Shown: positions 1 to 64,000 of the stretch, piece by piece | How the letters are laid out: the number at the start of each line of letters is the position of its first letter | How positions within the stretch are numbered: position 1 is the stretch's first letter | Origin: an uncultured Candidatus Saccharibacteria bacterium | GTDB taxonomy: Bacteria; Patescibacteriota; Minisyncoccia; Phycocordibacterales; CAIZLB01 | Reading direction: 5' to 3' | Assembly (NCBI GenBank): GCA_964550955.1 | Contig: CAZKAF010000001.1 | Location: 503,931 to 567,930, forward strand | DNA length: 64,000 nucleotides | Made by a program: the position numbers and the translations under genes | The notes under the pieces: model-generated | The model's input: the letters and a program-made list of their open reading frames with translations, nothing else | The model's database searches: none | What the model was told of the DNA's origin: nothing

Positions 1-806
1 CGATTCCCCTGTACAACAACAACATCTGGCAGACGCCTGCGATCTCCCGCGTCGCCGCGATGACCAGCACGTTCTGGCAGATGATTCAGCAGGAACGGCC
101 GGAAAAGCTGGTGACATTCTCATCGCACTCGCTTTCATTCAAGTCGCTATACGAGGTCGGGTATTGGCAGAAGAACATGATTTCCGACGACTCCCGAATC
201 TTCTTCAATCTCCTGCTCAAGAAAGACGGAGACTACGGAGTGGTGCCGCTGTCGTATCCGGTATCGATGGATGCCAACCTCGCGCCGACATGGTTCCAGA
301 CCGTGAAGAACATCTATCGCCAGCACTTCCGATGGATGTGGGGAGTGGAGAACATCCCGTATCTCCTGTTCGGATTCATAAAGAACAAGAAGATACCTTT
401 CAGGGTAAAATTCTCCCACGCGTTCATCCAGCTCGAGGGATTCTGGTCAAACGCCACCAATCCAATCATGATTCTCGTGCTCGGATGGCTGCCGATCATT
501 CTGGGCGGCCCGGAGTTCCGGGACACGGTGCTTTCGTACAACCTTCCGCACATCACGCAGATGCTGATGACCATCGCGACATGCGGGCTCATCCTTTCGG
601 TCATCATTGCCGCAAGCCTCCTGCCGAAAAGGCCGAAGCACCTGCGGACCAAGAAGTGGCTTTGGATCCCCCTCACGTTGCAATGGCTGTTCGTGCCGGT
701 TACAATTATCGTATTCGGATCGATTCCCGGCATACATGCGCAGACGCGCCTCATGCTCGGCAGATACGTGGGAGAATTTTGGGTAACGCCCAAGCATCGA
801 AAATAA
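1..806 (+). CDS. Processive family-2 glycosyltransferase, C-terminal fragment (5' end outside window)
   Basis: Frame open from base 3 to the window edge. QxxRW-type motif (YRQHFRWMWG) followed by multiple TM helices, as in cellulose/chitin-synthase-like GT2 enzymes. ATG at 60 is probably internal. Confidence 0.6.
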   Translation, partial: IPLYNNNIWQTPAISRVAAMTSTFWQMIQQERPEKLVTFSSHSLSFKSLYEVGYWQKNMISDDSRIFFNLLLKKDGDYGVVPLSYPVSMDANLAPTWFQTVKNIYRQHFRWMWGVENIPYLLFGFIKNKKIPFRVKFSHAFIQLEGFWSNATNPIMILVLGWLPIILGGPEFRDTVLSYNLPHITQMLMTIATCGLILSVIIAASLLPKRPKHLRTKKWLWIPLTLQWLFVPVTIIVFGSIPGIHAQTRLMLGRYVGEFWVTPKHRK

Positions 807-812
807 AACAAC

Positions 813-1787
813 ATGAATCCCCTCTCCACAAAGCAACGCCTTCGGTCCCTGCTGATTCTCGTCGCCGTGTTCGTGCTCATTGCCCCGGTAATCCTGCTCT
901 ACTCCCTCGGCTATCGGCTGGATGACAAGCTCACGCTTCAGAAGACCGGAGGGATCTTCATCCATTCCGACGTCACGAACTCGACCGTATTCGTCGACGG
1001 AGAATTCTTGCGCGATAACGGCATATTCGTCAGGAACACCTGGATTCAGGATCTCACCCCTAACAAGTACTACAAGGTCGAGTTCCACAAGGACGGATTC
1101 CAAAGCTGGGTAAAGGAGCTGCGCGTATATCCGAGCATCGTGACCGAAGGCCGGGTATTGATGCTTCCCAACCAATTTCAAATGAGGGAGATTCTTCCGC
1201 ACCTTGTCAGTGCCGGCAGCGCGACGACGTCGACCGCTCAGTCCGGAATTCCGGCAGCGCCTGCCAACAAGGAATTTATCGCCATAGCGGAGCTCTTCGC
1301 GACTTCGACGGACGAGATCGAGGACGAGAAATCAGCGACGTCGACCGCGACGACCACTGTCGCCAAGCAGAAGGGAGACCTTGAGCTGTTCTTCGAGACC
1401 CTCCTCATAGAGGACTATCAGGCGCTTGAGAATCTCATCGTAAACGGAAAGGAGGTATCATGGCTTTCGGACGGAAATATCAACCTCCATTGGACAAGCG
1501 ACATCTCGTCGATTCCCTACTATTATTGCGGAGGAGATGAACGGGCATGCCAAAGAAGCATCGTCCTTGATTGGGGAGACGACATCGAGCGGTTCGAATA
1601 CATGCCGGGCCGCGACGACATATGGGTCGCGCTGGTAAAAGGAGGAATATACGCGATCGAGGTTGACGGGCGAACGCAAAGAAATATCCAGCAAATCTAC
1701 AAGGGAGAAAATCTGGACTTTCGCCTGACGCAAAACGACAGAATCATCCTGAAGGACGGGACGAGGTTCTTCGAGATAAGCCTTTAA
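813..1787 (+). CDS. Membrane-anchored PEGA-like domain protein (possible GT2 accessory)
   Basis: ATG at 813. N-terminal TM helix. Beta-rich segment IFIHSDVTNSTVFVDGEF resembles a PEGA domain. Starts 7 nt after the GT2 stop. Confidence 0.5.
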   Translation: MNPLSTKQRLRSLLILVAVFVLIAPVILLYSLGYRLDDKLTLQKTGGIFIHSDVTNSTVFVDGEFLRDNGIFVRNTWIQDLTPNKYYKVEFHKDGFQSWVKELRVYPSIVTEGRVLMLPNQFQMREILPHLVSAGSATTSTAQSGIPAAPANKEFIAIAELFATSTDEIEDEKSATSTATTTVAKQKGDLELFFETLLIEDYQALENLIVNGKEVSWLSDGNINLHWTSDISSIPYYYCGGDERACQRSIVLDWGDDIERFEYMPGRDDIWVALVKGGIYAIEVDGRTQRNIQQIYKGENLDFRLTQNDRIILKDGTRFFEISL

Positions 1788-1837
1788 CAGCTTTCTTAAC
1801 GGATTCCGGCTGAATTTTCAATACTGGAAAACACGGG

Positions 1838-1910
1838 AGCCAATGGCCGGGATCGAACCGGCGGCCTTGTCCTTACCATGGACACGCTCTACCAACTGAG
1901 CTACATCGGC
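1838..1910 (-). tRNA. tRNA-Thr (anticodon GGT)
   Basis: Reverse complement reads GCCGATG-TA-GCTCAGTTGGTAGAGC...anticodon loop ATGGTAA...GCCGGTTCGATCCCGGC-CATTGGC-T. Cloverleaf is good, with one G-U in the acceptor stem. No encoded CCA. Confidence 0.8.
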
Positions 1911-2046
1911 ATATCTTTTTTTTCAACCTAGCTTTCGCTTATGTGAACATGATAGCACATAATGCCCACCGGAGCCGAAAGCGCCATTTCAAGGAGGTCT
2001 TAGGCAGGATTGCCACCGCGGGACTTAGGCGCTACTATATCGGAAC

Positions 2047-2646
2047 ATGCCAATCATTCCGCTTGAAGAACTGAAAAAGGACAAGGGAATCAGGGTCCGA
2101 CTCCTGAAGCACGAGCTGAAGTTCAGGACGACTTTGGGACTTTTTTGTCCTGACGAAATAGATGAGGGCACGCTTCTCCTGATGAGCGCGATCGATCCCG
2201 GCGCCGATTTCAAGTCCATTCTGGATATCGGCTGCGGGTACGGCCCTATCGGCATAGCGCTCGCGAAAAGCTTCCCGGATGCCGAAGTGGATCTCATAGA
2301 CAAGGACTTCGTTGCCGTCGATTACGCGAACAAGAACATCGCCCTGAACGGCATCGACGCGAAGAAAGCAAAGTCGTATCTTTCAAACGGATTCTCGCAC
2401 GTTCCGGCAGGCAAGAAGTACGATCTGATCATCTCAAATCTTCCCGCCAAAGTTAACAAGGAATTCTTCTGGATACTTTTCGGCGAGGCGTTCGAGCACC
2501 TGCCCGTCGGAGGAACGTTCCTTGTGGTAGCGATCAAGCAGCTTGAGCCGATGCTCAAGAAAAGCTTCGATGCCGTGTTCGGAAATTCGGAAATCGTCTC
2601 GCAGAACAAGGTGTACAGCGTGGTGCGAACAGTCAGGACGAAGTAA
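2047..2646 (+). CDS. Class I SAM-dependent methyltransferase, RsmC/RlmG-like small-domain rRNA (guanine-N2) methyltransferase
   Basis: SAM-binding motif ILDIGCGYGPIG, acidic D after beta2, and an NPPF-like DLIISNLP motif. Confidence 0.7.
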   Translation: MPIIPLEELKKDKGIRVRLLKHELKFRTTLGLFCPDEIDEGTLLLMSAIDPGADFKSILDIGCGYGPIGIALAKSFPDAEVDLIDKDFVAVDYANKNIALNGIDAKKAKSYLSNGFSHVPAGKKYDLIISNLPAKVNKEFFWILFGEAFEHLPVGGTFLVVAIKQLEPMLKKSFDAVFGNSEIVSQNKVYSVVRTVRTK

Positions 2647-2692
2647 GGCGGACTTCAGCTCAGTTCCCCCGCCTCGCCGGCCCTCTCTCTCC

Positions 2693-2714
2693 CGATATAG
2701 CAAATTTGCTATAT
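2693..2714. repeat. Palindrome GATATAGCAAATTTGCTATATC (copy A of a recurrent intergenic palindrome family)
   Basis: Perfect 9-bp arms. Related copies at 29503-29528, 54003-54028 and 63915-63932. Confidence 0.6.
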
Positions 2715-2716
2715 CT

Positions 2717-2752
2717 CAAAAAAACACGCCTGCCGAAGCTTGCGTGTTTTTC
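2717..2752. terminator. Bidirectional rho-independent terminator between convergent genes
   Basis: AAAAAAA-ACACGC-(12-nt loop)-GCGTGT-TTTTT. A-run and T-run flank the hairpin, so it can terminate both the methyltransferase (+) and the helicase (-). Confidence 0.55.
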
Positions 2753-2842
2753 AATTGCGGAATCAAGCGGGGCGCGCTGATTATAAAATCCGTGCCGCGC
2801 CGACGCTTGGCTTAAGCTTACGCCCAAGCCCAAGCCTGGAGA

Positions 2843-4552
2843 TTATCGTCCGATGAATGTAAGCGCCTTTCCATGCTTTCCTCCTCGGCCGGTTCGTCCG
2901 ATTCGGTGCACGTAATCTTCGTATGTCGAAGGGAGCTCGTAGTTGATGACATGAGTCACGTTCGGGATATCAAGACCTCGAGCAGCAACGTCGGTCGCCA
3001 CGAGAATGTTTATAACATTATCCTTGAACCGCTTGAGGGTTCTCTGTCGCTCGAAATGATTCTTGTCGCCGTGAATCGATCCTACTTCGTGACCGTAGTC
3101 GGCGAGCTCTTCCGTGAGCCGCTCCACGCCGTTCTTCGTCTTGCCGAACACGAGAACTTTCGTGAATTCAGGACCGGAGAGAAGCTCGTGAAGAGTCTCG
3201 ATCTTGGTCTTTCCGGAAGCCGTTCTCACGACGTCCTGATCGACGTTCTTCGAAGTGTCGCCGGTCTTCACCGAAATGGTGACCGGATCGTTCAGGAATT
3301 CGTGAATGAGCTTTTCGATTTCCTTGGAAAGCGTCGCCGTGAAGAACAATGTCTGCCTCGGCTTCGGCATCCTGGAAACCATGAATCGCACGTCGTCGAT
3401 GAATCCCATGTCGAGCATTCGGTCGGCCTCGTCAAGGACGATCGTATTGAACTCCGAAAGGTTGATGTTCCTTCGGTCAATCAGGTCCTTGAGCCGTCCG
3501 GGAGTGCCGATGATGAAGTTATTGAAATATCGAAGCTCCGAAATCTGCCTTCGAATCTGGGCTCCGCCCACGCAGCACACCGAGTAGATCTTGCTGCCTT
3601 TCGTGAAGATGTGAAGCTCCTCCTCGATCTGAATGGCGAGCTCGCGAGTCGGCGCAAGAATCAGGACCTGTTCCTTCGGATTGAGCATCACCTTGTTAAG
3701 CAGCGGAATGAGGAACGCGGCAGTCTTGCCCGTGCCCGTATTCGCGATGCCCACGACGTCCTTGCCTTCGAGTATCGGCGGAATGGCCGAGTCCTGGATA
3801 GGGCTCGGAGTGACGAATCCCTTGTGGCCGATCTTGTCCTTGATCTCCTGCGCGATGGCGAAATCATTGAACGTATGCTTGTTCTGATATACAGGAACGC
3901 TCGCGTCAGCGACGGCATCCGGATCAACCTTGTTTACGAATTTTCTAATATCAAATCCGCTGACCATGTGGCCGGCGCTTCCGCCTGACCGCGCTCCTCC
4001 GCTTCGTCCGCCGAATCTGCTGCCTCCGGAGAAGCCGCCTCGCCGAGCCGATGACCCGCCGAATGACGGTCGGGCAAAAGAGCCGGGTCGCCCTCCTCCG
4101 TATGAGCCTCCGCCGTAGCTTGAGCCGCCATAAGACGGCGCGGATGACTGCCTCGGAGAACCGTAGCTTGAGCCTGAAGACTGAGGTCGCCCGTATGAAG
4201 AGCCTCCTGAGGATGTCCTAGGCGAAAAAGATGAGCGGCTTCCCGCTGATCGATTTCCTCCGTATGAGCTTCCGCCTGAGAAGCCCCCGCCGTAGCTCGA
4301 GCTGTTGCCATAACCCGATCCGCCGCTCCTTCTCGGAGCGCTTGACGAGTACGACGAAGAGCCGCCGTATGCGGGCGCCGAAGAGCTTCGCGGAGATCCG
4401 TAACTGGACGTTGCGGAAGGCGTGAAGCTTGAAGACGAAGGCTTTCGCGGAGCAAATGCCTTCCTTGTTGAGTCGCCGGCCCTGTAACTTGAAGTCTTGG
4501 GGCCGCTAACTTTAGAATCGCGTCCTTTTCGGGCGCTTATATTTTCTTTCAT
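2843..4552 (-). CDS. DEAD-box ATP-dependent RNA helicase with ~195-aa N-terminal Gly/Ser/Tyr/Arg-rich low-complexity extension
   Basis: Q-motif (FNDFAIAQEI...PSPIQ), motif I GTGKTAAF, PTRELA, DEAD (VLDEADRMLDMGF), SAT-like, HRIGRTGR. ATG at 4552 with no SD. Alternative internal ATG (MVSGFDIRKF, ~3967) would give the helicase core only. Confidence 0.9.
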   Translation of the reverse strand: MKENISARKGRDSKVSGPKTSSYRAGDSTRKAFAPRKPSSSSFTPSATSSYGSPRSSSAPAYGGSSSYSSSAPRRSGGSGYGNSSSYGGGFSGGSSYGGNRSAGSRSSFSPRTSSGGSSYGRPQSSGSSYGSPRQSSAPSYGGSSYGGGSYGGGRPGSFARPSFGGSSARRGGFSGGSRFGGRSGGARSGGSAGHMVSGFDIRKFVNKVDPDAVADASVPVYQNKHTFNDFAIAQEIKDKIGHKGFVTPSPIQDSAIPPILEGKDVVGIANTGTGKTAAFLIPLLNKVMLNPKEQVLILAPTRELAIQIEEELHIFTKGSKIYSVCCVGGAQIRRQISELRYFNNFIIGTPGRLKDLIDRRNINLSEFNTIVLDEADRMLDMGFIDDVRFMVSRMPKPRQTLFFTATLSKEIEKLIHEFLNDPVTISVKTGDTSKNVDQDVVRTASGKTKIETLHELLSGPEFTKVLVFGKTKNGVERLTEELADYGHEVGSIHGDKNHFERQRTLKRFKDNVINILVATDVAARGLDIPNVTHVINYELPSTYEDYVHRIGRTGRGGKHGKALTFIGR

Positions 4553-4812
4553 ATTTGTGTGTTGTTATGTAAAACAAAATAAATCGATTAGATTTTATGC
4601 CTTGTTTTAATAACTCCAGCAGGCGCATATCATTGAGGACCATGCAGTGCTTGATGCACATGTGGTCTAACCGTCAGACTCTGATGCGCAGAAATGTAGG
4701 CAATAACTAATAGTTGGTTTACAGGTACTACAATAGCTTATTTTGATAAGATTGTCAACATGCCTATCCAAATTGACTGTCCTTCCGCCCCATCCATCCC
4801 GCCCAAAGGCGG

Positions 4813-4841
4813 TTGACTGTCTTCATATTCGTGTTATCATT
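4813..4841 (+). promoter_or_regulatory. Putative sigma70-like promoter for the 4926 gene
   Basis: TTGACT-16nt-TATCAT. A second TTGACTGTC copy lies 40 bp upstream. AAGAGGA SD sits 8 nt before the ATG at 4926. Confidence 0.4.
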
Positions 4842-4925
4842 TTTGACCGGTACAGTCACCTGATGCGCCTACGCGCAAAAGAGGCTTACAACCGAATAAG
4901 AAACAACAACAAGAGGAACTGACAC

Positions 4926-5270
4926 ATGCAGAAGTCAAAAGAAAAGAAACGTCCAGGAAAAATCCCGGTCCACATCGTCCCGTGCGAAGGCCGGATTCGG
5001 GGCAACCTGCTCCTTGCCCTCAAGCTCTACCACAAGGTGTTTTCAATAGTCCAAAAGCCGCACAAGGCATCCGTGATTTTTCACGATGACCATGTGAGCC
5101 TCAGGCAGGTGAAAGTCGGACCGAACGAGAAGCACATTCTCCTGATTGAGGAGGACGAGTTCTCCCCGCCCTTGTCGGCGCTGCCGAAAGGCGTCGCGGT
5201 CCGCAAAGTGGCCGATGTCGTCAACATGATCACGTCGGGAGATGCCCAAGCTTTGGGCATCGCGGCCTAA
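4926..5270 (+). CDS. Hypothetical small basic protein
   Basis: ATG with good SD (AAGAGGAA) and a strong terminator downstream. No recognisable family. Confidence 0.5.
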   Translation: MQKSKEKKRPGKIPVHIVPCEGRIRGNLLLALKLYHKVFSIVQKPHKASVIFHDDHVSLRQVKVGPNEKHILLIEEDEFSPPLSALPKGVAVRKVADVVNMITSGDAQALGIAA

Positions 5271-5295
5271 GCCAAATTGCGGGCAACCGCAGCTC

Positions 5296-5329
5296 CGCAT
5301 CAGCAAGCCATTGCTGATGCGGTTTTTTT
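5296..5329 (+). terminator. Rho-independent terminator
   Basis: CCGCATCAGCAA-GCCA-TTGCTGATGCGG followed by TTTTTTT. Confidence 0.7.
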
Positions 5330-5375
5330 ACTGCGATTCTTGCTCGGAAATCACGGCGGCAATGCCCGGCGCATC

Positions 5376-5936
5376 TTAAAAAATCTTTCCTCTCATGCCT
5401 TTTTGAATGGCCCGATAGTCAGGAATTGTCTTTTGCACGAGGTTCCAGAAACGGGGAGAATGATTGAATTCCCCCAGGTGACAGAGCTCGTGGACGACGA
5501 CATAGTCGATTTCTTCCGGCGAAAGAAGCGCCAGCCTGTGACTGAAGTTCAAGTTTCCCTTTTTCGAGCAGCTCCCCCATCGGCTTGAGACTTTCTTCAC
5601 CCGCACGTCATGATACGAATATCCGTAAAATGCATTGAAATGCGCCAGGCGCTCCGTCACGATTTCAAGCGTCTTTTTCTTGAGCTCGATGTCAGTGTAT
5701 TTCGGCGCGTGCGCCGCGGCCAGCTTCCTCGCCTCGATCTTTTCAACATTTCTGGAAATCCAATCCCTCTTCGAATCGACGAAGGCCTCCGCCTGCTTCA
5801 GGATGAATTCTCTGGGCCCCCGTTTCGGAATCGTTACCACGCAGACGCCTTCCGCGTTCACGGTAATCCGTATGCTTTTCGCCCTTGGATGCACCTTTAG
5901 CCTGTATGTATTTTTCATGTCGCTTTTATCTGGCAT
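5376..5936 (-). CDS. YgjP/DUF45-family (M48/WLM-like) zinc metallohydrolase
   Basis: HELCHL (HExxH) motif near the C-terminus, and a conserved N-terminal YRLKVHPRAKSIRITV region. ORF-track start at 6035 is over-extended. ATG candidates at 5936 and 5918. Confidence 0.75.
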   Translation of the reverse strand: MPDKSDMKNTYRLKVHPRAKSIRITVNAEGVCVVTIPKRGPREFILKQAEAFVDSKRDWISRNVEKIEARKLAAAHAPKYTDIELKKKTLEIVTERLAHFNAFYGYSYHDVRVKKVSSRWGSCSKKGNLNFSHRLALLSPEEIDYVVVHELCHLGEFNHSPRFWNLVQKTIPDYRAIQKGMRGKIF

Positions 5937-6035
5937 CTTATTTTTAAGGCAGGGCTCATCAATACAACTCAAGATACGGAGCTCGGCTGCGCAAGCCAGT
6001 AGAATGAATTTTAGATAATGATATACTAACACCAT

Positions 6036-6689
6036 ATGAACAAAGAGTTAAAATCTATCGAGGCGGCGGTAGCCATAGTGATCGTTATAAGCATTTTCAT
6101 CTTAATTTTCAACACTCCTTCGGAAGCGCCGTACAAGGCCGGAACGGGCGAGGCGTCGGAGTCAATGCTCCCGGAGCCTAGCGCGGGCGCGGGAGATGCC
6201 GAGCTTGCCGGACAGGCAGGCAAGGAAAGCATGGAAACATACAGCAATCCGTCATTCAACCTGACGTTCCAATATCCTTCTTCGCTGGCCCTGAAATCGA
6301 CATTGTCAGGAAACAGCAACGATCCCGTGCTCACGGTAGACCTGACTAAAAAATTCAGGGCGAGCGTCGGAGCATCCGGCATCAACATCCTCGAGACGGG
6401 CGCCGATTCGTCCAAAATAACCGTTCGGTCCGAGTTTGACCTGCAAGGTCTTTCAGGAGAAGAGCTGGTTCAGGCGGAGGCGACTTGGGCTGATGCAAAG
6501 ACGCAAATCAGCGCATTCCAAATCGGAGATGTCATGGCATACGCATACGGCTGGGAAAATGCGAAGCAAGGAAGAACGGTCGTCATTCCGGACAGCGGAA
6601 GGGTCCACGTGTATTCTGTCAGCTGGAATGATCCGGAAGATCAGATCGTCAAGGACTTTGACATGATCCTGCTAAGCATCAGCATGTAA
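6036..6689 (+). CDS. Hypothetical membrane-anchored/secreted protein
   Basis: ATG at 6036. N-terminal hydrophobic helix followed by a soluble domain. Terminator downstream. Confidence 0.5.
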   Translation: MNKELKSIEAAVAIVIVISIFILIFNTPSEAPYKAGTGEASESMLPEPSAGAGDAELAGQAGKESMETYSNPSFNLTFQYPSSLALKSTLSGNSNDPVLTVDLTKKFRASVGASGINILETGADSSKITVRSEFDLQGLSGEELVQAEATWADAKTQISAFQIGDVMAYAYGWENAKQGRTVVIPDSGRVHVYSVSWNDPEDQIVKDFDMILLSISM

Positions 6690-6722
6690 AAAGGCGCTTC
6701 GGATAAAAATCCGAAGCGCCTG
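6690..6722. terminator. Bidirectional terminator between convergent genes
   Basis: GGCGCTTCGGA-TAAAAA-TCCGAAGCGCC, a perfect 11-bp stem with an A/T-rich context. Confidence 0.65.
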
Positions 6723-6744
6723 AAAGCTTGACCGGCCCGCCCTT

Positions 6745-7407
6745 CTAGAGGGACAAGCCGAGTTCTCGCCCGAGAATCGTATAATTGTCAGCCTTCCTGC
6801 TGGCGTATTGTTCGTTGGCGACAGAACTGTCCCTGACATTCTTAATCAAATCGCGAAACAGGCCTTCCGCTTTAGCGATCAATGCCGTCGAGACGGACAA
6901 GGCGCATTTCGCGCAGTCTTTCTCAAGAAGGAGGTTGATGCTTTTCAGCAGGCCGATGTCCGCCATGGAGAAAAAATAGCCGGCGTCGAATCGGAGCTTC
7001 CAGTCATTCCACAAAAGCGCGATTCTTCTTTCTTCCTCGCCCTGAGTCTTCTGCGACATGCAGAAGTGCGCGTAAATCGCCAGAGCGAGCGCGCAGACTG
7101 CCGCGATGCACGCGACAAGATATTGGCGAGGCAGGCCTTCAAGAAGGATGAGAAGCGTCGCGCCGAGGACGGCGGCGATTGCCGACAGCGCCGCCGCGAA
7201 GCGGAAGCATGATTTCTGATGCTCGCGCAGCTGGGCCAGGAGCAATTCGGCAGGCGTCTTCGACAGGCGCTGCAGCAAGACATACCTGGGACTGATCTTG
7301 ATATTCTGAAGCGTGAACATCAGGCTGAAAACTCCGAGCAGATGATTCTCATTTGCAGTGACAAGATTGACGCCCGTAAGCGTGACGGGAATAGGACTAC
7401 TTTTCAT
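6745..7407 (-). CDS. Hypothetical integral membrane protein
   Basis: ATG at 7407. Several predicted TM helices. No family recognised. Confidence 0.5.
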   Translation of the reverse strand: MKSSPIPVTLTGVNLVTANENHLLGVFSLMFTLQNIKISPRYVLLQRLSKTPAELLLAQLREHQKSCFRFAAALSAIAAVLGATLLILLEGLPRQYLVACIAAVCALALAIYAHFCMSQKTQGEEERRIALLWNDWKLRFDAGYFFSMADIGLLKSINLLLEKDCAKCALSVSTALIAKAEGLFRDLIKNVRDSSVANEQYASRKADNYTILGRELGLSL

Positions 7408-7553
7408 ACACGGTTTTATTCGATGGTTGGGGGGGGTGGAAAGAACATTCCGCCTTCAGGGAATCTGAAAACGGCAGGTAATCTTATACCATGCAAAAAA
7501 CAAAAAAGCGAGAGTTCTTGCGAATCCCGCGAATGCCCTAGCTTTTTGCCGGC

Positions 7554-9101
7554 CTACTTGCCGGCGATGCCGCCTCCCATCTCTTCAAGCAGATCTCCGA
7601 GTTCCTTGTATCGCGGAACGACGGTCTGGCCTTGAATCATCCAGAATACGCTCGGATTAAATTCCTGAATGAATTCATAGTCATGGCTCACGAGGAGGAT
7701 GGTGCTCTTGGACTGCTTGCAGGCGAAAAGCAGGACTTCCCAGGTGACTTCGTCGATATGGTTCGTCGGCTCGTCGAGTATCAGGAAATCCGGATTGGCG
7801 CCGAACACCAGCGCGAACCTGAGGCGCATCCGCTCTCCGCCCGAAAGCCCCTCGATGGGCGTATTCATTTTCTTAAGATCGAAACGCATGGCCCCGAGCG
7901 CCGCCCGCGCCTCGACTTCGAAGCAGTTCAGCTTCTCCATCACGATCTCGACGGGCTTGGCATTCGCGCTGAACTTCATGTGCTGATCGAAATACGCCCA
8001 TTTGACTCCGTCAGCCCAAGTCACGCTTCCCGTCGTGAAATCATGCTCGCCCGTCAGGCATTTCAGGAACGATGACTTCCCCGCCCCGTTTCTTCCGAGC
8101 AGGGTTATGTGCGCGCCGGTTCGAACTTCCAGGTTCACGTCCCTGAACAGGTCCCTGCCTTCGCCCTTGTATCTGAACGCGCCGTCCTTGACGCGGCAAA
8201 GCAGCTTTCCTCCATGGAGGCCGGACGTTCCCTGCGAAAGCTTTATGGTCGTCTTCTTGTCATCAGGCCGCGCATTTTCCTTATGATCCTTCTTGAGCGC
8301 ATCCAATTCCGCCTTCTTTTTCTGGTACGCGGATATTTCCTTTCCCCTAATGGCCTTTTGCCTCAGGATGACGACCGACGCCTCAAGCTGCTTTATGCGC
8401 TTCGTTTCCGTATCGTATGCGCGCTGCATGCCTCCGATTCTCGCCATCTTGTCCTCGATGTAGTCGTCATAGTTCCCCTCGGACACATGTATCTCACCTC
8501 GGGCAAGCTCCGCGACCTTGGTCGCGATGGAGTCGATAAGGAGCCTGTCATGGGAAATGAAGATGAGGCCGCCCCGGAACTCGTTCAGCATCCGGATAAG
8601 CACCACTCGGCTGACGATGTCTATGTGATTTTCCGGCTCGTCAAGAAGCAGGAAGTCGGGACTGGAAGCGAAAGCGGTGGCGAGGGCCAGGATTTTCTGC
8701 TGGCCGCCGGAAAAGGATCCGCAGAGCGAATCATGAGAACGCTCAGCGTCGAAGCCGAGCTCCCTGGCAATCGAGTACGCCTTCTTCGCAAGGTTCGCGC
8801 TCGCCTCCTTTTCGATGTACTGATCGACAGTCAGCGACATGGACGCATGCGGAAACTCCTGAGGAACGTACACGGAGCGAATGTGCCCCGTCTTTTCTAT
8901 GGTTCCGGACATGACCCCGAGATCGGCCTCCGAGTCGGGAGTGATCTGCTCGACGATAATCTTAAGCAGCGTTGACTTCCCCGCCCCGTTCTCCCCGAGA
9001 ATGCAAAGGCTCTCATTATCCGCGCATTTGAGCGACACGTTGGTAAATATGGACCTGTCGCCATATTCGTATGCGATATTTTTTAAGCTGATTATCTTCA
9101 T
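7554..9101 (-). CDS. ABC-F family ATPase (two NBDs, ribosome-associated translation-factor type)
   Basis: Two Walker A motifs (GENGAGKST and GRNGAGKSS), two LSGG signature motifs, and a charged ~80-aa inter-domain linker. True start is probably the ATG at 9101 (MKIISLKNIAYEY). ORF-track start at 9539 is over-extended across a divergent promoter region. Confidence 0.85.
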   Translation of the reverse strand: MKIISLKNIAYEYGDRSIFTNVSLKCADNESLCILGENGAGKSTLLKIIVEQITPDSEADLGVMSGTIEKTGHIRSVYVPQEFPHASMSLTVDQYIEKEASANLAKKAYSIARELGFDAERSHDSLCGSFSGGQQKILALATAFASSPDFLLLDEPENHIDIVSRVVLIRMLNEFRGGLIFISHDRLLIDSIATKVAELARGEIHVSEGNYDDYIEDKMARIGGMQRAYDTETKRIKQLEASVVILRQKAIRGKEISAYQKKKAELDALKKDHKENARPDDKKTTIKLSQGTSGLHGGKLLCRVKDGAFRYKGEGRDLFRDVNLEVRTGAHITLLGRNGAGKSSFLKCLTGEHDFTTGSVTWADGVKWAYFDQHMKFSANAKPVEIVMEKLNCFEVEARAALGAMRFDLKKMNTPIEGLSGGERMRLRFALVFGANPDFLILDEPTNHIDEVTWEVLLFACKQSKSTILLVSHDYEFIQEFNPSVFWMIQGQTVVPRYKELGDLLEEMGGGIAGK

Positions 9102-9269
9102 GGGCGCAATCGAGCTGGATTTCGGCTGATTTCCATCTACCATAGCATACTTATTGAGTAAATATAAAGTCCGTGTTATGGTTTCGACGGATGCGCGAGA
9201 AGACCGACATGAATGTCCTCTCAAGCTTGCAAGCCCAGAAACAACCGAAACACCGACAGAACCAACAAC

Positions 9270-10205
9270 ATGAACCTTCCAAAATGCTTCGCACCGATGC
9301 TGATCCTGATTCCTCTTATCAGCATCGGCCATCCTGTCCCGGCTCACGCCAAAGCGACAGCGACGACAACATACACCCGTTCGGACAACTACCATGTCAG
9401 CCCGGAAAGCGGCTGCAACGGAGTGCCCCTCGCGGATTTCAGAATCAGGGTCAGCCCGGATGAGAAGACGGACTACAAAGTCACGAAAATTCATCTGGTG
9501 TTCGATCCCTACAGCACCGCTCGGCCTCGGACGCTGCATTTTTCAAGCGCGGGCAGCATGCTTTCATCGGCAGTTGTCCCGGCTGAACCGTACGAGATGG
9601 ACATGCGGACCGAATACTTCGTCAAGAAAGGAACCGAGCTCGCATTCTCAGTGAAAGGGTCCTTCTCTTCCGACACGAAGAACGGCACGGCTTTCAGCGC
9701 CAGAGTCTCGACAGTGACCCTGGAAGCGCAGGATGGCACCCAGAAAACCATTCCCGTCCAAAGAAGCTCCGAGCCTCCATTCCACAGGTTCTATACGAAA
9801 GGATCTGCCCGATGGACGCTTGGCAGCGCCGCCATCTCGGACGTGAAGAACGAAAGAGGAGAAACCGTGTCGCGGATCGCGAATTTTACCTTCACGCTGC
9901 AGGCGATCGGAGGCGACATCGAGGCTCCGACGAACAGCGATTTCAAGATTATCGCGACCAACGGCACGCTGAGGATTCCCTGCATCTGCAGCACGGCGCT
10001 GTCGCCGAACATGCCGGTGGTGCCGGAGATGTCCATCATAACCGTGAAGGCCAGCGCTTTCCTGCCAAAGAGCACGATTCTTCAGTACCTGCAGACGCAA
10101 TTCGCAGTTACGGAGATAAAGTGGAAGCAGGCAGGCGAAGGCGGCATGGAGATCGCTCAAGACTGGGGACTTGAGCAATGCACCACCATGTTCAAAGGCA
10201 AGTAA
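9270..10205 (+). CDS. Hypothetical secreted protein
   Basis: ATG at 9270 gives the signal-peptide-like MNLPKCFAPMLILIPLISIGHPVPAHA. Thr/Ser-rich beta-rich body. Terminator follows. Confidence 0.55.
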   Translation: MNLPKCFAPMLILIPLISIGHPVPAHAKATATTTYTRSDNYHVSPESGCNGVPLADFRIRVSPDEKTDYKVTKIHLVFDPYSTARPRTLHFSSAGSMLSSAVVPAEPYEMDMRTEYFVKKGTELAFSVKGSFSSDTKNGTAFSARVSTVTLEAQDGTQKTIPVQRSSEPPFHRFYTKGSARWTLGSAAISDVKNERGETVSRIANFTFTLQAIGGDIEAPTNSDFKIIATNGTLRIPCICSTALSPNMPVVPEMSIITVKASAFLPKSTILQYLQTQFAVTEIKWKQAGEGGMEIAQDWGLEQCTTMFKGK

Positions 10206-10218
10206 GTCAATCCCCATC

Positions 10219-10256
10219 GGCGCGGCATCCAAAAGATGCCGCGCCTTTTATTTTTA
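10219..10256 (+). terminator. Rho-independent terminator
   Basis: GGCGCGGCATC-CAAAA-GATGCCGCGCC followed by TTTTATTTTT. Confidence 0.7.
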
Positions 10257-10745
10257 AAAGAATCCCGCTGATTCGCGGGCAAAAAGAAAGCCGGCGTTCA
10301 GGGAACGACGGCTTTTGTTGAGGTTGAAAGATTTATTTGACGGCTCCTGAAGACGCCCTGATCTCGGGAGAGATGCTGGTGACTTCAAGCGCCGGACCCA
10401 CTGACTTATGCGGAACATCGCGACGGACAATTCTCGGCTGAGAACATCCGCTGAGATGCGACGCATACATGACGACCGAAAACATTGCGAACAGGCACAA
10501 GGGACCGTGCCTGGCGACAATGTCTGCACAACTACAGGATTTCTCTCTGGTCATACAGGTGCGTGTCTTGTTGGTTGCTGAGCTGTCAACGAGTTCTGCA
10601 GGCGAGCGTCCCGCCTGCAGAACCAATATAAATGCTAGCATGCCATTAAATTTCGTCCAGACGGAGCATCGGGCGGAACGCCGGGTATCAGACAGCGGCG
10701 GCGCAGCTTCTGATTAAAACGGCCCTTCTTTCTGCGAATTATCAA

Positions 10746-10789
10746 TAAAAAAAGCCCGGCTCCCGCAAGTAAACCTGCAGGACCGGGCC
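10746..10789 (-). terminator. Putative terminator for the 10819-11664 gene
   Basis: On the minus strand GCCCGGTCC-loop-GGAGCCGGGC followed by TTTTTTT. Imperfect stem. Confidence 0.45.
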
Positions 10790-10818
10790 ATCGTCAATTA
10801 TTGAGGTCAATTGAAAAC

Positions 10819-11664
10819 CTACTTGCAGCGGCGCTTGACCATGATCCCGTACTTGGGATGTCCGGATTCTGATCCGTCCGCAAGGAGCTCCCGAGGGTTG
10901 TACACGCAGTCGGCAGGCACGAGGTCGAAGAGAATCCTTCGTCCTGATTCCGAGAAATCGGGAGTCATCCGCAGGACGAACCTGCGCCCGTCCTTCACCA
11001 TTCCGATATTTGGAAAAATCGGAGCCGGCAGGACATGACCGCTGACAGCCTCGGAACCGATGGCCTTGAAATAATCCACCCAGCCGTAGATGACCGCGTA
11101 CAGCGAGCCGAACGCGGATATCTTCCAGCCGGAAGCGATGTCTGCCGGCGCGACGGGACCGTTCCCTTTCGACACCCGGCAGCTGAACGCGTCCACAAGC
11201 GACCACCATGAATGGTTTGGCTTGAAGCGGATGTCGAACAGCTCGAGCCGAAGCGGACTGAACGTGAGGTACGACCTGACATTTGCCATGTCCAGCGACC
11301 GGAGAAGCATGCTGAACATCATGTTCAGGGTATCCTTCGGATTATCCAAAGTCACGCACAGTACCGGAACGGCGAAGCCCACTTGGTCGGGCGCTCCGCG
11401 GTTCGGCATGAAATCGTCAGGATGGATATCGTAGCCGGCACGCCTTGACCATTGAGCAAACAGCGATCGCTGCATGTGAGGCTTCTGAAACAGGTTGATT
11501 TCCGGATTGTCCGAAACCGTATCGGCCTGAATATCAATCACTTTTCCGCCCAGCAGGGACCTTGAGCTGTCCCCGAGAAGAGGCACTCCCCCGTTTGGCG
11601 GGCGGAAATCCCTGCCAGCGAAGCGCTGAAATCCTCGAACTGCGAGGCTTAACAATTTTTTCAT
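10819..11664 (-). CDS. Hypothetical protein (281 aa), no recognisable family
   Basis: ATG at 11664. Codon usage consistent with neighbours. Divergent from the rsuA-like gene. Confidence 0.55.
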   Translation of the reverse strand: MKKLLSLAVRGFQRFAGRDFRPPNGGVPLLGDSSRSLLGGKVIDIQADTVSDNPEINLFQKPHMQRSLFAQWSRRAGYDIHPDDFMPNRGAPDQVGFAVPVLCVTLDNPKDTLNMMFSMLLRSLDMANVRSYLTFSPLRLELFDIRFKPNHSWWSLVDAFSCRVSKGNGPVAPADIASGWKISAFGSLYAVIYGWVDYFKAIGSEAVSGHVLPAPIFPNIGMVKDGRRFVLRMTPDFSESGRRILFDLVPADCVYNPRELLADGSESGHPKYGIMVKRRCK

Positions 11665-11945
11665 CTTTTATTATTGGCTTTCTACCTTTATTTGTTGGTT
11701 GCGATTGTCTGAAATCCCAAACAGGCGCGCCGCGCAAATATGCCCAATCTCAAAGAACTAAAAATCCTCCGAGACTGGCATTCAAGCGAGCTTGGCATCC
11801 GGATTTGACCAGGATGCATGCGTCTGGGAAGACCCGAATTTATAACATATTTTTCTATTCTTGAAAAGTATGCTAGGATGCTGACTGACGCATGAGGACT
11901 ATGCGATGCCGCAAAAACCCTTATTTCTATAGATTTTAAAGAAAA

Positions 11946-12665
11946 ATGAGAATAAACAAATACCTGGCAGAACACCAATACGCATCGAGACGGCAGGCTG
12001 ACGAGCTCATAAAGCTCGGCCTGGTGACGATCAATGGCAAAGTCGCGGTTCTTGGCGACTCCGTGGAAGAAACTGACAAAGTCGAGGTCAAGAAAAACAA
12101 GGACGCCGTCCAAGCTCAATATTATATGTATAACAAGCCGGTAGGCATCGTGTCTCATTCGGCCCAGGAAGGCGAGGTGGACGTGCAGCAAGCCGTCGGC
12201 AAGATGACAAAGACCCCGCTGTTCCCCATCGGACGGCTCGACAAGGATTCGCACGGGCTCCTGATACTCACGAACGACGGAAGAATCACGGGCAAGCTTC
12301 TTGACCCCGAAGAGAAGCATGAGAAGGAATACGTCGTGCAGACGAAGGACAGGCTGACGTTTAACTTCGACCAGCGAATGGAGCGAGGCCTGATGATCGA
12401 AGACGGCAGCGGCAAGAAATTCAAGACCAAGCCCTGCATCGTGAAAGTGCTCGGAGAACGAAAATTCAGCATTATCCTCACCGAAGGAAAGAAGCGCCAG
12501 ATCCGAAGGATGTGCGAGGCTGTCGGCGCGCAAGTGACCGACCTCAAGCGAATCAGGATCATGGGCATCGAGCTCGGACATCTCGAAGACGGCGCGCTCA
12601 AGAAGATCAAGGGAGACGAGCTGGACGAATTCCTGAAAGAGCTCGGCATCAGGAAGCTGGCGTAG
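11946..12665 (+). CDS. RsuA/RluB-family pseudouridine synthase (S4 domain + catalytic domain)
   Basis: N-terminal S4-like MRINKYLA..SRR.AD.LI..G.V.ING, catalytic-Asp motif GRLDKDSHGLLILTND, and a C-terminal KKRQIRRM motif. Confidence 0.85.
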   Translation: MRINKYLAEHQYASRRQADELIKLGLVTINGKVAVLGDSVEETDKVEVKKNKDAVQAQYYMYNKPVGIVSHSAQEGEVDVQQAVGKMTKTPLFPIGRLDKDSHGLLILTNDGRITGKLLDPEEKHEKEYVVQTKDRLTFNFDQRMERGLMIEDGSGKKFKTKPCIVKVLGERKFSIILTEGKKRQIRRMCEAVGAQVTDLKRIRIMGIELGHLEDGALKKIKGDELDEFLKELGIRKLA

Positions 12666-12702
12666 GCAAAACCGCGGCTGCGGAAAATAAATACATGACC
12701 AA

Positions 12703-12737
12703 TTTGCAAGCTTGGATTCAAGTTCCTGTGCTATAAT
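12703..12737 (+). promoter_or_regulatory. Extended -10 promoter (TGTGCTATAAT) for the 12745 gene, probably leaderless mRNA
   Basis: TGnTATAAT ends 7 nt before the ATG at 12745. A TTGCAA-like -35 lies upstream. Confidence 0.45.
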
Positions 12738-12744
12738 CTGGCAA

Positions 12745-13128
12745 ATGAGCAAGCGGGTAAAAATAATTTTAGTAATACTGGCAATTTTCGCCCTTGGCAT
12801 GCTTGCCCAATCACGAGCCTCAACCAGATTCGGGTCTGCCGCAGAAGCCAATCCTGCAATACAAAAGCTAATACTATCTGGAAAAACCGCGAGCGCGTGC
12901 AAGGAACTGAAAGCGGGAGTCGGCGTCATATCGACACAGCAGATATTTCACCATTGCATCACAGAATTTGCAAAAGCAAAATCTGACCCCTCAATATGCA
13001 ATCATCTCGGATTGGATGGCGTCGGAAACTGCGTTAACGACGTGTACCAGCATGCCATCAAAAACTCTACGACCGAAACACAGTCAGTGAAGAGCTTGCT
13101 GGAGAGCACCAAACCCGCCCTAGACTAA
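12745..13128 (+). CDS. Small secreted Cys-containing hypothetical protein
   Basis: MSKRVKIILVILAIFALGMLAQS signal/TM. ORF-track start at 12712 precedes the promoter. Confidence 0.45.
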   Translation: MSKRVKIILVILAIFALGMLAQSRASTRFGSAAEANPAIQKLILSGKTASACKELKAGVGVISTQQIFHHCITEFAKAKSDPSICNHLGLDGVGNCVNDVYQHAIKNSTTETQSVKSLLESTKPALD

Positions 13129-13889
13129 ACCCTCTTCTTTTCCATGTAGACGGAAACTGTTCTCCGCTTGTACGGCTTGCCGTCCCGTATGTGCTTATAC
13201 GACTTGAGCATCTTGTGAATGATGAAATGTTCGCCGAAGACTTCGTGAATTTCAGCTTCGGTCCAAACATGCTCGTACACGCCGATTCGCGGATGAATGT
13301 ACGAGTTATGCTCCGCCTTGCTGCTGTCTGCCACATTGCCCGTCTCGCCCGGCGTCTGGAGGCCCTTGTCCGGATGCTCTTCTATGAGCCGCTTTGCGTG
13401 GAAATCGCCGTCCAGGATGAACGTTTTAAATATCATCCAGCCGTAGGGCTTCATCACTCGCACAAGCTCCTTTATATATTCGGCCCGTTCGGCATCCCTG
13501 AGGAAATGAGAGGTCATCATGTCGATGACCACGTCGACGGATTCGTCTTCGGCAGGGAGCGGGTCACTGACAGACTGCGTGAACCATTCTATGTCCAGCT
13601 TCTTGCTCTGGCTTCTTTCGAGCTGCTCTTCGGCTTTCTTCGCCTGCTCTATGGCCACGCCCGAGATGTCGAATCCTTTTCCTTTCAGCGAAAATGCGTC
13701 GCATATCTGAATCAGGTTTCGCCCGTTTCCGCATCCGATGTCGAGAACCAGGCCATGCTTCGGAAACGGATACCATTCCGCGTTTCGAACGACCCACCTC
13801 TCGAAGGTTTCCAAGTCCGAAGCGGGCTCGGACGACATGCGAAGATGCTTGGGATTCGCGTACTCTTTGTTCCAGAAGGCTTTTGACAT
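13125..13889 (-). CDS. Class I SAM-dependent methyltransferase (Methyltransf_11/25-like)
   Basis: LDIGCGNGRN SAM motif, acidic residue after beta2 (GFDIS), VDVVID motif. Confidence 0.7.
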   Translation of the reverse strand: MSKAFWNKEYANPKHLRMSSEPASDLETFERWVVRNAEWYPFPKHGLVLDIGCGNGRNLIQICDAFSLKGKGFDISGVAIEQAKKAEEQLERSQSKKLDIEWFTQSVSDPLPAEDESVDVVIDMMTSHFLRDAERAEYIKELVRVMKPYGWMIFKTFILDGDFHAKRLIEEHPDKGLQTPGETGNVADSSKAEHNSYIHPRIGVYEHVWTEAEIHEVFGEHFIIHKMLKSYKHIRDGKPYKRRTVSVYMEKKRV

Positions 13890-13921
13890 TTGTATGTAAA
13901 TTAGAGATTAACCGAGAAGTA

Positions 13922-15412
13922 CTAGCTGAAAAGGGATACGATCACCGCGATTGCCGAGATACTCATCAGCACCACTGTAACCCAGCCGATGATTTTACTC
14001 AAGTTTCCGTTCTTGTGAACGCCCATCACGGATTCCCTGCTGCTCATGTCCAGGATGAGATACAGGATGACCGGAGCGACCAGGCCGTTGCCGACGGCGG
14101 AGTAAATGAGGGCCTTGATGGGATCGAGGCCGATAAAGTTAAGCCCCACGCCGACGAGCGTCGCCGCGGCTATTACCCCGTAAAAGGCATAGGCTTCCTT
14201 GAGCTTCCGATAGAGGCCGAACTTCCAGCCGAAGCTTTCCGAAACGGCGTATGCGGCCGATCCGGCCAGGATAGGAATGGCGAGCATGCCGGTGCCGACG
14301 ATTCCGAGGGCAAAAAGCAGGAACGCGAACTGTCCGGCAAAAGGCTTGAGCGCGAGCGCGGCATCGGCCGCGTCTTCTATGTTCGTTATGCCGTTCGCAT
14401 GCAGGGTAAAGGCGCAGGTCACCATGATGAAGAACATGACCGTATGCGAGACGAACACGCCGGACCACACGTCGACGTTCATCTTTTTTGTTTCAGCCAG
14501 TATTTCTTCAGGAGTATCAATATAGGCTTCATCGTTTTCATTCATTTTGCGTGAATGATCGATCTGGACCACGTCAATATTCGACGTTGCGGATATCACC
14601 GTCGTGGTGGAACCGTCGTCGATGACGTCAGTCTCGCTTATCTTTGCCGAATTATGATGCAGTATCTTTTCTTCCACCTCCTGCGATGTCTGCCAGAAGA
14701 AGAGGTACGGGGAAATGGTCGTTCCGAAAATCGCGCATATTATGAAAATCTGATCCCTTGAAAAGTCGAAGCTCGGAATTACGAGGCTCTTGAAGACAAT
14801 GCCCCATTCGATGTCAATAAAGAAGACCGTCACCACATATGAGACAAGTATCAAGGCCAAGTATTTCAGATACCTGGCGTATTTCTCATATGTCGTGAAT
14901 ACCTGCAGCAGAAGGCTGGTAACGCCAAAAAGGACGACAAGCAGGCCGAAATTAAACGACGGGACCAGCAGCTGAAAGGACTTGGCCATGGCGCCGAGGT
15001 TCGCGCCGATATTGAAAATGTTCGCAGCAAGCAGGAGAACGGTGCAGACGTACAGCAGCGGCCGAGGATAGTACCTGCGGATATTCGCCGCCAAGCCCTG
15101 GCCTGTCACGATGCCGATGCGGGCGCACATGACCTGCACGACCGACATGAGCGGAAACGTGAAGAGCGAGAGCCAGAGGAGGCTGAGACCGTACCGCGCG
15201 CCCACCTGCGAGAACGTGGCTATTCCGGAAGGATCATCATCCGATGCTCCGGTAGTGAGGCCCGGACCGAGGTCATGCCAAAATTTCCTGATCTTCTTCG
15301 AAGCGCCTTCCACGTCCCTGACCACTTCATTGACTCCTCCCTTTACGGCCTTGCCGACGGCGTTCTCCACGTCGCGCTCAAGCTCCCGGATTTTCTCAAA
15401 GTTGTTTGTCAT
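13922..15412 (-). CDS. mntH: Nramp-family divalent metal (Mn2+/Fe2+) transporter
   Basis: Nramp signature GPGLTTGASDDDPSGIATFSQVGARYG (DPGN-like) and ~11 TM helices. Confidence 0.8.
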   Translation of the reverse strand: MTNNFEKIRELERDVENAVGKAVKGGVNEVVRDVEGASKKIRKFWHDLGPGLTTGASDDDPSGIATFSQVGARYGLSLLWLSLFTFPLMSVVQVMCARIGIVTGQGLAANIRRYYPRPLLYVCTVLLLAANIFNIGANLGAMAKSFQLLVPSFNFGLLVVLFGVTSLLLQVFTTYEKYARYLKYLALILVSYVVTVFFIDIEWGIVFKSLVIPSFDFSRDQIFIICAIFGTTISPYLFFWQTSQEVEEKILHHNSAKISETDVIDDGSTTTVISATSNIDVVQIDHSRKMNENDEAYIDTPEEILAETKKMNVDVWSGVFVSHTVMFFIMVTCAFTLHANGITNIEDAADAALALKPFAGQFAFLLFALGIVGTGMLAIPILAGSAAYAVSESFGWKFGLYRKLKEAYAFYGVIAAATLVGVGLNFIGLDPIKALIYSAVGNGLVAPVILYLILDMSSRESVMGVHKNGNLSKIIGWVTVVLMSISAIAVIVSLFS

Positions 15413-15511
15413 CTGATAGTTTCGTGAATTTTTTAGTGATTATACCACGCCGCGTCGGCATGACCGGCGATATTCGCCAACGGTCACGAGCCTGACCCTT
15501 TTGAGACGACT

Positions 15512-18049
15512 CTAGTAATCGTAGAAATGATCTATCTCGACGCCCCTTTGCTTCAGTTCCGCATGAACCTCGTCAATCTGCCGAACAGGCAGGCTCACCG
15601 TAATCCGATCCTTATAATGCTTGATTCCGTTTTCTATCGACTGCACTTCCCCGTATCGCAGTATCTCTTTCGTCAGGGACGAAGGGTCGCTTCCGACTTC
15701 GTCGAGATAGCTGAACGTGATGATGCTGTTCCCCGCTATTTCAAGAATCTCGAAGTCCGCGCCCGAGGCAAGGGCTTCGTCCAGCTTCGACTTGAGAGCG
15801 ACAGTGAAGGGCTGGTAATGAGGAGCCGTGACCGTTCCGTAGGCGCCGTCCTCCCTTACCAAGGCGGTTATGACGTCGTCCTGCACTCCGAACTTGGTTT
15901 CCGTCGCCGATCGGATGACCCATGAATAGAATCTCTTCGCGGTCAGCTCGAAGGAAAGGAACATCTGCCGCTCGAACTTTCGGACCCATCCGCCGATGCC
16001 GTAACCGCTCGGGTCATGAGGCAGTCGATACAGCTCGTCGTAATATCTGTAATATGGAAAGTTGTACCAAGGATTGTCGTAGATGAACGCGTGATAATCC
16101 TTCGCGAGGCGCGCGGCGAACCTGTCCTCCTCCGATTGCCTGCCGCCCGAAACCTTCTCGCTCAATTTCCCTATCGTATTTTCATATGCCCATTTGGCGG
16201 CATTTTCAAAAGTGAAGCTCCAGCCGATGACTTTCAATACGAGGCCGTACCCGGAATTCTGATTCGGAGACCCGATGGCATAGCCCTGAACCTTCCCGTG
16301 CTCCGACCAGTATTCCTTGATGGCGCCGAGATAATCGAACTGCGAAGGCAAGCCGTCGCGGAGCACGTTCGCATATTCGACGGCGCTGTATACGATGTAC
16401 CATTCCGGCAATGTCAGATATATGTTGTCCACATTCCTGACGTAGTCGGTTCCGGCCAGGGTGCTTGAAGCGAAATCACGAGCCGCCTTCGCTTCGGCCT
16501 GCAAGTCTATTTGCTCAGGATCATAGTATGTTTCCCATAAATTATTAGTGAATTTATTATCAGGATCGTATTTTTTCTTTATCTTAAAATAATCCAGCGC
16601 TCCGGGATACGCCCGCAGGAACTGCTCGCCGGTCGCATGAGGCTGATACGGCAGATAATACGTGCCGCCGACGCTGAGGACCTGATCTATCATTTCCCTC
16701 GTCCATCGGGCGACATGGTCCCGCGAAGCCTCGTCCGTTCCCTGCTTGTAGTAGACGACAAACGCGAATACCTCCTCGTTCGCCCAAGCCAGAGTCGCCC
16801 CCGGATCTTTCTCGGCATGGCGAATCGAGACGTTCAGCACGTTCACGTCGTTGCCGACGAAGACATCCTTCATCTTCGGATAAAATTCATCGAAGCGATT
16901 CACCGGCACGAAATACTCCTGAAGAACATACGTCGAATCCTTTCGGCTCATGGGCTCAAGCTCGGCAACGTCGTAGCTGGCCTCGTAGTTTCTGGAATGC
17001 ACAGCATCTTTCGAGTAGATGAGAGGGTCCAGGATATATTCGCGGATATCCTTGCCGAAAGGCCACTCGCTCATTACTACCCATGCGATTCTCTCCGTAA
17101 TGTAATCCTTGGCCCGGGGAATGAGCCTCGTCGGAGTATTCGCAGGCCTGTCGGTCTTGGTCCAGCTCACGGCGCTGACGCTGTCAAAATCTAGCGGATA
17201 GATGTCTCCGTTATGAAAGACAACGTCTCCGGATTCTCGGACATTGCCGAAGAAATAGTCCTTATACTCCGAGATCGGCATCTTCACTCTCTGCCTTTCG
17301 ACGTTCACGTTGTCCGCCAAAGCCAGCGTCACTTCGGTGATGACGCCGATGCCGCCCATTCCGCCTATCGCGGAATAAAACAGCTCTGAATTTTCCGTCG
17401 GGCTGGCGTTCACCGCAGTGCCGTCAGCAAGCACGAGCCTGAAGCCCCTGACGCTCATGATTACCGGACCGAGGCCGACGTATCGCCCGTGCACGTTTAC
17501 TGACAAGGAGCCCCCGACCGTAAAGTTCGAGTACGTCTGCATCACCATGACGGACAAGTCTTCAGGATCAATCCGCTCCTGAATTTCCCTCCACCTGATG
17601 CCGGCCTGAACCGTGATTTCTTTCGTGGTCGTCGAGAAGTCCAATATCTTGTTGAACTCCCGCATGTCTATCTGCACCGCTTTCTCGCTGGCGGTCTGTC
17701 CGCCCATGCTGTATCTTCCCCCTCCGATCGAAACCTTGGAATGAGCCTTCACGGCTTCCTGAATTTCTTCGGTGCTGTGCGGAACGATGACGCCTTCGAC
17801 CTTTATGGGGTAGAGGCCGGTTACGTCCCGCACGATGTTATTTTTCGCATCGGCCTGCGCCTGCTGCTGCCATTCATTTTTAGGCGACCTGAAAAATGAC
17901 AGCACCCAGACTACCAGCGCCAAGAAAGCCAGGGCAAGGAGAATCAAAAAAGCTTTCAGGATTTTTCTTCTATGCGCATGCAGCGCGGACAAGCCTTTTC
18001 TGACCCCTCGCGCGCATGCCCCGAAGAAGCTCTTGAAAACTTTTTTCAT
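15512..18049 (-). CDS. Membrane-anchored FAD-linked oxidase (FAD_binding_4/PCMH + ALO-like domain) fused to ~325-aa C-terminal domain of unknown function
   Basis: N-terminal TM helix. FAD-binding PCMH region (GGGRYSMGGQ...). ALO/BBE-like C-terminal motifs (PYQPHATGEQF...YDPDNKFTNNLW). A further ~325 aa has no recognisable family. Confidence 0.75.
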   Translation of the reverse strand: MKKVFKSFFGACARGVRKGLSALHAHRRKILKAFLILLALAFLALVVWVLSFFRSPKNEWQQQAQADAKNNIVRDVTGLYPIKVEGVIVPHSTEEIQEAVKAHSKVSIGGGRYSMGGQTASEKAVQIDMREFNKILDFSTTTKEITVQAGIRWREIQERIDPEDLSVMVMQTYSNFTVGGSLSVNVHGRYVGLGPVIMSVRGFRLVLADGTAVNASPTENSELFYSAIGGMGGIGVITEVTLALADNVNVERQRVKMPISEYKDYFFGNVRESGDVVFHNGDIYPLDFDSVSAVSWTKTDRPANTPTRLIPRAKDYITERIAWVVMSEWPFGKDIREYILDPLIYSKDAVHSRNYEASYDVAELEPMSRKDSTYVLQEYFVPVNRFDEFYPKMKDVFVGNDVNVLNVSIRHAEKDPGATLAWANEEVFAFVVYYKQGTDEASRDHVARWTREMIDQVLSVGGTYYLPYQPHATGEQFLRAYPGALDYFKIKKKYDPDNKFTNNLWETYYDPEQIDLQAEAKAARDFASSTLAGTDYVRNVDNIYLTLPEWYIVYSAVEYANVLRDGLPSQFDYLGAIKEYWSEHGKVQGYAIGSPNQNSGYGLVLKVIGWSFTFENAAKWAYENTIGKLSEKVSGGRQSEEDRFAARLAKDYHAFIYDNPWYNFPYYRYYDELYRLPHDPSGYGIGGWVRKFERQMFLSFELTAKRFYSWVIRSATETKFGVQDDVITALVREDGAYGTVTAPHYQPFTVALKSKLDEALASGADFEILEIAGNSIITFSYLDEVGSDPSSLTKEILRYGEVQSIENGIKHYKDRITVSLPVRQIDEVHAELKQRGVEIDHFYDY

Positions 18050-18050
18050 G

Positions 18051-18455
18051 TTATTTGAGTTCGATTTTCCTTACTGAGAAGTACAGCGCGATAGCCGTCA
18101 ATACGCTGATGCCGATATGCGGACCATTCAGCAAGAAGTTATCAATGACCGACTGTCCTGTCACGAATCCGTTCAATATGTGGAATACCGCGTCAAGCGT
18201 GTAGTATCCTCCGAAAAGAATGAGATAAAGCACCTGCATCCGGTATCCTCTGGTCAAGGCGTAGAAGCCGACGGCGCCCGAGACCAAGTGAGTGATGTCG
18301 TCCAGGATTGAAATCTTGAACAGGCCGAACATGAGGTATTCGATGCCGTGACCGTCAGAACCCATCGGGACCATGACTCCCGGAATCTGCTCTATGGCCA
18401 CGATTCCCACGTATAATATTGATAAGAATAAAACTATATATTTTGTAATTTTCAT
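18051..18455 (-). CDS. Small 4-TM membrane protein (DUF4383-like), operonic with FAD oxidase
   Basis: ATG at 18455. Four hydrophobic segments. Stop of upstream gene is 1 nt away. Confidence 0.5.
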   Translation of the reverse strand: MKITKYIVLFLSILYVGIVAIEQIPGVMVPMGSDGHGIEYLMFGLFKISILDDITHLVSGAVGFYALTRGYRMQVLYLILFGGYYTLDAVFHILNGFVTGQSVIDNFLLNGPHIGISVLTAIALYFSVRKIELK

Positions 18456-18473
18456 TATATCTTCATTATATCA

Positions 18474-19475
18474 TTACTCGGATATGGCACGGCGAAGCGC
18501 CTCGTCAAACTGTTGATAATCTTCGATCATGGGTATGTGCCCCACGTTTTCCAGCATGTATAATTTTGAACCGGGAACCAAATCTGCCAGCTCATGCGCG
18601 AGCGCCGGCGGAGTCAGGGTGTCCTTGTCTCCCCAAATGATCCTGAGCGGCACGGACAGATTCTCGTAGGACGCGGCTTTCGTGCTCTTGTAATCGAGAG
18701 GATCGGTAACGTAATCGCTCAGCCAATGAGCCAGCCGCTTGCTGTTGCCCTTTGTCCTGAACGCTTTCATGTACAGCTCGACAAGATTGGCGTCAATGTT
18801 TTCCGTTATATGAACAAAGCTTTTCATCCTGTTCTTGACCAGCGCCTTGCTATGCGAAACAGCCAAGACCGGATATTCGAGCAGGGCTTTATTTTTCATG
18901 ATTTTAGAAATAATCCCGCTTGCTTCGTCAGCTTTTGCAGAATTGACATTGAGCACCCCGTCGACAATCACCAGCTTCTCGATATTTTGGCTGCCGTCAT
19001 TTGTCATGACAGCTTCGGTTACGGGTCCTGCGCCGTACGAATGCGCCACGAAAATGACATTGGACATCTTCTTGCTGTCCAGGAACGCATTCAGGCGATC
19101 AGCCTGAACTGACCGATAGAATCCGTTCTCGAGATTCGCGGCTGAAAAGCCGAATGGCGGCAGATCGACCGCAAGAAGATTGTACGAGAAGCCGCCGTCC
19201 AGCAGGGACCTGTCCAGCTCGCGCATGGTCCTTCCCCAAGTCTGGCTCCATCCGGACAGGCCGCCGACGAACACGATGGTCGTCGTGGCATTATTGGAAA
19301 TTTCCTGATAGCCGATCTCTTCCCCATTGCTTATCCTGGCGAACATGCTCTGTTCCGGGGCAATCTCAGAAACGTTCTTGGTCTCGACAAAAAACTTTGC
19401 AGCCAGGGCGAGCAAGGCCGCTCCGACGAGAACGAACGCGATGACTAATGCTATTTTTTTAAGTATGTAAATCAT
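18474..19475 (-). CDS. Membrane-anchored alpha/beta-fold hydrolase
   Basis: N-terminal TM, nucleophile elbow AHSYG, and C-terminal GHIPMIE (His of the triad). Confidence 0.75.
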   Translation of the reverse strand: MIYILKKIALVIAFVLVGAALLALAAKFFVETKNVSEIAPEQSMFARISNGEEIGYQEISNNATTTIVFVGGLSGWSQTWGRTMRELDRSLLDGGFSYNLLAVDLPPFGFSAANLENGFYRSVQADRLNAFLDSKKMSNVIFVAHSYGAGPVTEAVMTNDGSQNIEKLVIVDGVLNVNSAKADEASGIISKIMKNKALLEYPVLAVSHSKALVKNRMKSFVHITENIDANLVELYMKAFRTKGNSKRLAHWLSDYVTDPLDYKSTKAASYENLSVPLRIIWGDKDTLTPPALAHELADLVPGSKLYMLENVGHIPMIEDYQQFDEALRRAISE

Positions 19476-19518
19476 GTCAGGCCTGTTAATTTAAAATTAA
19501 TGCGTCATGAGGCGCAAT

Positions 19519-19962
19519 CTATCTTTTATAGAAGATGCCCTCCCCGTAGTTGTCCAGAATCTTGCGGCTCGGCTCGAACAGCGGCGAAGGAAGCTGATCC
19601 AGCGCGAACCATCCCCATTCGGTGATTTCGTCAGGCTCCATCGCTCTCGGATCGCCCGAGACTTTCTCGCACATCATGCCGATGGTCACGAAATGAGCAT
19701 CGGCAACCTTGTCGTTGGCCAAGCTGATAACTTGAATGTCATCGACATTCACATCCAATCCAGTTTCTTCCAGCACCTCCCTCCTGGCTCCCTCCTCGAA
19801 GCTTTCCCCGAACTCCAGCTTGCCGCCCGGCATCGTCCAAGTTCCCTCGCCGTGCAATTCGCTGTCAGCCTTGGCAGGATCGGCATGCCTTCGCCCCAGC
19901 AGGACCTTGCCTTCCCTCAGGATAAAGACTCCGAAGCCCGCTCCGATTTTCTTAGTTTCCAT
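19519..19962 (-). CDS. NUDIX hydrolase
   Basis: Nudix box GGKLEFGESFEEGARREVLEETG. ATG at 19962 (METKKIG). ORF-track GTG at 19980 is less likely. Confidence 0.8.
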   Translation of the reverse strand: METKKIGAGFGVFILREGKVLLGRRHADPAKADSELHGEGTWTMPGGKLEFGESFEEGARREVLEETGLDVNVDDIQVISLANDKVADAHFVTIGMMCEKVSGDPRAMEPDEITEWGWFALDQLPSPLFEPSRKILDNYGEGIFYKR

Positions 19963-20080
19963 GTGCATAAATGATAGCACAATTCAGAAACGGCACAGGC
20001 TTCCTATCGGAACTCCGTTCCTTGCCCTCACCAATGTAAACAATTAGAACCGAACATGTGTTCGGTTCTAATTATCTATG

Positions 20081-20154
20081 CGCGAGTGATGGGACTCGAA
20101 CCCACGGCCTCTTCCGTGACAGGGAAGCGCTCTAACCAGCTGAGCTACACCCGC
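20081..20154 (-). tRNA. tRNA-Asp (anticodon GTC)
   Basis: Reverse complement reads GCGGGTG-TA-GCTCAGCTGGTTAGAGC...loop CTGTCAC...GTGGGTTCGAGTCCCAT-CACTCGC-G. A perfect hairpin AGAACCGAACA/TGTTCGGTTCT lies just downstream at 20048-20069. Confidence 0.8.
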
Positions 20155-20276
20155 ATATATATGTCGTTTTTCAGCCCTTCAAGTCCGGCCGTCCTGGCTT
20201 CAAATCGAACTTGTGGGGCTTATTATACATAATTTTGCATATTTTCAAAGCTCCTATGCCTGACGGTTCCTGACGA

Positions 20277-20314
20277 TGAAAATAAGATGCCGGCCGTCTT
20301 GGATGACGGCCGGC
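20277..20314 (-). terminator. Rho-independent terminator after gmk
   Basis: GCCGGCCGTC-ATCCAA-GACGGCCGGC followed on the minus strand by ATCTTATTTTC. Confidence 0.55.
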
Positions 20315-20350
20315 AAGTGCTCGAAAAACCGAGCGAATGAGCGTTCGAGC

Positions 20351-20956
20351 CTATCTGCCGGGATAAAGAATTTTCCAAAGCGAATCCACGGTAGTGTCCA
20401 GGCCGCCCACCCAGTTCTTGAGGCTCCGACTGTACAGCCCGCTCTGAGACATCTCCCATTCGGCGGCTTCCAGGCGCTTCTGGATATTGTTGCGCCCCAA
20501 ATCCGCGAGGCGCTGCTCGAGCACCCCGATATCCTGAGGCAGGATCATCACTGAAGTGAGAGTCGTTCCGCATTCTTCAGAAAGATGAGATGCCTGAAGC
20601 TGCAAAAAGCCCCGGACGTCAATGTCGAGCAGAACGTCAATTCCGCTCTCGATTTTCTCCCTGAGAATCCTGCCGGATGTTCCATAGAATTCTCCGTGAA
20701 CCTCGGCGTGCTCGACAAACTTGCCGCGAACCACCATGGCGGCGAAATCGCGTTTTCCGACGAAGTGATAGTTGACGCCGTCCGTCTCGCCCTCCCGCCT
20801 GTCCCTCGTCGTGTGAGAGACTGAAAAGTACAGCTCGGGCACGTTCATGCCGGAAGCAGCATTTCTGATTTCTTCCACTTTCTTGATGATTTGCCGTATC
20901 ACCGTCGATTTCCCGACGCAGCTTGGCCCAGATATGACGAATATGTTTCCTTTCAC
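20351..20956 (-). CDS. gmk: Guanylate kinase
   Basis: P-loop ISGPSCVGKST, SVSHTTR, and an E.DGV.YHFV motif. Start is the GTG at 20954-20956, preceded 9 nt upstream by a perfect AGGAGG SD. ORF-track start at 21025 runs up to the tRNA-Met 3' end. Confidence 0.85.
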   Translation of the reverse strand: MKGNIFVISGPSCVGKSTVIRQIIKKVEEIRNAASGMNVPELYFSVSHTTRDRREGETDGVNYHFVGKRDFAAMVVRGKFVEHAEVHGEFYGTSGRILREKIESGIDVLLDIDVRGFLQLQASHLSEECGTTLTSVMILPQDIGVLEQRLADLGRNNIQKRLEAAEWEMSQSGLYSRSLKNWVGGLDTTVDSLWKILYPGR

Positions 20957-21028
20957 GCGATGTGTCCTCCTGTATGTGTTTGGGTTGAATAGCTCTTCGT
21001 ATCTTGAAAATATGCAAAGAACCACGTG

Positions 21029-21102
21029 TGTCGGCGGGAGGGAACGATCCTCCGACCTCGGGCTTATGAGTCCCGCGCTCTAACCAACTGAGCTACGCCG
21101 AC
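21029..21102 (-). tRNA. tRNA-Met (anticodon CAT), elongator type or tRNA-Ile2
   Basis: Reverse complement reads GTCGGCG-TA-GCTCAGTTGGTTAGAGC-G-CGGGA-CTCATAA-GCCCG...GGAGG-ATCGTTC-CCTCC-CGCCGAC-A. G1-C72 is paired, so not a bacterial initiator. T-loop is atypical. Confidence 0.65.
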
Positions 21103-21170
21103 ATGTACTGGCTACTATAATACATTACTCCCCTTTTTTCAATCTTGAGCCCGAAACGAGGATTAAAGGA

Positions 21171-22151
21171 TTAATTGGCGATCATCTCGGAAAGAACCTC
21201 GACGGTGTCATGATATGAGCTCACGGAAACGCACTGAACGCCCGTGCTTATGACGGAATGGTCATTGCCGCCTTCAAAAAGCGCATCGCCGAAAAAGACG
21301 GCCTTTTCAATCGGCAATGCCAATTGTTCCAAAAGCCGCGTCACGCCGAAAGCCTTGTTGATGCCGGACCTGACAATGTCGATGGATGTGGAGCCTCCGA
21401 TTTTGAGTTCAAACTGAGGTATTCTTTCTCTGAGAAATTCAACTAATTTTAATCGAATCTTCATGTCCGGATCCCAGGTTTTTTTTAGCTCATACGGCGC
21501 ATTCTGTCCCAGTCCCGAGAACGTCACTTGAGATCCCCTATCTTCAACAATTTCCCCGAACGCCCGTTCGGGCTTTTGATATAGGCCGCTTTCAATAGCT
21601 TGATTCACCGCTCCGATAATCAAATCTTTTTCTTCCTTGGAAAAATATTCAGCGTACTCTTCCTTCCACACATCTCTTTTAGTAACATCCTGCGCAATTC
21701 TTGAAATGTCAGCAGTGCCGAGTGCGTCAGCAGCGTCACGAATGCCGGCGACACCCATCGCCTCTTCATCAATGACATCCACGCTTGCGCCTGCGTAAGA
21801 ATACATGCAGGCGCCCGATGTCGGCAGCAGATACATGTTCTTCAAAAAATCAAAGTTGTCCGCGAGGACCTCACCAGCCGAATCAGCTTCGAAGCCGCGG
21901 TTTCCAGCATCAGCAGCGCCATCTGCAACAAGGCCGGCCCTGTCGTCGTCATCGAAGTCGCACATTTTTTGCACGATCTGCGCGGTCATCTGCTCAAACG
22001 TCGCTCCTGATATGAGAGCTACTTTTTTCGCGGAAGAGAGCGTCCGAAGAGTCCTTGCCATGTCGGGAGTCAAAGGCATCTTGCTTTCGGTCAGAGTCCC
22101 GTCGATATCAAAAATGAATATTTCTTTCTCTTTTATTTCTTTTTCTTTCAT
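21171..22151 (-). CDS. Eukaryotic-type phosphomannomutase (HAD-IIB, PMM/Sec53 family) with Asp/Ala-rich insertion
   Basis: N-terminal FIFDIDGTLT motif, C-terminal FFGDALFEGGNDHSV (cf. Sec53 FFGDKT.EGGNDYEI). ATG at 22151 (MKEKEIKEKEIFIFD). ORF-track start at 22184 probably over-extended. Confidence 0.7.
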   Translation of the reverse strand: MKEKEIKEKEIFIFDIDGTLTESKMPLTPDMARTLRTLSSAKKVALISGATFEQMTAQIVQKMCDFDDDDRAGLVADGAADAGNRGFEADSAGEVLADNFDFLKNMYLLPTSGACMYSYAGASVDVIDEEAMGVAGIRDAADALGTADISRIAQDVTKRDVWKEEYAEYFSKEEKDLIIGAVNQAIESGLYQKPERAFGEIVEDRGSQVTFSGLGQNAPYELKKTWDPDMKIRLKLVEFLRERIPQFELKIGGSTSIDIVRSGINKAFGVTRLLEQLALPIEKAVFFGDALFEGGNDHSVISTGVQCVSVSSYHDTVEVLSEMIAN

Positions 22152-22232
22152 GTACGTAGGTATATAAGCTGATTCATGGCGCAAGGGAAAATGAGGGCAA
22201 ATAGCCGCGACAAGCGCAAGCGAGCGCAGAAA

Positions 22233-24137
22233 TCATCCTGCAGCCTGCAAAGTCTTGAGGATGTCCGCGATTCCGAACGTTGCCACGCCGGTCACGTAAT
22301 CCCCTCCGCCATAATAGATGCGGCACGCATTTTCTTTCACGACGATTCCGCACGGGAATACCACGCGGGAAACGACGCCGTTCAATTCATACTGAGTTTC
22401 GGGCTTGAAGATGGGCGCCGCGCTTCGGGCCTTCACGATGGTCGGATTTTTCAGATCGAGAAGGACGGCTCCGACGCTGTATACCCTCTCCGCCGAGACG
22501 CCATGATACAGAAGCAGCCAGCCTTCTTCCGTCTTGACGGGAGGCGTCGCCGCGCCTATCTTCCAGCCGTCCCACATGCCCCTTCTCGGCCCCATGACAT
22601 CGATGCATTTCGAGAGCGGCTGCGGATCGTCGAGCGACTCGATATAATCGGCGCAGATATGCTCGCCGATTCGATGAATGACCATGAATTTTCCATCAAT
22701 TTTATCTGGAAAAATGCAGGCATCCTTGTCGTCAATGGTATCCGGAGTAAGCGCGAATGGCTCTGACCAGGCATCGAACTTTCTTTTCAGGAAATCGGAA
22801 ACTGAAATGGAAGACATGACGACCCTCGGGACTTTCCCGTCATACCCCGTATATGTCATGTACAGGCGCTTGCCTATTTTCACCACTCTCGGATCCTCGG
22901 TTCCGTAGTTTGAGTCTTCGCCGGAAGCGGAAATTTCGAAATCAGCTCGCCCTCTGTAGACAGGCTCATCCAATCGCTCGTCAATGACGAAGCCGTCGGA
23001 CGAGACGGCCAAGCCGATGACGGAAACGTTCGACTTGGTAACCGCCCGATACAATATATAGGTATTCCCCTCAAGCTCGATGGCGGCAGGATTGAAGACC
23101 CCTCCTTCTTCCCACTCAAAGCCGGGACGAGGAGCAAGTATGGGATTCTTCGCATATCGCTTGACCAGGTGGCCGGGATTGACCAGCGCGTTCAGGAGCG
23201 GCTTCAGAGGGATGGAAGCGACGGCCGAATGCGTGTCCGAAGCGCCGTAGTACAGTTCGACTATATTTTTCCGAAGCAATGCCCCGGACGGAAAGACGAT
23301 ATTCGAAATCAGGCCGATTCTTTCATAGTGATCTTCGGGGACCATGAACGGACTGTCGGTTCTTGAAATGATCTGCAGGGGATTTTCAGAATCGAGAAGG
23401 AGCGCTTCGACACCGAAGACGGGCGCGTCGGTTCCGTATCCTTGGATATGAGAGTAAATGAGCAGCCAGCCGTCCTTCGTCTTCAGCGGCGCGGCGCCCA
23501 CTTCGACTTGATCATGCTCATGCCTTTGAATGTGCAGCTTGTGATCGTCGAGATGCGCATACCAGCTATCCCAATATTTTTTCGACCACATGTCCTCGAT
23601 CTTCTTGAAGCGCGCGATGCAGATATCCGAAGGCTTGCGATCCGTATTCACGGCGAGAATGGCCACGTACTCGCCGTTGATTTTCTCCGGAAAAAGGGTC
23701 ATGGCCTTCGCGTTGAACGGAGTGACCAGGTGCCGCTCGTCTATGTTTTTCAAATCGCGCGTGACGGCGACGGCAACCTTGATATTGTCCGCTGAAAAAG
23801 GAAACCCTCCCAGGGCCGTATAAAAAATGTAATGCACGCCGTCGATGGTCGTGGCTCGGGGATCCTCCAATCCGAACTTCTCATATTCTTTCTCCGGCGC
23901 GATGAGCACTCGCCTGTCTTCGAACGATCCTTTCCCGTCTTCCGTGGCGCAGCCGATGACGGACATGCGAAACGAAGGGCTGATCATGTGGTCGACGCCG
24001 GACATGGCGCGGTACAGAAGATTCAATTTCTTCTTGTGAATGACGGGCGACGGATTGAAAGTCGCGACCGATTCCCAGGGATGATTCTTTATCGGCGAAA
24101 GTATTGGATTTTTTGAAGAAGGAGTGACTGAGAACAT
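22233..24137 (-). CDS. Tandem double GH130-family (mannoside phosphorylase/beta-mannosidase-like) protein
   Basis: Two ~310-aa repeats, each with GH130-like motifs (EDPR...G..Y..YT, DGW.L.YH, YYGASD/YYGGGD). 5-bladed beta-propeller family. Confidence 0.75.
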   Translation of the reverse strand: MFSVTPSSKNPILSPIKNHPWESVATFNPSPVIHKKKLNLLYRAMSGVDHMISPSFRMSVIGCATEDGKGSFEDRRVLIAPEKEYEKFGLEDPRATTIDGVHYIFYTALGGFPFSADNIKVAVAVTRDLKNIDERHLVTPFNAKAMTLFPEKINGEYVAILAVNTDRKPSDICIARFKKIEDMWSKKYWDSWYAHLDDHKLHIQRHEHDQVEVGAAPLKTKDGWLLIYSHIQGYGTDAPVFGVEALLLDSENPLQIISRTDSPFMVPEDHYERIGLISNIVFPSGALLRKNIVELYYGASDTHSAVASIPLKPLLNALVNPGHLVKRYAKNPILAPRPGFEWEEGGVFNPAAIELEGNTYILYRAVTKSNVSVIGLAVSSDGFVIDERLDEPVYRGRADFEISASGEDSNYGTEDPRVVKIGKRLYMTYTGYDGKVPRVVMSSISVSDFLKRKFDAWSEPFALTPDTIDDKDACIFPDKIDGKFMVIHRIGEHICADYIESLDDPQPLSKCIDVMGPRRGMWDGWKIGAATPPVKTEEGWLLLYHGVSAERVYSVGAVLLDLKNPTIVKARSAAPIFKPETQYELNGVVSRVVFPCGIVVKENACRIYYGGGDYVTGVATFGIADILKTLQAAG

Positions 24138-24178
24138 GTGAATATTTGTGATGAATAATGCAAGCTACCGAAGGCGCG

Positions 24179-25381
24179 TCATGAGGAAGAGCCGCCCCTC
24201 CCGGTCACGGTGCTGTTTTCCCTAAGCCAGCTTAATAATTTTTCTATCGGCATGTGAGCGGCGCACACATGCTTGTCGCCTCCTCCGTAATACACGTGCA
24301 ATATGCCTTCCTGAAGCACGGCGCCGCAAACGTAGACCACCCCCGGCTTCGAATCGTTTTCATACCACATGTCCGGAGTCAGAACGGGGCGCGAGGACCG
24401 GGCAATCACCTTCTCGGGATTATCGAGATCAAGAAGCATCGCGCCGAGCTTGTATTTGTGAGACTCGGTCTTGTCAGTCGCATGGTAGAGCACAAGCCAG
24501 CCGTCCTCCGTCTTCACTGGCGGGGCGCCCACCCCTCTCGGCCACGTATCCCATTCCTCCCGCTCCTTCTTCGATCCGAAAACGCTCTGTATTTTCTTGA
24601 CTCCGCGGACAATGTCTTTCATGTCATCGACATAGTCCACCTGAATTTTCGGCGAAATGCTGTGCAAAATCGCAAATTTTCCCTGAATCTTTTCGGGGAA
24701 AATTACCCAATTCTTGTGTATCTCGTTTTTTGGCGAAATTAGCACGGGCTTGGACCATTTCCATTTCTGCTCCAGAAAATCTTTCTTTGAAATCGTCGTC
24801 AGGGCAATCCGTATGAAATCCCAGCCGTCGAAGGCGCTGAACGTCAGATAAAACCTGTCCTCGATAAGGACCATGCGCGGATCCTCGCACCCTCCCCAGC
24901 TTCCGCCTGACGGATACATGACCGGGTCATATTTCCTGGAATCATGATGCCCTTCTCGTTCTTTTTGATTCCCGGCTCTCTTCAGGCCCTCAAGATTCCG
25001 TTCCATCAGCCGAGGACTTTCCATGAAGAAGACGGGGTATGGCAATCTGTCAAAATCATGGCCGTTCTCGCTTGACGCGTATCCGAACCTCGAGACGCCG
25101 TCAGCGCCTATGGCCCTGTATATCAAGTGAACCGTTCCGTCCTCGTCGTGCCAGGCCGCCGGATTGAACGTGCCTCCGTATTCCCATTCATTCTCGATGG
25201 ACGGGCTTATGACAGGATTGCTGGCATGACGCCTTACGATTTCGGCATGACTCTGAGCGCCCGCAGTCGCGCGTCCCTTTCCGGCAGAACGAAAAAGCCC
25301 CGAGACGATGTATGAGACAAGCAGGAAAAATAGCGCGGCGGAAAGTATTAAGAATGCAAGATTATATATTTCAGATGCCAT
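24179..25381 (-). CDS. Membrane-anchored GH130-family glycoside phosphorylase/hydrolase
   Basis: N-terminal TM helix, then a GH130 domain (CEDPRMVLIEDRFYLTFSAFDG, DGWLVLYH, YYGGGD). Confidence 0.75.
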   Translation of the reverse strand: MASEIYNLAFLILSAALFFLLVSYIVSGLFRSAGKGRATAGAQSHAEIVRRHASNPVISPSIENEWEYGGTFNPAAWHDEDGTVHLIYRAIGADGVSRFGYASSENGHDFDRLPYPVFFMESPRLMERNLEGLKRAGNQKEREGHHDSRKYDPVMYPSGGSWGGCEDPRMVLIEDRFYLTFSAFDGWDFIRIALTTISKKDFLEQKWKWSKPVLISPKNEIHKNWVIFPEKIQGKFAILHSISPKIQVDYVDDMKDIVRGVKKIQSVFGSKKEREEWDTWPRGVGAPPVKTEDGWLVLYHATDKTESHKYKLGAMLLDLDNPEKVIARSSRPVLTPDMWYENDSKPGVVYVCGAVLQEGILHVYYGGGDKHVCAAHMPIEKLLSWLRENSTVTGRGGSSS

Positions 25382-25766
25382 GAGCGACGCTTGCGTTATT
25401 GCTGACGACCTCCCGACCGTACTGATCCTCCACCCTGATAATGTCCTGCTCGTCGAAGTCCCCGGTGGAAATTTCGAGAATCACGAGCGGCTCGTCTGTT
25501 GACTGGATCCGATGAGTCTTTCCGACGATGACCGAATGCCGCTCGCCCGGTTTTGCCTCGAAGACATCGTCTCCGATATGCAGAAAGCCTTCCCCGGAAA
25601 TGACAACCCAGAATTCGCTTCTATGATTGTGATACTGCAAGCTTGTCGACTGGCCGGGATTGACGGTGATGAGCTTTACCGTGGATTGAAGATTATGAGT
25701 AAACTGATCGAACGATCCCCAGGGCCGATCTTCGTGATATGCATTGAGTTCGGAAGAGTCTTTCAT
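25371..25766 (-). CDS. Cupin-type mannose-6-phosphate isomerase (type II PMI cupin domain, stand-alone)
   Basis: RPWGSF...GQSTSLQYHNHRSEFWVVISG...GERHSV...HRIQ...LVILEISTGDFDEQDIIRVEDQYGR matches the C-terminal PMI domain of ManC-type enzymes. Overlaps the downstream GH130 gene by 11 nt. Confidence 0.7.
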   Translation of the reverse strand: MKDSSELNAYHEDRPWGSFDQFTHNLQSTVKLITVNPGQSTSLQYHNHRSEFWVVISGEGFLHIGDDVFEAKPGERHSVIVGKTHRIQSTDEPLVILEISTGDFDEQDIIRVEDQYGREVVSNNASVAHGI

Positions 25767-25849
25767 TTCACCTTAATTTTAGAACATATATCCGCATATG
25801 CCCAGCACGTTATGTACAGCGCGAATGCGATTCATGCGCGCCCGGCAAA

Positions 25850-25891
25850 GCAAAAGCGCCCGTTTTCAGGAGCGCTTTTGCTTGTATTTTT
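25850..25891 (+). terminator. Orphan rho-independent terminator-like hairpin on + strand (no + CDS upstream)
   Basis: GCAAAAGCGC-CCGTTTTCAGGA-GCGCTTTTGC followed by TTGTATTTTT. Confidence 0.4.
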
Positions 25892-26255
25892 GACCATCTC
25901 TCTTGTTGCGGGTCGTGGAATTGCACCACGTCTATAAGGTTATGCGTACTTCTACAGTTTTCACTGCGCCTGTCTCTCGACAGACTTTGGAGTCTGGACT
26001 ATACCTTCATCTGGAGAACGAATTCTCCAGAGTCCACCGTCTAGTCTCTACACCTTCATGAACATAAATGTTCAAGCTTGGCTCGGTATTGCCATGCGAT
26101 TAAGCAAAGGTTTCACCGAATTTGATGGATGTTTTCCATACAACATCGCTGTCGTATGAGCCCTATTGAGCCTCATGTGCTACTGTTACACTTACCCGCT
26201 ATATTGCACCCTGTGAGTATAATACAAAATCGGAATCGTGCAAGCTTTTCCGGCG

Positions 26256-27029
26256 CTATATAAAATAAAACTCGTCGAAGACTTTCTTGTACAGGCGAAT
26301 GGCCCTGTCAGCTTCCTCTTTCGTCAGTATGTAATCGGCGCCCTCATGCGCGATGATGTTTCGAATGCGATGCGCTTTCCATGCCTCGTCCAGCGTCGTG
26401 AACGAAGACTTGTCAGCCTGCTTCAGCATTTCGCCTATCGAATCGCCAGGGTACCCCATCTGACTGAGCATGTCGTACAGCAATATGTCCGCCTCGAGAA
26501 TGGCGATCCTCCATTCTGACTGGTTCGGGGAACTCGCATGCCGCTCTACCTGTTCCCATTTAGGATTCGCGTACTTTTCCTGCGCAGGCGAATGACCGCC
26601 GGCCGAATGCTGGCCAGGAAGGCCGGGCAAGCCGAAACTTTGAGAGCTTCCCTGCTGCGCGGCCGCTCCGAAGCCTTGCGCGCCTTTCGGCCTCTGCATC
26701 AGGCTCTCCGAATTCGCGACATGGCTTTCGTGCGCGACGACGATTTCCTTATGACCCATCTTTGCATAGAGAATGCCGAGCACCAGCACGAAAGAAATGA
26801 AAATGGAGACGAAGCTCACGCTTTCAAGAAATGATGAGAACGCGTATGAGATGCGATCGCCGATGCCGGGAGTGATGACGTTGACATCGCCGCTGTATCC
26901 GAAAAACATCGCCACCGTCGGAAATATCACGAACAGGACAAGGACGACGACCATGAGGCCGAAAACCCATTCGTTTCCTCCTCCGCTGCTGCTGCTCGCT
27001 GGTTTTGCTGGTTTTTTAGGATCGGCCAT
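26256..27029 (-). CDS. Membrane-anchored protein with C-terminal HEPN-like domain (Rx4HxG motif, DUF4145-like)
   Basis: Gly/Ser-rich N-terminus, two TM helices, low-complexity linker, then a ~100-aa helical domain with KAHRIRNIIAHEG (R-x4-H HEPN signature). Confidence 0.5.
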   Translation of the reverse strand: MADPKKPAKPASSSSGGGNEWVFGLMVVVLVLFVIFPTVAMFFGYSGDVNVITPGIGDRISYAFSSFLESVSFVSIFISFVLVLGILYAKMGHKEIVVAHESHVANSESLMQRPKGAQGFGAAAQQGSSQSFGLPGLPGQHSAGGHSPAQEKYANPKWEQVERHASSPNQSEWRIAILEADILLYDMLSQMGYPGDSIGEMLKQADKSSFTTLDEAWKAHRIRNIIAHEGADYILTKEEADRAIRLYKKVFDEFYFI

Positions 27030-27056
27030 GGAATATGGATATTAAAAAAGCGTGAA

Positions 27057-27485
27057 TTACTCCTGAGTAATGACGAAGCCCTTATCTTTTAATGTCGCGA
27101 CCGTCGAGTCAATCAGGATATTCAGGTCGCCTTCAGGAATGGCCTCGCCAGGATTGTTCAATCCGCCCGCATTGATATGCCCGAGCACGAATTCCCTGAC
27201 TTGGCTTCGCGCAAACTCTTTCTTGTCCCCGCTTGCGGCAGGGCCGGATTCGCTGATCAAAGATTGCGCGACCTCATTTACCAAAACTGCAAAAGGCCCG
27301 TCTTCGTCGGAAAGAGATTCTTCCGCTTCGCCCGGACTGTCCCCTTGCGCTTGAAGCTCGTGCTGTTTTTCCTCCAATTTCTCCAGCAAAGAAAGCAGCC
27401 CGGAAGCTCCTTTTTCAGTAAGCTCTTCCTTGCCGGCCGAATTCCCTTCGTCGAACCCCGGATTTCTAAATCCTTCGAAAATCAT
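27057..27485 (-). CDS. Hypothetical acidic protein
   Basis: ATG at 27485 (ORF-track start is TTG two codons upstream). Glu/Asp-rich, no family. Confidence 0.4.
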   Translation of the reverse strand: MIFEGFRNPGFDEGNSAGKEELTEKGASGLLSLLEKLEEKQHELQAQGDSPGEAEESLSDEDGPFAVLVNEVAQSLISESGPAASGDKKEFARSQVREFVLGHINAGGLNNPGEAIPEGDLNILIDSTVATLKDKGFVITQE

Positions 27486-27502
27486 ATACAACTAGTATAC
27501 CA

Positions 27503-28987
27503 CTAAAAACCCCTCGATTCCTCAACTTTTTTACCCACAGCAAACAGTATGTCTTCCCGGCAATGCGGCGCCGTGAACTGAACGCCGATCGGAAGCTTGG
27601 CGGAGCCTTCCTCCTTGAAACCGGCCGGAACCGATATGGCCGGAGCGCCGATGAGGTTGGCCGTAACCGTGAAGACGTCCTCAAGATACATCTGTACCGG
27701 ATCGTCCGTATGAGAACCGATCTTGAATGCAGGAGTCGGAGTCGTCGGCGTGAGGATAACGTCGACTTCCTCAAAAGCCTTCTTGAAGTCTGCCGCGATG
27801 AGATTCTTTACGATGTTCGCCTTGTTATAGTACGCATCGTGATATCCGCTTGAAAGCACGTACGTGCCGAGCATGATCCTTCGTCGCACCTCCTTTCCGA
27901 GAAGTTCCCCTCTCGTATTGAGATAGTCGCCGAGAAGGTCGGCACCGTCCACTTTTGAACCGTACTTAACGCCGTCAAACCGGGCCATGTTAGATGATAC
28001 TTCGGCTGGCATGAGGATGTAATAAACTGCAAGTGAATATTTGATATGAGGGAGAGAGATCTCTTTCACTTCGCATCCGGCAGCCTTGAGCGCCTCGACC
28101 GTCCTGTTCATGGAATCGACGACGGAGGCATCGAGTCCGCCCACGTTCATGAGTTCAGGCACGATTCCAACTCGAATCTTCGCGGCATTGAATGAGTGTT
28201 CGGACGAGACCTTCTCAACGTCAGACTTGGCAAGGCTGGTAGAATCGTATCTGTCGCCGTTCTCGTTCTTTATAACATTGAAAATGAGCTCGATGTCCGC
28301 AACCGTATGCGCAAGCGGACCGATGACATCGAGCGAAGAGCCCATGGCCATGAGGCCATGCCGCGAGACAGTTCCATATGTAGGCTTGAGGCCGACGACG
28401 CCGTTGTATGCGGCGGGCTGCCTGATGGACCCGCCTGTGTCGGAACCAAGACTTGCCGGCGCTCCGCCCATGGCAAGAACCGCAGCGGAGCCTCCCGAGG
28501 AACCTCCGGCAACTCGCTCAAGGTCATGAGGATTTTTCGTAACGCCATATGCGGAGTTTTCAGTCGAACCTCCCATGGCAAACTCATCCATGTTTACCCG
28601 CCCGAGAAAGACAGCTCCGGCTGCCTTAAGCTTCGCAGTCACAGTCGAGTCATACGGAGATGCGTACTTTTCCAAAATCTTCGAGGCAGCGCTCGCGATC
28701 TTATCCTTGATGACGATGTTGTCTTTCATCGCAAGCGGCACGCCGAGAAGCGGAAACTCTGTATTGATTTCATCTGCACTCTTTCCAGCGGCGGCAAGTT
28801 CAGCCCTCTTCTGATCTGCCTTCTTCGCCTCTTCCAAAGCATCATTGAAAAATTCGAGATACGCATTGATGTCAGCGTTTCGCTTTTCAAACGCATCCTT
28901 ATACGCGGCAACAAGCTGCTCGCTTGTCACGCTTCCCTTCGCAAGCATGTCCCTGATTTCCAGTACCGTAAGTTTTGATGTGTCCAT
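27503..28987 (-). CDS. gatA: Glutamyl-tRNA(Gln) amidotransferase subunit A
   Basis: Amidase signature GGSSGGSAAVLA with the Ser-cisSer-Lys context. ATG at 28987 (MDTSKLTVLEIRDML). ORF-track TTG at 29044 would overlap gatC. Confidence 0.9.
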   Translation of the reverse strand: MDTSKLTVLEIRDMLAKGSVTSEQLVAAYKDAFEKRNADINAYLEFFNDALEEAKKADQKRAELAAAGKSADEINTEFPLLGVPLAMKDNIVIKDKIASAASKILEKYASPYDSTVTAKLKAAGAVFLGRVNMDEFAMGGSTENSAYGVTKNPHDLERVAGGSSGGSAAVLAMGGAPASLGSDTGGSIRQPAAYNGVVGLKPTYGTVSRHGLMAMGSSLDVIGPLAHTVADIELIFNVIKNENGDRYDSTSLAKSDVEKVSSEHSFNAAKIRVGIVPELMNVGGLDASVVDSMNRTVEALKAAGCEVKEISLPHIKYSLAVYYILMPAEVSSNMARFDGVKYGSKVDGADLLGDYLNTRGELLGKEVRRRIMLGTYVLSSGYHDAYYNKANIVKNLIAADFKKAFEEVDVILTPTTPTPAFKIGSHTDDPVQMYLEDVFTVTANLIGAPAISVPAGFKEEGSAKLPIGVQFTAPHCREDILFAVGKKVEESRGF

Positions 28988-29015
28988 ATATATAATGTAT
29001 GTGCGCGAACGCGTA

Positions 29016-29321
29016 TTAGCCGAGTATTTTCTTAACCTTAACAAGACCGTCCTGATGGGATGGCGCCCGGGAAAGAACCTCTGATGAATCAGGATTCAAG
29101 TCAGTGTCCGCAGCGTCTTCTCGCATGATGTTTCGGTGAAGCGGAGGATTCGCATGAACTCCGACAGAGGCCGCAGCGTCGCCAGCCGACACTTCTTTTA
29201 TCTGCTCTACATATCCGAGAATGGCGTCTATCTCCTTTGTAAATTGGGTTGTTTCCTCGTCGCTGAGCTTGATTCGGGACAAGGACGCAAGCTTCTGGAC
29301 GTCGGCTTCGGTTAATGACAT
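29016..29321 (-). CDS. gatC: Asp/Glu-tRNA amidotransferase subunit C
   Basis: MSLTEADVQKLASLSRIKLSDEE...LGYVEQI is typical of GatC. Immediately upstream of gatA. Confidence 0.8.
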   Translation of the reverse strand: MSLTEADVQKLASLSRIKLSDEETTQFTKEIDAILGYVEQIKEVSAGDAAASVGVHANPPLHRNIMREDAADTDLNPDSSEVLSRAPSHQDGLVKVKKILG

Positions 29322-29439
29322 ATGGGCAAATGATATCATTTTAGGATTTCAGAGGCTATTGACATAACTGACATGAATGCTGTTGTACTGGCCAGACATG
29401 CAATGTACCGAACAGCACAACGCTGCAACGCAGCGAAAC

Positions 29440-29470
29440 CCAAAACGCCCCATCCCGGGCGTTTTTTTAT
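29440..29470. terminator. Terminator downstream of ligA (usable on both strands)
   Basis: AAAACGCCC-CATCCC-GGGCGTTTTTTT. A/T runs on both sides. Confidence 0.55.
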
Positions 29471-29502
29471 TTTCAGAATCTGCGCGCCGAAAGATTTTGA
29501 GT

Positions 29503-29528
29503 GTCATATCGCATTTTTGCTATATGAC
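29503..29528. repeat. Palindrome GTCATATCGCATTTTTGCTATATGAC (copy B of intergenic palindrome family)
   Basis: One mismatch in the arms. ~180 bp upstream of the gatC start. Confidence 0.55.
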
Positions 29529-29569
29529 AAAAGAAATGCGTAAAAAATGGGTCGCGAAGCAACCCTGAA

Positions 29570-31741
<2,172 letters not shown>

Positions 31742-31766
31742 TTAGAATATACCACAAACTCATGAC

Positions 31767-32381
31767 CTAATACGACAAGACTATGGCTCGCTCCACCACT
31801 CGAGGATTCGTAAGGTTGCAAGACCCCGAACTTGGCGTAGCCGGCCCTGAATACCCCACGCTGCCGGTGAACGGCGCATTGTAACCTCGGGAGTCGATAT
31901 GAGTATAGACCCTGACATCGTCAGGATCGGAATCATCCACTGTTTTCGTGACGGTCACGAAAGCGCAAGACGGGTCGCTGCCCGGTCGGGTGTAATTGAC
32001 CGAAAAGGTTGTCCTGACCACATTGGGAATTGAAAAATCATCTTTTAGAAACCCGCCGATTTGACCAGTGCCGCCTCCAAAACCGCATTTGATGCCGTCA
32101 AGAATGTCGACATCGGTTGTCGTGCTGGCGAAAACTCCCTCGAATGTCGTAAGGCCGGCGATGTCCTTTCGATCCCAATACAATGCACATTCTGCCCCGC
32201 TATCAGCCGCATAGAATGCGATCTGAGATTCTTTTCCAGTACTTGAGAAAATGAGCTGTTTCAAAATTATGTTACCGAGAGACAGGCCGATCGCAAGCAG
32301 CATGCTTGATACGATCACGGCAACAAAAAGCGTGAATCCGCTTCTTGCATTTGCCTTTTTAAGTGAGGGTGCGCATTTCAT
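31767..32381 (-). CDS. Type IV minor pilin/pseudopilin (prepilin-type N-terminus)
   Basis: Leader MKCAPSLKKANARSG|FTLFVAVIVSSMLLAIGL (no Glu at +5). ATG at 32381; ORF-track TTG at 32387. Confidence 0.65.
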   Translation of the reverse strand: MKCAPSLKKANARSGFTLFVAVIVSSMLLAIGLSLGNIILKQLIFSSTGKESQIAFYAADSGAECALYWDRKDIAGLTTFEGVFASTTTDVDILDGIKCGFGGGTGQIGGFLKDDFSIPNVVRTTFSVNYTRPGSDPSCAFVTVTKTVDDSDPDDVRVYTHIDSRGYNAPFTGSVGYSGPATPSSGSCNLTNPRVVERAIVLSY

Positions 32382-32391
32382 GGTCAATCAA

Positions 32392-33048
32392 TTAAAATTT
32401 ATCAAGCTGCCAGTTATTAAGATTATCGCGAAGAAGCACCGAATGGCTGCCGGAAGGAGTGTTCCACTTTACCCGTACGGTGACGACAAGTTCCCTGCGA
32501 ACAGCCTCCAAAAACGCATCGTCATCGGTGCCGCCCCCTGTTGCAGCGTACGGAGGTATGCTGAAGATGATTTCTCTGGTAAACCTCGAATAGGTAGGTC
32601 CCGCCCCCTCTCCATATGTAGCGTATCCTTGAACATTCTCCGGATCCCAATACTTCAAACGCCCGCAGACACCGCTTGGGCACATCTTGAGCGTGTACCC
32701 GCTCGAACTGCGTTCAAGATTCATCTTACGGCTTTCGCCCGACTCATTCAAATGCCACGCCCTCACTCCCGAGTATATCTTCGGCACGACGCCTGCAAGC
32801 CAGTCATCGGCAGCTTCCGGCGGATCCTTTAAAGCATTGTTGTCTCGCTGATTTCGCAAGTACTCTATGGCCTCTTGAGCAAGGTAAAAAGCGGTGACCT
32901 GGTCTCGCGCATAAAATGAATTTCGAAGAGCCTGAGAGATGATCGAGAGAGGACCGGTCAATGCGATGGCGAGTATGGAAATGGCGACCAGCGTCTCGAT
33001 GATCGTAAAGCCTTTTTTATGCGATGTTTCTTTATGTGTAAATTTCAT
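32392..33048 (-). CDS. Type IV minor pilin/pseudopilin
   Basis: Leader MKFTHKETSHKKG|FTIIETLVAISILAIAL, class III signal with Glu+5. ATG at 33048. Confidence 0.65.
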   Translation of the reverse strand: MKFTHKETSHKKGFTIIETLVAISILAIALTGPLSIISQALRNSFYARDQVTAFYLAQEAIEYLRNQRDNNALKDPPEAADDWLAGVVPKIYSGVRAWHLNESGESRKMNLERSSSGYTLKMCPSGVCGRLKYWDPENVQGYATYGEGAGPTYSRFTREIIFSIPPYAATGGGTDDDAFLEAVRRELVVTVRVKWNTPSGSHSVLLRDNLNNWQLDKF

Positions 33049-33068
33049 AATCGTTCTGCGTGATTTTG

Positions 33069-33737
33069 TCAATCGATTCCTATGTTAAGAATTCTCTGCG
33101 ATACGAAAGTTTGAAGCACGAAATCAGACTCCTTGGCATTAGGTCCCGCAGTTCCTGAAATCAAAATGAAAATGCTCGGCTGAACAGTCCCTCCCGGCGC
33201 AGGGCTATTCACATAAAATTTGGCCGATTTAATATTGACTTCAGGAGGAGTAATGTCCGTTTCAACCCACATATCCGCTTCAGGATCGAAATAAGTTTTG
33301 ACAATCCTTCCTGTGCGATTTATCGTCTGCGGCTCAAATCGATACTCCACCCCCAAAGGGCTGCCTGACAACACGGACACGAAGGCAACCACTGTCTGAG
33401 GGGCGCTTACGGCAGCTGCGCAGAGAATGTCATCGGAAGCAGGAATCTGGTAAAAATTAGAGGAAGGGTCTTCCATCTCCGAGAAATCGTAATTTCCCTC
33501 GCATCTGTAGAAATACCCCGTCTTCATGTCTCGGACCATGCTCTCAATTGCAAAGTTCAAATTATTAACCACCGCATTAATTGCCTGCGCCTTTCGATTC
33601 CCCCCAATGATGCTTAGCACGACGGATACCGCGACGAGCATGAATACGGAAAAAATCGCAACGGAGACGAGCATCTCTACCAATGTAAAGCCCGACTTGG
33701 CCTGGATATTTTTTTTGCTAAAGTGAAATCGCATCAT
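33069..33737 (-). CDS. Type IV minor pilin/pseudopilin
   Basis: Leader ...NIQAKSG|FTLVEMLVSVAIFSVFMLVAV. Confidence 0.65.
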   Translation of the reverse strand: MMRFHFSKKNIQAKSGFTLVEMLVSVAIFSVFMLVAVSVVLSIIGGNRKAQAINAVVNNLNFAIESMVRDMKTGYFYRCEGNYDFSEMEDPSSNFYQIPASDDILCAAAVSAPQTVVAFVSVLSGSPLGVEYRFEPQTINRTGRIVKTYFDPEADMWVETDITPPEVNIKSAKFYVNSPAPGGTVQPSIFILISGTAGPNAKESDFVLQTFVSQRILNIGID

Positions 33738-33751
33738 GTGAATCTATTATA

Positions 33752-34468
33752 TTACGAATTCGCGCAGAGAGTGCTGGATGAATCCACTATTCGAGTCTGA
33801 CCGGTCGGCTCAATGACGACAACCTTGCAATTCTCTCCATCGCCAGTATCAACCACGATGTACACCCGGTCTCCAGGGTATGGCGCCAAGGCATCGCTGC
33901 CCCCTCTTTTTGCATAGACCCGCGGGGCAGGATTCGGCCTTTTGAATACGACGTGAACCTCAGTGGCAACAAAATCAGGATTAGTTCCGCATGCGGGCTG
34001 GTAAGAACCCTCAAGCTTGCCGACGCAGATAGTTCGAATCCTGTTCGTTCTCTGATTCTGAAATATGTATTGGATTACCTCTTCGCCAGGCTCATATGTC
34101 GGCATGCTTGTCCCTGAAGACGTATTCGAATAGACAACGACTTGCCGGGGACTTGCAATGTTAAAATATGCACCGGCTTCGCTTTCGAAATTGCCGACAT
34201 CTCCAGCCGCCCGCACGCTGATGCCGTACAGCTGAGCCTCCCTGACTGCCAGCGCAATTTCATACGCCATATTTGTCAAAAGCGTATTGCTCGAGAGCTT
34301 TGCCTGATCGAACAGCGCGATGGAGCTGACAATGGTGAATATCGCGATTACGATGATCATCTCCGCCAGCGTGAAGCCCGCATTGACCAGCCTGCGCGTT
34401 TTTTTGACTGCCTTTCCTGCAGCATCCTGCACGCTTTTATAGAACGTTTTGCGCATGTTTAATTTCAT
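33752..34468 (-). CDS. Type IV minor pilin/pseudopilin
   Basis: Leader ...RRLVNAG|FTLAEMIIVIAIFTIVSSIAL. Overlaps the pilD stop by 4 nt. Confidence 0.6.
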   Translation of the reverse strand: MKLNMRKTFYKSVQDAAGKAVKKTRRLVNAGFTLAEMIIVIAIFTIVSSIALFDQAKLSSNTLLTNMAYEIALAVREAQLYGISVRAAGDVGNFESEAGAYFNIASPRQVVVYSNTSSGTSMPTYEPGEEVIQYIFQNQRTNRIRTICVGKLEGSYQPACGTNPDFVATEVHVVFKRPNPAPRVYAKRGGSDALAPYPGDRVYIVVDTGDGENCKVVVIEPTGQTRIVDSSSTLCANS

Positions 34469-35436
34469 AGAATATACTCGAGCGGCTCAAATATATTATA
34501 CCCAAAAAAGAAGACGATAAGAAGACCTGCTATGAGAAAAGGCGCGAACGGAATTTCGCTTTTCAGCGACAAGACCGGCACCTGGAAGCCCGTCGCGTAT
34601 TTTATGACACCCTTGATCTTGCGGAAAACCGATCTCATGCTCTTGAGCTTGTTCATGGACGTGGACGCACGGCCGAGAACGAGAAGAATGATGGAAACTG
34701 CCGCGCCTATCCAGAATCCGTAGATGATGGCGCTGGCCCCGGCCGACAAGCCAAGGAACCATCCGATGCCGAGGGACAATTTTGCATCTCCCAACCCCAT
34801 CCAGCGGCCGTCCGATACCAGCCAAAGTATGTAGAACGGGAAAGCCAGGATAAGGCCCGATGAGAGCGACAGCAGGGTCGGGATCACGAGCCTGATCTGG
34901 CCCGAGCCGTCGAAACCGAGAAACAGCGTGACGAGCGCAAGAGCGGCAAACGTATATGAAAACAAATCCGGAATTATCTTATGCCTCATGTCATAGACGG
35001 TAATGAGGACAAGGAACGCCATGATGACGCATGTGTAGAAAGTCTGAATCAGAAACTGGACCGGATACGCGAGAGCCGTCGGCGCGAAAACCAGGTACGT
35101 TCCCAGAAACAGAAAGGCGGTCAATAATTCTACGGCAGGATACTGAAGGGAGATTTCGCTTTTGCATGTCCGGCACCTTCCCCTGAAGGCGACATAGCTC
35201 AGCACGGGAATGAGGTCAATGGCGCTCAGATGCCTCTTGCATGAGAAGCACTGCGACCTTCCCATCAGGCCCTTGCCGGTATTGTATCGATACAGCACTA
35301 CGTTCAAGAAGCTTCCGATGATGGCGCCGAGCCCGAGAAAAAAAATGCTGAGTACAATATTCACGCATATATCATATCTTAGTTTATTGCCAGAGCAAAG
35401 GATGCGCGTGCGTTCAAGAGACGGCCTCGGCGCCAA
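34465..35436 (-). CDS. pilD: Prepilin peptidase (A24 family)
   Basis: N-terminal GLGAIIGSFLNVV, Zn-binding CxxC...CxxC (CFSCKRH...CRTCKSE), and multiple TM helices with the catalytic-Asp regions. ORF-track start is TTG at 35436; a GTG at ~35364 (VNIVLSIFFLGLG) fits family N-termini better. Confidence 0.85.
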   Translation of the reverse strand: MAPRPSLERTRILCSGNKLRYDICVNIVLSIFFLGLGAIIGSFLNVVLYRYNTGKGLMGRSQCFSCKRHLSAIDLIPVLSYVAFRGRCRTCKSEISLQYPAVELLTAFLFLGTYLVFAPTALAYPVQFLIQTFYTCVIMAFLVLITVYDMRHKIIPDLFSYTFAALALVTLFLGFDGSGQIRLVIPTLLSLSSGLILAFPFYILWLVSDGRWMGLGDAKLSLGIGWFLGLSAGASAIIYGFWIGAAVSIILLVLGRASTSMNKLKSMRSVFRKIKGVIKYATGFQVPVLSLKSEIPFAPFLIAGLLIVFFFGYNIFEPLEYIL

Positions 35437-35468
35437 GGAAAGTCATGCACGGCAGGGTTTGAATGCAG

Positions 35469-35561
35469 CCCGCCAAACTCTTAAGAGGCAATACAAAACC
35501 CGCCTTTTTGGGGCGGGTTCTTGGGTTTTGGGGAAACTGAAAATTTAGACTAGTTGCAAAC
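35469..35561. repeat. 93-nt direct repeat, copy 1 (pilin 3' flank including terminator)
   Basis: Identical to 36152-36244. Confidence 0.85.
35495..35520 (-). terminator. Terminator after pilA (inside the duplicated 93-nt 3' flank)
   Basis: Minus strand reads AACCCGCCCC-AAAAA-GGCGGGTT followed by TTGTATTG. Confidence 0.6.
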
Positions 35562-35987
35562 AGCTCCCGTAAGAGTCGAAGAAGCTGACTTTCCAGTACT
35601 ATCTACACAGTATGTTGTTCCGCCAAACGCCGCTGCAACCGCCCATGTCGTCTCAGTCACGCTACAAGTTACCGATGTTGTCTTACCGTAAACGCTAGTG
35701 ATAAGCGCACCTAATCCATTCGCGCCTCCGAGTACGTTAGTTGTCTGACCTGTTGTACAAGCTGTGCCTGTTCCTGCAACTACGTCAGAACCGCTGGCCT
35801 TATATTTGTTAGCTGCACTGTAGTAAAGCTCAGCCTGCGCTCGCATGTTCGAGAGCTCGTTCTGGACCGCCGCCGCCGTTCCCCTGGACCGAGCCGTCGT
35901 GAGGGACGCGAGCACTACTGATGATAGGATACCGATGATGGCGATTACCACCAAGAGTTCGATGAGTGTGAAACCTCGAGTTTTCAT
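35550..35987 (-). CDS. pilA: Type IVa major pilin
   Basis: MKTRG|FTLIELLVVIAIIGILSSVVLASL, a canonical class III signal with a 5-aa leader and Glu+5. C-terminal Cys pair. ATG at 35987; ORF-track TTG at 36041 is less likely. Confidence 0.8.
   Translation of the reverse strand: MKTRGFTLIELLVVIAIIGILSSVVLASLTTARSRGTAAAVQNELSNMRAQAELYYSAANKYKASGSDVVAGTGTACTTGQTTNVLGGANGLGALITSVYGKTTSVTCSVTETTWAVAAAFGGTTYCVDSTGKSASSTLTGAVCN
35835..35972. repeat. 138-nt direct repeat, copy 1 (conserved N-terminal pilin coding block)
   Basis: 100% identical to 36488-36625. Divergence starts exactly 5' of the LIELLVV codons. Confidence 0.85.
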
Positions 35988-36151
35988 AATCGAATTGATT
36001 GAATTAAATGTAAATTGAATACCTGTTAAATTTTTCTTCAAAAGTCACGCAAACGCGACCTTGTATTCCTGATCTTCGACAGACCAAAAACGTGCCTTTA
36101 TTATACCAACTTATACAAAGGTAAAGATACCCTTGACCTGTGGATAGATTT

Positions 36152-36244
36152 CCCGCCAAACTCTTAAGAGGCAATACAAAACCCGCCTTTTTGGGGCGGG
36201 TTCTTGGGTTTTGGGGAAACTGAAAATTTAGACTAGTTGCAAAC
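36152..36244. repeat. 93-nt direct repeat, copy 2 (3' flank of silent pilin cassette)
   Basis: Identical to 35469-35561. Contains the same terminator hairpin (36178-36202). Confidence 0.85.
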
Positions 36245-36652
36245 TCCGCCTGTGACAGCGATAGTCGTTGTGCTTTTCTTAGACACCCCCTTGCTATCCA
36301 CGCAGAAGTAATCTGATCCTGCTGACGCAGTAACTGCCCAAGCCTGAGCCGGTGTTCCTGAAGCCACGCAAGTTGGAGTTATGCTTTTAGCTGCAATACC
36401 ATCAAGAAGCGGCTTGAGCCCGTTTGCTGATGTGAAAAGAGTGCCAGTTGAACAGTCTCCGGCAGTTCCATAACTTCCCGTTGTACTGTAGAACAATTCA
36501 GCCTGCGCTCGCATGTTCGAGAGCTCGTTCTGGACCGCCGCCGCCGTTCCCCTGGACCGAGCCGTCGTGAGGGACGCGAGCACTACTGATGATAGGATAC
36601 CGATGATGGCGATTACCACCAAGAGTTCGATGAGCGCGCCGGCCGCCTGAAG
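36233..36652 (-). pseudogene. Leaderless/promoterless pilin paralog (silent pilin cassette)
   Basis: Conserved N-terminal mature-pilin block is identical to pilA, but there is no Met, no KRG|F leader and no class III cleavage site. Upstream in-frame sequence is TAG(pilC stop)-LQAAGALIELLVV. C-terminal half diverges from pilA. Confidence 0.6.
36488..36625. repeat. 138-nt direct repeat, copy 2
   Basis: 100% identical to 35835-35972. Confidence 0.85.
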
Positions 36653-37861
36653 CTAGATTCCCGAAGAGATGTTATAGATAGGAATGAGAACTGACGCGAG
36701 AAGGAAGCCTACGCCGAGGCCGAGCATCACGATCATGACCGGCTCGATGAGGTCGACGAGCGTGTCTACCGCGTTCATCACTTCTCGCTGATAGAATTTC
36801 GCCAGCGTTTTCAGGATGCTTCCGAGCTCGCCCGTTTCCTCGCCCACGCGAATCATCTGCACGAGAATGCCCGGTATTTCCGGATACTTTCCTACCGCGT
36901 CGGAAAGCGCGCTGCCCGTCTTTACCGCGTCGAGCGATTCGCGCATGATTCCCTCGTATACCTTGTTATCGACGACATTGGCAGTGAGCTCAAGCGCCTT
37001 TACCATCGGAATGCCGCTGGCAAGCATGGTGTTCAGGTTGTCCGCAATTCGGGACAGGTATAATTTTCTGTACAGGTCGCCGATGTATGGAACATCAAGC
37101 CGAACGCGCGATGACGCGTCCTTGCCCGCATCGGTCTGCAGGAATCTGAACAGGAAGAATATGCCCACGATAATGAGCACTATCAGGAACGGCCCGAAGT
37201 TGACCAGGATGTCGCTGAGCGCGATTACGAATTTCGTATAAATAGGAACCTCCTGCCCCGATTCGGTGATGATGCTGCTGATCTTCGGAATGACCACCGT
37301 GAGCATCAATGACATTACGGCAATGAACGTGAAGACCACGAATGCCGGATAAATGAGGGCGTTCTTCACTTTCGAGTTCACTTCGTATGATCGGTCGAGA
37401 TAGTCGGCAAGGAAGTTGAACGTCTCGTCGAGCTTTCCGGACTCCTCGCCCGCCTTGACCATGTTCACGTAAAATGTCGAGAAGACTTTCGGATGCTTGG
37501 AAAGCGCGTTCGAGATGCTCGAGCCGCCCTGAATGTCTTCCGAAATCTCAAAGAGATTCTTCCTGAGAGTCTTGTTCTCCGCCTCGGCCGAGAGCAGCTT
37601 GAAGATACGGAGCGCGGACACCTGCGCGGTGAACAGCGTCGCCATCTGCCGCGACAGGATCACGACATCCTTGTTCTTTACGCCGCTGAAGATGCTAATC
37701 TCTTTCCCGAGAAGGCCTCCTGCCTCCTCCGCCGGCTTGATGGAAGTGATGACGAAGCCGCGTCGCTGAAGCGAGCTGATCGCAATGTCAATAGTGACCG
37801 CATCGATCGATCCTTCCGTTTCGGCCCCTGATTGGTTTATTGCTTTGTATTTAAATAGCAT
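36653..37861 (-). CDS. pilC: Type IV pilus inner-membrane platform protein (GspF family)
   Basis: Two GspF-like repeats with conserved cytoplasmic domains and 3 TM helices. 402 aa. Confidence 0.9.
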   Translation of the reverse strand: MLFKYKAINQSGAETEGSIDAVTIDIAISSLQRRGFVITSIKPAEEAGGLLGKEISIFSGVKNKDVVILSRQMATLFTAQVSALRIFKLLSAEAENKTLRKNLFEISEDIQGGSSISNALSKHPKVFSTFYVNMVKAGEESGKLDETFNFLADYLDRSYEVNSKVKNALIYPAFVVFTFIAVMSLMLTVVIPKISSIITESGQEVPIYTKFVIALSDILVNFGPFLIVLIIVGIFFLFRFLQTDAGKDASSRVRLDVPYIGDLYRKLYLSRIADNLNTMLASGIPMVKALELTANVVDNKVYEGIMRESLDAVKTGSALSDAVGKYPEIPGILVQMIRVGEETGELGSILKTLAKFYQREVMNAVDTLVDLIEPVMIVMLGLGVGFLLASVLIPIYNISSGI

Positions 37862-37953
37862 GGTTTTGTTTGCTTAGCTTCGATTGCCTGAAATCCCGAA
37901 TGAGTCCGCGCTTGCAGGGCCGCTTTTTTCTGCCAACAGCGGCATCGCCCGGC

Positions 37954-39015
37954 TTAAATCAGACGCTCGAGAATCTGCGGATTCAGCGAATGCTGATACG
38001 CGCTTTCGATGGTGATTTCCCCTCTCCGGACAAGATCCGCCAGGCACCGGTTCAGGTCGATCATGCCGTCCTGCGAGCCGGTCTCGATGACCGTGTTGAT
38101 TTCATGGCTTCTCTTCTCCCTAATCAGGTTCGCCACGGCCGCGTTCGCCACAAGAAGCTCGTACGCGGGAATCATTCCGCCTGAAATTCGGGGAATGAGC
38201 CGCTGAGAGAAGATGCCCGAAAGCGACGCCGCGAGCTGAACTCGGATCTGGTCCTGCTGGCCGGCCGGGAACGTGTCGATGATTCGGTCGATGGTCTGCG
38301 CGGCATTGTTCGTATGGAGCGTCGAGAATACCATGTGGCCGGTTTCTGCAGCCGTAACGGCCGCAGCCATCGTCTCATGGCCTCTCATCTCCCCAAGCAG
38401 GATCACGTTGACGTCCTGCCGAAGCACCGAGACGAGAGCGTCTTCGAAGCTGTCGGTATCAACTCCTACTTCCCGCTGGTCGATGACGGACTTCTTCTGG
38501 TCGTACACGTACTCGACCGGATCCTCGATCGTGATGATATGCTCCGCCCGTTCCTGATTGATCAGCTCGATCATCGAAGCGAGCGTCGTGGACTTTCCTT
38601 GACCCACCGGACCTACCACGAGAAAGAATCCCTGCTTCTTTCGGGCGAACGTCTCGAGCATCGGAGGAAGGCCGAGTTCAGACAGCGTCTTGATCTGCTT
38701 CGGAATAAGCCTGAGCGCGATGCTGAAATAGCCTTGCTGAATATACGCATTGCCTCGAAAGCGGGCAGTTTCTCCGAACCGATACGAGAAGTCGTATTCC
38801 TTCTTTTCGATGAACTTCATCATCTTCTCCTTTCCGATCATGACTTCGAGAACTCCGAGAATCGCGTCGTGGCTCAGGATGTCCTTCTTTACGAGAGGAA
38901 GTAGCGAGCTGTTCGTGCGGATCATCGGATGCCTGCCTTCGGACAAGTGAAGATCCGACGCGCCTTCTCGCACCACTATCGAAAGCAGATCCCCTAGTTC
39001 ATCGTTGTAATTCAT
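37954..39015 (-). CDS. pilT: Twitching-motility retraction ATPase
   Basis: Walker A GPVGQGKSTT, Asp box, Walker B, His box, and AIRNLIRE-like motif (AVANLIREKR). 353 aa. Confidence 0.9.
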   Translation of the reverse strand: MNYNDELGDLLSIVVREGASDLHLSEGRHPMIRTNSSLLPLVKKDILSHDAILGVLEVMIGKEKMMKFIEKKEYDFSYRFGETARFRGNAYIQQGYFSIALRLIPKQIKTLSELGLPPMLETFARKKQGFFLVVGPVGQGKSTTLASMIELINQERAEHIITIEDPVEYVYDQKKSVIDQREVGVDTDSFEDALVSVLRQDVNVILLGEMRGHETMAAAVTAAETGHMVFSTLHTNNAAQTIDRIIDTFPAGQQDQIRVQLAASLSGIFSQRLIPRISGGMIPAYELLVANAAVANLIREKRSHEINTVIETGSQDGMIDLNRCLADLVRRGEITIESAYQHSLNPQILERLI

Positions 39016-39018
39016 ATC

Positions 39019-39417
39019 TTATAGTTTCTTTTTGTTATTTAGCATCCTGAGAACTTCCGTCACTACCTCCGACGGAATGGTCGTCGCTTTCACGATGTAC
39101 CCGTCGATTCCCAGCCGCTTTGCCTTGTCGATGTCGGACGATTGGCCCTGGTTGCTCAGGATGAGCACGACCGCGTCGTCGGCCAGCTTCTTGTCCCGGA
39201 TATTCTTGAGGGCCTCAAGACCGTCCATGACCGGCATGACGATGTCGAGAACGATGGCGTCCGGAACGAACCCCTCTTCGAGCCTCTTCAGCGCCTCGGA
39301 ACCGTCGCTCGCGGTCGTTACCGCGAACTTTTCCTTTTGGAACTTGATTGAATACATGTTCAAAAGGAACTTGTCATCGTCAACTATCAGTATTTTGTAT
39401 GGAATGTCTCCGTTCAT
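39019..39417 (-). CDS. Single-domain response regulator (CheY/PilH-like receiver)
   Basis: KILIVDDD, phospho-acceptor Asp in LDIVMPVMDG, conserved T/S and K (DGYIVK). No output domain and no cognate kinase in the window. Confidence 0.8.
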   Translation of the reverse strand: MNGDIPYKILIVDDDKFLLNMYSIKFQKEKFAVTTASDGSEALKRLEEGFVPDAIVLDIVMPVMDGLEALKNIRDKKLADDAVVLILSNQGQSSDIDKAKRLGIDGYIVKATTIPSEVVTEVLRMLNNKKKL

Positions 39418-39465
39418 GGTTTTATTTTAAGTATACCAATTGTTGCCTGGATAATGCTGAAAGTT

Positions 39466-41190
39466 TTACACAGTGCTCACTTCCTCGAACGGTATCTTCT
39501 TCGTAAGCGATTTGATGATCGCGTCCTCCTTGAGCGTAGTGAATCCTTTCTTCCTGAGGACGTCGTAGATGGCAGGCTCGCTGGCGTCCTTGAGAATCAG
39601 CCGCTCGAGCTCCTTGTCCATCTCGAAGACCTCGAATACGGCCTGCCGCCCCTTGGTGCCCTTCGGGCAGTCAGGCGTCGGCGATATTTCATACACTTCC
39701 GCAATGGGCGGAAGCTCCTTCTTGTACTGTTCCGGCAGGTCTTCGAATTCCTTGTCGATCATTACCTTGATGCTGTCTTCCACCGGAACGGGCTTGACTG
39801 CGGGATCGTAGGCCTTCCCCACCAGTCGCTGCGCCATGCCGAGAACGAGCGTCGGAGCGATAAGGAAAGGATCGATTCCCATGTCGATAAGTCGGGGGAC
39901 GATGCCGATGGAGCTGTTGGTGTGAATCGTGGAGAATACCAAGTGACCGGTAAGCGCGGCCTGGATGGCAAGCTGCGCGGTTTCCTTGTCTCGGATCTCT
40001 CCCACCATGATGATGTCGGGGTCCTGTCGGAGCGTCGTTCGGAGACCGGACGCGAACGTGTATCCGATTTCGGGCCGGACTTGCGACTGGCTGATGCCCT
40101 CGATGTTGTATTCCACCGGATCTTCAAGCGAGAGCACGTTCTGCGTTTCCCTGTCGAGCGCCGTAAGCATCGAGTAAAGAGTCGTGGTCTTACCTGAGCC
40201 TGTCGGACCGGAAATGAGAATGAGGCCGTACGGCCTGTTGATGGCCTTGCGGATCATCTCGTAATGGCGGGCCGAAAAGCCGAGCTCTTCGAGCTTCTGC
40301 ACGCCTTTCTGCTGGTCTAAGATTCGCATCACCACCTTCTCTCCGAAGTATGTCGGGAACGTGGAGACTCGGAAGTCGATCTTCCTGTTGTCGATGCGCG
40401 CCGAGAATCGGCCGTCCTGGGGCTTTCGCTTCTCGTCGAGCTTCATGTTGCAAAGGACCTTGATTCGCGCGACGACGGCATCAAGAACCTTTATGGGAAG
40501 GACGAGGCTGGTATTGAGAACGCCGTCCACTCGAAACCTGATGCGCACCTTGTCCCGAAGCGGCTCGATGTGAATGTCGGACGCCTCGCCTTCGATGGCG
40601 TACCGAAGCGTCGTGGCCACGATCTTTGTTACCGGAGCGTCTTCCACGATGTTCACCTTGCCGCTCGCGTCGGGCTTGCCGACCATGTCATCCTGGCTCA
40701 CTTCGACTTTTCCGGCTCCGGCGAATTCGCTTTCGAGGTCGCCCAGCGCCTTGCTTACCTCCCCGGTCAATCCCTTGTACCAGTCAATCACCTTCTGAAA
40801 ATCGTCCTCGGAAACGACGAATATCTTGAAAGGCATGTTCACCTTGGCGGAAATGAAGTTCAGGGCATCCCGCGCCTCGATATTGTCCGGGTCTACTACG
40901 CCCACTTCCAGCGCGCCGTCCTTTATCTGTATGGGAATGATCTTGTAATGAACGGCGGATTCTTCGGGAATGTATTTTAAAATTTCGAACGGAATTTCCT
41001 TGTCGCCGATTTCCTTTCTCGGAATATGAAGAAGCTCGCTCTTCGCATGCGCGATTTGAGCGGCCGTAATGCCCCTTTCCCTCAGGATGTCCTCGACGGG
41101 CTTTCCGCTTTCCTGGGCTTCGGTCTGAATGAACGCCATGTCATCCTGCGATATGATATTTTCCTTTACAAGTACGCTTAAAAAATTCAT
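39466..41190 (-). CDS. pilB: Type IV pilus assembly ATPase (GspE family)
   Basis: N-terminal GSPII domains, Walker A SGPTGSGKTTT, Asp/His boxes, and a tetracysteine-like region replaced by CPKGTKG. 574 aa. Confidence 0.9.
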   Translation of the reverse strand: MNFLSVLVKENIISQDDMAFIQTEAQESGKPVEDILRERGITAAQIAHAKSELLHIPRKEIGDKEIPFEILKYIPEESAVHYKIIPIQIKDGALEVGVVDPDNIEARDALNFISAKVNMPFKIFVVSEDDFQKVIDWYKGLTGEVSKALGDLESEFAGAGKVEVSQDDMVGKPDASGKVNIVEDAPVTKIVATTLRYAIEGEASDIHIEPLRDKVRIRFRVDGVLNTSLVLPIKVLDAVVARIKVLCNMKLDEKRKPQDGRFSARIDNRKIDFRVSTFPTYFGEKVVMRILDQQKGVQKLEELGFSARHYEMIRKAINRPYGLILISGPTGSGKTTTLYSMLTALDRETQNVLSLEDPVEYNIEGISQSQVRPEIGYTFASGLRTTLRQDPDIIMVGEIRDKETAQLAIQAALTGHLVFSTIHTNSSIGIVPRLIDMGIDPFLIAPTLVLGMAQRLVGKAYDPAVKPVPVEDSIKVMIDKEFEDLPEQYKKELPPIAEVYEISPTPDCPKGTKGRQAVFEVFEMDKELERLILKDASEPAIYDVLRKKGFTTLKEDAIIKSLTKKIPFEEVSTV

Positions 41191-41198
41191 GGAGTAAA

Positions 41199-41663
41199 TT
41201 ATCGTGAAACGGATGTCGTCGCCCTAGCTGCGGCAGCCGTGCCGGTCGCGGTCGAGGTTGACGAGAAAGAGGAACCGGAAGAGACGTTGGAAACCGCCTC
41301 GGAAACGGTTCCAGGAAGAGCCGACCGAGTCGAGTCGTTAAGCGGAGCGAACGGGTTAGGTCGTCCGATCGGCTGAAGCTGTATTTCTTGGCTGAAGTCC
41401 TGCAAGCCCATGAAGACCGGGTCGGCGAAGATGCTCAAGTTGAATTTGATGTTCTGAATCGCCAGAAGCTGAGTCACGAATTCCCGGCCAGGACCGTCAA
41501 GATTGTTCGTCGTCATGCCCCCGGCCTGCGCGGCCTGTCCCGATACGACCTGCCTCACGACGCCGCCCACGGACGTGTCGCCCTTGCTCGTATATACGTA
41601 TACGCCATAGCCTGTTCCGGCCAGCAGGATGATTATTATGATTAGTATCGTTTTCTTGCTCAT
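41199..41663 (-). CDS. Membrane-anchored pilus-assembly accessory protein (PilP-like?)
   Basis: N-terminal TM, RPNPFAP motif, Ser/Thr-rich tail. Sits between pilO and pilB. Confidence 0.4.
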   Translation of the reverse strand: MSKKTILIIIIILLAGTGYGVYVYTSKGDTSVGGVVRQVVSGQAAQAGGMTTNNLDGPGREFVTQLLAIQNIKFNLSIFADPVFMGLQDFSQEIQLQPIGRPNPFAPLNDSTRSALPGTVSEAVSNVSSGSSFSSTSTATGTAAAARATTSVSR

Positions 41664-41670
41664 ATATTTT

Positions 41671-42210
41671 TTATTTTAGCCAGTACGTCTGCAGCGTCAG
41701 CGTGAAATCATATCGACCTCCGGTTGTCGCCGCGAAATTGAGAGCCGTCACGTCGACCAGCCGGAGGCTTGCCTCCAGATCGCGAAGGAACACGAGGAAT
41801 GTCTGATACTCGGACGTGACCGAAAACGTAAGGGCGATCGACCCGTGCCGCTTTGAGTCCGGACCGACGGCGGACGAAGCCGTCCTGGAAGTGAGCTCGT
41901 TGATGCTCGTGTTCCGGATTCTCATCCCGTACTTGATCGCGATATTGTCTATGTCGATGATGAGACCCACGTTTTCGACGCTGTCAGGCAGCATCTTGTT
42001 GAGCCTGTTGACGTCGACTTCCTTTATCTTGTTTCGATCGCTCAGGAGCCTCTCTCGTTCCGCCCGAAGGGCATTGGCTTTCTTGTTCGCGTCGACGACT
42101 TGCTGCTGTTCCTCCCTCTTTTCCTGCATCTTCTGATATTGAGGATTCGTAAACAGGACGAATCCGGCGATGGCACCGAGTATGAAAATGAATGGGAGTA
42201 GGAATCTCAT
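41671..42210 (-). CDS. pilO: Type IV pilus assembly protein PilO-like
   Basis: N-terminal TM + coiled coil + ferredoxin-like C-terminus. Size and position are typical of PilO. Confidence 0.65.
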   Translation of the reverse strand: MRFLLPFIFILGAIAGFVLFTNPQYQKMQEKREEQQQVVDANKKANALRAERERLLSDRNKIKEVDVNRLNKMLPDSVENVGLIIDIDNIAIKYGMRIRNTSINELTSRTASSAVGPDSKRHGSIALTFSVTSEYQTFLVFLRDLEASLRLVDVTALNFAATTGGRYDFTLTLQTYWLK

Positions 42211-42215
42211 GATAA

Positions 42216-42989
42216 TTAATTGGTTGTATTCGTAATGCCCTCGTCTGCCTCGGCATCATCGTCATTGTCCGCGGAAACCCCGCCGATCGGCGCGATTGCC
42301 GAGCCCTCGACCTTCGTTTCGACAAGCGGCTGGCTTGTCTGGATGAAGCTGTTTACCTGGTTCCGTGCCGCGGCTTCCCCGGGAGGAGTCAGGCCGGCCT
42401 CGTCCCTCTTGAGCGTGTAGTAATCTACGAGAAGAGGATCGACCCCCGTAGTGAAGCTGAAGCCGACATTTCCGGACTGATCCAGGTTCAGGTCGCCGAA
42501 GATGGGACTTCGAAAGACGTTCTTCAGCGCCGGGTCAGTGAAAGCTTTGGCCTGCAGCGCCACGGTATCGTATCCCGTAGCGACCCCCCTCATGGAGAGA
42601 GTGATCTTGTCATCCGCGGACGAGTAGTTGAAATCCGTGAACCGGACGTTTTGCAGCGTCGTGTTGCTCAGGATCTGAAACACGGTCGACACGCCCTTAT
42701 GCTGTCTCAGGAGAGTGCTCGCGGCATTGATTCGGTCATTAAGCCGAGTAACTTCCTTGATGGTGTTCGGATCGAAGGCATTCTTGTTGATCAGGAGCTG
42801 CTCGTTTCCGGACTTGATGCTCTGCTCGATGACCCTGCCGTAGATGACGACTCCGCCCGCCGAAGCGACGCTGGCCATGAAAATGATGAATGAGATTAGA
42901 AAAAAAATGCTCGCGGAAGAAGTACGATGGGGAGCTTCCACATTCAGGGGCTGCTTTGGGATAAATGAAGTTTGAAATTTTGTCTCCAT
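42216..42989 (-). CDS. pilN: Type IV pilus assembly protein PilN-like (fimbrial assembly)
   Basis: N-terminal cytoplasmic segment, single TM, periplasmic-type domain. Follows pilM. Confidence 0.65.
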   Translation of the reverse strand: METKFQTSFIPKQPLNVEAPHRTSSASIFFLISFIIFMASVASAGGVVIYGRVIEQSIKSGNEQLLINKNAFDPNTIKEVTRLNDRINAASTLLRQHKGVSTVFQILSNTTLQNVRFTDFNYSSADDKITLSMRGVATGYDTVALQAKAFTDPALKNVFRSPIFGDLNLDQSGNVGFSFTTGVDPLLVDYYTLKRDEAGLTPPGEAAARNQVNSFIQTSQPLVETKVEGSAIAPIGGVSADNDDDAEADEGITNTTN

Positions 42990-43099
42990 GTACGTTTATA
43001 TTCCCTCTTAGTATATCATCCAACTTCCTCAAACATCAACACGCGTATACACAAACGGGCATCCGTCCGGGCCCGCCCGACTTTGATCTGATCCGAACG

Positions 43100-44224
43100 C
43101 TAATTTAATTCCTGCAGCTTCCTGAGCGCCAGCCCGAGCGCCGCTGAAAATTCCAAGCCGGTCACCTTGAGCACGTCCTCCAGAAACGCCGGAGATTCCA
43201 CCTTCATGAACGGGTCTCCGATGACGACTTCGGTCTGAAAGTTGGCGCGCGCAAGCTCGTACACGCCCTTCATGGCGACGCCTCCTCCCGTCAAGATGAC
43301 CTTGCCTATGGCTTTGCTGAACTTTCTCTGATAATTGATGATGACGCTGTTCGCTTCCGAGAAGATATAGTCCATTGTCAGCGAGATTATCTCGTACACG
43401 TTTCTCTCTTCCGACGGGGCGCTTGTCCCGAGATTCCTCTTTATGTGCTCGGCGCGGTCGAACGTGACGTTAAGGCCCTTCGAGATGCTCATCGTGATTT
43501 CCTGCGACCCCTTGTTGATGATATGCGAGTACCTCACCACCCCCCTTTCGAGCACGTACACTTTCGTGGAAGACGCGCCCATGTCAAAGATCATCACGGG
43601 ATCAGTTTCGCCGGAAAGCAGCGCGCGAGTCGAGCTGAACATTTCTATCTCGAAAAACGAGGTGCGGAGGGCCGCGCCTTTCACGATGTTGGTGTACGTG
43701 CTGAGAACGTCGTTGTGAATCGACACGACAAGCACTTGCACCTTCTTCCCCGCAGGGCGCGTGGAGTTGTTTTCCTCGTCGACGCCGTCGACGAAATCGA
43801 GGTCGTTCGATCCGGTCGGCACGACCCACCAGTCCATCGTGACCTCGCTGATCGGCACCGGAATGTATTTTCGGGCTTCGAGAGGAATCATCTCCTGAAG
43901 CTGCTTGGGCTCCGCATGCGGCAGCTCAATGAGCGAAACGAGGCTGGACTTGAACGGAATGGAAACGCCGGCGGAAACGCTCGTGACATTCGCCTCGCGT
44001 ATCACGTCCTTGATGGCCTCGGCCAATTTGTCCGCGGGAAGATTCGTGACCTGGCCCACCGCGAGGCCGGCATACGGACCGAGCGCAAGCTCTCCGTACG
44101 TTTCAAGCACGGCTCTCCCCTTTTTTTTGCGCAGCTGAACAACCTTCACCGATGAAGAACCAATATCAATGCCGATGACGCTCTCATCGGGTTGCTTGAA
44201 CAAATTTTGAAGAAAACTTGACAT
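43100..44224 (-). CDS. pilM: Type IV pilus assembly ATPase-like protein (actin/FtsA fold)
   Basis: N-terminal IGIDIGSSSVKVVQL, actin-fold phosphate motifs. 374 aa. Confidence 0.85.
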   Translation of the reverse strand: MSSFLQNLFKQPDESVIGIDIGSSSVKVVQLRKKKGRAVLETYGELALGPYAGLAVGQVTNLPADKLAEAIKDVIREANVTSVSAGVSIPFKSSLVSLIELPHAEPKQLQEMIPLEARKYIPVPISEVTMDWWVVPTGSNDLDFVDGVDEENNSTRPAGKKVQVLVVSIHNDVLSTYTNIVKGAALRTSFFEIEMFSSTRALLSGETDPVMIFDMGASSTKVYVLERGVVRYSHIINKGSQEITMSISKGLNVTFDRAEHIKRNLGTSAPSEERNVYEIISLTMDYIFSEANSVIINYQRKFSKAIGKVILTGGGVAMKGVYELARANFQTEVVIGDPFMKVESPAFLEDVLKVTGLEFSAALGLALRKLQELN

Positions 44225-44272
44225 ACAGTATGTAGACTCTGCTTCTTACTAGTATATATCAGTATCCTCACA

Positions 44273-45172
44273 ATGAGAATATCATTTCGCGTATATAAGT
44301 TGTGCATTAAGTGTTTTTCGCCGGTCGCGCGATTTTTTCGCGCGGGCTTCAGCTTGTCTTGCGCGTCAATCAGGCTCGTCGTCGAATCGATATTTCCCAA
44401 GAAGCTCCCGCGTCCTCGCGCGAGAACGCGCATGCCGCAAAAAACGGAAAATTCGATTCGCATCGGCAATGTAGCATTTCAAGATGAAGACGTGCTAAAG
44501 AATGTCTCAAAAATGAACGAGGAGAGGCTGCGCAGACCGAACGAGCCGAACACAATGACGACAATGGGAATGAAAGCAGGCGGAAAGCCGCTTATATTGT
44601 TCAGATACAGGGAGGCATGCATCAAGCCATTCCTGTGGCAGATAAAGTATTATGACGACCGGAGGTTTCTCAAGCTCGCTTCCGACATGTGGAGCGACGA
44701 GCTCATTGCATTTCACGCGGAACAAGCATTTGCCAAGAGACAGGAGCGCGCGCTTGATGAAAAATTCATGCTCATTCACCCTCCCTCTTCCGGACATGCG
44801 CTCGGCACCAAAAGTTTCGACCAGATGGATTCGGTCATCCAGACAATGATGTCTCAGACTTCTTTAGGAAATTTTTATGCGCGCTTCAGCGACGCTCTTG
44901 AGTATCGCCGGAAAGACATAGCGCCCCAGCATAGCGGAAACCGAAGGGAGCGCATGAGCTGGACCGAGGGCAAATTCAGGCTGTCTGAAGATTTCATAAA
45001 GACCCTGCGCGAACGCGAGGGCAAGGGCCAACGCGTTCATATAATATGTATCGATGACATCATGACGACCGGCGCGACGTTCAGGGCAATCGAGAGGCTG
45101 ATCAGGCAGCATGGCAAATCGATGAAAACTAGTCCGAATATCGAGGTTTCATTTTCCGCTTTTGCACATTAA
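44273..45172 (+). CDS. comF: ComF-family phosphoribosyltransferase-like competence protein
   Basis: C-terminal PRTase motif VHIICIDDIMTTGATF and an N-terminal CxxC. Divergent from the pilM operon. Confidence 0.7.
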   Translation: MRISFRVYKLCIKCFSPVARFFRAGFSLSCASIRLVVESIFPKKLPRPRARTRMPQKTENSIRIGNVAFQDEDVLKNVSKMNEERLRRPNEPNTMTTMGMKAGGKPLILFRYREACIKPFLWQIKYYDDRRFLKLASDMWSDELIAFHAEQAFAKRQERALDEKFMLIHPPSSGHALGTKSFDQMDSVIQTMMSQTSLGNFYARFSDALEYRRKDIAPQHSGNRRERMSWTEGKFRLSEDFIKTLREREGKGQRVHIICIDDIMTTGATFRAIERLIRQHGKSMKTSPNIEVSFSAFAH

Positions 45173-45288
45173 GGTCAAATTTGATATCGTGAGTCGGTAA
45201 AAGATGCACATATCCGGTCGCGGCCTGCGCTGAAGCTTCCCGAAGCTTCAGCCAAACAGCCATAAACCTGAGTGCGGCTTGTACGAAT

Positions 45289-45381
45289 GGAGACGTGTCG
45301 GAGTGGTCTAACGTGCCTCTTTGCTAAAGAGGTGTACCCCCTAAAAGGGTACCGAGGGTTCGAATCCCTCCGTCTCCGCCA
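45289..45381 (+). tRNA. tRNA-Ser (anticodon GCT), class II, CCA encoded
   Basis: GGAGACG...CCTCT-TTGCTAA-AGAGG, long variable arm GTACCCCCTAAAAGGGTAC, T-arm GAGGGTTCGAATCCCTC, acceptor CGTCTCC, G73, CCA. Confidence 0.8.
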
Positions 45382-45443
45382 TGGCTGTGCAGGATATCTG
45401 CAGAGCGGATATCCAAGCAGACATGTGTTGCGGGAGCATGTGT

Positions 45444-45472
45444 GGGATCGTACCCATCCCTCCGTCTCCGCA
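45444..45472 (+). repeat. tRNA-3'-end mimic element (GGGATCGTACCCATCCC + copy of tRNA-Ser(GCT) acceptor 3' strand)
   Basis: 16 nt (ATCCCTCCGTCTCCGC) are identical to the 3' end of the tRNA 65 nt upstream. The 17-nt motif is shared with loci at 51302 and 57522. Confidence 0.6.
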
Positions 45473-45538
45473 CCAAGAACTTAGTATCGGAGTGTGGACC
45501 GAGTACCTTAATCCTTGTATTTAGGCTAAGATTGCTAT

Positions 45539-45976
45539 GTGATAATACAAAGCTGGAAAATAAAATTAATCCTTCCGATAATCTACTTTGTCGCCACGAT
45601 AACAGTATTTTACCTGATTGGTATAACTAATAATTTTGATTTCAGCGGAATACAAACAGCAGGAATCATGATTTCTGTAGTTTCTTTCATACTTTGGATT
45701 GTATCCCGTATTCAGCTTGCAAATTCTTTCTCTGTCGCTCCTAAGGCTACCGAATTAGTTAGTTCCGGTATCTATTCCAAGATCCGTCACCCGGTCTATG
45801 TTTTTTCTTTTTTAGCAGTTTTAGGGATTTTTCTTTTCCTGCAGAATTGGATTCTATTTCTGTTACTTATCCCTCTGATTATTTTGCAGATTTTTAGAAT
45901 ACGCAAAGAGGATAAAATTCTCGTCAAGGAATTTGGAGATACATACACTCAATATCAGCGTAATACTTGGTTTTAG
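45539..45976 (+). CDS. ICMT/PEMT-family membrane methyltransferase (isoprenylcysteine carboxyl methyltransferase-like)
   Basis: Four TM helices and the C-terminal IRHPVY...E motif typical of ICMT/phospholipid methyltransferases. Lies in an AT-rich islet next to tRNA-Ser. Confidence 0.65.
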   Translation: MIIQSWKIKLILPIIYFVATITVFYLIGITNNFDFSGIQTAGIMISVVSFILWIVSRIQLANSFSVAPKATELVSSGIYSKIRHPVYVFSFLAVLGIFLFLQNWILFLLLIPLIILQIFRIRKEDKILVKEFGDTYTQYQRNTWF

Positions 45977-46240
45977 GTATGACCCGCACACCTCATTTCA
46001 ATTCCCAAATCGACTCGATATTTTCTATTTTTCTTAATTCTATTCGTCCCATCTTTTTTTGATTGCCTTCAAGGAGAGTTCTAATCCGAACATAGGCCTT
46101 TATACATTGTCAGCGTCCCTAATCATTCCATTGATCACGATTCCTTTATATCGAAGAAAAAATATCCCCGTTAATCCCTCCTTCGGCCAAGGCAGCGAAC
46201 ACGCGTGCGGCCGTGGCAAATTGTGATGTATACTATTCGC

Positions 46241-47182
46241 ATGAAAACACAAAAGGGATTCATGATCCCACTTTTGATAATTATAACTGCCGGATTATTA
46301 ATTGGCGGCGGCAGCCTGTACGTGATGAGTAAAAATTCAGAGCCGGCAAAGAATGTCACTGGCATAGAAAACCAGATAGATTCCTCCGTGACCGAAACGA
46401 CTGCTGTCCAGGCTGATGATGAGCCAAGCGTGTCGGCGTCGATTAATGCGACAGTCGGCGTCGATGCTGACATCCAAGCGGTTTCTAACCTTATGCAAAG
46501 GTACAAGACGGCTTTCGAGAACGAAGATGCGACAACGGTGAAATCTCTCTTCTCCAAAGCGACTCTCGATTTATTCACCCAACTGGGCGGTGGTTTTTCC
46601 CTGCCGTCCGGATCAAAGATTACCATCGGAAGCATTACACGTTCAGGAAATAATATACGAGCAGAGGCGGTCGAGACGAGAAAGAATGGAGCGAAAGAGA
46701 CCCAGACATATATTTTCATATCGGAAAATGGTCAATGGAAAATCGACATGAACGCGTCGCTTGAGTCGGACATTCAGAAAAATGATGCTTCGCAAAGCGA
46801 TCAGAACGGATACGTTGACTTGGTCGTTACCGGAATCAAGGTTCATCCTTCGCGTCCGATAGTGAACGATGAAAACGTTGAGATCGCAGTGACCATTAAG
46901 AATATCGGGACTAAGAGTTCGGAGAAAGGAGCGCCTGCCATCGCTACAATTCTAGAAAATACAGAATATACCCCGACGCAGGGAGGATCGCTTGCTCCGC
47001 TCGGAGCCGGACAGTCCGTCACTTGGACATACCGACCTTATGGCCAAAACAAATTTTTCAATCGGACTGATGCCGCAGGAAAAAAGACAGTGAGCATAGA
47101 ACTGAACATCCTCAAGGAGGTCGCGGAAAAGAATTACGACAACAACGTCTTTACCCAGAGCATCGAGATATTTGCGCAATAG
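46241..47182 (+). CDS. Membrane-anchored secreted protein with NTF2-like N-domain and CARDB-like C-domain
   Basis: MKTQKGFMIPLLIIITAGLL anchor. C-terminal VDLVVTGIKVHP...VEIAVTIKNIGT resembles CARDB. Confidence 0.55.
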   Translation: MKTQKGFMIPLLIIITAGLLIGGGSLYVMSKNSEPAKNVTGIENQIDSSVTETTAVQADDEPSVSASINATVGVDADIQAVSNLMQRYKTAFENEDATTVKSLFSKATLDLFTQLGGGFSLPSGSKITIGSITRSGNNIRAEAVETRKNGAKETQTYIFISENGQWKIDMNASLESDIQKNDASQSDQNGYVDLVVTGIKVHPSRPIVNDENVEIAVTIKNIGTKSSEKGAPAIATILENTEYTPTQGGSLAPLGAGQSVTWTYRPYGQNKFFNRTDAAGKKTVSIELNILKEVAEKNYDNNVFTQSIEIFAQ

Positions 47183-47231
47183 ACGCCAAGGCCATTGTGC
47201 CAAAACAAGCGGCATGCGGACGCGAGAAGAA

Positions 47232-47267
47232 AAAAGCCCCTGGGTTTCCCAGGGGCTTTGCTTTTTC
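47232..47267 (+). terminator. Rho-independent terminator
   Basis: AAGCCCCTGGG-TTTC-CCAGGGGCTT followed by TGCTTTTT. Confidence 0.65.
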
Positions 47268-47283
47268 AGCGGTTGAAATAAAA

Positions 47284-47313
47284 GGGCCGGCGGATATGCA
47301 TATCCGCCGGCCC
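47284..47313 (-). terminator. Perfect 13-bp palindromic hairpin, terminator for asd
   Basis: GGGCCGGCGGATA-TGCA-TATCCGCCGGCCC, followed on the minus strand by TTTATTT. Confidence 0.6.
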
Positions 47314-47321
47314 TAACAGAC

Positions 47322-48314
47322 CTAGATGAGCCGTTCGGCAATCTGGATTGCGTTCTGAGCCGCGCCTTTCCAGATATTGTCGCCCGAGCACCAGAGGGCG
47401 AGTCCTTTCTCGACGCTTTGATCCTTGCGGATTCTTCCGACCAGAACATCGAATTGGCCCGATGCGCTGATTGACATCGGATACATTGAATTCGCAGGAT
47501 CATCAACGACTCGCACGCCGGGCGAGCATTCGAGGATTTTCCTTGCTTCGGCTGGATCAAGCGATTGCTCGAACTCGACGTTCATCGCAATGCTGTGTCC
47601 GTTGAAGACGGGTACCCGCACGCAGGTATTCGAGATCCGAATCGCGGGATCGCCGAGAATCTTATGCGTCTCGCGACGCATCTTGATCTCCTCGGTACTC
47701 TCCCCCGACTCATCCTTGAATGAGCCCACGCAAGGAATCACGTTGAACGCTATCTGGTGCGGATACACTTCGGCCGACAGCGGCCGGCCCTCCGCCCAGG
47801 CTTTGCCTTGGGCTTCAAGTTCCGAAACGGCTGAAGCGCCGGTTCCGGAAACCGCCTGATACGTGCTTGCGACGATTCTCTTGATTCTCGCCGCCTGATG
47901 AAGAGGGGCGAGAGGCATCAAGGCGATGATGGTGCTGCAATTCGGATTGGCGATGAATCCCTGATGGCCCTTGAGCGCCGACGCGTTGATTTCAGGGACG
48001 ACGAGCGGAATCCGTTCGTCCATCCTGAAATCGTCGCCGTTATCGATCACTATGCATCCCCTTTTCACCGCTTCCCAGCCGAGAGTCTGCGAGGCGCCTT
48101 TCGAGCCCTCCGTTCCCGCAAAGAAAGCGATGTCGATGCCCTCGAACGACTCGGGACTTGCGACTCGCACCTCGTAAGGCTTTCCGTCGATGACTTCGGT
48201 CCGTTCGGAACGGGCCAGGATGACTATCGAACTGAATGGGAATTTCCTCTTTACGAGCAGGCGTACCAGCTCGGTACCGACTGCCCCGACTCCGACTATT
48301 GCTACTTTTTTCAT
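47322..48314 (-). CDS. asd: Aspartate-semialdehyde dehydrogenase
   Basis: NAD(P) Rossmann VAIVGVGAVG. Catalytic Cys in IANPNCSTI and a conserved His (HSIAMNVEFEQ) in the dimerisation domain. Confidence 0.9.
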   Translation of the reverse strand: MKKVAIVGVGAVGTELVRLLVKRKFPFSSIVILARSERTEVIDGKPYEVRVASPESFEGIDIAFFAGTEGSKGASQTLGWEAVKRGCIVIDNGDDFRMDERIPLVVPEINASALKGHQGFIANPNCSTIIALMPLAPLHQAARIKRIVASTYQAVSGTGASAVSELEAQGKAWAEGRPLSAEVYPHQIAFNVIPCVGSFKDESGESTEEIKMRRETHKILGDPAIRISNTCVRVPVFNGHSIAMNVEFEQSLDPAEARKILECSPGVRVVDDPANSMYPMSISASGQFDVLVGRIRKDQSVEKGLALWCSGDNIWKGAAQNAIQIAERLI

Positions 48315-48451
48315 AGAACTTTCTCCTGGATGGTTAGTTGTTTGTCTGGCATGAAAGTACCAGACTTTTTAAAAAATGTCTAATATTTCAGCCCGACTTG
48401 AGCGGCCCGTCCATCTTTCAGAAATCTGCATTTAAGTTAAAATTAGCCTGC

Positions 48452-49192
48452 ATGAAAATAATCACTTTAAATGCATGGGGCGGAAAAATCAAAGACCTCC
48501 TGATTTCATTCATCGATTCGCACAGGGACCGAATCGACATCTTTTGCTTCCAGGAGGTATACCATGCAGCGGCAAAAGACTTCGGAGGCTTCGACGACGT
48601 TCATCTCGACTTGTTCAATGAGATGCAATCCCTGCTGCCTGATCATGACGGCTATTTCTGCCCGACAGTGGATAATTGCTATGGAATAGCCACGTTTATC
48701 AGGAAAAGTTTCAGCGTAAAGGCGTCCGGGGACATTACGATTCATGACAATCCTCATTATGACGGAAAAGGCGGAAATCATTCGCGAAAAGCCTTGTGGC
48801 ACGATATAAATCTGGGAGACAAGCGGCTTTCCCTGCTAAATGTCCACGGATTGTGGAATGGAAAAGGAAAAACAGATACTCCGGAACGGATCGACCAGTC
48901 AAAAAGAATCAGAGGCTTCATGGATTCCGTTAAAGGTTCCCAGATAGTGTGCGGAGATTTCAATCTTCTTCCAGAAACAGAATCCCTTTCCATATTGTCG
49001 GAAGGAATGCAGGACTTGGTAGATATGAGCGGCGTAACCTCTACAAGGACTTCTTTTTACACGCGAGCGGAAACGTCCGGAAAATTCGCAGATTACATCT
49101 TCGCATCTCCTGAAATAAAAGTGATTGATTTCAGGGTTCTCCCCGACGAGGTCTCGGACCATGCGGCCCTTTTCGCGGAAATCGACTTGTAA
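48452..49192 (+). CDS. Endonuclease/exonuclease/phosphatase (EEP) family protein
   Basis: ITLNAWGG...FCFQEV...NVHGLW...VCGDFN...SDHAAL conserved EEP catalytic motifs. ATG at 48452. Confidence 0.7.
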   Translation: MKIITLNAWGGKIKDLLISFIDSHRDRIDIFCFQEVYHAAAKDFGGFDDVHLDLFNEMQSLLPDHDGYFCPTVDNCYGIATFIRKSFSVKASGDITIHDNPHYDGKGGNHSRKALWHDINLGDKRLSLLNVHGLWNGKGKTDTPERIDQSKRIRGFMDSVKGSQIVCGDFNLLPETESLSILSEGMQDLVDMSGVTSTRTSFYTRAETSGKFADYIFASPEIKVIDFRVLPDEVSDHAALFAEIDL

Positions 49193-49255
49193 AATCCGAA
49201 CGAGGCAAGAACGCCATCCTGAAAGATATCAAGAAAAGAAACATTAAGATAAGCC

Positions 49256-49954
49256 ATGAATCATTCATCGCATAGCTGGGCAGTCACTCCAAAGGAGGCA
49301 ATAGAAATACAAAAGCGGCTTCGCGAGGAGGTGAGGCTCGTTCGCCTGACCAAGCCCGTCGAATACATCGGAGGGGCTGATGTCAGCATGAATTTATTTT
49401 CAAAATTCGGCTTTGCCGGATTCGTGACGCTCTCATTCAAAAGCCTGGCTGTCGTGGATCATGCAGTAGTTAAAGATGACATAAAGTTTCCGTACATTCC
49501 CGGACTGCTTTCGTTCAGGGAAATTCCAATGCTCCTGAAGGCATGGAAACGCCTGAAGACGAAGCCCGACGTCATCATCGTGGACGGCGTCGGCATAGCG
49601 CATCCGCGGAGGCTCGGCATCGCCACGCACCTCGGGCTCATTCTCGGCGTACCGACCATCGGCTGCTCCAAGAATCTTCTCATGGGCACGTACGAAGAAC
49701 CGCGAAACGAGCCCGGATCCTTATCGCGCATCTACGACAAATTTAACAAAGACGAGATCATCGGCGCGGCGCTCCGGACGAAAAGGAACGTGAAGCCGGT
49801 ATTCGTATCCCCCGGACATCTCATCACGCTTGAGGAATCCATAGGCATCGTCAAGAAGTCCGTCATGAAGCACAGGCTGCCCGAGCCGACGCGCCAGGCC
49901 CACGACGCGGTCAACGAATGCAGGGTTGCGGCAAAGGCGGACGGGCAAGTATGA
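49256..49954 (+). CDS. nfi: Endonuclease V
   Basis: GGADVS, YIPGLLSFRE, VDGVGIAHPRRLGIATHLG motifs. Confidence 0.85.
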   Translation: MNHSSHSWAVTPKEAIEIQKRLREEVRLVRLTKPVEYIGGADVSMNLFSKFGFAGFVTLSFKSLAVVDHAVVKDDIKFPYIPGLLSFREIPMLLKAWKRLKTKPDVIIVDGVGIAHPRRLGIATHLGLILGVPTIGCSKNLLMGTYEEPRNEPGSLSRIYDKFNKDEIIGAALRTKRNVKPVFVSPGHLITLEESIGIVKKSVMKHRLPEPTRQAHDAVNECRVAAKADGQV

Positions 49955-49966
49955 TAAAATGACAGC

Positions 49967-50584
49967 ATGAAAAACATATTGAAAATTTTGCTCGCGGCGG
50001 CAGTTCTTCTCGGACTGGCGATACTCGCGTACGAGAGGGCGCAGGCGCCGGATTTGACGACGCCCGCAGACAGCGCGCCGTCATCCTCGATTACCCCGTA
50101 TTTTGACGACAGCATATCATTCGCATACAAGTCCGGACCGGACGGATACACGCTGTCGGTCAAGGGAGACGAGCTTCAGGAATATCAGGAATTCATCAAG
50201 AGCATCGTCCTCATGAATACGAGGGAATATGAAGAGCTGCTCAAAAGCGATTTCCCGAGAAGCGGACCGCCGGCCATCTCCATCACGATTCTGGAAAGCG
50301 GAGCGGAAACCTCTCCCCGCGCCTGGGTGCAGGGCAACCCATTCTGGTCGCTGTTAGGAACCAGAGGATCTGAAATGACCGAGATTACCGTCGACGGAAT
50401 CCGCGCAGTTCAATATCAGGCGGACGGCCTCTACCCTTCCGACATGATTGCCGTCATACATGAAGGGAGAGCATACCTCATGTCAGGCTCATACAATGAC
50501 CCTTCGGATGCCATGCGAGACGACTTCAATTCGCTCGTGGATTCCGTCAGGTTCGCGGGCGCCGAAACAGGATCCGACGAATAG
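49967..50584 (+). CDS. Hypothetical secreted protein
   Basis: Signal peptide MKNILKILLAAAVLLGLAILA. No family. Confidence 0.45.
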   Translation: MKNILKILLAAAVLLGLAILAYERAQAPDLTTPADSAPSSSITPYFDDSISFAYKSGPDGYTLSVKGDELQEYQEFIKSIVLMNTREYEELLKSDFPRSGPPAISITILESGAETSPRAWVQGNPFWSLLGTRGSEMTEITVDGIRAVQYQADGLYPSDMIAVIHEGRAYLMSGSYNDPSDAMRDDFNSLVDSVRFAGAETGSDE

Positions 50585-50656
50585 CCGGCAACAGGGCAAA
50601 TTGCGCCCCGAACGGCTCGCTTGACATACTCTCACTAACAACCTAAATTTTAAGAA

Positions 50657-51037
50657 ATGAAAAAACGACCAATACTCATCTCGCTGCTTTGCATCGTCAT
50701 CAGCCTCGGCACATTCGGAATCCTCTACGGGCTCATGTCCGGAACATTCCCGTCTACGAACGGAGAGACCATTCCTGAATGGTTTATCAAGCTCACGGTC
50801 GTCCTGTCCTTCGTATATCTCCTCTCCATCGGATATCTTTGGAAAATGCAGAAGCGCGGCGTCGAGCTCTACATCTTCACCACGCTCATCGCGGACGTTT
50901 CGGCAGTCAGCGTCGGCTTCGGATCATTGTCCGAATTCATCGTGCCCGTCATATTCATCATAATCATGCTGTCCGAATACAAGAACATGTCGGGGCCGAG
51001 CCTCATTCCCAAGAAAATCGCGGAACGAAAGCTGTAA
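50657..51037 (+). CDS. Hypothetical small membrane protein
   Basis: 3-4 TM helices. No family. Confidence 0.4.
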   Translation: MKKRPILISLLCIVISLGTFGILYGLMSGTFPSTNGETIPEWFIKLTVVLSFVYLLSIGYLWKMQKRGVELYIFTTLIADVSAVSVGFGSLSEFIVPVIFIIIMLSEYKNMSGPSLIPKKIAERKL

Positions 51038-51160
51038 ATGCCATCGCGCGGCCGGACGCTTCGGGCGCCTGATCGGCGAGGCGGGACCTGAAGCCGTTTT
51101 CTTTCAACTGCGCGATTCTTTGTAAAAGAATAATTTTGGGTTAGTATGGCGTACACGCAT

Positions 51161-51249
51161 GGAGGCGTGGATGAGTGGTTTAAATCAACGGTTTACTAAA
51201 CCGTCGTTCCCTAACAGGAACCGTGGGTTCGAATCCCACTGCCTCCGCA
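51161..51249 (+). tRNA. Class II (Ser-type, G73) tRNA with apparent anticodon ACT
   Basis: GGAGGCG...ACGGT-TTACTAA-ACCGT, long variable arm GTTCC-CTAACA-GGAAC, T-arm GTGGGTTCGAATCCCAC, acceptor TGCCTCC, G73, CA. Anticodon reading needs tRNAscan-SE/ARAGORN confirmation. Confidence 0.6.
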
Positions 51250-51301
51250 TTGACAGTACGAACCAGCTTCAGCTGGTAAGTGCTGGTAACTTTCGGATAG
51301 C

Positions 51302-51330
51302 GGGATTGCACCCATCCCACTGCCTCCGCA
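51302..51330 (+). repeat. tRNA-3'-end mimic element (GGGATTGCACCCATCCC + copy of upstream tRNA acceptor 3' strand)
   Basis: 17 nt (ATCCCACTGCCTCCGCA) are identical to the 3' end of the tRNA 55 nt upstream. Confidence 0.6.
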
Positions 51331-51420
51331 GAAAACTTTTTATCGGAGTGACCTGAATACCAATCGATAAAGAGTAACCTGAAAACCTGACGCCGCAATC
51401 GCCCAATGGGAAATACATTA

Positions 51421-51452
51421 AAAAAACCGCCATCACTTTGCAATGATGGCGG
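51421..51452 (-). terminator. Rho-independent terminator for the 51502-52125 gene
   Basis: Minus strand reads CCGCCATCA-loop-TGATGGCGG followed by TTTTTTT. Confidence 0.6.
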
Positions 51453-51501
51453 ATTCTCAAAAGAGGTTTCTAACTTCTGCGTAGCGGCAGCCGACTGTCA
51501 G

Positions 51502-52125
51502 TTACGCGCAGGCATCGAAGACGGCCTTCTCGACCTTCACCCTTTCGGCAAGGCTGCTCAAAGTTTTAAGCTTTTCTTCAGTGCTGGTGTGCCAATATTC
51601 AATCAATGCCCCAATTTCGCTCCACAATTCCTCCCTTAAAGGAGATGCGGCCAATGCATTGATGTTTGAGGGAATAATTTCGATTGGCTGCAGTTCGAAA
51701 AACCTGGTCACCATGCTCCCTGAGTCGCAACACGCAGGATCTTCATTTTTTCTCAAATCAGCACAGACCGTCGCGGTGACCCACTGTTTTTTCCTCGTAA
51801 ATCCCCACAAGGACATGGATACCGTCTGACCAATCTTGAGGTCTTTATACATCTCTGATGTGTCCATGACGAAGATACCGCTAGTCGTGCTGCCGAACCT
51901 TGCCGCTTTAGCCCACTTATCTTTGTCGTCTTCGAGACGTCTGTGATACGGACCATGACTCTTCGACCAGTATGAGGGATATCGTATCCCGCCAATCTTA
52001 TCCAAGGTCATTGAATCAAGAAGAGGGCTGATCATTTCGATACGGTCCCCGATGAGTTTTTTCCATTCTGCTGGCGTGGTCGGCTTGCGAACGCCGAACA
52101 TTTTGACTGTACTTACTGTCTTCAT
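51502..52125 (-). CDS. Hypothetical protein (207 aa) in islet next to the class-II tRNA
   Basis: ATG at 52125, terminator downstream. No recognisable family. Lower-GC context. Confidence 0.5.
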   Translation of the reverse strand: MKTVSTVKMFGVRKPTTPAEWKKLIGDRIEMISPLLDSMTLDKIGGIRYPSYWSKSHGPYHRRLEDDKDKWAKAARFGSTTSGIFVMDTSEMYKDLKIGQTVSMSLWGFTRKKQWVTATVCADLRKNEDPACCDSGSMVTRFFELQPIEIIPSNINALAASPLREELWSEIGALIEYWHTSTEEKLKTLSSLAERVKVEKAVFDACA

Positions 52126-52518
52126 GTGCTTACTCCTGTGTTGTAGGGCGAACCCTGGTTTTGTATGTGCGATTTATTCGAAAGGCGAGCCTCTCGACCT
52201 GAGAATAGTAATATACTGTTTATTGCCCCGTGTCAACAATCATTGTTTGCCCATTTTAACCCCGGCCCGCATACCTCGCCTCGGCTTCCAAAAATCTGCT
52301 AAAATATCTTTTTGAGCTCTCTTATCGGCACCCGCTTGTGCGGACCAATGTTGATGCCGAGAAGGAATGCGCCATCAAGCTTGAAATCCGGAGCTCACGC
52401 GCCCATGAAACGCCCATAATCAGGGGCCGAGGGCAATATAGAAATTCCCTGCATGCATGCTAAAATTATTTGAGCATTATCATTATATTGCGCACACTTA
52501 TCATTCACATCAATCAAC

Positions 52519-52749
52519 ATGATCACGTACATCGGACTCGGACTCATCATAATCGCCTGGGGCATATACGTCCTCGGAATTCATAACGCCCGCCGGCTTT
52601 TCCCGGCCGTTTACGCCTTGGGAGTCTTGCTGCTCGTGGCAGAAGGGCTCCGAATCGGACCGGATGCCGCGACATGGCTCAACCTGATCGTGCTCGTTCT
52701 TGTCATTGCGGCAATTATCAAGTCCAGCTGGAAATCGACGTCAGCTTAA
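52519..52749 (+). CDS. Hypothetical small 2-TM membrane protein
   Basis: 76 aa, hydrophobic. Weak support. Confidence 0.35.
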   Translation: MITYIGLGLIIIAWGIYVLGIHNARRLFPAVYALGVLLLVAEGLRIGPDAATWLNLIVLVLVIAAIIKSSWKSTSA

Positions 52750-52770
52750 CCAATTAACCGAACAAAACTC

Positions 52771-53358
52771 ATGGCTCCGAAACCTTTCATCACGGAGGCG
52801 ACCTCCGTAACGGACGAGCTCCTCAACGTCATCGCTCATTTGCCCACGGCAAGCCTCTCCGTCACGGTCGAAAATGGCTTCTTCAGGAAATTGACTGACG
52901 CTCACTTCATGCGCATCGCCGTGTCGTTGGCGAGGAAGGGCTACGACGAAGGCGGCTGCCCCATCGGAGGCGTCATCATAGATAATGAGACTCGTCAGAT
53001 TGTCGGCAAAGGCCACAACACGCTCGTGCAGGAAAGCCATCCGTACAATCACGGGGAGACGTCGGCCATCCGCGATGCCGGTCGCAAGGATTTCAGCAGG
53101 ATGACCATCTTCACCACGCTCAGCCCGTGCGATGTCTGCGCGGCACTGATATACATGCGTCAATTCAGCAGAGTAGTGGTCGGAGACGTTACCAATGCTT
53201 CGGGAAATGAAAGCATGCTCAGGGACAAAGGCGTGCGAGTCGATGTCCTGGAAGATGCCGCGGGCGCAGAGCTGTACGCCAGATACCGCAAAGAAAAGCC
53301 GGAGCTCGACCTTGAAGACTGGAAAGGCCTGGCCGCGGTCAAGCAGCAAAATCCATGA
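52771..53358 (+). CDS. CDA-fold cytosine/guanine deaminase (yeast Fcy1-like)
   Basis: GGCPIGGVII, HGETSAI (HxE zinc motif), SPCDVC (PCxxC). Alignable with yeast cytosine deaminase. Start uncertain: ATG at 52771 or 52909. Confidence 0.7.
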   Translation: MAPKPFITEATSVTDELLNVIAHLPTASLSVTVENGFFRKLTDAHFMRIAVSLARKGYDEGGCPIGGVIIDNETRQIVGKGHNTLVQESHPYNHGETSAIRDAGRKDFSRMTIFTTLSPCDVCAALIYMRQFSRVVVGDVTNASGNESMLRDKGVRVDVLEDAAGAELYARYRKEKPELDLEDWKGLAAVKQQNP

Positions 53359-53867
53359 GATATCTCGCGCACGTGGAAGAAGGACAAGGAATCAAGTGGA
53401 TGCAAGAGGCCGCTCAAGTCGCCGGCGAAGCCCTCTGCCTTAAGGCAAAATGCGGAACCGTCATCGTCAAGGACGGCGAGATAATCGGCCGCGGATACAA
53501 TGCTCCCCCGCTCGACAACATCGAAGGCCGAAGATGCCTCGACGCGTATGATTTCTCCGGAAAGCCGAGGTACGACCATACCTGCTGCATGCATGCGGAA
53601 TGGAGGGCCATCATGGACGCGCTGAGAAATAATTCAGAAAAGATACAAGGCTCTCAGCTTTATTTCACCAGGGTCGATGATGAAGGAAACATCAAGAAGT
53701 CCGGCGACCCGTTCTGCACCGTATGCAGCAGATTCGCATTGGATGCGGGCATCGCGGAATTCATGCTTTGGAATGACACGGGAATCTGTTCCTACCCTAC
53801 TGACGAATACAACAAGCTGTCTTACGCGTACAGGCATCCAAAGGAGGAGGAGGCGAAGCGGATTTAG
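53355..53867 (+). CDS. CDA-fold dCMP-deaminase-like (ComEB/dCD family) zinc deaminase
   Basis: CCMHAEWRAIMDA (C/HAE zinc motif) and PFCTVCSRFA (PCxxC). Start ATG overlaps the upstream stop (ATGA). Confidence 0.7.
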   Translation: MRYLAHVEEGQGIKWMQEAAQVAGEALCLKAKCGTVIVKDGEIIGRGYNAPPLDNIEGRRCLDAYDFSGKPRYDHTCCMHAEWRAIMDALRNNSEKIQGSQLYFTRVDDEGNIKKSGDPFCTVCSRFALDAGIAEFMLWNDTGICSYPTDEYNKLSYAYRHPKEEEAKRI

Positions 53868-54002
53868 TTGGGAACCTAAGGAGGAGCCCGGAGCTTGAAA
53901 GCAACGAGGGCTTATGGCTTAAGATTAAGCCCCTTTCGGGGGGATGTTTGATGGCACCCGCTTGCGTCCTGAGACGCGCCCGGCCTTTTAGATTTATTCG
54001 AG

Positions 54003-54028
54003 AGTGATATAGCATTTTTGCGATATCA
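54003..54028. repeat. Palindrome GTGATATAGCATTTTTGCGATATCAC (copy C)
   Basis: One mismatch in the arms. In the convergent intergenic region. Confidence 0.55.
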
Positions 54029-54097
54029 CCACCATATCACTCAAGGAAAGTTTTAGATTTAGAGCTTGCTTGAGCTCGCTTGATTCCAAGCGGATTT

Positions 54098-54460
54098 TTA
54101 TCCAGACACGTTTTCATGCTGGTCGGGCGTCCAGGGCGGAGTGCTGATTACGTAAAGCTTCACGTAATCCTGCGGAATCCAGCAATATGGCCTGTCTGTC
54201 TGCACGAGAACGGTCGAGCCCTCAGGCAACCGAACCTCTTCCCCTTCGCATTGAAATGTCGCGGAACCCTCAAGAATCCTGACGATCATTTCGGACTTTT
54301 TGTTGAGCGCGAATCCGCTTTCAGGATATCTGCCCGTCAGGCTGATTTCAGCCGCGTTCGCCGCCTCAGTAGGCAGCTCGATATCGACAGCCGAAAACCC
54401 CTCTTTCGCTCGATCAGCTTGGGCGTCCGGCGATATATTTGGCAATGAATAATGAATCAT
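54098..54460 (-). CDS. Cupin-domain protein
   Basis: Two-motif cupin signature (G...Y...E...G, then P.G..H). 120 aa. Confidence 0.55.
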   Translation of the reverse strand: MIHYSLPNISPDAQADRAKEGFSAVDIELPTEAANAAEISLTGRYPESGFALNKKSEMIVRILEGSATFQCEGEEVRLPEGSTVLVQTDRPYCWIPQDYVKLYVISTPPWTPDQHENVSG

Positions 54461-54537
54461 GGTTTTATTTTCACCCTATCGGCGCATTAAAGCAAGCGAA
54501 GGAATCGGCACCGCCGCCCCGTCTGCGAAGCTCGCAA

Positions 54538-55284
54538 TCACGCGCATTCATGTGATGCATTTTTAAAGCGCTCATCCAATACTTCAAAATCATCCCTGAG
54601 CCTGAAGAGCAGGCCATCGGTCTTGTCTATAATTTCCTTTACGGTGTTCATGATTTTAACCATGTCCTTTTCATTCCTTTTGCTTTGAATGTCCTTGTCC
54701 ACATATACATAAAACCTGTTGCCGCCGAATTCGATTGAAAAATTAGTGGATATTTCCTGTATGGAAGCAAGCAAAGGCTCGGTAAATATCTGCAAAGCCT
54801 CTATTTCGTAATCCTCAGGACAATACAAATCAAAATCTTTCAGATATCCTTCCTCTATGGAAATTTTCCTGTCGTTCTTCTCCGCTTTTTGATACAGGAA
54901 CATTTTTTTGCTTTTGAGCAGAATATGCGGGAATTCAGTTTTACCAAACTCAGAGCTACCGACGGTGAAGTTTCTTATCGAGTAGCGCGCATAAAAGCTC
55001 TTCGTGAAAATGACAAAGTCATGATCATTGTGACTGCCATTAAAGACGCCGGAGGTCTTGACCGTTTTCTCATATTTAAACAGCCGGGACCTGAAGCTTC
55101 TCATCAAATCGATCTGCTGATTCTTGGAATAGACAAGGTTGTATTTCTTGGCCAAATTATCATAAAACTCATTCTTTCTTTTTTGAATGACTCCCACGAG
55201 AATGCTCACAAGCATTGCGATAAGCAGAGCGGGAACGAATGGCAGAAAAGGTTCTATTGCGAACTCGAATAGTTTGTTTTTCAT
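54538..55284 (-). CDS. Hypothetical membrane-anchored protein (AT-rich gene)
   Basis: N-terminal TM, Lys/Asn-rich, low GC. No family. Confidence 0.45.
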   Translation of the reverse strand: MKNKLFEFAIEPFLPFVPALLIAMLVSILVGVIQKRKNEFYDNLAKKYNLVYSKNQQIDLMRSFRSRLFKYEKTVKTSGVFNGSHNDHDFVIFTKSFYARYSIRNFTVGSSEFGKTEFPHILLKSKKMFLYQKAEKNDRKISIEEGYLKDFDLYCPEDYEIEALQIFTEPLLASIQEISTNFSIEFGGNRFYVYVDKDIQSKRNEKDMVKIMNTVKEIIDKTDGLLFRLRDDFEVLDERFKNASHECA

Positions 55285-55311
55285 TTGTTGAAATTATACC
55301 ATCGCCGACTA

Positions 55312-57264
55312 CTACCAGCTCCCTCCCCCTCCTCCACCGCCGCCGCCTCCGGAAGATCCGCCCCCACCGCTGCCGCTGCTTGGCATGGCAGTCATGGAAG
55401 AACTTGCATGCGAGCTGAAATCGGACAAGGCGCTGCTCAAGACCGCGGCATTGAACGCGCTGCCCGAAGGACCCGAGTACCAGGACGGCTGGACGAGATA
55501 CATGTCCTCAAACTCCTTTGCCCAGATAGCCGATACGCCAAGCACCATGGCGTAAGGCAAGAGCCTTTCGAAGACTTCCGGCCTCTTCTCCGGCGCATTG
55601 TGGAACTCAAGCCGGTCTTTTTCGGCAATCTGCAGATATTCCTTGAGGCCGAGCAGGTGCTCCTTCGCGGCCACGCCTTTTTCAGTTTTTGAAGGATTGA
55701 ATTTCGAGATGATTCCGTAGATGACGACGGACAGGAAGATGCCTCCGATAAGCGGAAAGGGATTGACTCTCAGCACGAAAATGCTTATCAGCGTTCCGAA
55801 CACGCCGGCCAGCCACAAGCCGACAAGGGCAATGAGCAAGGTCCTGAAAGAGCCGTCGCCCGCCTCTTTCATTCTCCCGAGATTTCTGTAATAGCCCTTG
55901 CTGACCAAGGCGTCCAGCACCGAAGACTTTATCAGGGCAACGTCGGAATAAAACGCATACTTCAGGTCAGAGAGCTTGACCGAAGCGCCGCCGGATTTGA
56001 AAATGGCGGACAAGAGCTTGCGGTCAAATTCATTTGGAAGGTCCGAGAAATCCCCGAGCTTCACGATTTCATAATCGACGAACGGATTGCCGGCCTTGCT
56101 CGCCCGGGTCAGGATCTTTTGCACCTCGAACTGGGACTTCTTGATTGCCGCCGAAACATCCGCGAGTATCTCCTGATGCGCCTCAATCTGATTGATTCTT
56201 ATGTATCCGCGAACGGCCAAATATATGAGCTCGGCGGAAATATTGTTCTCGCCCACTTTCTCATGAGCGATGCCGTCCGCCTCCATGGGAGTCAGCCCGT
56301 CGATGACATCATATTGCGGGACAATGACGCCCGTGCCCTTGGGATCCCTCCCGTGCCTCCGCCAATGCCGAAAGCTCAGCGCGAACGTGGCAATCGGCAA
56401 AAGCATGGCCAGAATCCAGGACAGATACATGCCGAGAAATTGCCATGCATTCTCAGCGGCCGTATACGGAATGACAGCCCCTTTTTGAAATCCGAGCGCC
56501 ACGGTAAGTCCTTCCCCCGCGTCGAGAGAGGCCGGAGTCCTGAACAGATAGACCGCCTTGGACATGCCGACGCCCTCTCCAGCATTCTCGACCGACAGCT
56601 GGCATCTTTCCCTGCTCTTTGCCGGGCCGAAATAGCAGGCATTCTGAACGACCTCCGCGCCCGCGGGCAGCGTGACATATGCTTCCGCGTGCAGAATTGG
56701 CATGGACCATTCGTTCCCCGTAACATTCCAGTATATTTCGTCGATTTCCTGGAGCTGAGCCACGGCATTTGTCGCCTTGTAGCTGATTACATATGTCTTC
56801 TGACCGCTGAACGTAGTTTCCGGATCCCCGATCTTAAGCCGGAACTCTCTGCCGACACGGGATGTCGTGTATTGATATTCATTTCCCGATTCGTCCGTAA
56901 CCAAAACATTCTCTATGGACATCCTCCTTCCTTCTGAAGAATACGGATTGATGTCCCTGTATATGCCGTGCCGAGAAATCGGACCAGTCGAATATTGAAT
57001 GATTTCAGTAACATCTACCGAATTGTCCGCGTTCACGCTTATGAACGCGGAATAGCTTGCGATGGATTCGGCAGCTGATCCTGGAGCGGGCTCCCGTGCA
57101 GCCGCGAGATCCGAATCAGAACCAGGACCGGAATCCGGCCCGGGAACCTGTACTTGTTCCTGCCCTGGCCCCTGCGCCGCCGCGGCATTGAAAATCCCAA
57201 AAACCGAAAACAGAATTCCGAGAGAGACCACGACCGAAATCAGGCTGAAAGCGGCTTTTTTCAT
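55312..57264 (-). CDS. DUF2207-family membrane protein with Gly-rich C-terminal tail
   Basis: Signal/TM, large extracytoplasmic domain, three TM helices, cytoplasmic domain, and a terminal GGGGSSGGGGGGGGGGSW. ATG at 57264 (MKKAAFSLISVV). ORF-track start at 57426 would overlap tRNA-Ser. Confidence 0.65.
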   Translation of the reverse strand: MKKAAFSLISVVVSLGILFSVFGIFNAAAAQGPGQEQVQVPGPDSGPGSDSDLAAAREPAPGSAAESIASYSAFISVNADNSVDVTEIIQYSTGPISRHGIYRDINPYSSEGRRMSIENVLVTDESGNEYQYTTSRVGREFRLKIGDPETTFSGQKTYVISYKATNAVAQLQEIDEIYWNVTGNEWSMPILHAEAYVTLPAGAEVVQNACYFGPAKSRERCQLSVENAGEGVGMSKAVYLFRTPASLDAGEGLTVALGFQKGAVIPYTAAENAWQFLGMYLSWILAMLLPIATFALSFRHWRRHGRDPKGTGVIVPQYDVIDGLTPMEADGIAHEKVGENNISAELIYLAVRGYIRINQIEAHQEILADVSAAIKKSQFEVQKILTRASKAGNPFVDYEIVKLGDFSDLPNEFDRKLLSAIFKSGGASVKLSDLKYAFYSDVALIKSSVLDALVSKGYYRNLGRMKEAGDGSFRTLLIALVGLWLAGVFGTLISIFVLRVNPFPLIGGIFLSVVIYGIISKFNPSKTEKGVAAKEHLLGLKEYLQIAEKDRLEFHNAPEKRPEVFERLLPYAMVLGVSAIWAKEFEDMYLVQPSWYSGPSGSAFNAAVLSSALSDFSSHASSSMTAMPSSGSGGGGSSGGGGGGGGGGSW

Positions 57265-57378
57265 ATGAGTATTCGTTATAGGGCTCAATCTGAAACAATA
57301 TGCCCAAATCATGCCCGGATATTGCTTATGGACATGATAGCACATAAGAAAACGCCGATGTGATATACTGCAAAACCA

Positions 57379-57467
57379 TGGAGAGATGGCAGAGCGGTCG
57401 AATGTACCACCTTGGAAAGGTGGCATGGGAGCAATCCCATCGGGGGTTCGAATCCCCCTCTCTCCGC
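57379..57467 (+). tRNA. tRNA-Ser (anticodon GGA), class II
   Basis: GGAGAGA...CCACC-TTGGAAA-GGTGG, variable arm ATGGGAGCAATCCCAT, T-arm GGGGGTTCGAATCCCCC, acceptor TCTCTCC, G73, CA. Confidence 0.8.
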
Positions 57468-57521
57468 ATGACCTGTCCGAATTCTGTCGAAGACAGAATA
57501 AGGCAGGGCAATTGCGATGGC

Positions 57522-57550
57522 GGGATCGTACCCATCCCCCTCTCTCCGCC
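57522..57550 (+). repeat. tRNA-3'-end mimic element (GGGATCGTACCCATCCC + copy of tRNA-Ser(GGA) acceptor 3' strand)
   Basis: 16 nt (ATCCCCCTCTCTCCGC) are identical to the 3' end of the tRNA 57 nt upstream. A third degenerate copy lies at 57610-57638 (gggattgcaagcatctccatctctctgcc). Confidence 0.6.
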
Positions 57551-57782
57551 CATAAAAGAAAAACCGCCCTTCCGGACGGCCTTCCTTTTATGCGGTCGGA
57601 AAAATGTGCGGGATTGCAAGCATCTCCATCTCTCTGCCCCCCCCATGGTAAGGGCTTAAGTAAGTCCGGAAAAAATCTGCCTCCTCTTCACCGCATCTTC
57701 ATGCCTCCTCTTTTAAAATGAAAGTGCTACAATTAGCCTGATTCGGTCATGATTATCAGCCCATAGCCAAAAACGTAATTTT

Positions 57783-58415
57783 ATGAAATTCAAAAAAATC
57801 CTCATAGCCATTATCGTCGTATTTCTCATACTCATCGCGGTATATGCGACGCGCGTTCAAAACCCTCAAGTGACTCCCCCGGTACAGCAAGTCGCATGTA
57901 CCATGGAAGCGCGACTCTGCCCTGACGGATCCTATGTCGGCAGGTCGGGACCTCTCTGCGAATTCGCCGAATGCCCTGACGCGAACGCAGGCCCTCTCGA
58001 ATCGTTCAATGACGAAGCGAGAGGAATCTCCTTCAATTATCAGAAGACCCTGTCGACGACATACATAACAGCCGTCGACTGGCCGCCAATGCTGCAAATC
58101 GTCAAAGGCCCGTTCTCATGCCTTGAAGCCGGCGATGTCAGCGCGCGGGCTGGCAAGACGGAGAAGCGCTCGATCAACGGACGAGAATATTGCGTCACGG
58201 TTCAGGGCGAAGGCGCAGCGGGCAGCACGTATCTGCAATATGCATACGCATTTCCAGTCGACGATCAGGTCGGAATCCTGACCTTCAGCACCAGGGAAAC
58301 GCAATGCGCCAACTACGACGAGCCCAAGCAGGCAGAGTGCCAGACTGAGCGAGCGACGTTCAATGTCGACAGCGTCGTAGACCGAATTGTCCGAACCCTG
58401 GTAATCGCCAGCTAG
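57783..58415 (+). CDS. Hypothetical secreted Cys-rich protein
   Basis: Signal/TM MKFKKILIAIIVVFLILIAV and 8 Cys residues. Confidence 0.5.
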   Translation: MKFKKILIAIIVVFLILIAVYATRVQNPQVTPPVQQVACTMEARLCPDGSYVGRSGPLCEFAECPDANAGPLESFNDEARGISFNYQKTLSTTYITAVDWPPMLQIVKGPFSCLEAGDVSARAGKTEKRSINGREYCVTVQGEGAAGSTYLQYAYAFPVDDQVGILTFSTRETQCANYDEPKQAECQTERATFNVDSVVDRIVRTLVIAS

Positions 58416-58472
58416 CGCTCGCGCCTAATATTCCCGTCTAAATATCTCCGCATGACCTCAGGACATGAACGC

Positions 58473-59465
58473 ATGAAAAAAGAATCTGTCAGAATCAATT
58501 CGCTCGGCGACACGCTTGCAGGAACGCTGTTCCTGCCTGATTCGCATGCAACTACGCCCGAAGCCGCGACAGCGCCAGCATTAATGCCCGCGACTGCGAC
58601 TGCAGTCATGGCTGCGCGAGTTCCCGCGCTCATTGTCTGTCACGGGGCCGGCGATTTCAAGGAAAACTTTTTCGAGCTCGCGGAATGCGTTGCCGCGAAA
58701 AGCAACGTTGCCGTCTTGTGCCTGGACATGCACGGTCATGGTGCCAGCGGCGGAAACAGATTTCACGTAAATATGAACGAATGGAAATCGGATATTCGCT
58801 CGGCTGTTTCTTTTCTAAGCGATGATCCGCGAATAGACGGCAAGAACATCCATGCTTTCGGATTTTCTTCCGGAGGAACGGCGGTCCTGGAATTTGCCAT
58901 CGACCAGAGTCGGGCAAACAGCTCTATGCCAGCTCGCAAAGCCGAGGAGTCAGAAACTGCTCATGCCGCGGAATTGAAATCAGTCATCGCGCTCGACGCC
59001 ACGGTTCGAGACCTCTTCCCTTTCTTCGAGAGGATAGCCTTGAAGACGCTCGTCCTTATCGGCCGAATTAAGAGGGCTGTCACGGGAACTGACTTGCGAC
59101 TGCCTTTTGCAAAGCTCAGCAAGCATACCCACCTCGCATCGGATATCAATTTAAACTCAAGAATCGAATCGGACTCGCGATTCACGTCGGCCCTGAACTC
59201 ATTTCCGCTGCCCGGAGCAGCGCAGGCCTTTTTCACAGACACTTTAAAGCGAGTTCATCTCATACAAATACCGACGCTCGTGCTTTGGGGAGAGAAGGAC
59301 GAGATAGACCCCCAGGAAACAGCGAAACTTCTTTATGAGGCGCTGACATGCGTCAAGGAACTGCATGTCATTCCGGAAAACGGGCATGTCGGACATCTTG
59401 ATACGAACAAGAAAAAAGTGTTCGGGCTGATCGGAAAGTGGCTGGATGATACGAAGGCCAATTGA
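58473..59465 (+). CDS. Alpha/beta hydrolase (dienelactone-hydrolase-like)
   Basis: HGAGDFKE, nucleophile elbow GFSSGG, C-terminal GHVGHLD. ATG at 58473. Confidence 0.65.
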   Translation: MKKESVRINSLGDTLAGTLFLPDSHATTPEAATAPALMPATATAVMAARVPALIVCHGAGDFKENFFELAECVAAKSNVAVLCLDMHGHGASGGNRFHVNMNEWKSDIRSAVSFLSDDPRIDGKNIHAFGFSSGGTAVLEFAIDQSRANSSMPARKAEESETAHAAELKSVIALDATVRDLFPFFERIALKTLVLIGRIKRAVTGTDLRLPFAKLSKHTHLASDINLNSRIESDSRFTSALNSFPLPGAAQAFFTDTLKRVHLIQIPTLVLWGEKDEIDPQETAKLLYEALTCVKELHVIPENGHVGHLDTNKKKVFGLIGKWLDDTKAN

Positions 59466-59568
59466 GGATGCATGCCGACCACACCGATTAACTGACACGT
59501 TATGAAAAGGCTGTTCCGAACGTCGGAACAGCCTTTGCGCGTGACCCCTTAATCTCCAATCATTGAGA

Positions 59569-59952
59569 TTATTTTTCTGAATCGCCGTCCCAGTCATCGC
59601 GCATGATCGCGACCGGTTGCGTGACGCCTTGAATGATTTCCGCCTCATCCACGCCGAATCCGAAAAAGCCTTCGGGATGCGGATAACCGGAGCAATGAAA
59701 CCAGTCCGCCGCGACCTTGGATTTCTGAGCCAGGATTTCAAGGGCCTCCTTTTGAGGCACGCTGAACGTCGGCCTTATGCGCGGCCTGAAATGGCCGCTC
59801 ACGACTCCTAACTCCGGGAATTCCCCCGCGGTTGGCTCGCAAGGCAAAACGAGCCCGACCCATTCTTCCCTGGCCCAAACGGGGGCTTCCCCCGCCGGCA
59901 CTTTTGTTATCCTGATTAATCCAGAAGCGTCTGGCGTAGCTGCATGTGTCAT
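59569..59952 (-). CDS. Hypothetical protein
   Basis: ATG at 59952. No family. Weak. Confidence 0.35.
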   Translation of the reverse strand: MTHAATPDASGLIRITKVPAGEAPVWAREEWVGLVLPCEPTAGEFPELGVVSGHFRPRIRPTFSVPQKEALEILAQKSKVAADWFHCSGYPHPEGFFGFGVDEAEIIQGVTQPVAIMRDDWDGDSEK

Positions 59953-60074
59953 GGTGACCGTGTCTTTCTATTGAAGCTGATGCTTGTATTCGCGTTTGAA
60001 CTCTGCCGGAATACATCATACGAATCCGCGCTTGATTTGCAACCCGCCTGTCATATACTACACAGTACAAGCAT

Positions 60075-60947
60075 ATGACCGACCGTTCCGCAGACATGAA
60101 GAAATTCAAGGAAGAAGTATGGGGCCATTACAAGGGATACGCCCGGGATCTCCCCTGGAGAAAGACCGCCGACCCATACTGCATTTTCGTGTCCGAGATG
60201 ATGCTTCAGCAGACGCAGGTCTCAAGGGTGATTCCAAAGTATGAAGCTTTCATAAAAAAGTTCCCGACATTGAAGAAGGTTGCGAGCGCGCCCATCCCCG
60301 AAATACTGACGCTTTGGCAGGGACTCGGATATAACAGGCGCGCCCTTCAGCTCAAGCGAGCCTGCGAGGAAATAGCGAAGAAGCACGGAGGCATCTTCCC
60401 TGCCGACCGCGAAGAGCTGATCTCGCTCCCGGGAATAGGCCAATCGACGGCAGGAGCGATACGGGCATTCGCGTTCAACCTGCCTTCAGTCTTTATCGAG
60501 ACGAACATACGGGCCGTCTATCTTTACCACTTCTTTAAGGATTCTTCATCCGTATCTGATAAGAATATACTCGAGCTCATAGAAGCTACGGTCGACAGGG
60601 AAAGTCCGCGCGAATGGTATTATGCCCTGTACGATTACGGCTCGATGCTGAAGGCCAAGCTCGGCGGCGAGAAGACAAGAATCCACAAGCAAAGCAAGCA
60701 TTATAACAAGCAGTCCAAGTTCGAAGGCTCCAACAGGCAAATCCGGTCAAATATCCTCAAGAGCGTCTTGGACCTGCATTCGAGGAAAGTCCGCCCGACA
60801 TTTGAAACCATCAAAAACAATAATCCCGTCTTGGCAGAAAAAACCGACGACAGCATGCTCGCTAACTTGGAATCGCTCGTGCGGGAGGGGTTCTTGGCCG
60901 AGACCAAAAACAAGAGCATTAAAACATGGAACATAGCCCTAAAATAA
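60075..60947 (+). CDS. HhH-GPD base-excision glycosylase, MutY-like catalytic domain lacking Fe-S cysteines and C-terminal NUDIX-like domain
   Basis: MLQQTQV, LPGIGQSTAGAI (MutY-type Ser instead of Nth Lys), IETNIRAV in place of VDGNV. No Cx6Cx2Cx5C cluster. 290 aa. Confidence 0.7.
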   Translation: MTDRSADMKKFKEEVWGHYKGYARDLPWRKTADPYCIFVSEMMLQQTQVSRVIPKYEAFIKKFPTLKKVASAPIPEILTLWQGLGYNRRALQLKRACEEIAKKHGGIFPADREELISLPGIGQSTAGAIRAFAFNLPSVFIETNIRAVYLYHFFKDSSSVSDKNILELIEATVDRESPREWYYALYDYGSMLKAKLGGEKTRIHKQSKHYNKQSKFEGSNRQIRSNILKSVLDLHSRKVRPTFETIKNNNPVLAEKTDDSMLANLESLVREGFLAETKNKSIKTWNIALK

Positions 60948-61030
60948 AGACTCAAAACCGGCTTCGGTCGCTTTTTAAGGTGCAATTTGACCCTAAAAAT
61001 GCTACAATGCACCAGTAATTAATAAGATAT

Positions 61031-61513
61031 ATGCTTAGAAATTCTCTCATAAGCCTGATTCTCAAGATCGGGCTGTCAATTTCCCTCTTATACGCCAGCC
61101 TCGCCTCATTCGTCGTGCCGGCGCTCGTGGTGGAAAAATGGCCTAACTTCATCTCTCAAAACCTGAGCGAGGTGTTTCTTTCGACTCTCACGGGCCTCAT
61201 GGCGCTTTTCTACATCGTCTGGCTTTTTTCCCGCAAATACCGATTCACGGCTACGGCAAGCCTTTCGGTCATCATCGTGCTTTTCGCGCTCTCGAACGTT
61301 CGGCAAGTCCCCCTTCTCTTCGACCTCGGGCCGCTCCTTGCCATCTCGGCAGCGCTGTCGCTCAGATACTATCCTCGGGTGAGGGTCGTCACGCAGACGA
61401 AAGTAAGCACGCTCTCGCATGACGGAACTCATGATCACGTGAAGGACAGGAACGGAAGCAGGACGGCGAACGAGAAAGATCATGACCAACACCTTTTTAT
61501 CCCGACCAATTAA
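61031..61513 (+). CDS. Hypothetical membrane protein
   Basis: 4 TM helices and a His/Asp-rich tail. Overlaps the recG start by 32 nt. Confidence 0.4.
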   Translation: MLRNSLISLILKIGLSISLLYASLASFVVPALVVEKWPNFISQNLSEVFLSTLTGLMALFYIVWLFSRKYRFTATASLSVIIVLFALSNVRQVPLLFDLGPLLAISAALSLRYYPRVRVVTQTKVSTLSHDGTHDHVKDRNGSRTANEKDHDQHLFIPTN

Positions 61514-63776
61514 ATCCCAGTTTCGGCTTCAGGATTCGCAGCTCAAGGCGCTGGGCGCTCTCGGCATCAGGACAATCAGGGACCTTCTCTACCATTTTCC
61601 AAAAAGATACGACAACATAACGTCCTCGAAGCTCATCGTCGACCTGGAAGCCGGCGAGCAAGTTACCGTCTACGGGAGAATCAAGGGCCTGAAAACCGGA
61701 AAATCATTTCGCGGAAAAATGCCGAAAGCCGAGGGAACGGTTTTCGACGAGACGGCATCGGTCAAGGTCCTGTGGTTTCACCAGCCGTACATCGCCAAGA
61801 TCATCCAAAACGACAGCCTCGTGAAGCTTCACGGAAAGGTCAGCGAACGGAACGGGACGCTGAGCATGCTCAACCCCGAGATAGAAACGGTAAGCAGCGT
61901 GCCGGGAACCATAGGCAACAATCTTTTCAGCACGGCGGACGAGCAGTCCGAAACGGGCGCGATGATTCCCGTATATGCCGAAAGCAAGGGCATCACCTCG
62001 CGCTGGATATTTCACGCGCTCCTCAAGGTATTTTCAAATGAAGAATTTCAGAAAATCGCCGACCCGGTGCCTGAAGAAATCCGAGCCAGATACAGCCTTC
62101 CCTCCCTGAATACGGCATTCATCTGGATGCATAACCCGAAAAAGGAGTCCGACTCGGTCGTGGCGCGAAAGCGATTCGCCTTTGAGGAAATTTTTTTCAT
62201 ACAGCTCAAGAATGAGCAGCAGCGGGCGCTCCACGCTCGGGAAAAGGCGTTCATCATAGACGCCAAGAATTCCGGAAGCGAAAGCGGCGATGCCGGGAGC
62301 AAGAAAATCGTCGAGGAGTTCACGTCGAGATTCCCTTTTCCCCTTACGGAGTCCCAGCACAAGTCCATCGACGACGTTCTCGCTGATTTTACGAAAGGAC
62401 ATCCGATGTCCCGGCTTCTTGAAGGCGACGTGGGCTCCGGCAAGACGGCAGTCGCCGCATCGACCGCGTACGCAGTAGTGACCTCGAGGCCGAAAGGACA
62501 GAATTTCGGAACGCTCCAGGTCGCATACATGGCACCGACCGAAATACTCGCAAAGCAGCATTTCGAATCCTTCATCCAATACTTCAGGCACATGCCCATT
62601 TCCATCGGGCTCATTACCGGAAACGGCTGCAGGAAGTTTCCTTCCAAGCTGAATCCGGGCGGATGGACGGACATATCAAGGCCTCAGTTTCAAAAATGGG
62701 TGGCGAACGGCGAGATAGCCATCGTCATCGGCACGCATGCGCTCATACAGAAGTCCGTGGCGTTCAAGCATCTCGCATACGTGATTATCGACGAGCAGCA
62801 TAGGTTCGGAACGGCGCAGCGGCAGAAGCTTACGAAGAAGCAGGTTCAGATGCCGCATCTGCTTTCGATGACCGCCACTCCCATTCCCAGGACCCTCGCG
62901 CTGACGCTTTACGGAGACCTGGACCTTTCGCTTCTCGACCAGATGCCGATCGGAAGAAAGAAAGTCATTACCGAAATCGTCATGCCGGCGCAGCGGGACG
63001 GAACGTACGAGAAGATTCGGAGCGAATTGCAAGCGGGACGGCAGGCATATGTCATCTGCCCGCGCATCGAGGAACCGGATCCTGACAAGCAGCAGACGCT
63101 GATGGCGAAGTCGGTGAAATCGGAAGCGAAGCGCCTGCAGAAAGACGTGTTCCCCGAATGCAGGATAGACATCATGCACAGCAAGATGAAGCCTGCCGAG
63201 AAGGACAGGATAATGGACAGGTTCACGAGGCATGAAATAGACATCCTGGTCTCGACGTCGGTGATCGAGGTGGGCGTGAACGTGCCGAATGCGTCCGTCA
63301 TCGTGATCGAAGGCGGCGAGCGCTTCGGGCTGTCGCAGCTCCACCAGCTGCGAGGACGAGTCATACGAGGAAATCATCAGCCGTACTGCTACGTATTTAC
63401 CAGCGAAAGCGGCAAGTCAGCCGGAGGCTCAAGGAAAACCGGCTCGCTGACAAGTGGCACGCCGGCAAAATCCGCGGCTTCGAAACAGAGCGACAAGACT
63501 GTCGACCGGCTGAAGGCGCTTGTCACGGCGAAGAACGGGTTCGAGCTTTCGGAATTGGACATGGCGCAGCGAGGCGCCGGAGAATTGTACGGAAACAAGC
63601 AATGGGGCATCTCCGACCTGGCGATGGAAGCCATCAAGAATATAAAAATGGTCGAGGCGGCCCGAAAGGAAGCGAAGGCCATCATCGAATCCTGTCCGAC
63701 TGAGTCGGAAATTGCCGCGGCGTATCCCCTTCTCTCAGAAGCCATCCTGGCAAAGAAGGACGTGCATTTTGAATAG
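61482..63776 (+). CDS. recG: ATP-dependent DNA helicase RecG
   Basis: Wedge/OB N-domain, SF2 motifs (GDVGSGKT, DEQHRFG, SMTATPIPRTL, QLRGRV) and a C-terminal TRG-like region. 764 aa. Confidence 0.9.
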   Translation: MTNTFLSRPIKSQFRLQDSQLKALGALGIRTIRDLLYHFPKRYDNITSSKLIVDLEAGEQVTVYGRIKGLKTGKSFRGKMPKAEGTVFDETASVKVLWFHQPYIAKIIQNDSLVKLHGKVSERNGTLSMLNPEIETVSSVPGTIGNNLFSTADEQSETGAMIPVYAESKGITSRWIFHALLKVFSNEEFQKIADPVPEEIRARYSLPSLNTAFIWMHNPKKESDSVVARKRFAFEEIFFIQLKNEQQRALHAREKAFIIDAKNSGSESGDAGSKKIVEEFTSRFPFPLTESQHKSIDDVLADFTKGHPMSRLLEGDVGSGKTAVAASTAYAVVTSRPKGQNFGTLQVAYMAPTEILAKQHFESFIQYFRHMPISIGLITGNGCRKFPSKLNPGGWTDISRPQFQKWVANGEIAIVIGTHALIQKSVAFKHLAYVIIDEQHRFGTAQRQKLTKKQVQMPHLLSMTATPIPRTLALTLYGDLDLSLLDQMPIGRKKVITEIVMPAQRDGTYEKIRSELQAGRQAYVICPRIEEPDPDKQQTLMAKSVKSEAKRLQKDVFPECRIDIMHSKMKPAEKDRIMDRFTRHEIDILVSTSVIEVGVNVPNASVIVIEGGERFGLSQLHQLRGRVIRGNHQPYCYVFTSESGKSAGGSRKTGSLTSGTPAKSAASKQSDKTVDRLKALVTAKNGFELSELDMAQRGAGELYGNKQWGISDLAMEAIKNIKMVEAARKEAKAIIESCPTESEIAAAYPLLSEAILAKKDVHFE

Positions 63777-63914
63777 ATGACCATGCCGGCACCGGCAAGG
63801 CGGCGCGTTGTTGGTGCGATGCAGAAATGACGGGCCAGGTCAGGCCGAGAAGCTAGGCAAATCTGATACAGATCAAACTACAATCGAGCTTTGAAAAATA
63901 TTCCATCTTCCACG

Positions 63915-63932
63915 TATAGCATTTTTGCTATA
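63915..63932. repeat. Palindrome TATAGCATTTTTGCTATA (copy D)
   Basis: Perfect 7-bp arms. Just upstream of possible ATGs at 63941/63958 near the window end. Confidence 0.55.
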
Positions 63933-64000
63933 TTGCTCCAATGAAACTATTACGAGAAAATGATTCAGACTTTGAACCCGGAGAATTCGATGATAGAGAT

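Follow-up and report, generated by a model that had tools for sequence, protein, structure and literature searches.

Bacterial DEAD-box helicases such as CshA, RhlE, and DeaD (CsdA) combine a minimal core with a basic, disordered auxiliary region at the C terminus. In RhlE1 and RhlE2, these C-terminal regions aid RNA binding, unwinding, and phase separation, and the disordered region of RhlE2 also binds RNase E (PMC11260450). Disorder on the N-terminal side of a DEAD-box helicase from bacteria already has experimental precedent in Type II RhlB: RNA-dependent LLPS of the P. aeruginosa protein (PaRhlB) requires its N-terminal disordered region, which also boosts ATPase activity, RNA binding, and unwinding (bioRxiv 10.64898/2026.03.23.713837). 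Here, we describe a patescibacterial helicase encoded within a 64,000-nt stretch of DNA from an uncultured Candidatus Saccharibacteria bacterium (the window), whose N-terminal extension is best read, by analogy, as a lineage-specific equivalent of the disordered tails that RhlE, CshA, and DeaD carry at the C terminus.

The gene is a single ATG-started ORF of 569 amino acids in the ORF listing of the window (Table 1), and an in-frame TAA 15 nt upstream of its ATG means that no longer form of the protein is possible. The product belongs to the DEAD-box RNA helicases (SF2, DDX), with both Pfam domains, DEAD (PF00270; amino acids 250-414, nt 3311-3805; 171.1 bits against a gathering cut-off of 26) and Helicase_C (PF00271; amino acids 450-558, nt 2879-3205; 118.5 bits against 23.5), and a complete set of catalytic motifs read in translation: GFVTPSPIQ (the Q motif, residues 245-253), ANTGTGKT, PTRELA, TPGRL, DEAD, TAT, ARGLD, and HRIGRTGR. 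The reference motifs used for comparison were Q, I (AxTGxGKT), Ia (PTRELA), Ib (TPGR), II (DEAD), III (SAT), V (ARGLD), and VI (HRIGRTGR); motif III is TAT in the window protein, an S-to-T change from the homologue consensus SAT. AF2 modeled the core as alternating β-α elements with pLDDT mostly above 90. The protein ends 13 amino acids past motif VI, without a C-terminal extension. In a PDB search, the best solved relative of the core was CshA (5IVL; E = 2.4e-86), with Vasa and DDX3X also among the best matches, and bacterial solved structures aligned from T227 onward only. No exact copy of the 569-aa protein is on record in public assemblies.

By sequence, the closest cores are those of CshA, RhlE, and DeaD. 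The NCBIfam score for CshA, 394.9 bits, lies below the 646 set for the CshA equivalog NF053631, with profile positions 1-341 of 434 matched before the protein stops; the RhlE (322.9 versus 743), DbpA (336.4 versus 524), DeaD (297.4 versus 989), and SrmB (308.2 versus 507) equivalogs are likewise missed. The window helicase shares with CshA, RhlE, and DeaD the plan of a minimal core plus a basic disordered region, but carries that region N-terminally and lacks a C-terminal dimerization or RNA-binding domain. A first-pass annotation had singled out an N-terminal S/Y/G/R low-complexity region, unlike the usual C-terminal tail of DeaD, and this contrast holds for RhlE and CshA as well. With Type II RhlB, the window protein shares a disordered N-terminal extension, predicted here from low complexity and from pLDDT below 50 at residues 1-199. 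However, Type II RhlB belongs to another helicase clade: the RhlB NCBIfam models (306.2 versus 588, 285.5 versus 564, and 260.9 versus 732) rank below CshA, DbpA, and RhlE for the window helicase. Type II RhlB occurs in Gammaproteobacteria and Desulfobacterota, the extension of the window helicase is longer than its own and S/Y/G-rich, and PaRhlB is regulated by the C-terminal region of RNase E, for which the window helicase has no known equivalent.

Among eukaryotic proteins, the RGG domain of LAF-1 and the N terminus of DDX4 drive phase separation. DDX3/Ded1/LAF-1 and DDX4/Vasa have the same order as the window protein, a disordered cationic and aromatic N terminus followed by a DEAD-box core, but they also have C-terminal disordered regions that it lacks. 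No homology was detected between their extensions and that of the window helicase, whose core has its nearest relative in bacteria, and the likeness is best read as convergence.

Table 1. Features of the helicase locus, with positions numbered along the window
Feature	Positions	Strand	Basis
Helicase ORF	2843..4552	-	ORF listing; Pfam DEAD and Helicase_C above cut-offs; full-length frame kept in orthologues
Disordered basic S/G/R/Y/F low-complexity extension, codons 1-195	3968..4552	-	Composition, pLDDT, no Pfam domain, in-frame indels, third-position excess
Extension zone 1: basic head, aa 1-37	4442-4552	-	
Extension zone 2: S/Y/G/P-rich middle with SSYG motifs, aa 38-155	4088-4441	-	
Extension zone 3: G/R/F-rich box adjoining core, aa 156-195	3968-4087	-	
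Linker MVSGFDIRKFVNKVDP...VYQNKH, codons 196-226	3875..3967	-	Alignment conservation, motif variants, pLDDT
Helicase core, codons 227-569 plus stop, two RecA-like domains	2843..3874	-	Pfam, NCBIfam, AF2, homologues
Inferred 5′ leader, ~170 nt, no SD	4553..4722	-	Conservation versus L001, shared motifs, folds; TSS inferred, not mapped
Sigma-70-type promoter: TTGACA, 17 nt, TATTGT	4730..4758	-	10/12 matches; six-orthologue comparison
Putative bidirectional intrinsic terminator (A-run, GC stem, U-run)	2718..2751	.	Fold and sequence

Composition and distribution of the extension

Residues 1-195 are predicted to be intrinsically disordered, AlphaFold giving no secondary structure through residue 199, although low AF2 confidence is no more than a proxy for disorder. 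Their composition is S 30.8, G 23.1, R 10.3, A 7.2, P 6.7, Y 6.2, F 4.1, and K 3.1%, with only 1.5% D+E and 1.5% L/I/V/M, and their sequence entropy is 3.03 bits against 4.07 in the core. The description of this region as Gly, Ser, Tyr, and Arg only was therefore overstated, since those four account for about 70% of it. Its 20 aromatic residues are spaced 4 to 13 residues apart. The SSYG repeats that had been reported are present (six copies), but RGG repeats are not: arginine-glycine motifs amount to one RGG, one RG, and four GR, and the clustered di- or tri-RGG repeats of RNA-binding regions do not occur here. Many homologues do have a clustered RGG adjoining the core. With a single strict RGG in the window protein, classical RGG-box RNA binding is not guaranteed. 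Predicted tryptic peptides of the extension include KPSSSSFTPSATSSYGSPR, SSSAPAYGGSSSYSSSAPR, SSFSPR, and GGFSGGSR, and peptide SGGSAGHMVSGFDIR spans the junction near residue 196.

The proposed resemblance to FUS and hnRNP proteins is one of composition only. Ten [G/S]Y[G/S] motifs in 195 amino acids, 54% S+G, and evenly spaced aromatics recall the FUS LC. Unlike the FUS LC, which is rich in Q and carries hardly any charge, the window extension has 2.6% Q+N, 13% R+K, and a net charge of +23. Searches with the extension alone returned no match at E ≤ 0.001 in a set of 5.8 billion proteins, and in the PDB, FUS LC included, nothing matched even at E ≤ 10, both being weak negatives given the composition correction of HMMER; nothing thus points to homology with FUS, hnRNP, or any other protein. 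No Pfam domain was found in the extension of any of 47 homologues. In the low-complexity region, TRF detected no tandem repeats in the DNA, and Ser is encoded by all six codons, so that the repeats exist at the protein level only; recent replication slippage as the origin of the extension was rejected on the lack of tandem repeats. A second protein with the same domain was also sought in the window, where the only other low-complexity stretch is an unrelated one, the poly-Gly C terminus of a membrane protein of the DUF2207 type.

On the genomes sampled, the N-terminal extension is a phylum-wide patescibacterial architecture and not peculiar to the window gene. A basic S/G/R/aromatic N-terminal extension without a C-terminal tail is found in 116 of the 120 closest homologues (extension 45-280 aa, C-terminal tail about 12 aa) and in 36/36 patescibacterial species representatives, where the region before the core has a median length of 95 aa (range 45-195) and the median C-extension is 0. 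Forty DEAD-box genes from other phyla show the reverse layout, with a median N-extension of 1 aa and a median C-extension of 177 aa. Across 113 homologues, the extension holds 4.8-12.8% aromatics, 6.8-23.5% R, and a median of 1.1% D+E, with a net charge of +10 to +29; Y and F swap between clades, Phe taking the place of Tyr in about 60% of homologues. This comparison of homologues shows selection apparently acting on the composition of the extension and not on its sequence.

Between extension and core lies a linker with a pLDDT of about 47-61 and short helical turns. In the homologue alignment, it bears the clade-conserved motif (I/L)D(I/V)xKF(I/V)NK, with K208 invariant and F205 and N207 conserved at 90% or more.

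Proposed role of the extension

We consider it fairly probable that the 569-aa helicase uses its disordered cationic N-terminal region to tether RNA, stimulate the core, and allow RNA-dependent self-association. We infer RNA binding, core stimulation, and condensation by analogy: this is not a new kind of system, and its mechanism would be the one expected from the work on RhlE and Type II RhlB. Evenly spaced Arg and Tyr/Phe residues could form numerous weak contacts, both to RNA and among themselves. Such contacts would hold the non-processive core on RNA, strengthen its affinity for RNA, and increase ATPase activity and unwinding or annealing, and they may also permit RNA-dependent self-association in clusters or condensates. 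Repeat number would shift quickly via in-frame indels, with composition held by selection.

An unlikely alternative is that the disordered region is mainly a docking scaffold for a ribonuclease, the ribosome, or another partner, like the tails of degradosome CshA and RhlB, and is not primarily involved in RNA binding or condensation. Bacterial helicase tails often bear partner-binding sites, such as that of RhlE2 for RNase E (PMC11260450), clade-specific conserved islands occur in some extensions (e.g., MQIGRWNHQ, AYEAGMRFALENGFKRP, and KYAYDASYDRFADYLPK), and the linker is conserved as (I/L)DxxKFxNK. However, the window extension has no such island except its first ~13 residues and the linker, and what is conserved is a cationic and aromatic composition typical of nucleic-acid-binding, self-associating disordered regions. 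Docking and RNA-binding or condensing roles are not exclusive.

It is quite unlikely that the extension is translated but neutral, a tolerated expansion without a specific role that arose from replication slippage or compositional drift. Such an origin would fit the rapid change in length and sequence (541-557 aa even inside clusters of at least 90% identity), an identity of 64% in the extension compared to 87% in the core, and the lack of positional homology detectable with the extension alone. Yet the extension occurs in every patescibacterial class sampled, always at the N terminus, with acidic and aliphatic residues consistently depleted and Arg and aromatic fractions held in narrow ranges. 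The absence of DNA tandem repeats and the use of all six Ser codons argue against recent slippage, and the loss of the C-terminal tail of other phyla leaves the extension as the only auxiliary region. The much faster evolution of the extension than of the core is also expected under weak constraint.

Translation and surroundings of the gene

A very improbable reading is that the extension is not translated: the real product would be a core-only helicase starting at Met196, and the open frame a by-product of biased composition. The first-pass annotation had noted that about 195 codons stay open upstream of the Q motif, which the ORF bears out, and had put the chance of this near 1e-4; we computed 1.7e-4 for random sequence of window composition, in keeping with that figure, and mononucleotide shuffling left 28 of 20,000 copies of the low-complexity DNA open. 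The +1 frame comes close to being open as well, with 2 stops and an overlapping ORF of 173 aa, so that openness alone is weak evidence and comparative tests decide. Other points that could favor a core-only product are the lack of an SD before the first ATG and the 354-373-aa versions that gene callers gave for close relatives. The missing SD, raised earlier as a doubt, proved uninformative because only 6 of the 65 ORFs in the window have an SD-like motif. The core-only database proteins (P0001 and P0125) are gene-caller truncations, lying on DNA with an open in-frame ORF.

The comparative evidence indicates that the extension is translated and under purifying selection, and that the helicase is made as one 569-aa protein whose start is the ATG at 4552. 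In 35/36 loci, one per species, frame 0 stays open longest, the two other frames having medians of 9-14 codons. In alignments of the low-complexity DNA, all 17 indels are multiples of 3, and substitutions concentrate at third codon positions (47/39/95 for the window versus relative L001; 18/6/39 and 54/35/77 in two further alignments). Against L001, pN is 0.28 and pS is 0.74 in this region, values that give only a rough dN/dS, as dS is saturated and low-complexity alignments inflate identity. Orthologues conserve the N-terminal peptide MK(E/D)N(I/F)SARKGRDS, and six of them keep the start context ACAnAAAnATGAA. Met196, which opens MVSGFDIRKF inside the linker and had been proposed as the start of a core-only protein, is missing from most orthologues; no Met lies within 50 residues before the core in 93 of 113 homologues. 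Orthologues thus keep the upstream frame and do not start at the internal Met, and no minus-strand promoter-like site was found inside the low-complexity coding region. A core-only product is therefore largely refuted by comparative data. For the closest relative, an overlapping ORF of 95-136 aa reported by the gene caller raised the idea of a frameshifted or split gene. This was rejected, since that ORF is the +1 frame of the low-complexity DNA and the true frame there stays open.

It is hardly credible that the stretch arose as an artefact of assembly or sequencing or came from a eukaryote. Although low-complexity DNA is prone to misassembly and the composition recalls eukaryotic RNA-binding proteins, the same architecture recurs in independent assemblies from NCBI, ENA, JGI, and Logan, the core has its nearest relatives in bacteria (CshA), and no homologue of the extension was detected in the protein database or PDB.

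Upstream of the gene, the -35 hexamer of the promoter is invariant and the -10 alignable in six orthologues. The inferred leader is far better conserved against L001 than saturated synonymous sites are. It folds into a hairpin at 4571-4608 with AUCUAAU in the loop, followed by an A-rich unstructured stretch to the AUG. Leader motifs common to six orthologues are confined to the sub-clade of the query, and single-sequence folds place a hairpin at the same position in 6/6 orthologues, with differing stems. RNAalifold gave no consensus for the six leaders, whose MAFFT alignment was poor, and no Rfam family was found for the leader, with chance-level matches only in E-value mode. At the other end, the putative terminator sits between the convergent helicase and methyltransferase genes, and the minus-strand fold of 2680-2845 has an energy of -71.9 kcal/mol (z = -5.7). 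Neighboring methyltransferases were considered as Arg-methylases of the extension, an idea left unsupported, their type and orientation varying between sub-clades.

Possible implications for patescibacterial RNA metabolism

A wider scheme, which we offer tentatively and regard as doubtful, is that the patescibacterial helicase is a scaffold of RNA-protein condensates, whose Tyr/Phe-Arg stickers, like those of FUS and LAF-1, would organize bodies for RNA decay or ribosome assembly in place of an RNase E-type tail. Fast in-frame change in repeat length could then tune phase behavior to habitat or temperature, and the conserved, structured, SD-less leader could place translation of the helicase under helicase-dependent (auto)regulation.

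In current work on bacterial RNA condensates, DEAD-box helicases that carry disordered tails hold a central place, and nearly all bacterial cases studied are C-terminal and come from proteobacteria or firmicutes. Here, the only auxiliary region lies at the N terminus across a whole phylum, one that is very large and mostly uncultured, and in one clade it has a Tyr-rich, FUS-like flavor. For the study of sticker-and-spacer rules in a bacterial enzyme, the homologues provide natural and highly diverse variation in length (45-280 aa) and in sticker type (Tyr or Phe). Gene callers truncate such genes, both of the two short database forms checked being artefacts. In the ultra-small cells and minimal genomes of Patescibacteria, the helicase is a candidate organizer of RNA metabolism.

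The helicase gene, its core and its surroundings

The first-pass annotation placed a DEAD-box helicase at 2843-4552, a position that stands, with the minus strand as the coding strand. Reading the sequence 5' of the ATG gives an in-frame TAA 15 nt away, and there is therefore no longer form of the protein. The full DEAD-box motif set can be read in the translation, which ends 13 residues beyond motif VI, and the core is an ordinary DEAD-box enzyme with CshA (5IVL; E = 2.4e-86) as its top solved relative. CshA is also the top NCBIfam model (395 against a cut-off of 646), with DbpA at 336 (cut-off 524) and RhlE at 323 (cut-off 743), and the helicase falls below every NCBIfam equivalog cut-off. 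Membership of the CshA, RhlE, DbpA, DeaD or RhlB equivalogs was rejected on cut-offs and C-terminal domains alike.

Features of the helicase gene, its flanks and related loci
Feature	Position	Strand	Remarks
DEAD-box helicase ORF	ATG 4552 to stop 2843	minus	single ORF, 569 aa
DEAD domain	aa 250-414		Pfam, far over cut-off
Helicase_C domain	aa 450-558		Pfam, far over cut-off
Core motifs			Q GFVTPSPIQ; I ANTGTGKT; Ia PTRELA; Ib TPGRL; II DEAD; III TAT; V ARGLD; VI HRIGRTGR
Sigma-70-type promoter	4758-4730	minus	TTGACA, 17 nt, TATTGT; conserved in six orthologues
5' leader (inferred), SD-less, ~170 nt	within 4553-4758	minus	between promoter and helicase gene
Bidirectional terminator (putative)	~2718-2751		3' of helicase; end of strongly structured region
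Adjacent methyltransferase, window	2047-2646	plus	
Adjacent methyltransferase, locus L088	4967-5743		
Adjacent methyltransferase, locus L090	5087-5860		
Truncated-call locus L001	3118-3405 and 3399-4520		full in-frame ORF in DNA
Truncated-call locus L091	418-570 and 591-1655		full in-frame ORF in DNA
Group I intron	25975-26178	minus	Rfam match; apparently inside tRNA(CAU) gene

Conservation of the leader against L001, the locus of the closest relative (core identity 87%), is far above that of saturated synonymous sites, and the 5' motif TTAGTTTTTGCCTAC is common to six orthologues. A hairpin with an AUCUAA(U)-like loop and differing stems ends 10-25 nt before the AUG in 6/6 leaders; z-scores lie near -1 for the window and L001 leaders and between -3.6 and -5.4 for the other four. 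The leader matched no Rfam family, its motifs are confined to the sub-clade of this helicase, and it could be a thermosensing or autoregulatory element. After the stop codon, the region 2680-2845 (minus) is unusually structured, folding at -71.9 kcal/mol (z = -5.7); in addition to the terminator it holds three further hairpins, including the palindrome GATATAGCAAATTTGCTATATC. The neighbors (a YgjP-like metallopeptidase, a small divergent gene and a convergent MTS-type methyltransferase) do not form an operon. A SAM-dependent methyltransferase lies directly 3' of the helicase in several sub-clades, but this adjacency is probably coincidental, because both the family (MTS versus UbiE/Methyltransf_25) and the orientation of the enzyme vary.

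Elsewhere in the window, a tRNA gene with anticodon CAU (~25907-26199, minus) appears to carry a group I intron in its anticodon loop; the 5' exon ends in ...GAGGCU, the intron in ...GUACG, and the 3' exon starts with CAUAACCUUA. ARAGORN gave no call for this split tRNA. A tRNA-Ser with the unusual anticodon ACU (51161-51248, plus; anticodon loop UUACUAA) is present alongside a normal tRNA-Ser(GCU) (45289-45381); in bacteria, A34 is seldom found except in tRNA-Arg(ACG).

Composition and distribution of the N-terminal extension

Residues 1-195 are of low complexity (S 31, G 23, R 10, A 7, P 7, Y 6, F 4 and K 3%), so that their description as "Gly/Ser/Tyr/Arg only" was overstated. L/I/V/M make up 1.5%, the only three acidic residues lie within the first 27, and net charge is +23. 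Aromatic residues number twenty and recur at intervals of 4-13; [GS]Y[GS] motifs occur ten times and a strict RGG just once. Since the DNA contains no tandem repeat and Ser is encoded by all six codons, the repetition is a property of the protein. No Pfam domain was found in the extension across 47 homologues, and an extension-only query matched nothing in the protein database or PDB at the thresholds used. AlphaFold2 (47-sequence alignment) predicts aa 1-199 at pLDDT < 50 without secondary structure and the core mostly at > 90. Extension and core are joined by a clade-conserved linker, (I/L)D(I/V)xKF(I/V)NK followed by Y/F-x-P-x-H, in which K208 is invariant; solved bacterial structures, whose alignment starts at T227, have no equivalent. 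Just one further stretch of the window is strongly low in complexity, the poly-Gly/Ser tail (SGSGGGGSSGGGGGGGGGGSW) ending a DUF2207 membrane protein (55312-57426, minus), and it is unrelated to the extension. The true start of this membrane protein is probably internal because the 5' end of the ORF overlaps tRNA-Ser(GGA).

The comparison with orthologues proposed in the first-pass annotation was run, and the long extension proved to be kept, with its upstream frame open. The 120 best homologues are Patescibacteria (Paceibacterota, Taylorbacteria, "Pacebacteria"); in 116 of them an S/G/R plus Y/F extension of 45-280 aa precedes the core, and ~12 aa form the C-terminal tail. With one genome per species, the extension before the core had a median of 95 aa (range, 45-195) in 36 patescibacterial loci (Paceibacteria, Saccharimonadia, Dojkabacteria/WS6, Gracilibacteria, Minisyncoccia) compared to 1 aa in 40 loci from other phyla, where the C-terminal extension had a median of 177 aa compared to 0. 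Conservation across 113 homologues lies in composition: median S+G of 50%, R of 7-24%, aromatics of 5-13%, median D+E of 1% and net charge of +10 to +29, with Phe-dominated members (64) outnumbering Tyr-dominated ones (40). A Tyr-rich SSYG flavor marks the helicase's own sub-clade (database homologues P0002-P0016), outside which extensions are more RGG/FGG-like. Even among proteins that cluster at 90% identity or more, length varies (541-557 aa). Some patescibacterial clades carry conserved islands that are not of low complexity (VGKYAYDASYDRFADYLPK...IVEQEA, MQIGRWNHQ, AYEAGMRFALENGFKRP; homologues P0017, P0023, P0038, P0084, P0096 and P0113; loci L010-L023; L011, L014 and L020). These islands, possible short linear motifs or partner-binding sites, have no counterpart in the window protein.

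Probable translation of the extension

The probability of 195 open codons is 1.7e-4 in random sequence of the window's composition and 1.4e-3 in shuffled versions of the low-complexity DNA. However, the +1 frame of this DNA holds only two stops, and openness by itself therefore proves little. Comparison between loci is more telling. First, of the three upstream frames, that of the helicase stays open longest in 35/36 patescibacterial loci (median open codons, 107 versus 14 and 9). Second, in DNA-level alignments of the region built without guidance from the protein, every one of the 17 gaps has a length divisible by three (30, 3, 3 and 21 in L085 versus L091; 13 gaps in L088 versus L090), and the three codon positions carry 18/6/39 and 54/35/77 substitutions, respectively. 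Between the window and L001, identity in the low-complexity region is 64% over 148 alignable codons, with 47/39/95 substitutions by codon position and a pN of 0.28 against a pS of 0.74, a rough ratio because synonymous sites are saturated. These two agree in their N-terminal peptide, MK(E/D)N(I/F)SARKGRDS, and in their start codon, and the start context ACAnAAAnATGAA is common to six orthologues.

The suggested core-only start at an internal Met fared poorly: Met196 is not conserved, 93/113 homologues have no Met within 50 residues before the core, and no minus-strand promoter-like site was found inside the low-complexity coding region. Two "core-only" database proteins, P0001 (373 aa, the closest match) and P0125 (354 aa), proved to be internal starts picked by the gene caller, with the low-complexity ORF open and in frame in the underlying DNA (2/2 checked). 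Public calls truncate the helicase to 354-373 aa in close relatives (P0001, P0124, P0125, P0129) and annotate the +1 frame as a separate small gene, as in L001. The first ATG does lack an SD, as first noted, but this is uninformative about expression, because an SD-like motif (GGAG/GAGG/AGGA 4-20 nt before the start) precedes only 6 of the 65 window ORFs of at least 100 aa. TATAAT-like boxes lie 7-10 nt before several ATGs (e.g., starts 18455, 31738, 33737 and 55284 [minus]), which together with the rarity of SDs suggests widespread SD-independent or leaderless initiation. Combined, these comparative and sequence results make an untranslated extension very unlikely; we infer translation from evolution, not from observation.

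Possible role of the extension

DEAD-box cores are non-processive and rely on auxiliary regions. The sole such region in the patescibacterial helicase is the N-terminal extension, which is positively charged and rich in aromatic and Arg residues. In Pseudomonas aeruginosa RhlE1 and RhlE2, disordered regions at the C-terminus favor RNA binding, unwinding and phase separation (PMC11260450). A preprint from 2026 shows that Type II RhlB needs its N-terminal disordered region for RNA-dependent LLPS and that this region also raises RNA binding, ATPase activity and unwinding (bioRxiv 10.64898/2026.03.23.713837). In the most economical model, which we consider reasonably likely, the extension would act both as an RNA tether for the helicase and as a self-association module. 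Conserved islands in some clades (e.g., MQIGRWNHQ or KYAYDASYDRFADYLPK) would also fit a mainly protein-docking scaffold, a compatible role that we think improbable as the main one. Slightly less probable still is a neutral, tolerated expansion, against which stands a pattern that is phylum-wide, end-specific and constrained in composition. An artefact or a eukaryotic acquisition is scarcely credible.

The likeness to FUS/hnRNP domains proposed at first holds for the [G/S]Y[G/S] motif only; the window extension is set apart by its Q/N poverty and high positive charge, the FUS properties behind this contrast being established knowledge. Full-text literature searches returned no relevant link between DEAD-box helicases and Patescibacteria or CPR; RhlE-type helicases have been named, in a generic way, among prion candidates of bacteria and archaea, and public databases already hold full-length proteins named "DEAD/DEAH box helicase." Type II RhlB and eukaryotic LAF-1/DDX3/DDX4 carry their disordered regions N-terminally, as the patescibacterial helicase does, and by analogy it probably works as they do.

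Follow-up and report, generated by a model that had tools for sequence, protein, structure and literature searches.

How an ultra-small bacterium of the CPR type may handle β-mannosides is the question raised by four co-directional minus-strand ORFs, which encode a cupin, a membrane-anchored GH130, a fused double GH130 and a HAD mutase. The preliminary description of these genes proposed a complete ATP-free route into glycolysis, in which phosphorylases from a triplicated GH130 module feed Man-1-P to a eukaryotic-type phosphomannomutase (PMM), and Man-6-P is converted to Fru-6-P by a phosphomannose isomerase (PMI). The genes are real, as established by an ORF check (Table 1), and matches to Pfam PF01050, PF04041 (two proteins) and PF03332, all above cut-offs, bear out the four family assignments. 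Cupin and anchored GH130 genes overlap by 11 nt, and the remaining intergenic gaps measure 41 nt and 48-81 nt. Gene callers and orthologues place the mutase start at the ATG at 22151, the TTG at 22184 being an alternative. The identical four-gene set is found in identical order in L002, L003, L004/L005 and L008, and the GH130 set was found again in >25 loci; the arrangement is thus not a matter of chance. The cupin resides in most CPR loci, and the mutase adjoins the GH130 set in 13 loci. The two are the sole recurrent partners of the GH130 trio, and archaeal loci contain neither. No transporter is linked to the operon or recurrent across loci, the operon proteins have no signal peptides, and no extracellular glycosidase is linked. 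Genes for a free-mannose kinase, a GDP-Man pyrophosphorylase (GMPP) and a glycosyltransferase (GT) were not found within the window, i.e. the whole 64-kb stretch of DNA analysed. A promoter-like site precedes the cupin; it is a consensus match alone, and the number of such sites in the region is not above shuffle expectation. The tRNA just upstream of the operon is interrupted by a group I intron.

Table 1. Features of the mannoside operon (functional labels are predictions)
Feature	Coordinates	Strand	Size or residues	Basis
Stand-alone type II phosphomannose-isomerase cupin	25371..25766	-	131 aa	PF01050, motifs
Membrane-tethered, cytoplasm-facing 'up'-type GH130, remodelled phosphate site	24179..25381	-	400 aa	PF04041, alignment
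N-terminal transmembrane anchor, followed by RSAGKGR	25292..25372	-	about residues 4-30	hydropathy
Fused double GH130	22233..24137	-	634 aa	
N-terminal module, hydrolase-type, no phosphate site	23181..24137	-	residues 1-319	alignment
C-terminal module, canonical β-1,2-mannoside phosphorylase signature	22233..23171	-	residues 323-634	alignment
HAD mutase, from TTG	21171..22184	-	337 aa	
PgmH/APGM-like HAD-IIB phosphohexomutase, from ATG	21171..22151	-	326 aa	PF03332, TIGR01484, Foldseek
Mutase, first Asp/Ala/Gly-rich insertion	21852..21959	-	about residues 65-100	pLDDT 53-77
Mutase, second insertion	21672..21791	-	about residues 121-160	pLDDT 54-63
Promoter-like site, upstream tRNA to cupin start	25776..25804	-		TGGGCA-17-TAAAAT, 9/12 matches

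That three GH130 modules are present, one of them membrane-anchored, is confirmed by PF04041 matches in both proteins, as against an unrelated β-propeller family (cut-off 26; the anchored protein scores 138 bits, and the fused one 315 bits over two stretches), and by an N-terminal transmembrane helix. Both proteins fall under the cut-off (450) of the NCBIfam equivalog NF052550, β-1,2-mannobiose phosphorylase, the whole-protein scores being 396.7 for the fused protein, both modules summed, and 204.9 for the anchored one. The catalytic core columns N/D/D, corresponding to Asn28, Asp92 (proton donor) and Asp281 of Teth514_1788 (Chiku 2014, PMC4264767), are found in all three modules in 23/23 loci. 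The markers of β-1,2 linkages, a Glu preceding the acid Asp and a Lys of the +1 subsite (Li 2020, PMC7660257; Lys199 in Cuskin 2015, PMC4599007), show no variation in any of the three modules either, and allow the β-mannosides of the earlier account to be narrowed to β-1,2 forms. The modules correspond to three clades 29-38% identical to one another, whose trees run parallel. By this measure they are old co-inherited paralogues, and no recent triplication has taken place. The trio lies side by side in about 25 loci, in many CPR and some archaeal genomes, either split, with gene order preserved, or fused in various ways (N-C, C-N, up-C, up-N, and in L038 one up-N-C polypeptide). In other lineages, degenerate GH130-like propellers without the EDPR motif are fused to up-type enzymes. 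All three types are labelled phosphorylase ('beta-1,2-mannobiose phosphorylase') by automatic annotation, a label that probably misdescribes two of them.

In the C module, E414-D415, K471-D472, H488-R489, K526, Y544-H545 and D613 are invariant in 23/23 loci. The module is 38-39% identical to Teth514_1788/1789, matches PDB 9FJ8 over residues 324-626 (E 6e-50), and carries both an Arg/His pair as in UhgbMP (R168/H231) and a third basic residue of the Uhgb_MS R242 type. In Uhgb_MS, R202 and R242 stabilise donor phosphates (Ladeveze 2025, PMC12814180). We infer that the C module is a β-1,2-mannoside phosphorylase, which alone among the three keeps the phosphate-binding Arg/Lys/His. The notion of three phosphorylases finds no support in these residues, which the alignment located in the C module and in neither of the other two, the N module appearing hydrolase-type and the anchored protein lacking the key Arg.

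The N module retains N28, R43, E91, D92, K144 and D301. Leu161-Ala162 take the place of the HR pair, Gln210 that of the third basic residue, and Tyr228-Ser229 that of the YH pair, so that the Arg/His pair and third basic residue of phosphorylases are missing. Arg or His occur at the Pi positions in none of 119 N-type homologues, all of which keep the catalytic Asp and every subsite residue; E212 is found in 119/119, D166 in 118/119, and the neighbouring R167 in just 26/119. GH130 hydrolases are defined by the loss of basic phosphate residues and by the presence of carboxylates (Glu227/Glu268 in BT3780; Cuskin 2015, PMC4599007), a pattern that the N module seems to reproduce through D166 and E212. 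In the alignment E212 falls on residue 272 of the 5A7V chain, the catalytic base Glu268 of native BT3780, according to alignment coordinates and an inferred +4 offset (anchors D142, D363) rather than a superposition, and D166 is possibly not positionally equivalent to BT3780 E227. Since the Pi residues are lost and E212 aligns with the BT3780 base, the N module is most likely of the β-1,2-mannoside hydrolase type. With the GH130_3 β-1,2-mannosidases BT3780 and BACOVA_03624 (PMC4599007; 5A7V, 3QC2) it shares the lost basic residues, the carboxylates, the Lys marker and the acid Asp. Unlike them, it is overall much nearer to GH130_6 phosphorylases (E 1e-40 vs 1e-15), has no signal peptide, the N-terminus MFSVTPSSKNPILSP featuring no hydrophobic segment, and appears cytoplasmic, being fused or adjacent to a cytoplasmic phosphorylase. 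Stand-alone N-type proteins exist elsewhere.

The anchored GH130 has 9FJ8 and 7FIP as best PDB matches, and its anchor helix reaches a Kyte-Doolittle maximum of 2.69. In up-type homologues with a transmembrane helix, Lys and Arg residues are more abundant after than before the helix in 94/94 cases (mean 4.62 vs 0.12 per 15 aa). This excess C-terminal to the helix argues for an N-out/C-in topology, and indicates that the catalytic domain is cytoplasmic. The acid Asp167, the β-1,2 markers Glu166/Lys223 and the Pi-binding His300 are retained; the Pi-binding Arg is replaced by Ser241, and the third basic residue by Pro281, followed by Arg282. Apart from His300, the phosphorylase set of Arg/His pair and third basic residue is therefore not there. 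The pattern is general among 110 up-type homologues: at the Pi position Arg is never found and Ser occurs in 104, a hydrophobic residue or Pro occupies the third basic position, and an Arg is displaced by one residue, R282 is conserved in 109 and K345 in 108, and W225 and N224 are invariant. The carboxylates that replace basic residues in GH130_3 hydrolases are not seen either; no subfamily-specific invariant Asp/Glu was found in the up type, where Ser, hydrophobic residues or Pro, and Gly occupy those columns. The preliminary description had hesitated between phosphorylase and hydrolase for this copy; the domain seems to be cytoplasmic, and fits neither canonical pattern. Its chemistry is not assignable from sequence, the sugar subsites being apparently kept and the anion site rebuilt. 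A caution for all three residue-based assignments is that, in the related GT108 family, the split between phosphorylases and transferases is not predictable from active-site residues alone (Franceus 2024, PMC10913872).

The cupin matches PF01050 PMI-C with 81 bits (cut-off 23.6; Pfam profile positions 13-116 of 116), and Cupin_2 as well. Invariant in 15 loci are RPWG (P15 W16 G17), S42-L43-Q44-x-H46, R49, E51, W53, H85 and D108..R111..D114..G117-R118; Q44, H46, E51 and H85 would provide the Gln/His/Glu/His metal ligands of type II PMI. By profile and motifs the protein is a stand-alone PMI domain. A bifunctional GMP/PMI was considered and rejected, because only the C-terminal PMI domain of TIGR01479 (GMP_PMI) is matched (positions 361-467), with 81.7 bits vs the 372.95 required, and the guanylyltransferase domain is absent.

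The mutase scores 48.5 bits against PF03332 PMM (cut-off 22.4), the best stretch spanning profile positions 91-219 only, and 75.1 bits against HAD-IIB TIGR01484 (cut-off 41.8). The HAD motifs D15-x-D17-G-T (T19), S48-G49, K266 and D289...G295-N296-D297 are invariant in a 52-sequence alignment. By these marks the protein belongs to subfamily IIB of the HAD superfamily, and the PF03332 score speaks for the PMM family as against a non-PMM HAD group. In sequence as well as in fold, its nearest characterised relative is the bacterial α-phosphoglucomutase PgmH/APGM of Lactococcus lactis (4BND; phmmer E 1.9e-38, 36% identity over 231 aa, PMMs <=1.7e-16), which is also the top Foldseek match (E 3.9e-25, TM 0.84, 28% identity, vs 1e-16 and 18-20% for eukaryotic PMMs). 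The 4BND enzyme is not known to have PMM activity. Both proteins are HAD-IIB and share the cap loop pattern E-x-R ... S-x-x-G-Q (G-E-I-V-E-D-R-G-S ... S-G-L-G-Q here, E-N-R-E-S ... S-A-I-G-Q in APGM). The PMM version, G-T-F-x-E-F-R-N-G ... S-P-I-G-R, which we take to be the substrate loop of PMM1/PMM2/Sec53, is not found; the Arg of E-x-R is kept, and the Arg of G-R corresponds to Gln216, nearly invariant within the mutase family. APGM is a glucose-phosphate mutase with DxDNT, whereas the mutase described here has DxDGT, resides in a mannoside operon, and has a cap region extended by two long low-complexity insertions. The Asp/Ala-rich insertion reported earlier corresponds to two Asp/Ala/Gly-rich ones by comparison with ~250-aa homologues. 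The former is missing in these homologues and variable among the nearest orthologues; the latter occurs here and in P0006 only, where its sequence is unrelated. In the AlphaFold model (pLDDT 87.7, pTM 0.85) low confidence is confined to the two insertions. Of the eukaryotic-type PMM initially proposed, membership in the PMM Pfam and structural family, as distinct from alpha-D-phosphohexomutases, is retained. Since 4BND is closest, the cap loop is that of APGM, and family members are frequent in CPR, DPANN and Bacteroidota, the enzyme is neither eukaryote-like nor unusual for its lineage. Specificity for Man-1-P and Man-6-P is putative, being suggested by gene context only.

We favour, at about an even chance, the view that the operon serves a cytoplasmic, membrane-proximal turnover of β-1,2-mannosides, reversibly coupled to Fru-6-P. 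In this scheme the C module would release α-Man-1-P from the non-reducing end in a Pi-dependent manner, as its residues and homology suggest, the PgmH-like mutase would convert Man-1-P to Man-6-P, and the cupin, going by motif-level homology, Man-6-P to Fru-6-P. The N module, having the carboxylates Asp166 and Glu212 where phosphorylases have phosphate-binding basic residues, would most likely hydrolyse a β-1,2-mannosidic bond refractory to the phosphorylase, such as the bond of a limit disaccharide or the attachment to a primer or aglycone. The tether, the kept sugar subsites and the rebuilt anion site suggest that the anchored GH130, on the cytoplasmic side of the membrane, has as its probable target a form of the substrate associated with the membrane. 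The three modules may act as a single unit, as parallel clade trees, adjacency in about 25 loci, kept order and varied fusions indicate. The link from Man-1-P through Man-6-P to Fru-6-P gains from recurrent co-location, and from the fusion of cupin and up-type GH130 in L019. The complete ATP-free route does not survive in the same form. A hydrolase would release free mannose, and the route would thus not be simply ATP-free; moreover, a complete route that starts from external mannosides is unsupported, since no genes for uptake are linked. We know of no source of β-1,2-mannosides in the host organisms.

The closest characterised enzymes, Thermoanaerobacter sp. Teth514_1788/1789, are 33-39% identical to each module, and share with them the catalytic Asp, the mannose-binding Asn/Asp/Asp, the Glu/Lys markers and the short L2 loop. 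Both systems include several adjacent cytoplasmic GH130 paralogues and yield Man-1-P, here as a prediction. The two Thermoanaerobacter enzymes are canonical phosphorylases; here a single module has the residues of that type. The Thermoanaerobacter cluster features an ABC transporter, GH5, GMPP and GT4, with a proposed GDP-mannose feed, whereas the present one has a PMI cupin, a HAD mutase, a tethered member and an N-C fusion, and no transporter. As far as it is outlined in PMC7660257 and PMC12871903, β-1,4-mannan utilization by Bacteroides fragilis and Ruminococcus albus (GH130_1/_2, PMM, PMI) follows the same logic from Man-1-P to Man-6-P and Fru-6-P, phosphorolysis saving one ATP per mannose. 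The enzymes described there carry Tyr/Arg β-1,4 markers, act on plant mannan in concert with transporters and an epimerase, and rely, unlike here, on a PMM of the alpha-D-phosphohexomutase type and a type I PMI. The mannogen cycle of Leishmania (GT108 MTP1-7, PMM, PMI; Sernee 2019, as summarised in PMC7660257 and PMC10913872) has in common the cytoplasmic β-1,2-mannan chemistry, same-fold paralogues whose phosphate-site Arg varies, and with it the donor used, and the coupling of Man-1-P to Fru-6-P through PMM and PMI. It differs in using GT108 in place of GH130 and in GDP-Man-dependent synthesis, and neither a hydrolase-type member nor a membrane tether is known from it.

The latter likeness invites a different reading, which we regard as unlikely, in which the cell would make its own cytoplasmic β-1,2-mannan from Fru-6-P via cupin, mutase and Man-1-P, by reverse phosphorolysis or transfer. 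The anchored GH130 would be primer or polymerase, the C module a reversible phosphorylase and the N module a trimming hydrolase, and the polymer, as in Leishmania, would serve as an ATP-independent buffer of carbon and energy. We know of no mannogen in prokaryotes. All steps are reversible, and the system is conserved in tiny-genome organisms without linked transporter, signal peptide or extracellular glycosidase. PMI, PMM and several GH130-fold paralogues with differing donor sites parallel the Leishmania system (PMC7660257, PMC12814180, PMC10913872), and short-L2-loop β-1,2 GH130 phosphorylases weakly use GDP-Man too (PMC12814180). Yet the anchored GH130 lacks the donor-phosphate Arg residues of Uhgb_MS (R202, R242; PMC12814180), a lack that speaks against its using either GDP-Man or Man-1-P efficiently; the 64-kb window contains no GDP-Man pyrophosphorylase, and no report of β-1,2-mannan in CPR bacteria or these archaea was found in the literature. 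In its widest form, which is quite unlikely, ultra-small CPR bacteria and some thermophilic archaea would possess an intracellular β-1,2-mannan reserve or osmolyte pool, made and broken without ATP by the GH130 trio (tethered initiator/polymerase, phosphorylase, trimmer), and wired to Fru-6-P via PMI and the PgmH-type mutase. If true, prokaryotes would have their own equivalent of the Leishmania mannogen cycle, GH130 replacing GT108.

The simple model of the preliminary description, in which the N and anchored modules would bind Pi via relocated residues, the three phosphorylases would differ in chain-length preference like Teth514_1788/1789, and all mannose would enter glycolysis as Man-1-P without ATP, appears improbable. 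In overall similarity both modules stand nearer to β-1,2 phosphorylases, 7FIP and 9FJ8 giving E 1e-40 to 1e-49 and GH130 hydrolases 1e-12 to 1e-19. The up type still has the His for Pi, and its conserved R282 and K345 could together restore an anion site; the R202A change in Uhgb_MS cuts phosphorylase activity just 16-fold (PMC12814180), and automatic annotation names every module a phosphorylase. However, all 119 N-type proteins lack the three basic residues and show two conserved carboxylates, the pattern of GH130 hydrolases (PMC4599007), the Arg is missing in all 110 up-type proteins, and neither the fused nor the anchored protein reaches the equivalog cut-off. It is about equally improbable that the locus salvages or supplies Man-1-P for GDP-mannose and envelope glycans instead of glycolysis, the GH130 set recycling a membrane-made β-mannoside, and cupin and mutase working anabolically from Fru-6-P to Man-1-P. 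Such a role was proposed for Teth514_1788/1789, which adjoin GMPP and GT4 (Chiku 2014, PMC4264767), and the tether would put a GH130 beside a membrane synthase. In L038, the up-N-C fusion overlaps a GMPP gene, after a GT2 synthase, an epimerase and a sugar-nucleotide dehydrogenase, but the five partner families of that locus are absent from the window and from the other ~30 loci (phmmer E<=1e-6), and GMPP and GT are missing from the 64-kb window. The N module might finally be a non-catalytic, mannoside-binding pseudo-enzyme that positions or regulates the C-terminal phosphorylase, a highly improbable option. Degenerate propellers are indeed fused to up-type enzymes in other lineages, and BT3780-type hydrolases are slow themselves (PMC4599007); N-type proteins, unlike the EDPR-less propellers, keep catalytic Asp, subsite residues and carboxylates, and occur also as stand-alone proteins.

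The idea of channelling mannosides to Fru-6-P by way of Man-1-P and Man-6-P is not new, having precedents in other bacteria, and the trio recurring across CPR and some archaea is a previously uncharacterised set. GH130 serves as a model of how a single fold can change over among phosphorolysis, hydrolysis and transfer of glycosyl groups. In this system the nucleophile site is seen in three states, adjacent to each other or within one polypeptide, as a unit conserved across many uncultivated lineages, and the trio is a natural test set for the residue rules of Cuskin 2015, Li 2020 and Ladeveze 2025. For CPR biology, the operon points to a conserved, transporter-less β-1,2-mannoside metabolism in cells that possess very few pathways for sugars, and genetically tractable Saccharibacteria are a setting where such metabolism could be tested.

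Four co-directional ORFs reside on the minus strand, as the preliminary description had it, and a search with Pfam and NCBIfam profiles found the phosphomannose isomerase (PMI), GH130 and phosphomannomutase (PMM) families each in the ORF expected to encode them. The genes are tightly packed: those for the cupin and the membrane-anchored GH130 overlap by 11 nt, and the remaining gaps measure 41 nt and 48-81 nt. Gene callers and orthologues place the start of the HAD enzyme at the ATG at 22151, shortening the protein to 326 aa. The nearest homologues are found in Patescibacteria MAGs, and these matches suggest a Patescibacteria (CPR) host. Four related loci, metagenomic or from MAGs, carry all four genes in unchanged order, with a fused GH130 that is 67-68% identical.

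Coordinates of the operon, its surroundings and features of comparison loci (positions in the window, unless preceded by a locus label)
Feature	Position	Strand	Description
Cupin	25371-25766	-	131 aa; PF01050 (C-terminal PMI domain), 81 bits, whole profile; Cupin_2
Anchored GH130	24179-25381	-	400 aa; PF04041 (GH130), 138 bits
Fused GH130	22233-24137	-	634 aa; PF04041, 315 bits in two stretches; N module, residues 1-319; C module, residues 323-634
HAD enzyme (mutase)	21171-22184	-	337 aa; PF03332 (PMM), 48.5 bits (cut-off 22.4); TIGR01484 (HAD-IIB), 75 bits
Second mutase insertion	21672-21791	-	
tRNA-Met(CAT)	21028-21102	-	normal; 68 nt downstream of mutase; promoter-like site 21114-21142
Atypical tRNA(CAU)	25908-26199	-	split by intron 25945-26168 (224 nt); RF00028 and orthologues
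257-aa protein	26256-27029	-	hydrophobic N-terminal region, Gly/Gln/Ser-rich middle; no Pfam/NCBIfam match
144-aa protein	27057-27491	-	acidic; no Pfam/NCBIfam match
845-aa protein	15512-18049	-	N-terminal TM segment, FAD_binding_4 (residues 85-215), then ~600 residues without family match
Type IV pilus cluster	31767-44224	-	includes four pilin-like N_methyl ORFs
Prepilin peptidase	34465-35436	-	pilus cluster
PilC-like T2SSF	36653-37861	-	pilus cluster
PilT-like ATPase	37954-39015	-	pilus cluster
PilB-like ATPase	39466-41190	-	pilus cluster
PilM	43100-44224	-	pilus cluster
Uninterrupted tRNA(CAU)	L002:3997-4065; L003:1203-1271		syntenic with the split gene
Degenerate propeller	L009:4182-4985		N-terminal extension of anchored-type GH130
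iPGM-like gene	L017:4525-5859; L018:4537-5862		PF10143/PF01676
PMI-GH130 fusion	L019:4351-5973		540 aa; PF01050, residues 92-194; anchored-type GH130, residues 228-530
Triple GH130 (P0361)	L038:6001-8916		971 aa; three PF04041 stretches

A scan of the fused protein against one genome per GTDB species yielded 28 loci. Full-length fusions of the N and C modules, 44-51% identical, were identified in Saccharibacteria, Paceibacterota/Parcubacteria (including RAAC4_OD1_1), Taylorbacteria and Roizmanbacteria, as well as in archaeal MAGs labelled Brockarchaeota, Aigarchaeota and Thermoproteota. A second GH130 gene adjoins the fused one at nearly all of these loci; most CPR loci also carry the cupin, 13 loci carry the HAD enzyme, and archaeal loci host the GH130 pair only. 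Chance adjacency was rejected, because the set recurs across loci. In a distance tree the N modules, the C modules and the anchored type (hereafter up) form three monophyletic clades with parallel internal topologies, identity being 46-52% inside a clade and 29-38% across clades. The three modules are thus old paralogues inherited or transferred together, and a recent triplication is discarded. Unfused forms retain the order HAD - up - N - C (loci L036 and L037). The best 150 matches in a representative library of 1.84 billion proteins, sorted with clade-specific HMMs, include 86 up, 22 N-C, 21 C, 11 N and 5 up-up proteins, and single instances of C-N, up-C, up-N, C-C and up-N-C, the latter being the triple GH130 of locus L038. 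N, C and up modules form one unit.

Members of this unit are not equivalent. Reference sequences rebuilt from PDB alignments were aligned with the three modules from 4 loci, and then from 23 loci of CPR and archaea. Landmarks of the family are the proton-donor Asp, the Arg/His phosphate pair (R168/H231 in UhgbMP) and a Glu/Lys marker of beta-1,2 specificity (Li et al. 2020, PMC7660257), the latter signalled by Lys199 in the work of Cuskin et al. (2015, PMC4599007); mannose is bound in Teth514_1788 by Asn28, Asp92 and Asp281 (Chiku et al. 2014, PMC4264767). The acid Asp, the Asn and Asp of the -1 subsite, the +1 Arg and the Glu/Lys pair are kept in all three module types, and all three are therefore predicted to bind beta-1,2-linked mannosides. 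The nucleophile site differs in each. The C module keeps all the phosphate-binding residues, namely the Arg of the HR motif (H488-R489), the third basic residue (K526) and the His of the YH motif (Y544-H545), and its canonical phosphorylase signature is invariant in 23/23 loci. N and up modules deviate: the corresponding residues are L161-A162, Q210 and Y228-S229 in N, and H240-S241, P281 followed by R282, and Y299-H300 in up. The residue following the beta-1,2 Lys varies as well (D472 in C, A145 in N, N224 in up). In the related GT108 family active-site residues alone do not set the balance between phosphorylase and transferase (PMC10913872), and this caveat applies to all the residue-based readings given here.

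In GH130 hydrolases the three basic residues are missing, with Glu227 and Glu268 present instead, and changing Glu268 of BT3780 into Gln reduces activity 200-fold (Cuskin et al. 2015, PMC4599007). Neither Arg nor His is found at the phosphate positions in any of 119 N-type homologues; two clade-specific carboxylates are instead invariant in the N modules of the loci compared, E212 and D166, conserved in 119/119 and 118/119 homologues, respectively. Pairwise HMMER alignments of this site were ambiguous, and the question was settled with the 23-locus and 119-sequence alignments: R167, the Arg of an NTDR string, had been proposed as phosphate Arg by a pairing of DR with HR, and was dismissed because conserved in 26/119 sequences only. 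Against the BT3780 structure (PDB 5A7V, in which the chain index exceeds native numbering by 4, as anchored by D142 at chain position 146 and D363 at 367), the local alignment of the N segment starts at E212, paired by alignment coordinates, rather than residue by residue, with chain residue 272, or Glu268. Spacing from the Lys to this Glu is 68 residues in the N module and 69 in BT3780. Having lost the basic residues and gained carboxylates, the N module matches, bar the signal peptide, the way GH130 hydrolases are defined in the literature; it differs from GH130_3 hydrolases in being cytoplasmic and devoid of such a signal. Over its whole sequence it lies far nearer beta-1,2 phosphorylases (E 1e-40) than GH130_3 enzymes (E 1e-15). 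The N module is plausibly an independently derived module of the hydrolase type.

Whether the anchored copy is a phosphorylase or a hydrolase had been left undecided, and its residues fit neither category: the phosphate Arg is missing in all 110 up-type homologues, being replaced by Ser in 104, no carboxylate has been gained, and the His is kept. The Arg is a described determinant of phosphorylase versus hydrolase behaviour; K184, R202 and R242 are key residues of Uhgb_MS, and R202A cuts phosphorylase activity 16-fold (Ladeveze et al. 2025, PMC12814180). The up clade has invariants of its own (W225, R282, K311, K345 and Y350), among which R282 is conserved in 109/110 and K345 in 108/110 homologues. 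These two residues could make up a relocated anion site, and since they might rebuild it, phosphorylase or other phospho-donor chemistry may still be carried out by the anchored enzyme. The N-terminal helix is strongly hydrophobic, in keeping with the anchor originally proposed. A TM anchor is found in 88/110 close homologues, and some others have poly-Lys N-termini. In 94/94 TM-bearing homologues Lys and Arg concentrate on the C-terminal side of the helix (mean 4.62 vs 0.12 per flanking 15 residues), so the catalytic domain is placed in the cytoplasm, and a periplasmic location is ruled out. In about 20 up-type database proteins, and in loci L009, L014, L022 and L025, the anchor is replaced by an N-terminal extension of ~275 aa, which hhalign identifies as a degenerate GH130-like propeller at 98.9% probability and 17% identity; it is invisible to Pfam, and its catalytic EDPR motif is replaced (consensus CSNFRFS).

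The cupin carries residues invariant in 15 orthologues (RPWG, S-L-Q44-x-H46, R49, E51, W53, H85 and the tail D-x-x-R-x-x-D-x-x-G-R), which would provide the Gln/His/Glu/His ligands of a metal site, together with the PMI-domain motifs of bifunctional GMP/PMI enzymes. The guanylyltransferase domain is absent, and by homology the protein is probably a stand-alone type II PMI. Locus L019, from a MAG carrying the label Rhodocyclaceae, encodes one protein that joins a PMI cupin to an up-type GH130.

The mutase, described at the outset as a PMM of the eukaryotic type, is indeed a HAD-IIB enzyme of the PMM family, with all four HAD motifs invariant, but its nearest solved relative is bacterial by both sequence and fold. 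The best phmmer match is the atypical Lactococcus lactis alpha-phosphoglucomutase PgmH/APGM (PDB 4BND; E 1.9e-38, 36% identity over 231 residues), PMMs scoring 1.7e-16 or weaker. An AlphaFold model built with 52 homologues (pLDDT 87.7, pTM 0.85) retrieved 4BND as top Foldseek match (E 3.9e-25, TM 0.84), followed by all eukaryotic PMMs (~1e-16, 18-20% identity). The cap loop E-D-R-G-S...S-G-L-G-Q resembles that of APGM (E-N-R-E-S...S-A-I-G-Q), and is unlike that of PMMs (E-F-R-N-G...S-P-I-G-R). The enzyme thus belongs to the bacterial PgmH/APGM subgroup of PMM-family HAD-IIB mutases. Nor is it unusual for its host: Patescibacteria, DPANN archaea and Bacteroidota together hold hundreds of members of the family, and the enzyme is ordinary for the lineage. 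PgmH is reported to lack PMM activity, and it is the gene context that points to mannose as substrate. The Asp/Ala-rich insertion noticed earlier corresponds to two Asp/Ala/Gly-rich insertions relative to homologues of ~250 aa, at residues ~65-100 and ~121-160, to which low AlphaFold confidence is confined (about residues 65-100 and 121-150). Even the closest orthologues (L002-L004) lack the second insertion, whose only parallel, in the homologue P0006, is Asn/Thr-rich and occupies the same site but has an unrelated sequence; this suggests a permissive surface loop of the cap domain.

The operon is bracketed by two tRNA genes with a CAU anticodon, a normal tRNA-Met downstream and an atypical tRNA upstream. 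The latter is interrupted in the anticodon loop, between positions 33 and 34, by a group I intron detected in the 489-nt upstream region (RF00028, 55.2 bits, gathering score 50, E 2e-13). ARAGORN found no tRNA in the unspliced upstream DNA, nor in splice variants at default stringency; the tRNA was called only after manual splicing, with -ps90, and then confirmed by orthologues, the spliced 69-nt molecule being identical at 69/69 positions to uninterrupted syntenic genes. Between gatA and this tRNA reside the 257-aa and 144-aa proteins, homologues of which hold the same position in L002 and L003. Beside the 845-aa FAD_binding_4 protein lie an alpha/beta hydrolase and a membrane protein of 134 aa. 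Window neighbours are typical of Patescibacteria (ligA, gatC/gatA, gmk, an Nramp transporter and a type IV pilus cluster, the latter being typical of CPR episymbionts).

The conserved cluster is devoid of genes for a transporter, a binding protein, a secreted glycosidase, a kinase, a GMPP (mannose-1-phosphate guanylyltransferase) or a glycosyltransferase. The rest of the 64-kb window likewise contains no binding protein or secreted glycosidase, and no sugar transporter, GMPP, GT, kinase or glycolytic gene was detected by Pfam among its 30 further ORFs scanned. Clustering the flanking ORFs of all loci in search of partners for uptake or glycan synthesis revealed lineage-restricted neighbours only: unannotated families, a generic ABC ATPase or exporter (4 loci), and a metalloenzyme resembling cofactor-independent phosphoglycerate mutase (iPGM-like; 3 related archaeal loci). 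In the archaeal loci (L017, L018 and L023, from Brockarchaeota and Thermoproteota) the iPGM-like gene lies directly upstream of the fused GH130, and a conserved unannotated protein of ~458 aa beside the other GH130; the metalloenzyme might act as a sugar-phosphate mutase of non-orthologous origin, or might just be a nearby gene of glycolysis. No uptake system is linked and each step can run in both directions, which makes an endogenous cycle of a mannogen-like reserve a serious rival reading. The GH130 set might alternatively supply GDP-mannose and glycans. This role has a precedent in the Thermoanaerobacter cluster (Chiku et al. 2014), and is echoed in locus L038, where the triple GH130 gene overlaps the end of a GMPP gene lacking the PMI domain, and GT2 synthase, epimerase/dehydratase and UDP-Glc/GDP-Man dehydrogenase genes lie upstream. 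Support comes, however, from this one locus, as none of these families is present in the others.

The route from mannosides to Man-1-P, Man-6-P and Fru-6-P is already established for users of beta-1,4-mannan (cited in PMC7660257 and PMC12871903), adjacent beta-1,2 GH130 phosphorylases are known in Thermoanaerobacter (Chiku et al. 2014), and a few GH130-GH130 proteins are listed in CAZy (Li et al. 2020, PMC7660257). In the literature searched we found no description of a conserved triad with three different nucleophile sites and its fusions, nor of a cytoplasmic hydrolase-type clade or a membrane-tethered Ser-variant clade; one CPR genome paper only mentions "two GH130 enzymes without signal peptides". 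In automatic annotation, proteins of each of the three clades are called "beta-1,2-mannobiose phosphorylase" or "DUF377".

The best-supported reading is that of a cytoplasmic, membrane-proximal system for the turnover of beta-1,2-mannosides. Homology, residue patterns, joint inheritance and fusions are what the data show; all catalytic activities, the specificity of the mutase, which way the flux runs, and what the substrate is and where it comes from are what we infer. The C module would release Man-1-P by phosphorolysis of beta-1,2-mannosides, and mutase and cupin would provide a reversible link between Man-1-P and Fru-6-P. The fused N module may hydrolyse a bond beyond the reach of the phosphorylase, and the tethered up enzyme may act on a membrane-associated form of the substrate.

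Follow-up and report, generated by a model that had tools for sequence, protein, structure and literature searches.

Type IV pili are thought to attach CPR bacteria to their hosts and to serve in DNA uptake. The closest described parallel to the locus presented here is the pilE/pilS system of Neisseria, in which the silent pilS copies lack the 5' coding region. In N. meningitidis with a class II pilE, silent pilS cassettes exist without evidence of donating (PMC4023411). Within CPR bacteria, the type IV pili of Saccharibacteria TM7x, built of major and minor pilins, have been implicated in host binding and twitching motility (PMC11623550), and a term search showed that the paper does not mention tandem genes or the duplication or recombination of pilins. 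The host-binding role in TM7x gives a functional reason why variation of the pilin surface could matter. For CPR bacteria, a literature search turned up neither silent pilin cassettes nor gene conversion of pilins.

The locus analyzed here is the type IV pilus operon of an uncultured CPR bacterium, a member of the Paceibacterota, contained in a 64-kb stretch of DNA referred to below as the window. On the minus strand the genes follow one another in the order pilC, copy B (an incomplete pilin), pilA and pilD, with an interval of about 1.3 kb from pilC to pilD. The two pilin sequences share a 5' block (R1) and a 3' block (R2), which enclose variable segments (V_A in pilA, V_B in copy B):

36653-37861, minus strand: pilC, T2SSF platform protein of 402 aa (Pfam T2SSF, E = 2.5e-56)
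36635-36652, minus strand: unique 18-nt junction CTTCAGGCGGCCGGCGCG between the pilC stop and copy B, reading LQAAGA
36233-36634, minus strand: copy B, 5'-truncated pilin paralogue, from the Leu3 codon of the mature pilin to the TAG at 36233-36235
36498-36634, minus strand: R1 on the copy-B side, 137 nt, encoding LIELLVVIAIIGILSSVVLASLTTARSRGTAAAVQNELSNMRAQA(E), 100% identical to 35830-35966
36245-36497, minus strand: V_B, 253 nt, GC3 0.41
36152-36244, minus strand: R2 on the copy-B side, 93 nt, 100% identical to 35469-35561
36193-36216, plus strand: G-quadruplex (G4)-type motif GGGGCGGGTTCTTGGGTTTTGGGG in the copy-B-side R2, antisense to the pilins, about 205 nt upstream of the pilA ATG
35988-36146, minus strand: pilA control region, from an alignment of 10 loci and a consensus fold
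35550-35987, minus strand: pilA, complete major prepilin of 145 aa, MKTRG↓FTLIELLVV... (Pfam N_methyl PF07963, E = 1.1e-8)
35830-35966, minus strand: R1 on the pilA side, 137 nt, GC3 0.76, from exact-repeat comparison
35562-35829, minus strand: V_A, 268 nt, GC3 0.36
35469-35561, minus strand: R2 on the pilA side, 93 nt, 100% identical to 36152-36244
35510-35533, plus strand: G4 motif in the pilA-side R2, from motif search
34465-35364, minus strand: pilD, prepilin peptidase with a GTG start, 299 aa (Pfam A24_N_bact and Peptidase_A24)

Type IVa major prepilins, which are substrates of PilD, begin with a short basic leader whose last residue is Gly; the mature part has Phe1, Glu5 and a hydrophobic alpha1 helix, and its globular domain contains Cys pairs. 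The product of pilA shows the class III leader, the G↓F site, the N_methyl motif and four Cys that align with those of relatives, and its sequence (P0001) has an exact match on the 696-kb NCBI contig; the exact PilD protein is present in three Logan samples. The PilD substrate motif is found in pilA and is absent from copy B. An earlier note on this DNA had already assigned 35550-35987 to pilA, in agreement with the Pfam match, and had described identical blocks at both ends of the two pilin sequences. Its 93-nt 3' block with the terminator was recovered without change, and its 5' block is indeed exactly identical, but the length of 138 nt and the coordinates (35835-35972 and 36488-36625) had to be corrected to 137 nt at 35830-35966 and 36498-36634. 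The shared sequence starts at the Leu3 codon (CTC), so that identity ends just 5' of LIELLVV, as the note had proposed. It was also right that the central and C-terminal parts differ: V_A and V_B are identical at 144 of 293 aligned DNA columns (~49%) and share 37% protein identity.

R2 contains the last codons (VCN), the TAG stop and a terminator hairpin (36180-36202 on the copy-B side, 35497-35519 on the pilA side). With 137 and 93 nt, both flanks have sufficient length to support homologous recombination. Between them, the longest run common to V_A and V_B is 9 nt, which is at chance level, no internal conserved islands were detected, and their divergence is comparable to that between pilins of different genera. 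The GC3 of R1 resembles that of pilB, pilT, pilC and pilD (0.68-0.73), in contrast to the low values of V_A and V_B, and the gap between R1 and the variable segments is the largest among 133 pilins. Identity between R1 and the corresponding block of the closest relative is only 86%. V_A and V_B are each 40-49% identical to pilins of relatives; copy B aligns with fewer gaps, which does not settle which segment is native. A 32-nt probe derived from R1 occurred twice in the 64-kb window, with 0 occurrences expected. No meaningful inverted repeats were found around the locus, and inversion-type switching was rejected for this reason.

Copy B reads LQAAGA-LIELLVV... immediately 3' of the pilC TAG (36653-36655) and in frame with it. 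In accordance with the earlier note, it has no Met start, no MKTRG leader and no promoter of its own; Phe1-Thr2 and the G↓F site are missing as well, and no ATG occurs before residue 48. Its frame is nevertheless open over 133 codons, with the helix from Leu3 onwards and the globular part intact, and all residues invariant in a five-pilin alignment are kept, including three of its four Cys, the Trp and the CVD motif. These features are unlike those of an old pseudogene and suggest that either the truncation is recent or the sequence has been maintained. Copy B gave no Pfam match, N_methyl included, and it is not among the called proteins of the source genome in a collection of 5.8 billion proteins. 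A search for an expressed allele or close relative of copy B elsewhere yielded a best protein match of only 73% identity. For the 18-nt junction no source was found; it showed no homology to the pilin leader or to the post-pilC spacer of any relative.

The PilC C-terminus (...IPIYNISSGI) is the native end and is the same in relatives L002 and L003, so a truncated or extended PilC was rejected. Stop-codon reassignment or read-through was likewise rejected: the earlier note had proposed a check for TAG read-through or a suppressor tRNA, and TAG proved to be an ordinary stop, ending 17 of the 45 long ORFs in the window, with no suppressor among its six tRNAs. The in-frame position of copy B after pilC is best read as a one-in-three coincidence.

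The pilA control region comprises an invariant TATCCACA box at 36139-36146 and an extended -10 (TGGTATAAT) at 36100-36108; its 5' UTR is about 105 nt long and contains a conserved stem-loop at 36066-36090. In relatives (L002, L003, L004, L007 and others) the same box, -10 and 5' UTR follow directly after pilC, whereas here they follow copy B and R2, the copy-B-side R2 stopping 5 nt short of the box. Copy B is predicted to lie on the pilC transcript as 3' untranslated sequence, with the R2 terminator ending that transcript. Known RNA families gave only sub-threshold matches in the pilA 5' UTR and in R2. Only four G4 motifs occur on both strands of the window, two of them being the R2 copies, while local shuffles lead one to expect 2.2.

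We compared the locus with 83 related Paceibacterota loci (L002-L084), containing about 190 pilin ORFs. These relatives have the same operon (pilB, response regulator, pilT, pilC, pilins, pilD, minor pilins) and the same pilin N-terminal sequence, FTLIELLVVIAIIGILSSVVLASL, and two to five complete pilin genes after pilC are their normal arrangement. Paralogues within a genome often have identical 5' blocks, sometimes identical 3' blocks, and divergent middles. Exact shared blocks of at least 50 nt were found in 23% of 74 adjacent within-locus pilin pairs, compared to 0.08% of 2554 between-locus pairs, supporting that recombination between tandem pilins takes place clade-wide. The pilin pair of the window, with its 137- and 93-nt blocks, belongs among the Paceibacterota tandem arrays with concerted evolution, defined in this analysis by at least two pilin units from pilC to pilD and exact blocks far longer than those shared between genomes. 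In L058, two complete pilins also show conserved ends and a variable middle; as such a mosaic exists between fully expressed tandem pilins, a silent cassette is not required for its origin.

What sets copy B apart is the missing 5' end. Every copy in the relatives has a Met, a leader and a G/A-F-T/S cleavage motif, whereas copy B has none of these and abuts pilC; the leaderless layout was seen in none of the 83 related loci, with no leaderless sequence among the ~190 pilin ORFs, and is thus unique to this genome among the 84 loci examined. Candidate cassettes lacking the N-terminus in relatives, raised by orphan tblastn matches, were rejected as PilD false positives, minor pilins or pilins escaping the N-terminal pattern, leaders being present. 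The exception with regard to leaders among these matches was a separate family of non-canonical pilin-like proteins in L064 and L069. A search with R2 for DNA of the same species in JGI metagenome contigs gave no match, and the relatives retrieved from them with a degenerate R1 probe (L082-L084) were all more distant and had complete tandem pilins.

Taken together, copy B is probably a recently 5'-truncated pilin paralogue that is not expressible as a pilin but is able to recombine with pilA. It would derive from the tandem pilin arrays normal in the clade, either through duplication of the whole pilA unit and subsequent loss of spacer, promoter and leader from the first copy, or through insertion of a leaderless fragment. 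The perfect flanks may result from the same intragenomic gene conversion that homogenizes the 5' blocks of complete tandem pilins in relatives, and the divergent low-GC3 middles would have a history different from that of the native-looking R1. Conversion through R1 and R2 could move V_B into the expression site. Unequal crossover, R1 with R1 or R2 with R2, could either delete promoter and leader, giving a non-piliated cell, or place V_B behind a second promoter-leader unit. Such outcomes are possible products of an accidental architecture and provide no evidence for a variation system that is dedicated and selected. Among the points against the truncated-paralogue reading are the fully open frame of copy B with its retained conserved residues, an order of events that is not reconstructable, and an 18-nt junction with no identifiable source.

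The earlier note had compared the locus with pilE/pilS-style antigenic variation. The anatomy of that comparison holds, with a promoter-driven prepilin gene, a silent copy, identical flanks and a divergent middle; a working system was not borne out, given a single silent copy in 64 kb, no recombinant alleles in the protein collection or JGI metagenome contigs and no such layout in 83 relatives. A working system, in which copy B would be a maintained silent donor whose V_B is copied non-reciprocally into pilA via R1 and R2, seems to us unlikely. In such a system the G4 motif of R2 may start the process, and the outcome would be a changed pilus surface, serving for example host attachment or phage escape in an episymbiont. 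Several features speak for it: the cassette is silent and intact and lies directly upstream of the expression locus, the flanks are exact over 137 and 93 nt, R2 matches the position of the 66-bp Sma/Cla repeat of Neisseria (PMC4023411), and intragenomic pilin recombination is widespread in the clade. Each R2 copy also contains a G4 motif, in one case ~205 nt 5' of the pilA ATG, and a gene for RecG is present within the 64-kb window; both features fit a recombination-based system and count against a plain truncated paralogue.

On the other hand, pilE/pilS systems have a repertoire of several silent cassettes, and here only one was found. The earlier note had called for a search for further promoterless cassettes, and none was detected in the 64-kb window (32-mer with 3 mismatches, tblastn, and blastn with word size 7), nor did other close pilins from the 696-kb source contig appear among the 120 matches listed per protein search. 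Such systems also yield, within a population, variant expressed pilins with segments derived from the donor; here, no recombinant or alternative allele was found in the 5.8 billion proteins or in JGI metagenome contigs, and the lack of conserved islands within the variable segments argues against partial exchange. In addition, the G4 motif overlaps the GC-rich terminator stem and was not seen to recur near the pilins of relatives, and silent cassettes can be non-donors, as in meningococci with class II pilE (PMC4023411).

It is very unlikely that the tandem is an artefact of assembly or strain mixture, produced by falsely joining sequence from two strains present together, of which one had a normal pilA and the other a different allele or a deletion. 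Such an error is conceivable as the source contig is metagenome-derived, repeats of 93-137 nt exceed short-read k-mers, and Logan contigs (short-read assemblies with k = 31) break at repeats, with the whole locus spanned by no single short-read contig. However, Logan contig L001 (SRR16797977) carries the identical junction of pilC, TAG, 18 nt and R1, in reads independent of the NCBI assembly, and ends 29 nt into R1. Contigs of SRR16797976, SRR16797977 and SRR16797981 all begin exactly 30 nt before the end of R2, and R2 has two right-hand continuations in each of these three runs. Break points of this kind are what a genuine repeat leaves in an assembly graph with k = 31; located about k-1 bases into R1 or R2 in three runs, they indicate that the duplication is present in the reads and is not a mis-join. 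Both junctions could not be produced by a simple two-allele bubble. Moreover, since R2 has pilin codons at its start and stops 5 nt short of the promoter box, any arrangement must include the 3' end of a pilin upstream of the pilA promoter.

Translation of copy B, whether by TAG read-through into a PilC-pilin fusion or by re-initiation at an in-frame TTG or GTG (codons 11 and 12 after the stop) to yield a leaderless, membrane-anchored pilin-like protein, can draw on the intact frame, on the single TAG that separates it from pilC and on the lack of an obvious Shine-Dalgarno sequence in pilA itself, owing to which a missing one before copy B does not exclude initiation, but it is extremely improbable given that TAG is a common genuine stop in a window without suppressor tRNA, that PilC finishes at its conserved C-terminus, that the product (MVVIAII...) would have no leader, G↓F site or Glu5, that the positive charges after the helix would invert the pilin topology under the positive-inside rule, and that none of the 83 relatives has such an architecture.

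Recombination of tandem pilin genes is thus common across Paceibacterota, as judged from the 83-locus comparison, and this locus would be the only one of the 84 examined in which a pilin paralogue has turned into a silent copy still able to recombine. Should copy B donate sequence, it would represent a minimal parallel, of independent origin, to the pilin variation of gonococci; otherwise it is a recent pseudogene that documents gain and loss of members of a pilin array. More broadly, frequent conversion of segments among tandem units may be how Paceibacterota diversify their major pilin, and this genome would then hold the first CPR silent-cassette system like pilE/pilS, having a leaderless donor, a G4-bearing 3' repeat and a single expression site; we put this forward as a tentative proposal with the odds against it. 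If true, an obligate episymbiont could switch its pilus surface, with consequences for host range or phage escape, without two expressed pilins. Three public read sets contain the locus and would allow a direct count of recombinant junctions.

Set against the known systems, the locus resembles the class I pilE-pilS of N. gonorrhoeae and N. meningitidis in having one expressed pilin and a non-expressed partial copy directly upstream, the latter lacking promoter, start and 5' end as a donor would. Conserved sequence is shared by the two, including a 3' repeat at both loci, R2 being analogous to Sma/Cla and not homologous; the expression locus is preceded by a G4-type motif, and direct repeats could delete expression signals to give non-piliated cells. 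It differs in having one cassette where Neisseria has several to many, in the retention of the conserved N-terminal helix coding region by copy B, in a variable part without interspersed conserved mini-blocks and in the position of the G4 motif within an antisense-strand terminator repeat, pilE/pilS-type systems having a G4-forming sequence with an associated sRNA promoter beside the expression locus. Its sequence is not homologous to the Neisseria elements, recombinant variants were not found here in the protein collection or JGI metagenome contigs, and the organism is a CPR bacterium where Neisseria is a mucosal pathogen. With N. meningitidis carrying class II pilE it has in common a silent pilin cassette without evidence of donation; there, however, the cassettes lie at a locus apart from pilE and are mismatched in variable-region type (PMC4023411), whereas copy B adjoins the expressed gene and has exact flanks in common with it. 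With Saccharibacteria TM7x (PMC11623550), which belongs to another CPR class, the locus shares the CPR type IV pilus machinery.

All genes of the pilus locus lie on the minus strand, in the order pilB, response regulator, pilT, pilC, copy B (a silent, 5'-truncated pilin paralogue), pilA, pilD and three minor pilins. Upstream, the Logan contig collinear with the locus has pilM as well, and a weak pilO match. The pilA product is a canonical prepilin (MKTRG/FTLIELLVV..., the slash marking the cleavage site). PilA (P0001) and PilC have exact matches on a 696-kb NCBI contig, and the nearest homologues, among the matches listed, are named Paceibacterota, Parcubacteria or Patescibacteria.

Features of the locus (window coordinates)
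39466-41190, minus strand: pilB (Pfam)
39019-39417, minus strand: response regulator (PF00072 in the collinear Logan contig; without Pfam support in the window)
37954-39015, minus strand: pilT (Pfam)
36653-37861, minus strand: pilC (Pfam; TAG stop at 36653-36655)
36635-36652, minus strand: junction of 18 unique nt, CTTCAGGCGGCCGGCGCG, directly after the pilC TAG
36233-36634, minus strand: copy B
35830-35966 and 36498-36634, minus strand: R1, exact repeat of 137 nt
35469-35561 and 36152-36244, minus strand: R2, exact repeat of 93 nt
35510-35533 and 36193-36216, antisense to the pilins: G-quadruplex (G4)-type motif GGGGCGGGTTCTTGGGTTTTGGGG, one in each R2 copy
36139-36146, minus strand: TATCCACA box, invariant in 10/10 loci aligned (window, L002-L007, L010, L065, L083)
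36100-36108, minus strand: -10 element TGGTATAAT, part of the relatives' control block, here after copy B and R2
36066-36090, minus strand: stem-loop UUUUGGUCU-GUCGAA-GAUCAAAA, near the 5' end of the pilA leader
35550-35987, minus strand: pilA (Pfam N_methyl, E = 1.1e-8)
34465-35364, minus strand: pilD (Pfam; GTG start)
32392-34468, minus strand: three minor pilins (Pfam)
61443-63776: RecG

Elsewhere in the window, ARAGORN called a tRNA-Ser with anticodon ACT, unusual for a bacterial tRNA-Ser, at 51161-51248 (plus strand), near two more tRNA-Ser genes (GCT, GGA). Two adjacent GH130 genes (beta-1,4-mannooligosaccharide phosphorylase family) lie at 22233-25480 (minus strand); carbohydrate enzymes of this type are not common in the reduced genomes of CPR bacteria.

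pilA and copy B share R1 and R2 and differ in their middles, V_A and V_B. The earlier note had described a 93-nt 3' flank with a terminator, and its R2 coordinates were exact; the identity of the 5' block was also real, but this block measures 137 nt and its R1 coordinates were off by 5-10 nt. R2 opens with VCN, the three final codons, followed by the stop, and its terminator hairpin is AACCCGCC-CCAAAAA-GGCGGGTT. The central and C-terminal coding parts do diverge as claimed: V_A (268 nt) and V_B (253 nt) are identical at 144 of 293 aligned columns, with 37% protein identity and a longest common run of 9 nt, which is chance level. A 32-nt R1 probe occurred only twice in the window (0 expected), and no further V-like sequence was found in its 64 kb.

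That this tandem is an artefact of assembly or strain mixture is very unlikely. The Logan contig of SRR16797977 has the same pilC-TAG-18 nt-R1 junction and ends 29 nt into R1, and contigs with an identical PilD from SRR16797976, SRR16797977 and SRR16797981 all have the same start point, exactly 30 nt ahead of the R2 end. In a k = 31 graph, contigs are expected to stop k-1 bases inside any repeat that occurs in two contexts; the reads of up to three runs therefore contain R1 and R2 in both of their contexts. Moreover, R2 opens with pilin codons and its 3' end stops 5 nt short of the pilA promoter box, so any assembly requires a pilin 3' end upstream of the pilA promoter. The duplication is confirmed.

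Copy B is silent as a protein. The 18 nt after the TAG lead directly into the Leu3 codon, from which the frame stays open for 133 codons to a TAG at 36233-36235, with no ATG, leader or Gly-Phe cleavage site; the absence of Met, class III leader and own promoter reported in the earlier note was thus borne out, the TATCCACA/-10 control block sitting downstream of copy B and R2. The check for TAG read-through or a suppressor tRNA that the note suggested gave no support for either, as this codon ends 17/45 long ORFs in the window, none of the six window tRNAs is a suppressor, and the PilC C-terminus (...YNISSGI, then stop) is identical to that of relatives. An in-frame start would have to be TTG or GTG, at codons 11-12, and would give a product (MVVIAII...) without leader, cleavage site or Glu5 and with positive charges after the helix, which would presumably invert pilin topology. 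Copy B is also absent from the called proteins of a 5.8-billion-protein collection, and its translation is therefore hardly credible. A Pfam search of copy B gave no match. No terminator precedes copy B, so it presumably forms the 3' end of the pilC transcript. Its coding sequence is intact despite this silence: all invariant columns of a five-pilin alignment are kept, among them the Trp, the CVD motif and three of its four Cys; pilA and L003, the closest relative, also have the fourth Cys position.

The comparison set was 80 loci with PilC as anchor (60-89% identity), plus three obtained with an R1 probe. Downstream of pilC, the closest relatives (L003, L002, L004, L007 and others) have a short spacer, which contains a terminator in some of them, then the TATCCACA box, a TATAAT -10, a conserved 5' UTR containing a stem-loop, and a complete prepilin gene. 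In the window this control block follows copy B and R2, which therefore behave like ~520 bp inserted after pilC, ahead of the pilA promoter. Lying ~33 nt ahead of the pilA -10, the TATCCACA motif probably binds a regulator of the major pilin promoter; it resembles the DnaA-box consensus, TTATCCACA. The pilA leader spans ~105 nt (35988 to about 36093). Its stem-loop is conserved in sequence in 8-10 related loci, with wobble or one-sided changes only and no compensatory ones, and had no match in Rfam.

Across the related loci, the usual layout after pilC is two to five complete pilin genes. Exact blocks of at least 50 nt were shared by 23% of 74 adjacent within-locus pairs versus 0.08% of 2554 between-locus pairs, and blocks of at least 100 nt by 7% versus 0%. 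These within-genome blocks (50-274 nt, e.g. L035, L044, L046, L056, L058, L076, L082, L084) mostly span the leader and N-terminus. As the clade shows hardly any variation in N-terminal protein sequence, protein selection cannot explain synonymous-site identity confined to single genomes, which requires gene conversion within the genome or a very recent duplication. The pattern points to clade-wide gene conversion among Paceibacterota pilin paralogues. As in the window, two complete pilins of L058 have both ends in common and differ in the middle. None of ~190 pilin ORFs in the 83 loci lacked the G/A-F-T/S leader, nor were cassettes without an N-terminus found there; among the loci compared, only this genome has a leaderless copy. 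Separately, L064 (2860-3360) and L069 (6205-6723) encode, directly after pilC, proteins that are pilin-like in their C-terminal part, with non-canonical N-termini and a hydrophobic helix without the G/F-T-L-x-E motif or Glu5.

Third-position GC (GC3) is 0.68-0.73 in pilB, pilT, pilC and pilD and 0.76 in R1, versus 0.36 in V_A and 0.41 in V_B, and the drop falls exactly at the R1/V border. The N-terminal GC3 excess over the rest is 0.07 +/- 0.09 (maximum 0.28) in 131 relatives' pilins and 0.35-0.38 in both window copies, the most extreme of 133. In L003 the whole pilin has a GC3 of 0.42 versus 0.67 for pilC, and its counterpart of R1 is 86% identical to the window R1 and encodes the same protein. 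R1 and the V segments have therefore not evolved alike, which fits either repeated conversion, possibly GC-biased, or replacement of V by recombination at the R1/V border; the GC3 gap could stem from GC-biased conversion of R1 or from variable segments that are foreign. Each V is 40-49% identical to the relatives' variable regions, copy B aligning with fewer gaps, and neither is clearly native.

Taken together, we consider it rather probable that copy B is a pilin paralogue that recently lost its 5' end and can recombine with pilA. It would derive from the tandem pilin arrays that characterise the clade; intragenomic recombination of the kind seen clade-wide would keep its flanks identical to those of pilA.

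In Neisseria, pilin varies by unidirectional gene conversion from non-expressed pilS cassettes, with a 66-bp Sma/Cla repeat at the pilE 3' end and a G4 sequence upstream of pilE, and in class II meningococci the pilS cassettes are apparently not donors (PMC4023411). Copy B likewise cannot be expressed, R2 is by analogy a shared 3' repeat, a G4-type motif lies in both R2 copies, the upstream one ~205 nt before the pilA ATG, and RecG is encoded in the window. Beyond the R2 pair the 64 kb contain only two such motifs, local shuffles predicting 2.2 in total. Nevertheless, it is doubtful that copy B is the donor of such a dedicated system. The G4 motif overlaps the GC-rich terminator stem and does not recur near the relatives' pilins. 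The related loci have only 7 such motifs in 823 kb, too few to call an association; L040 (6293-6318) and L078 (6353-6387) have theirs in the spacer between pilC and the first pilin. Furthermore, the window holds a single cassette, the variable segments have no internal conserved islands, the layout is not conserved among the 83 related loci, and no recombinant pilin alleles were found in the 5.8-billion-protein collection or in JGI metagenome contigs. For CPR bacteria, neither silent pilin cassettes nor gene conversion of pilin genes turned up in our literature search. Of the pilE/pilS resemblance proposed in the earlier note, what stands is the anatomy, that of a silent cassette beside an expression locus.
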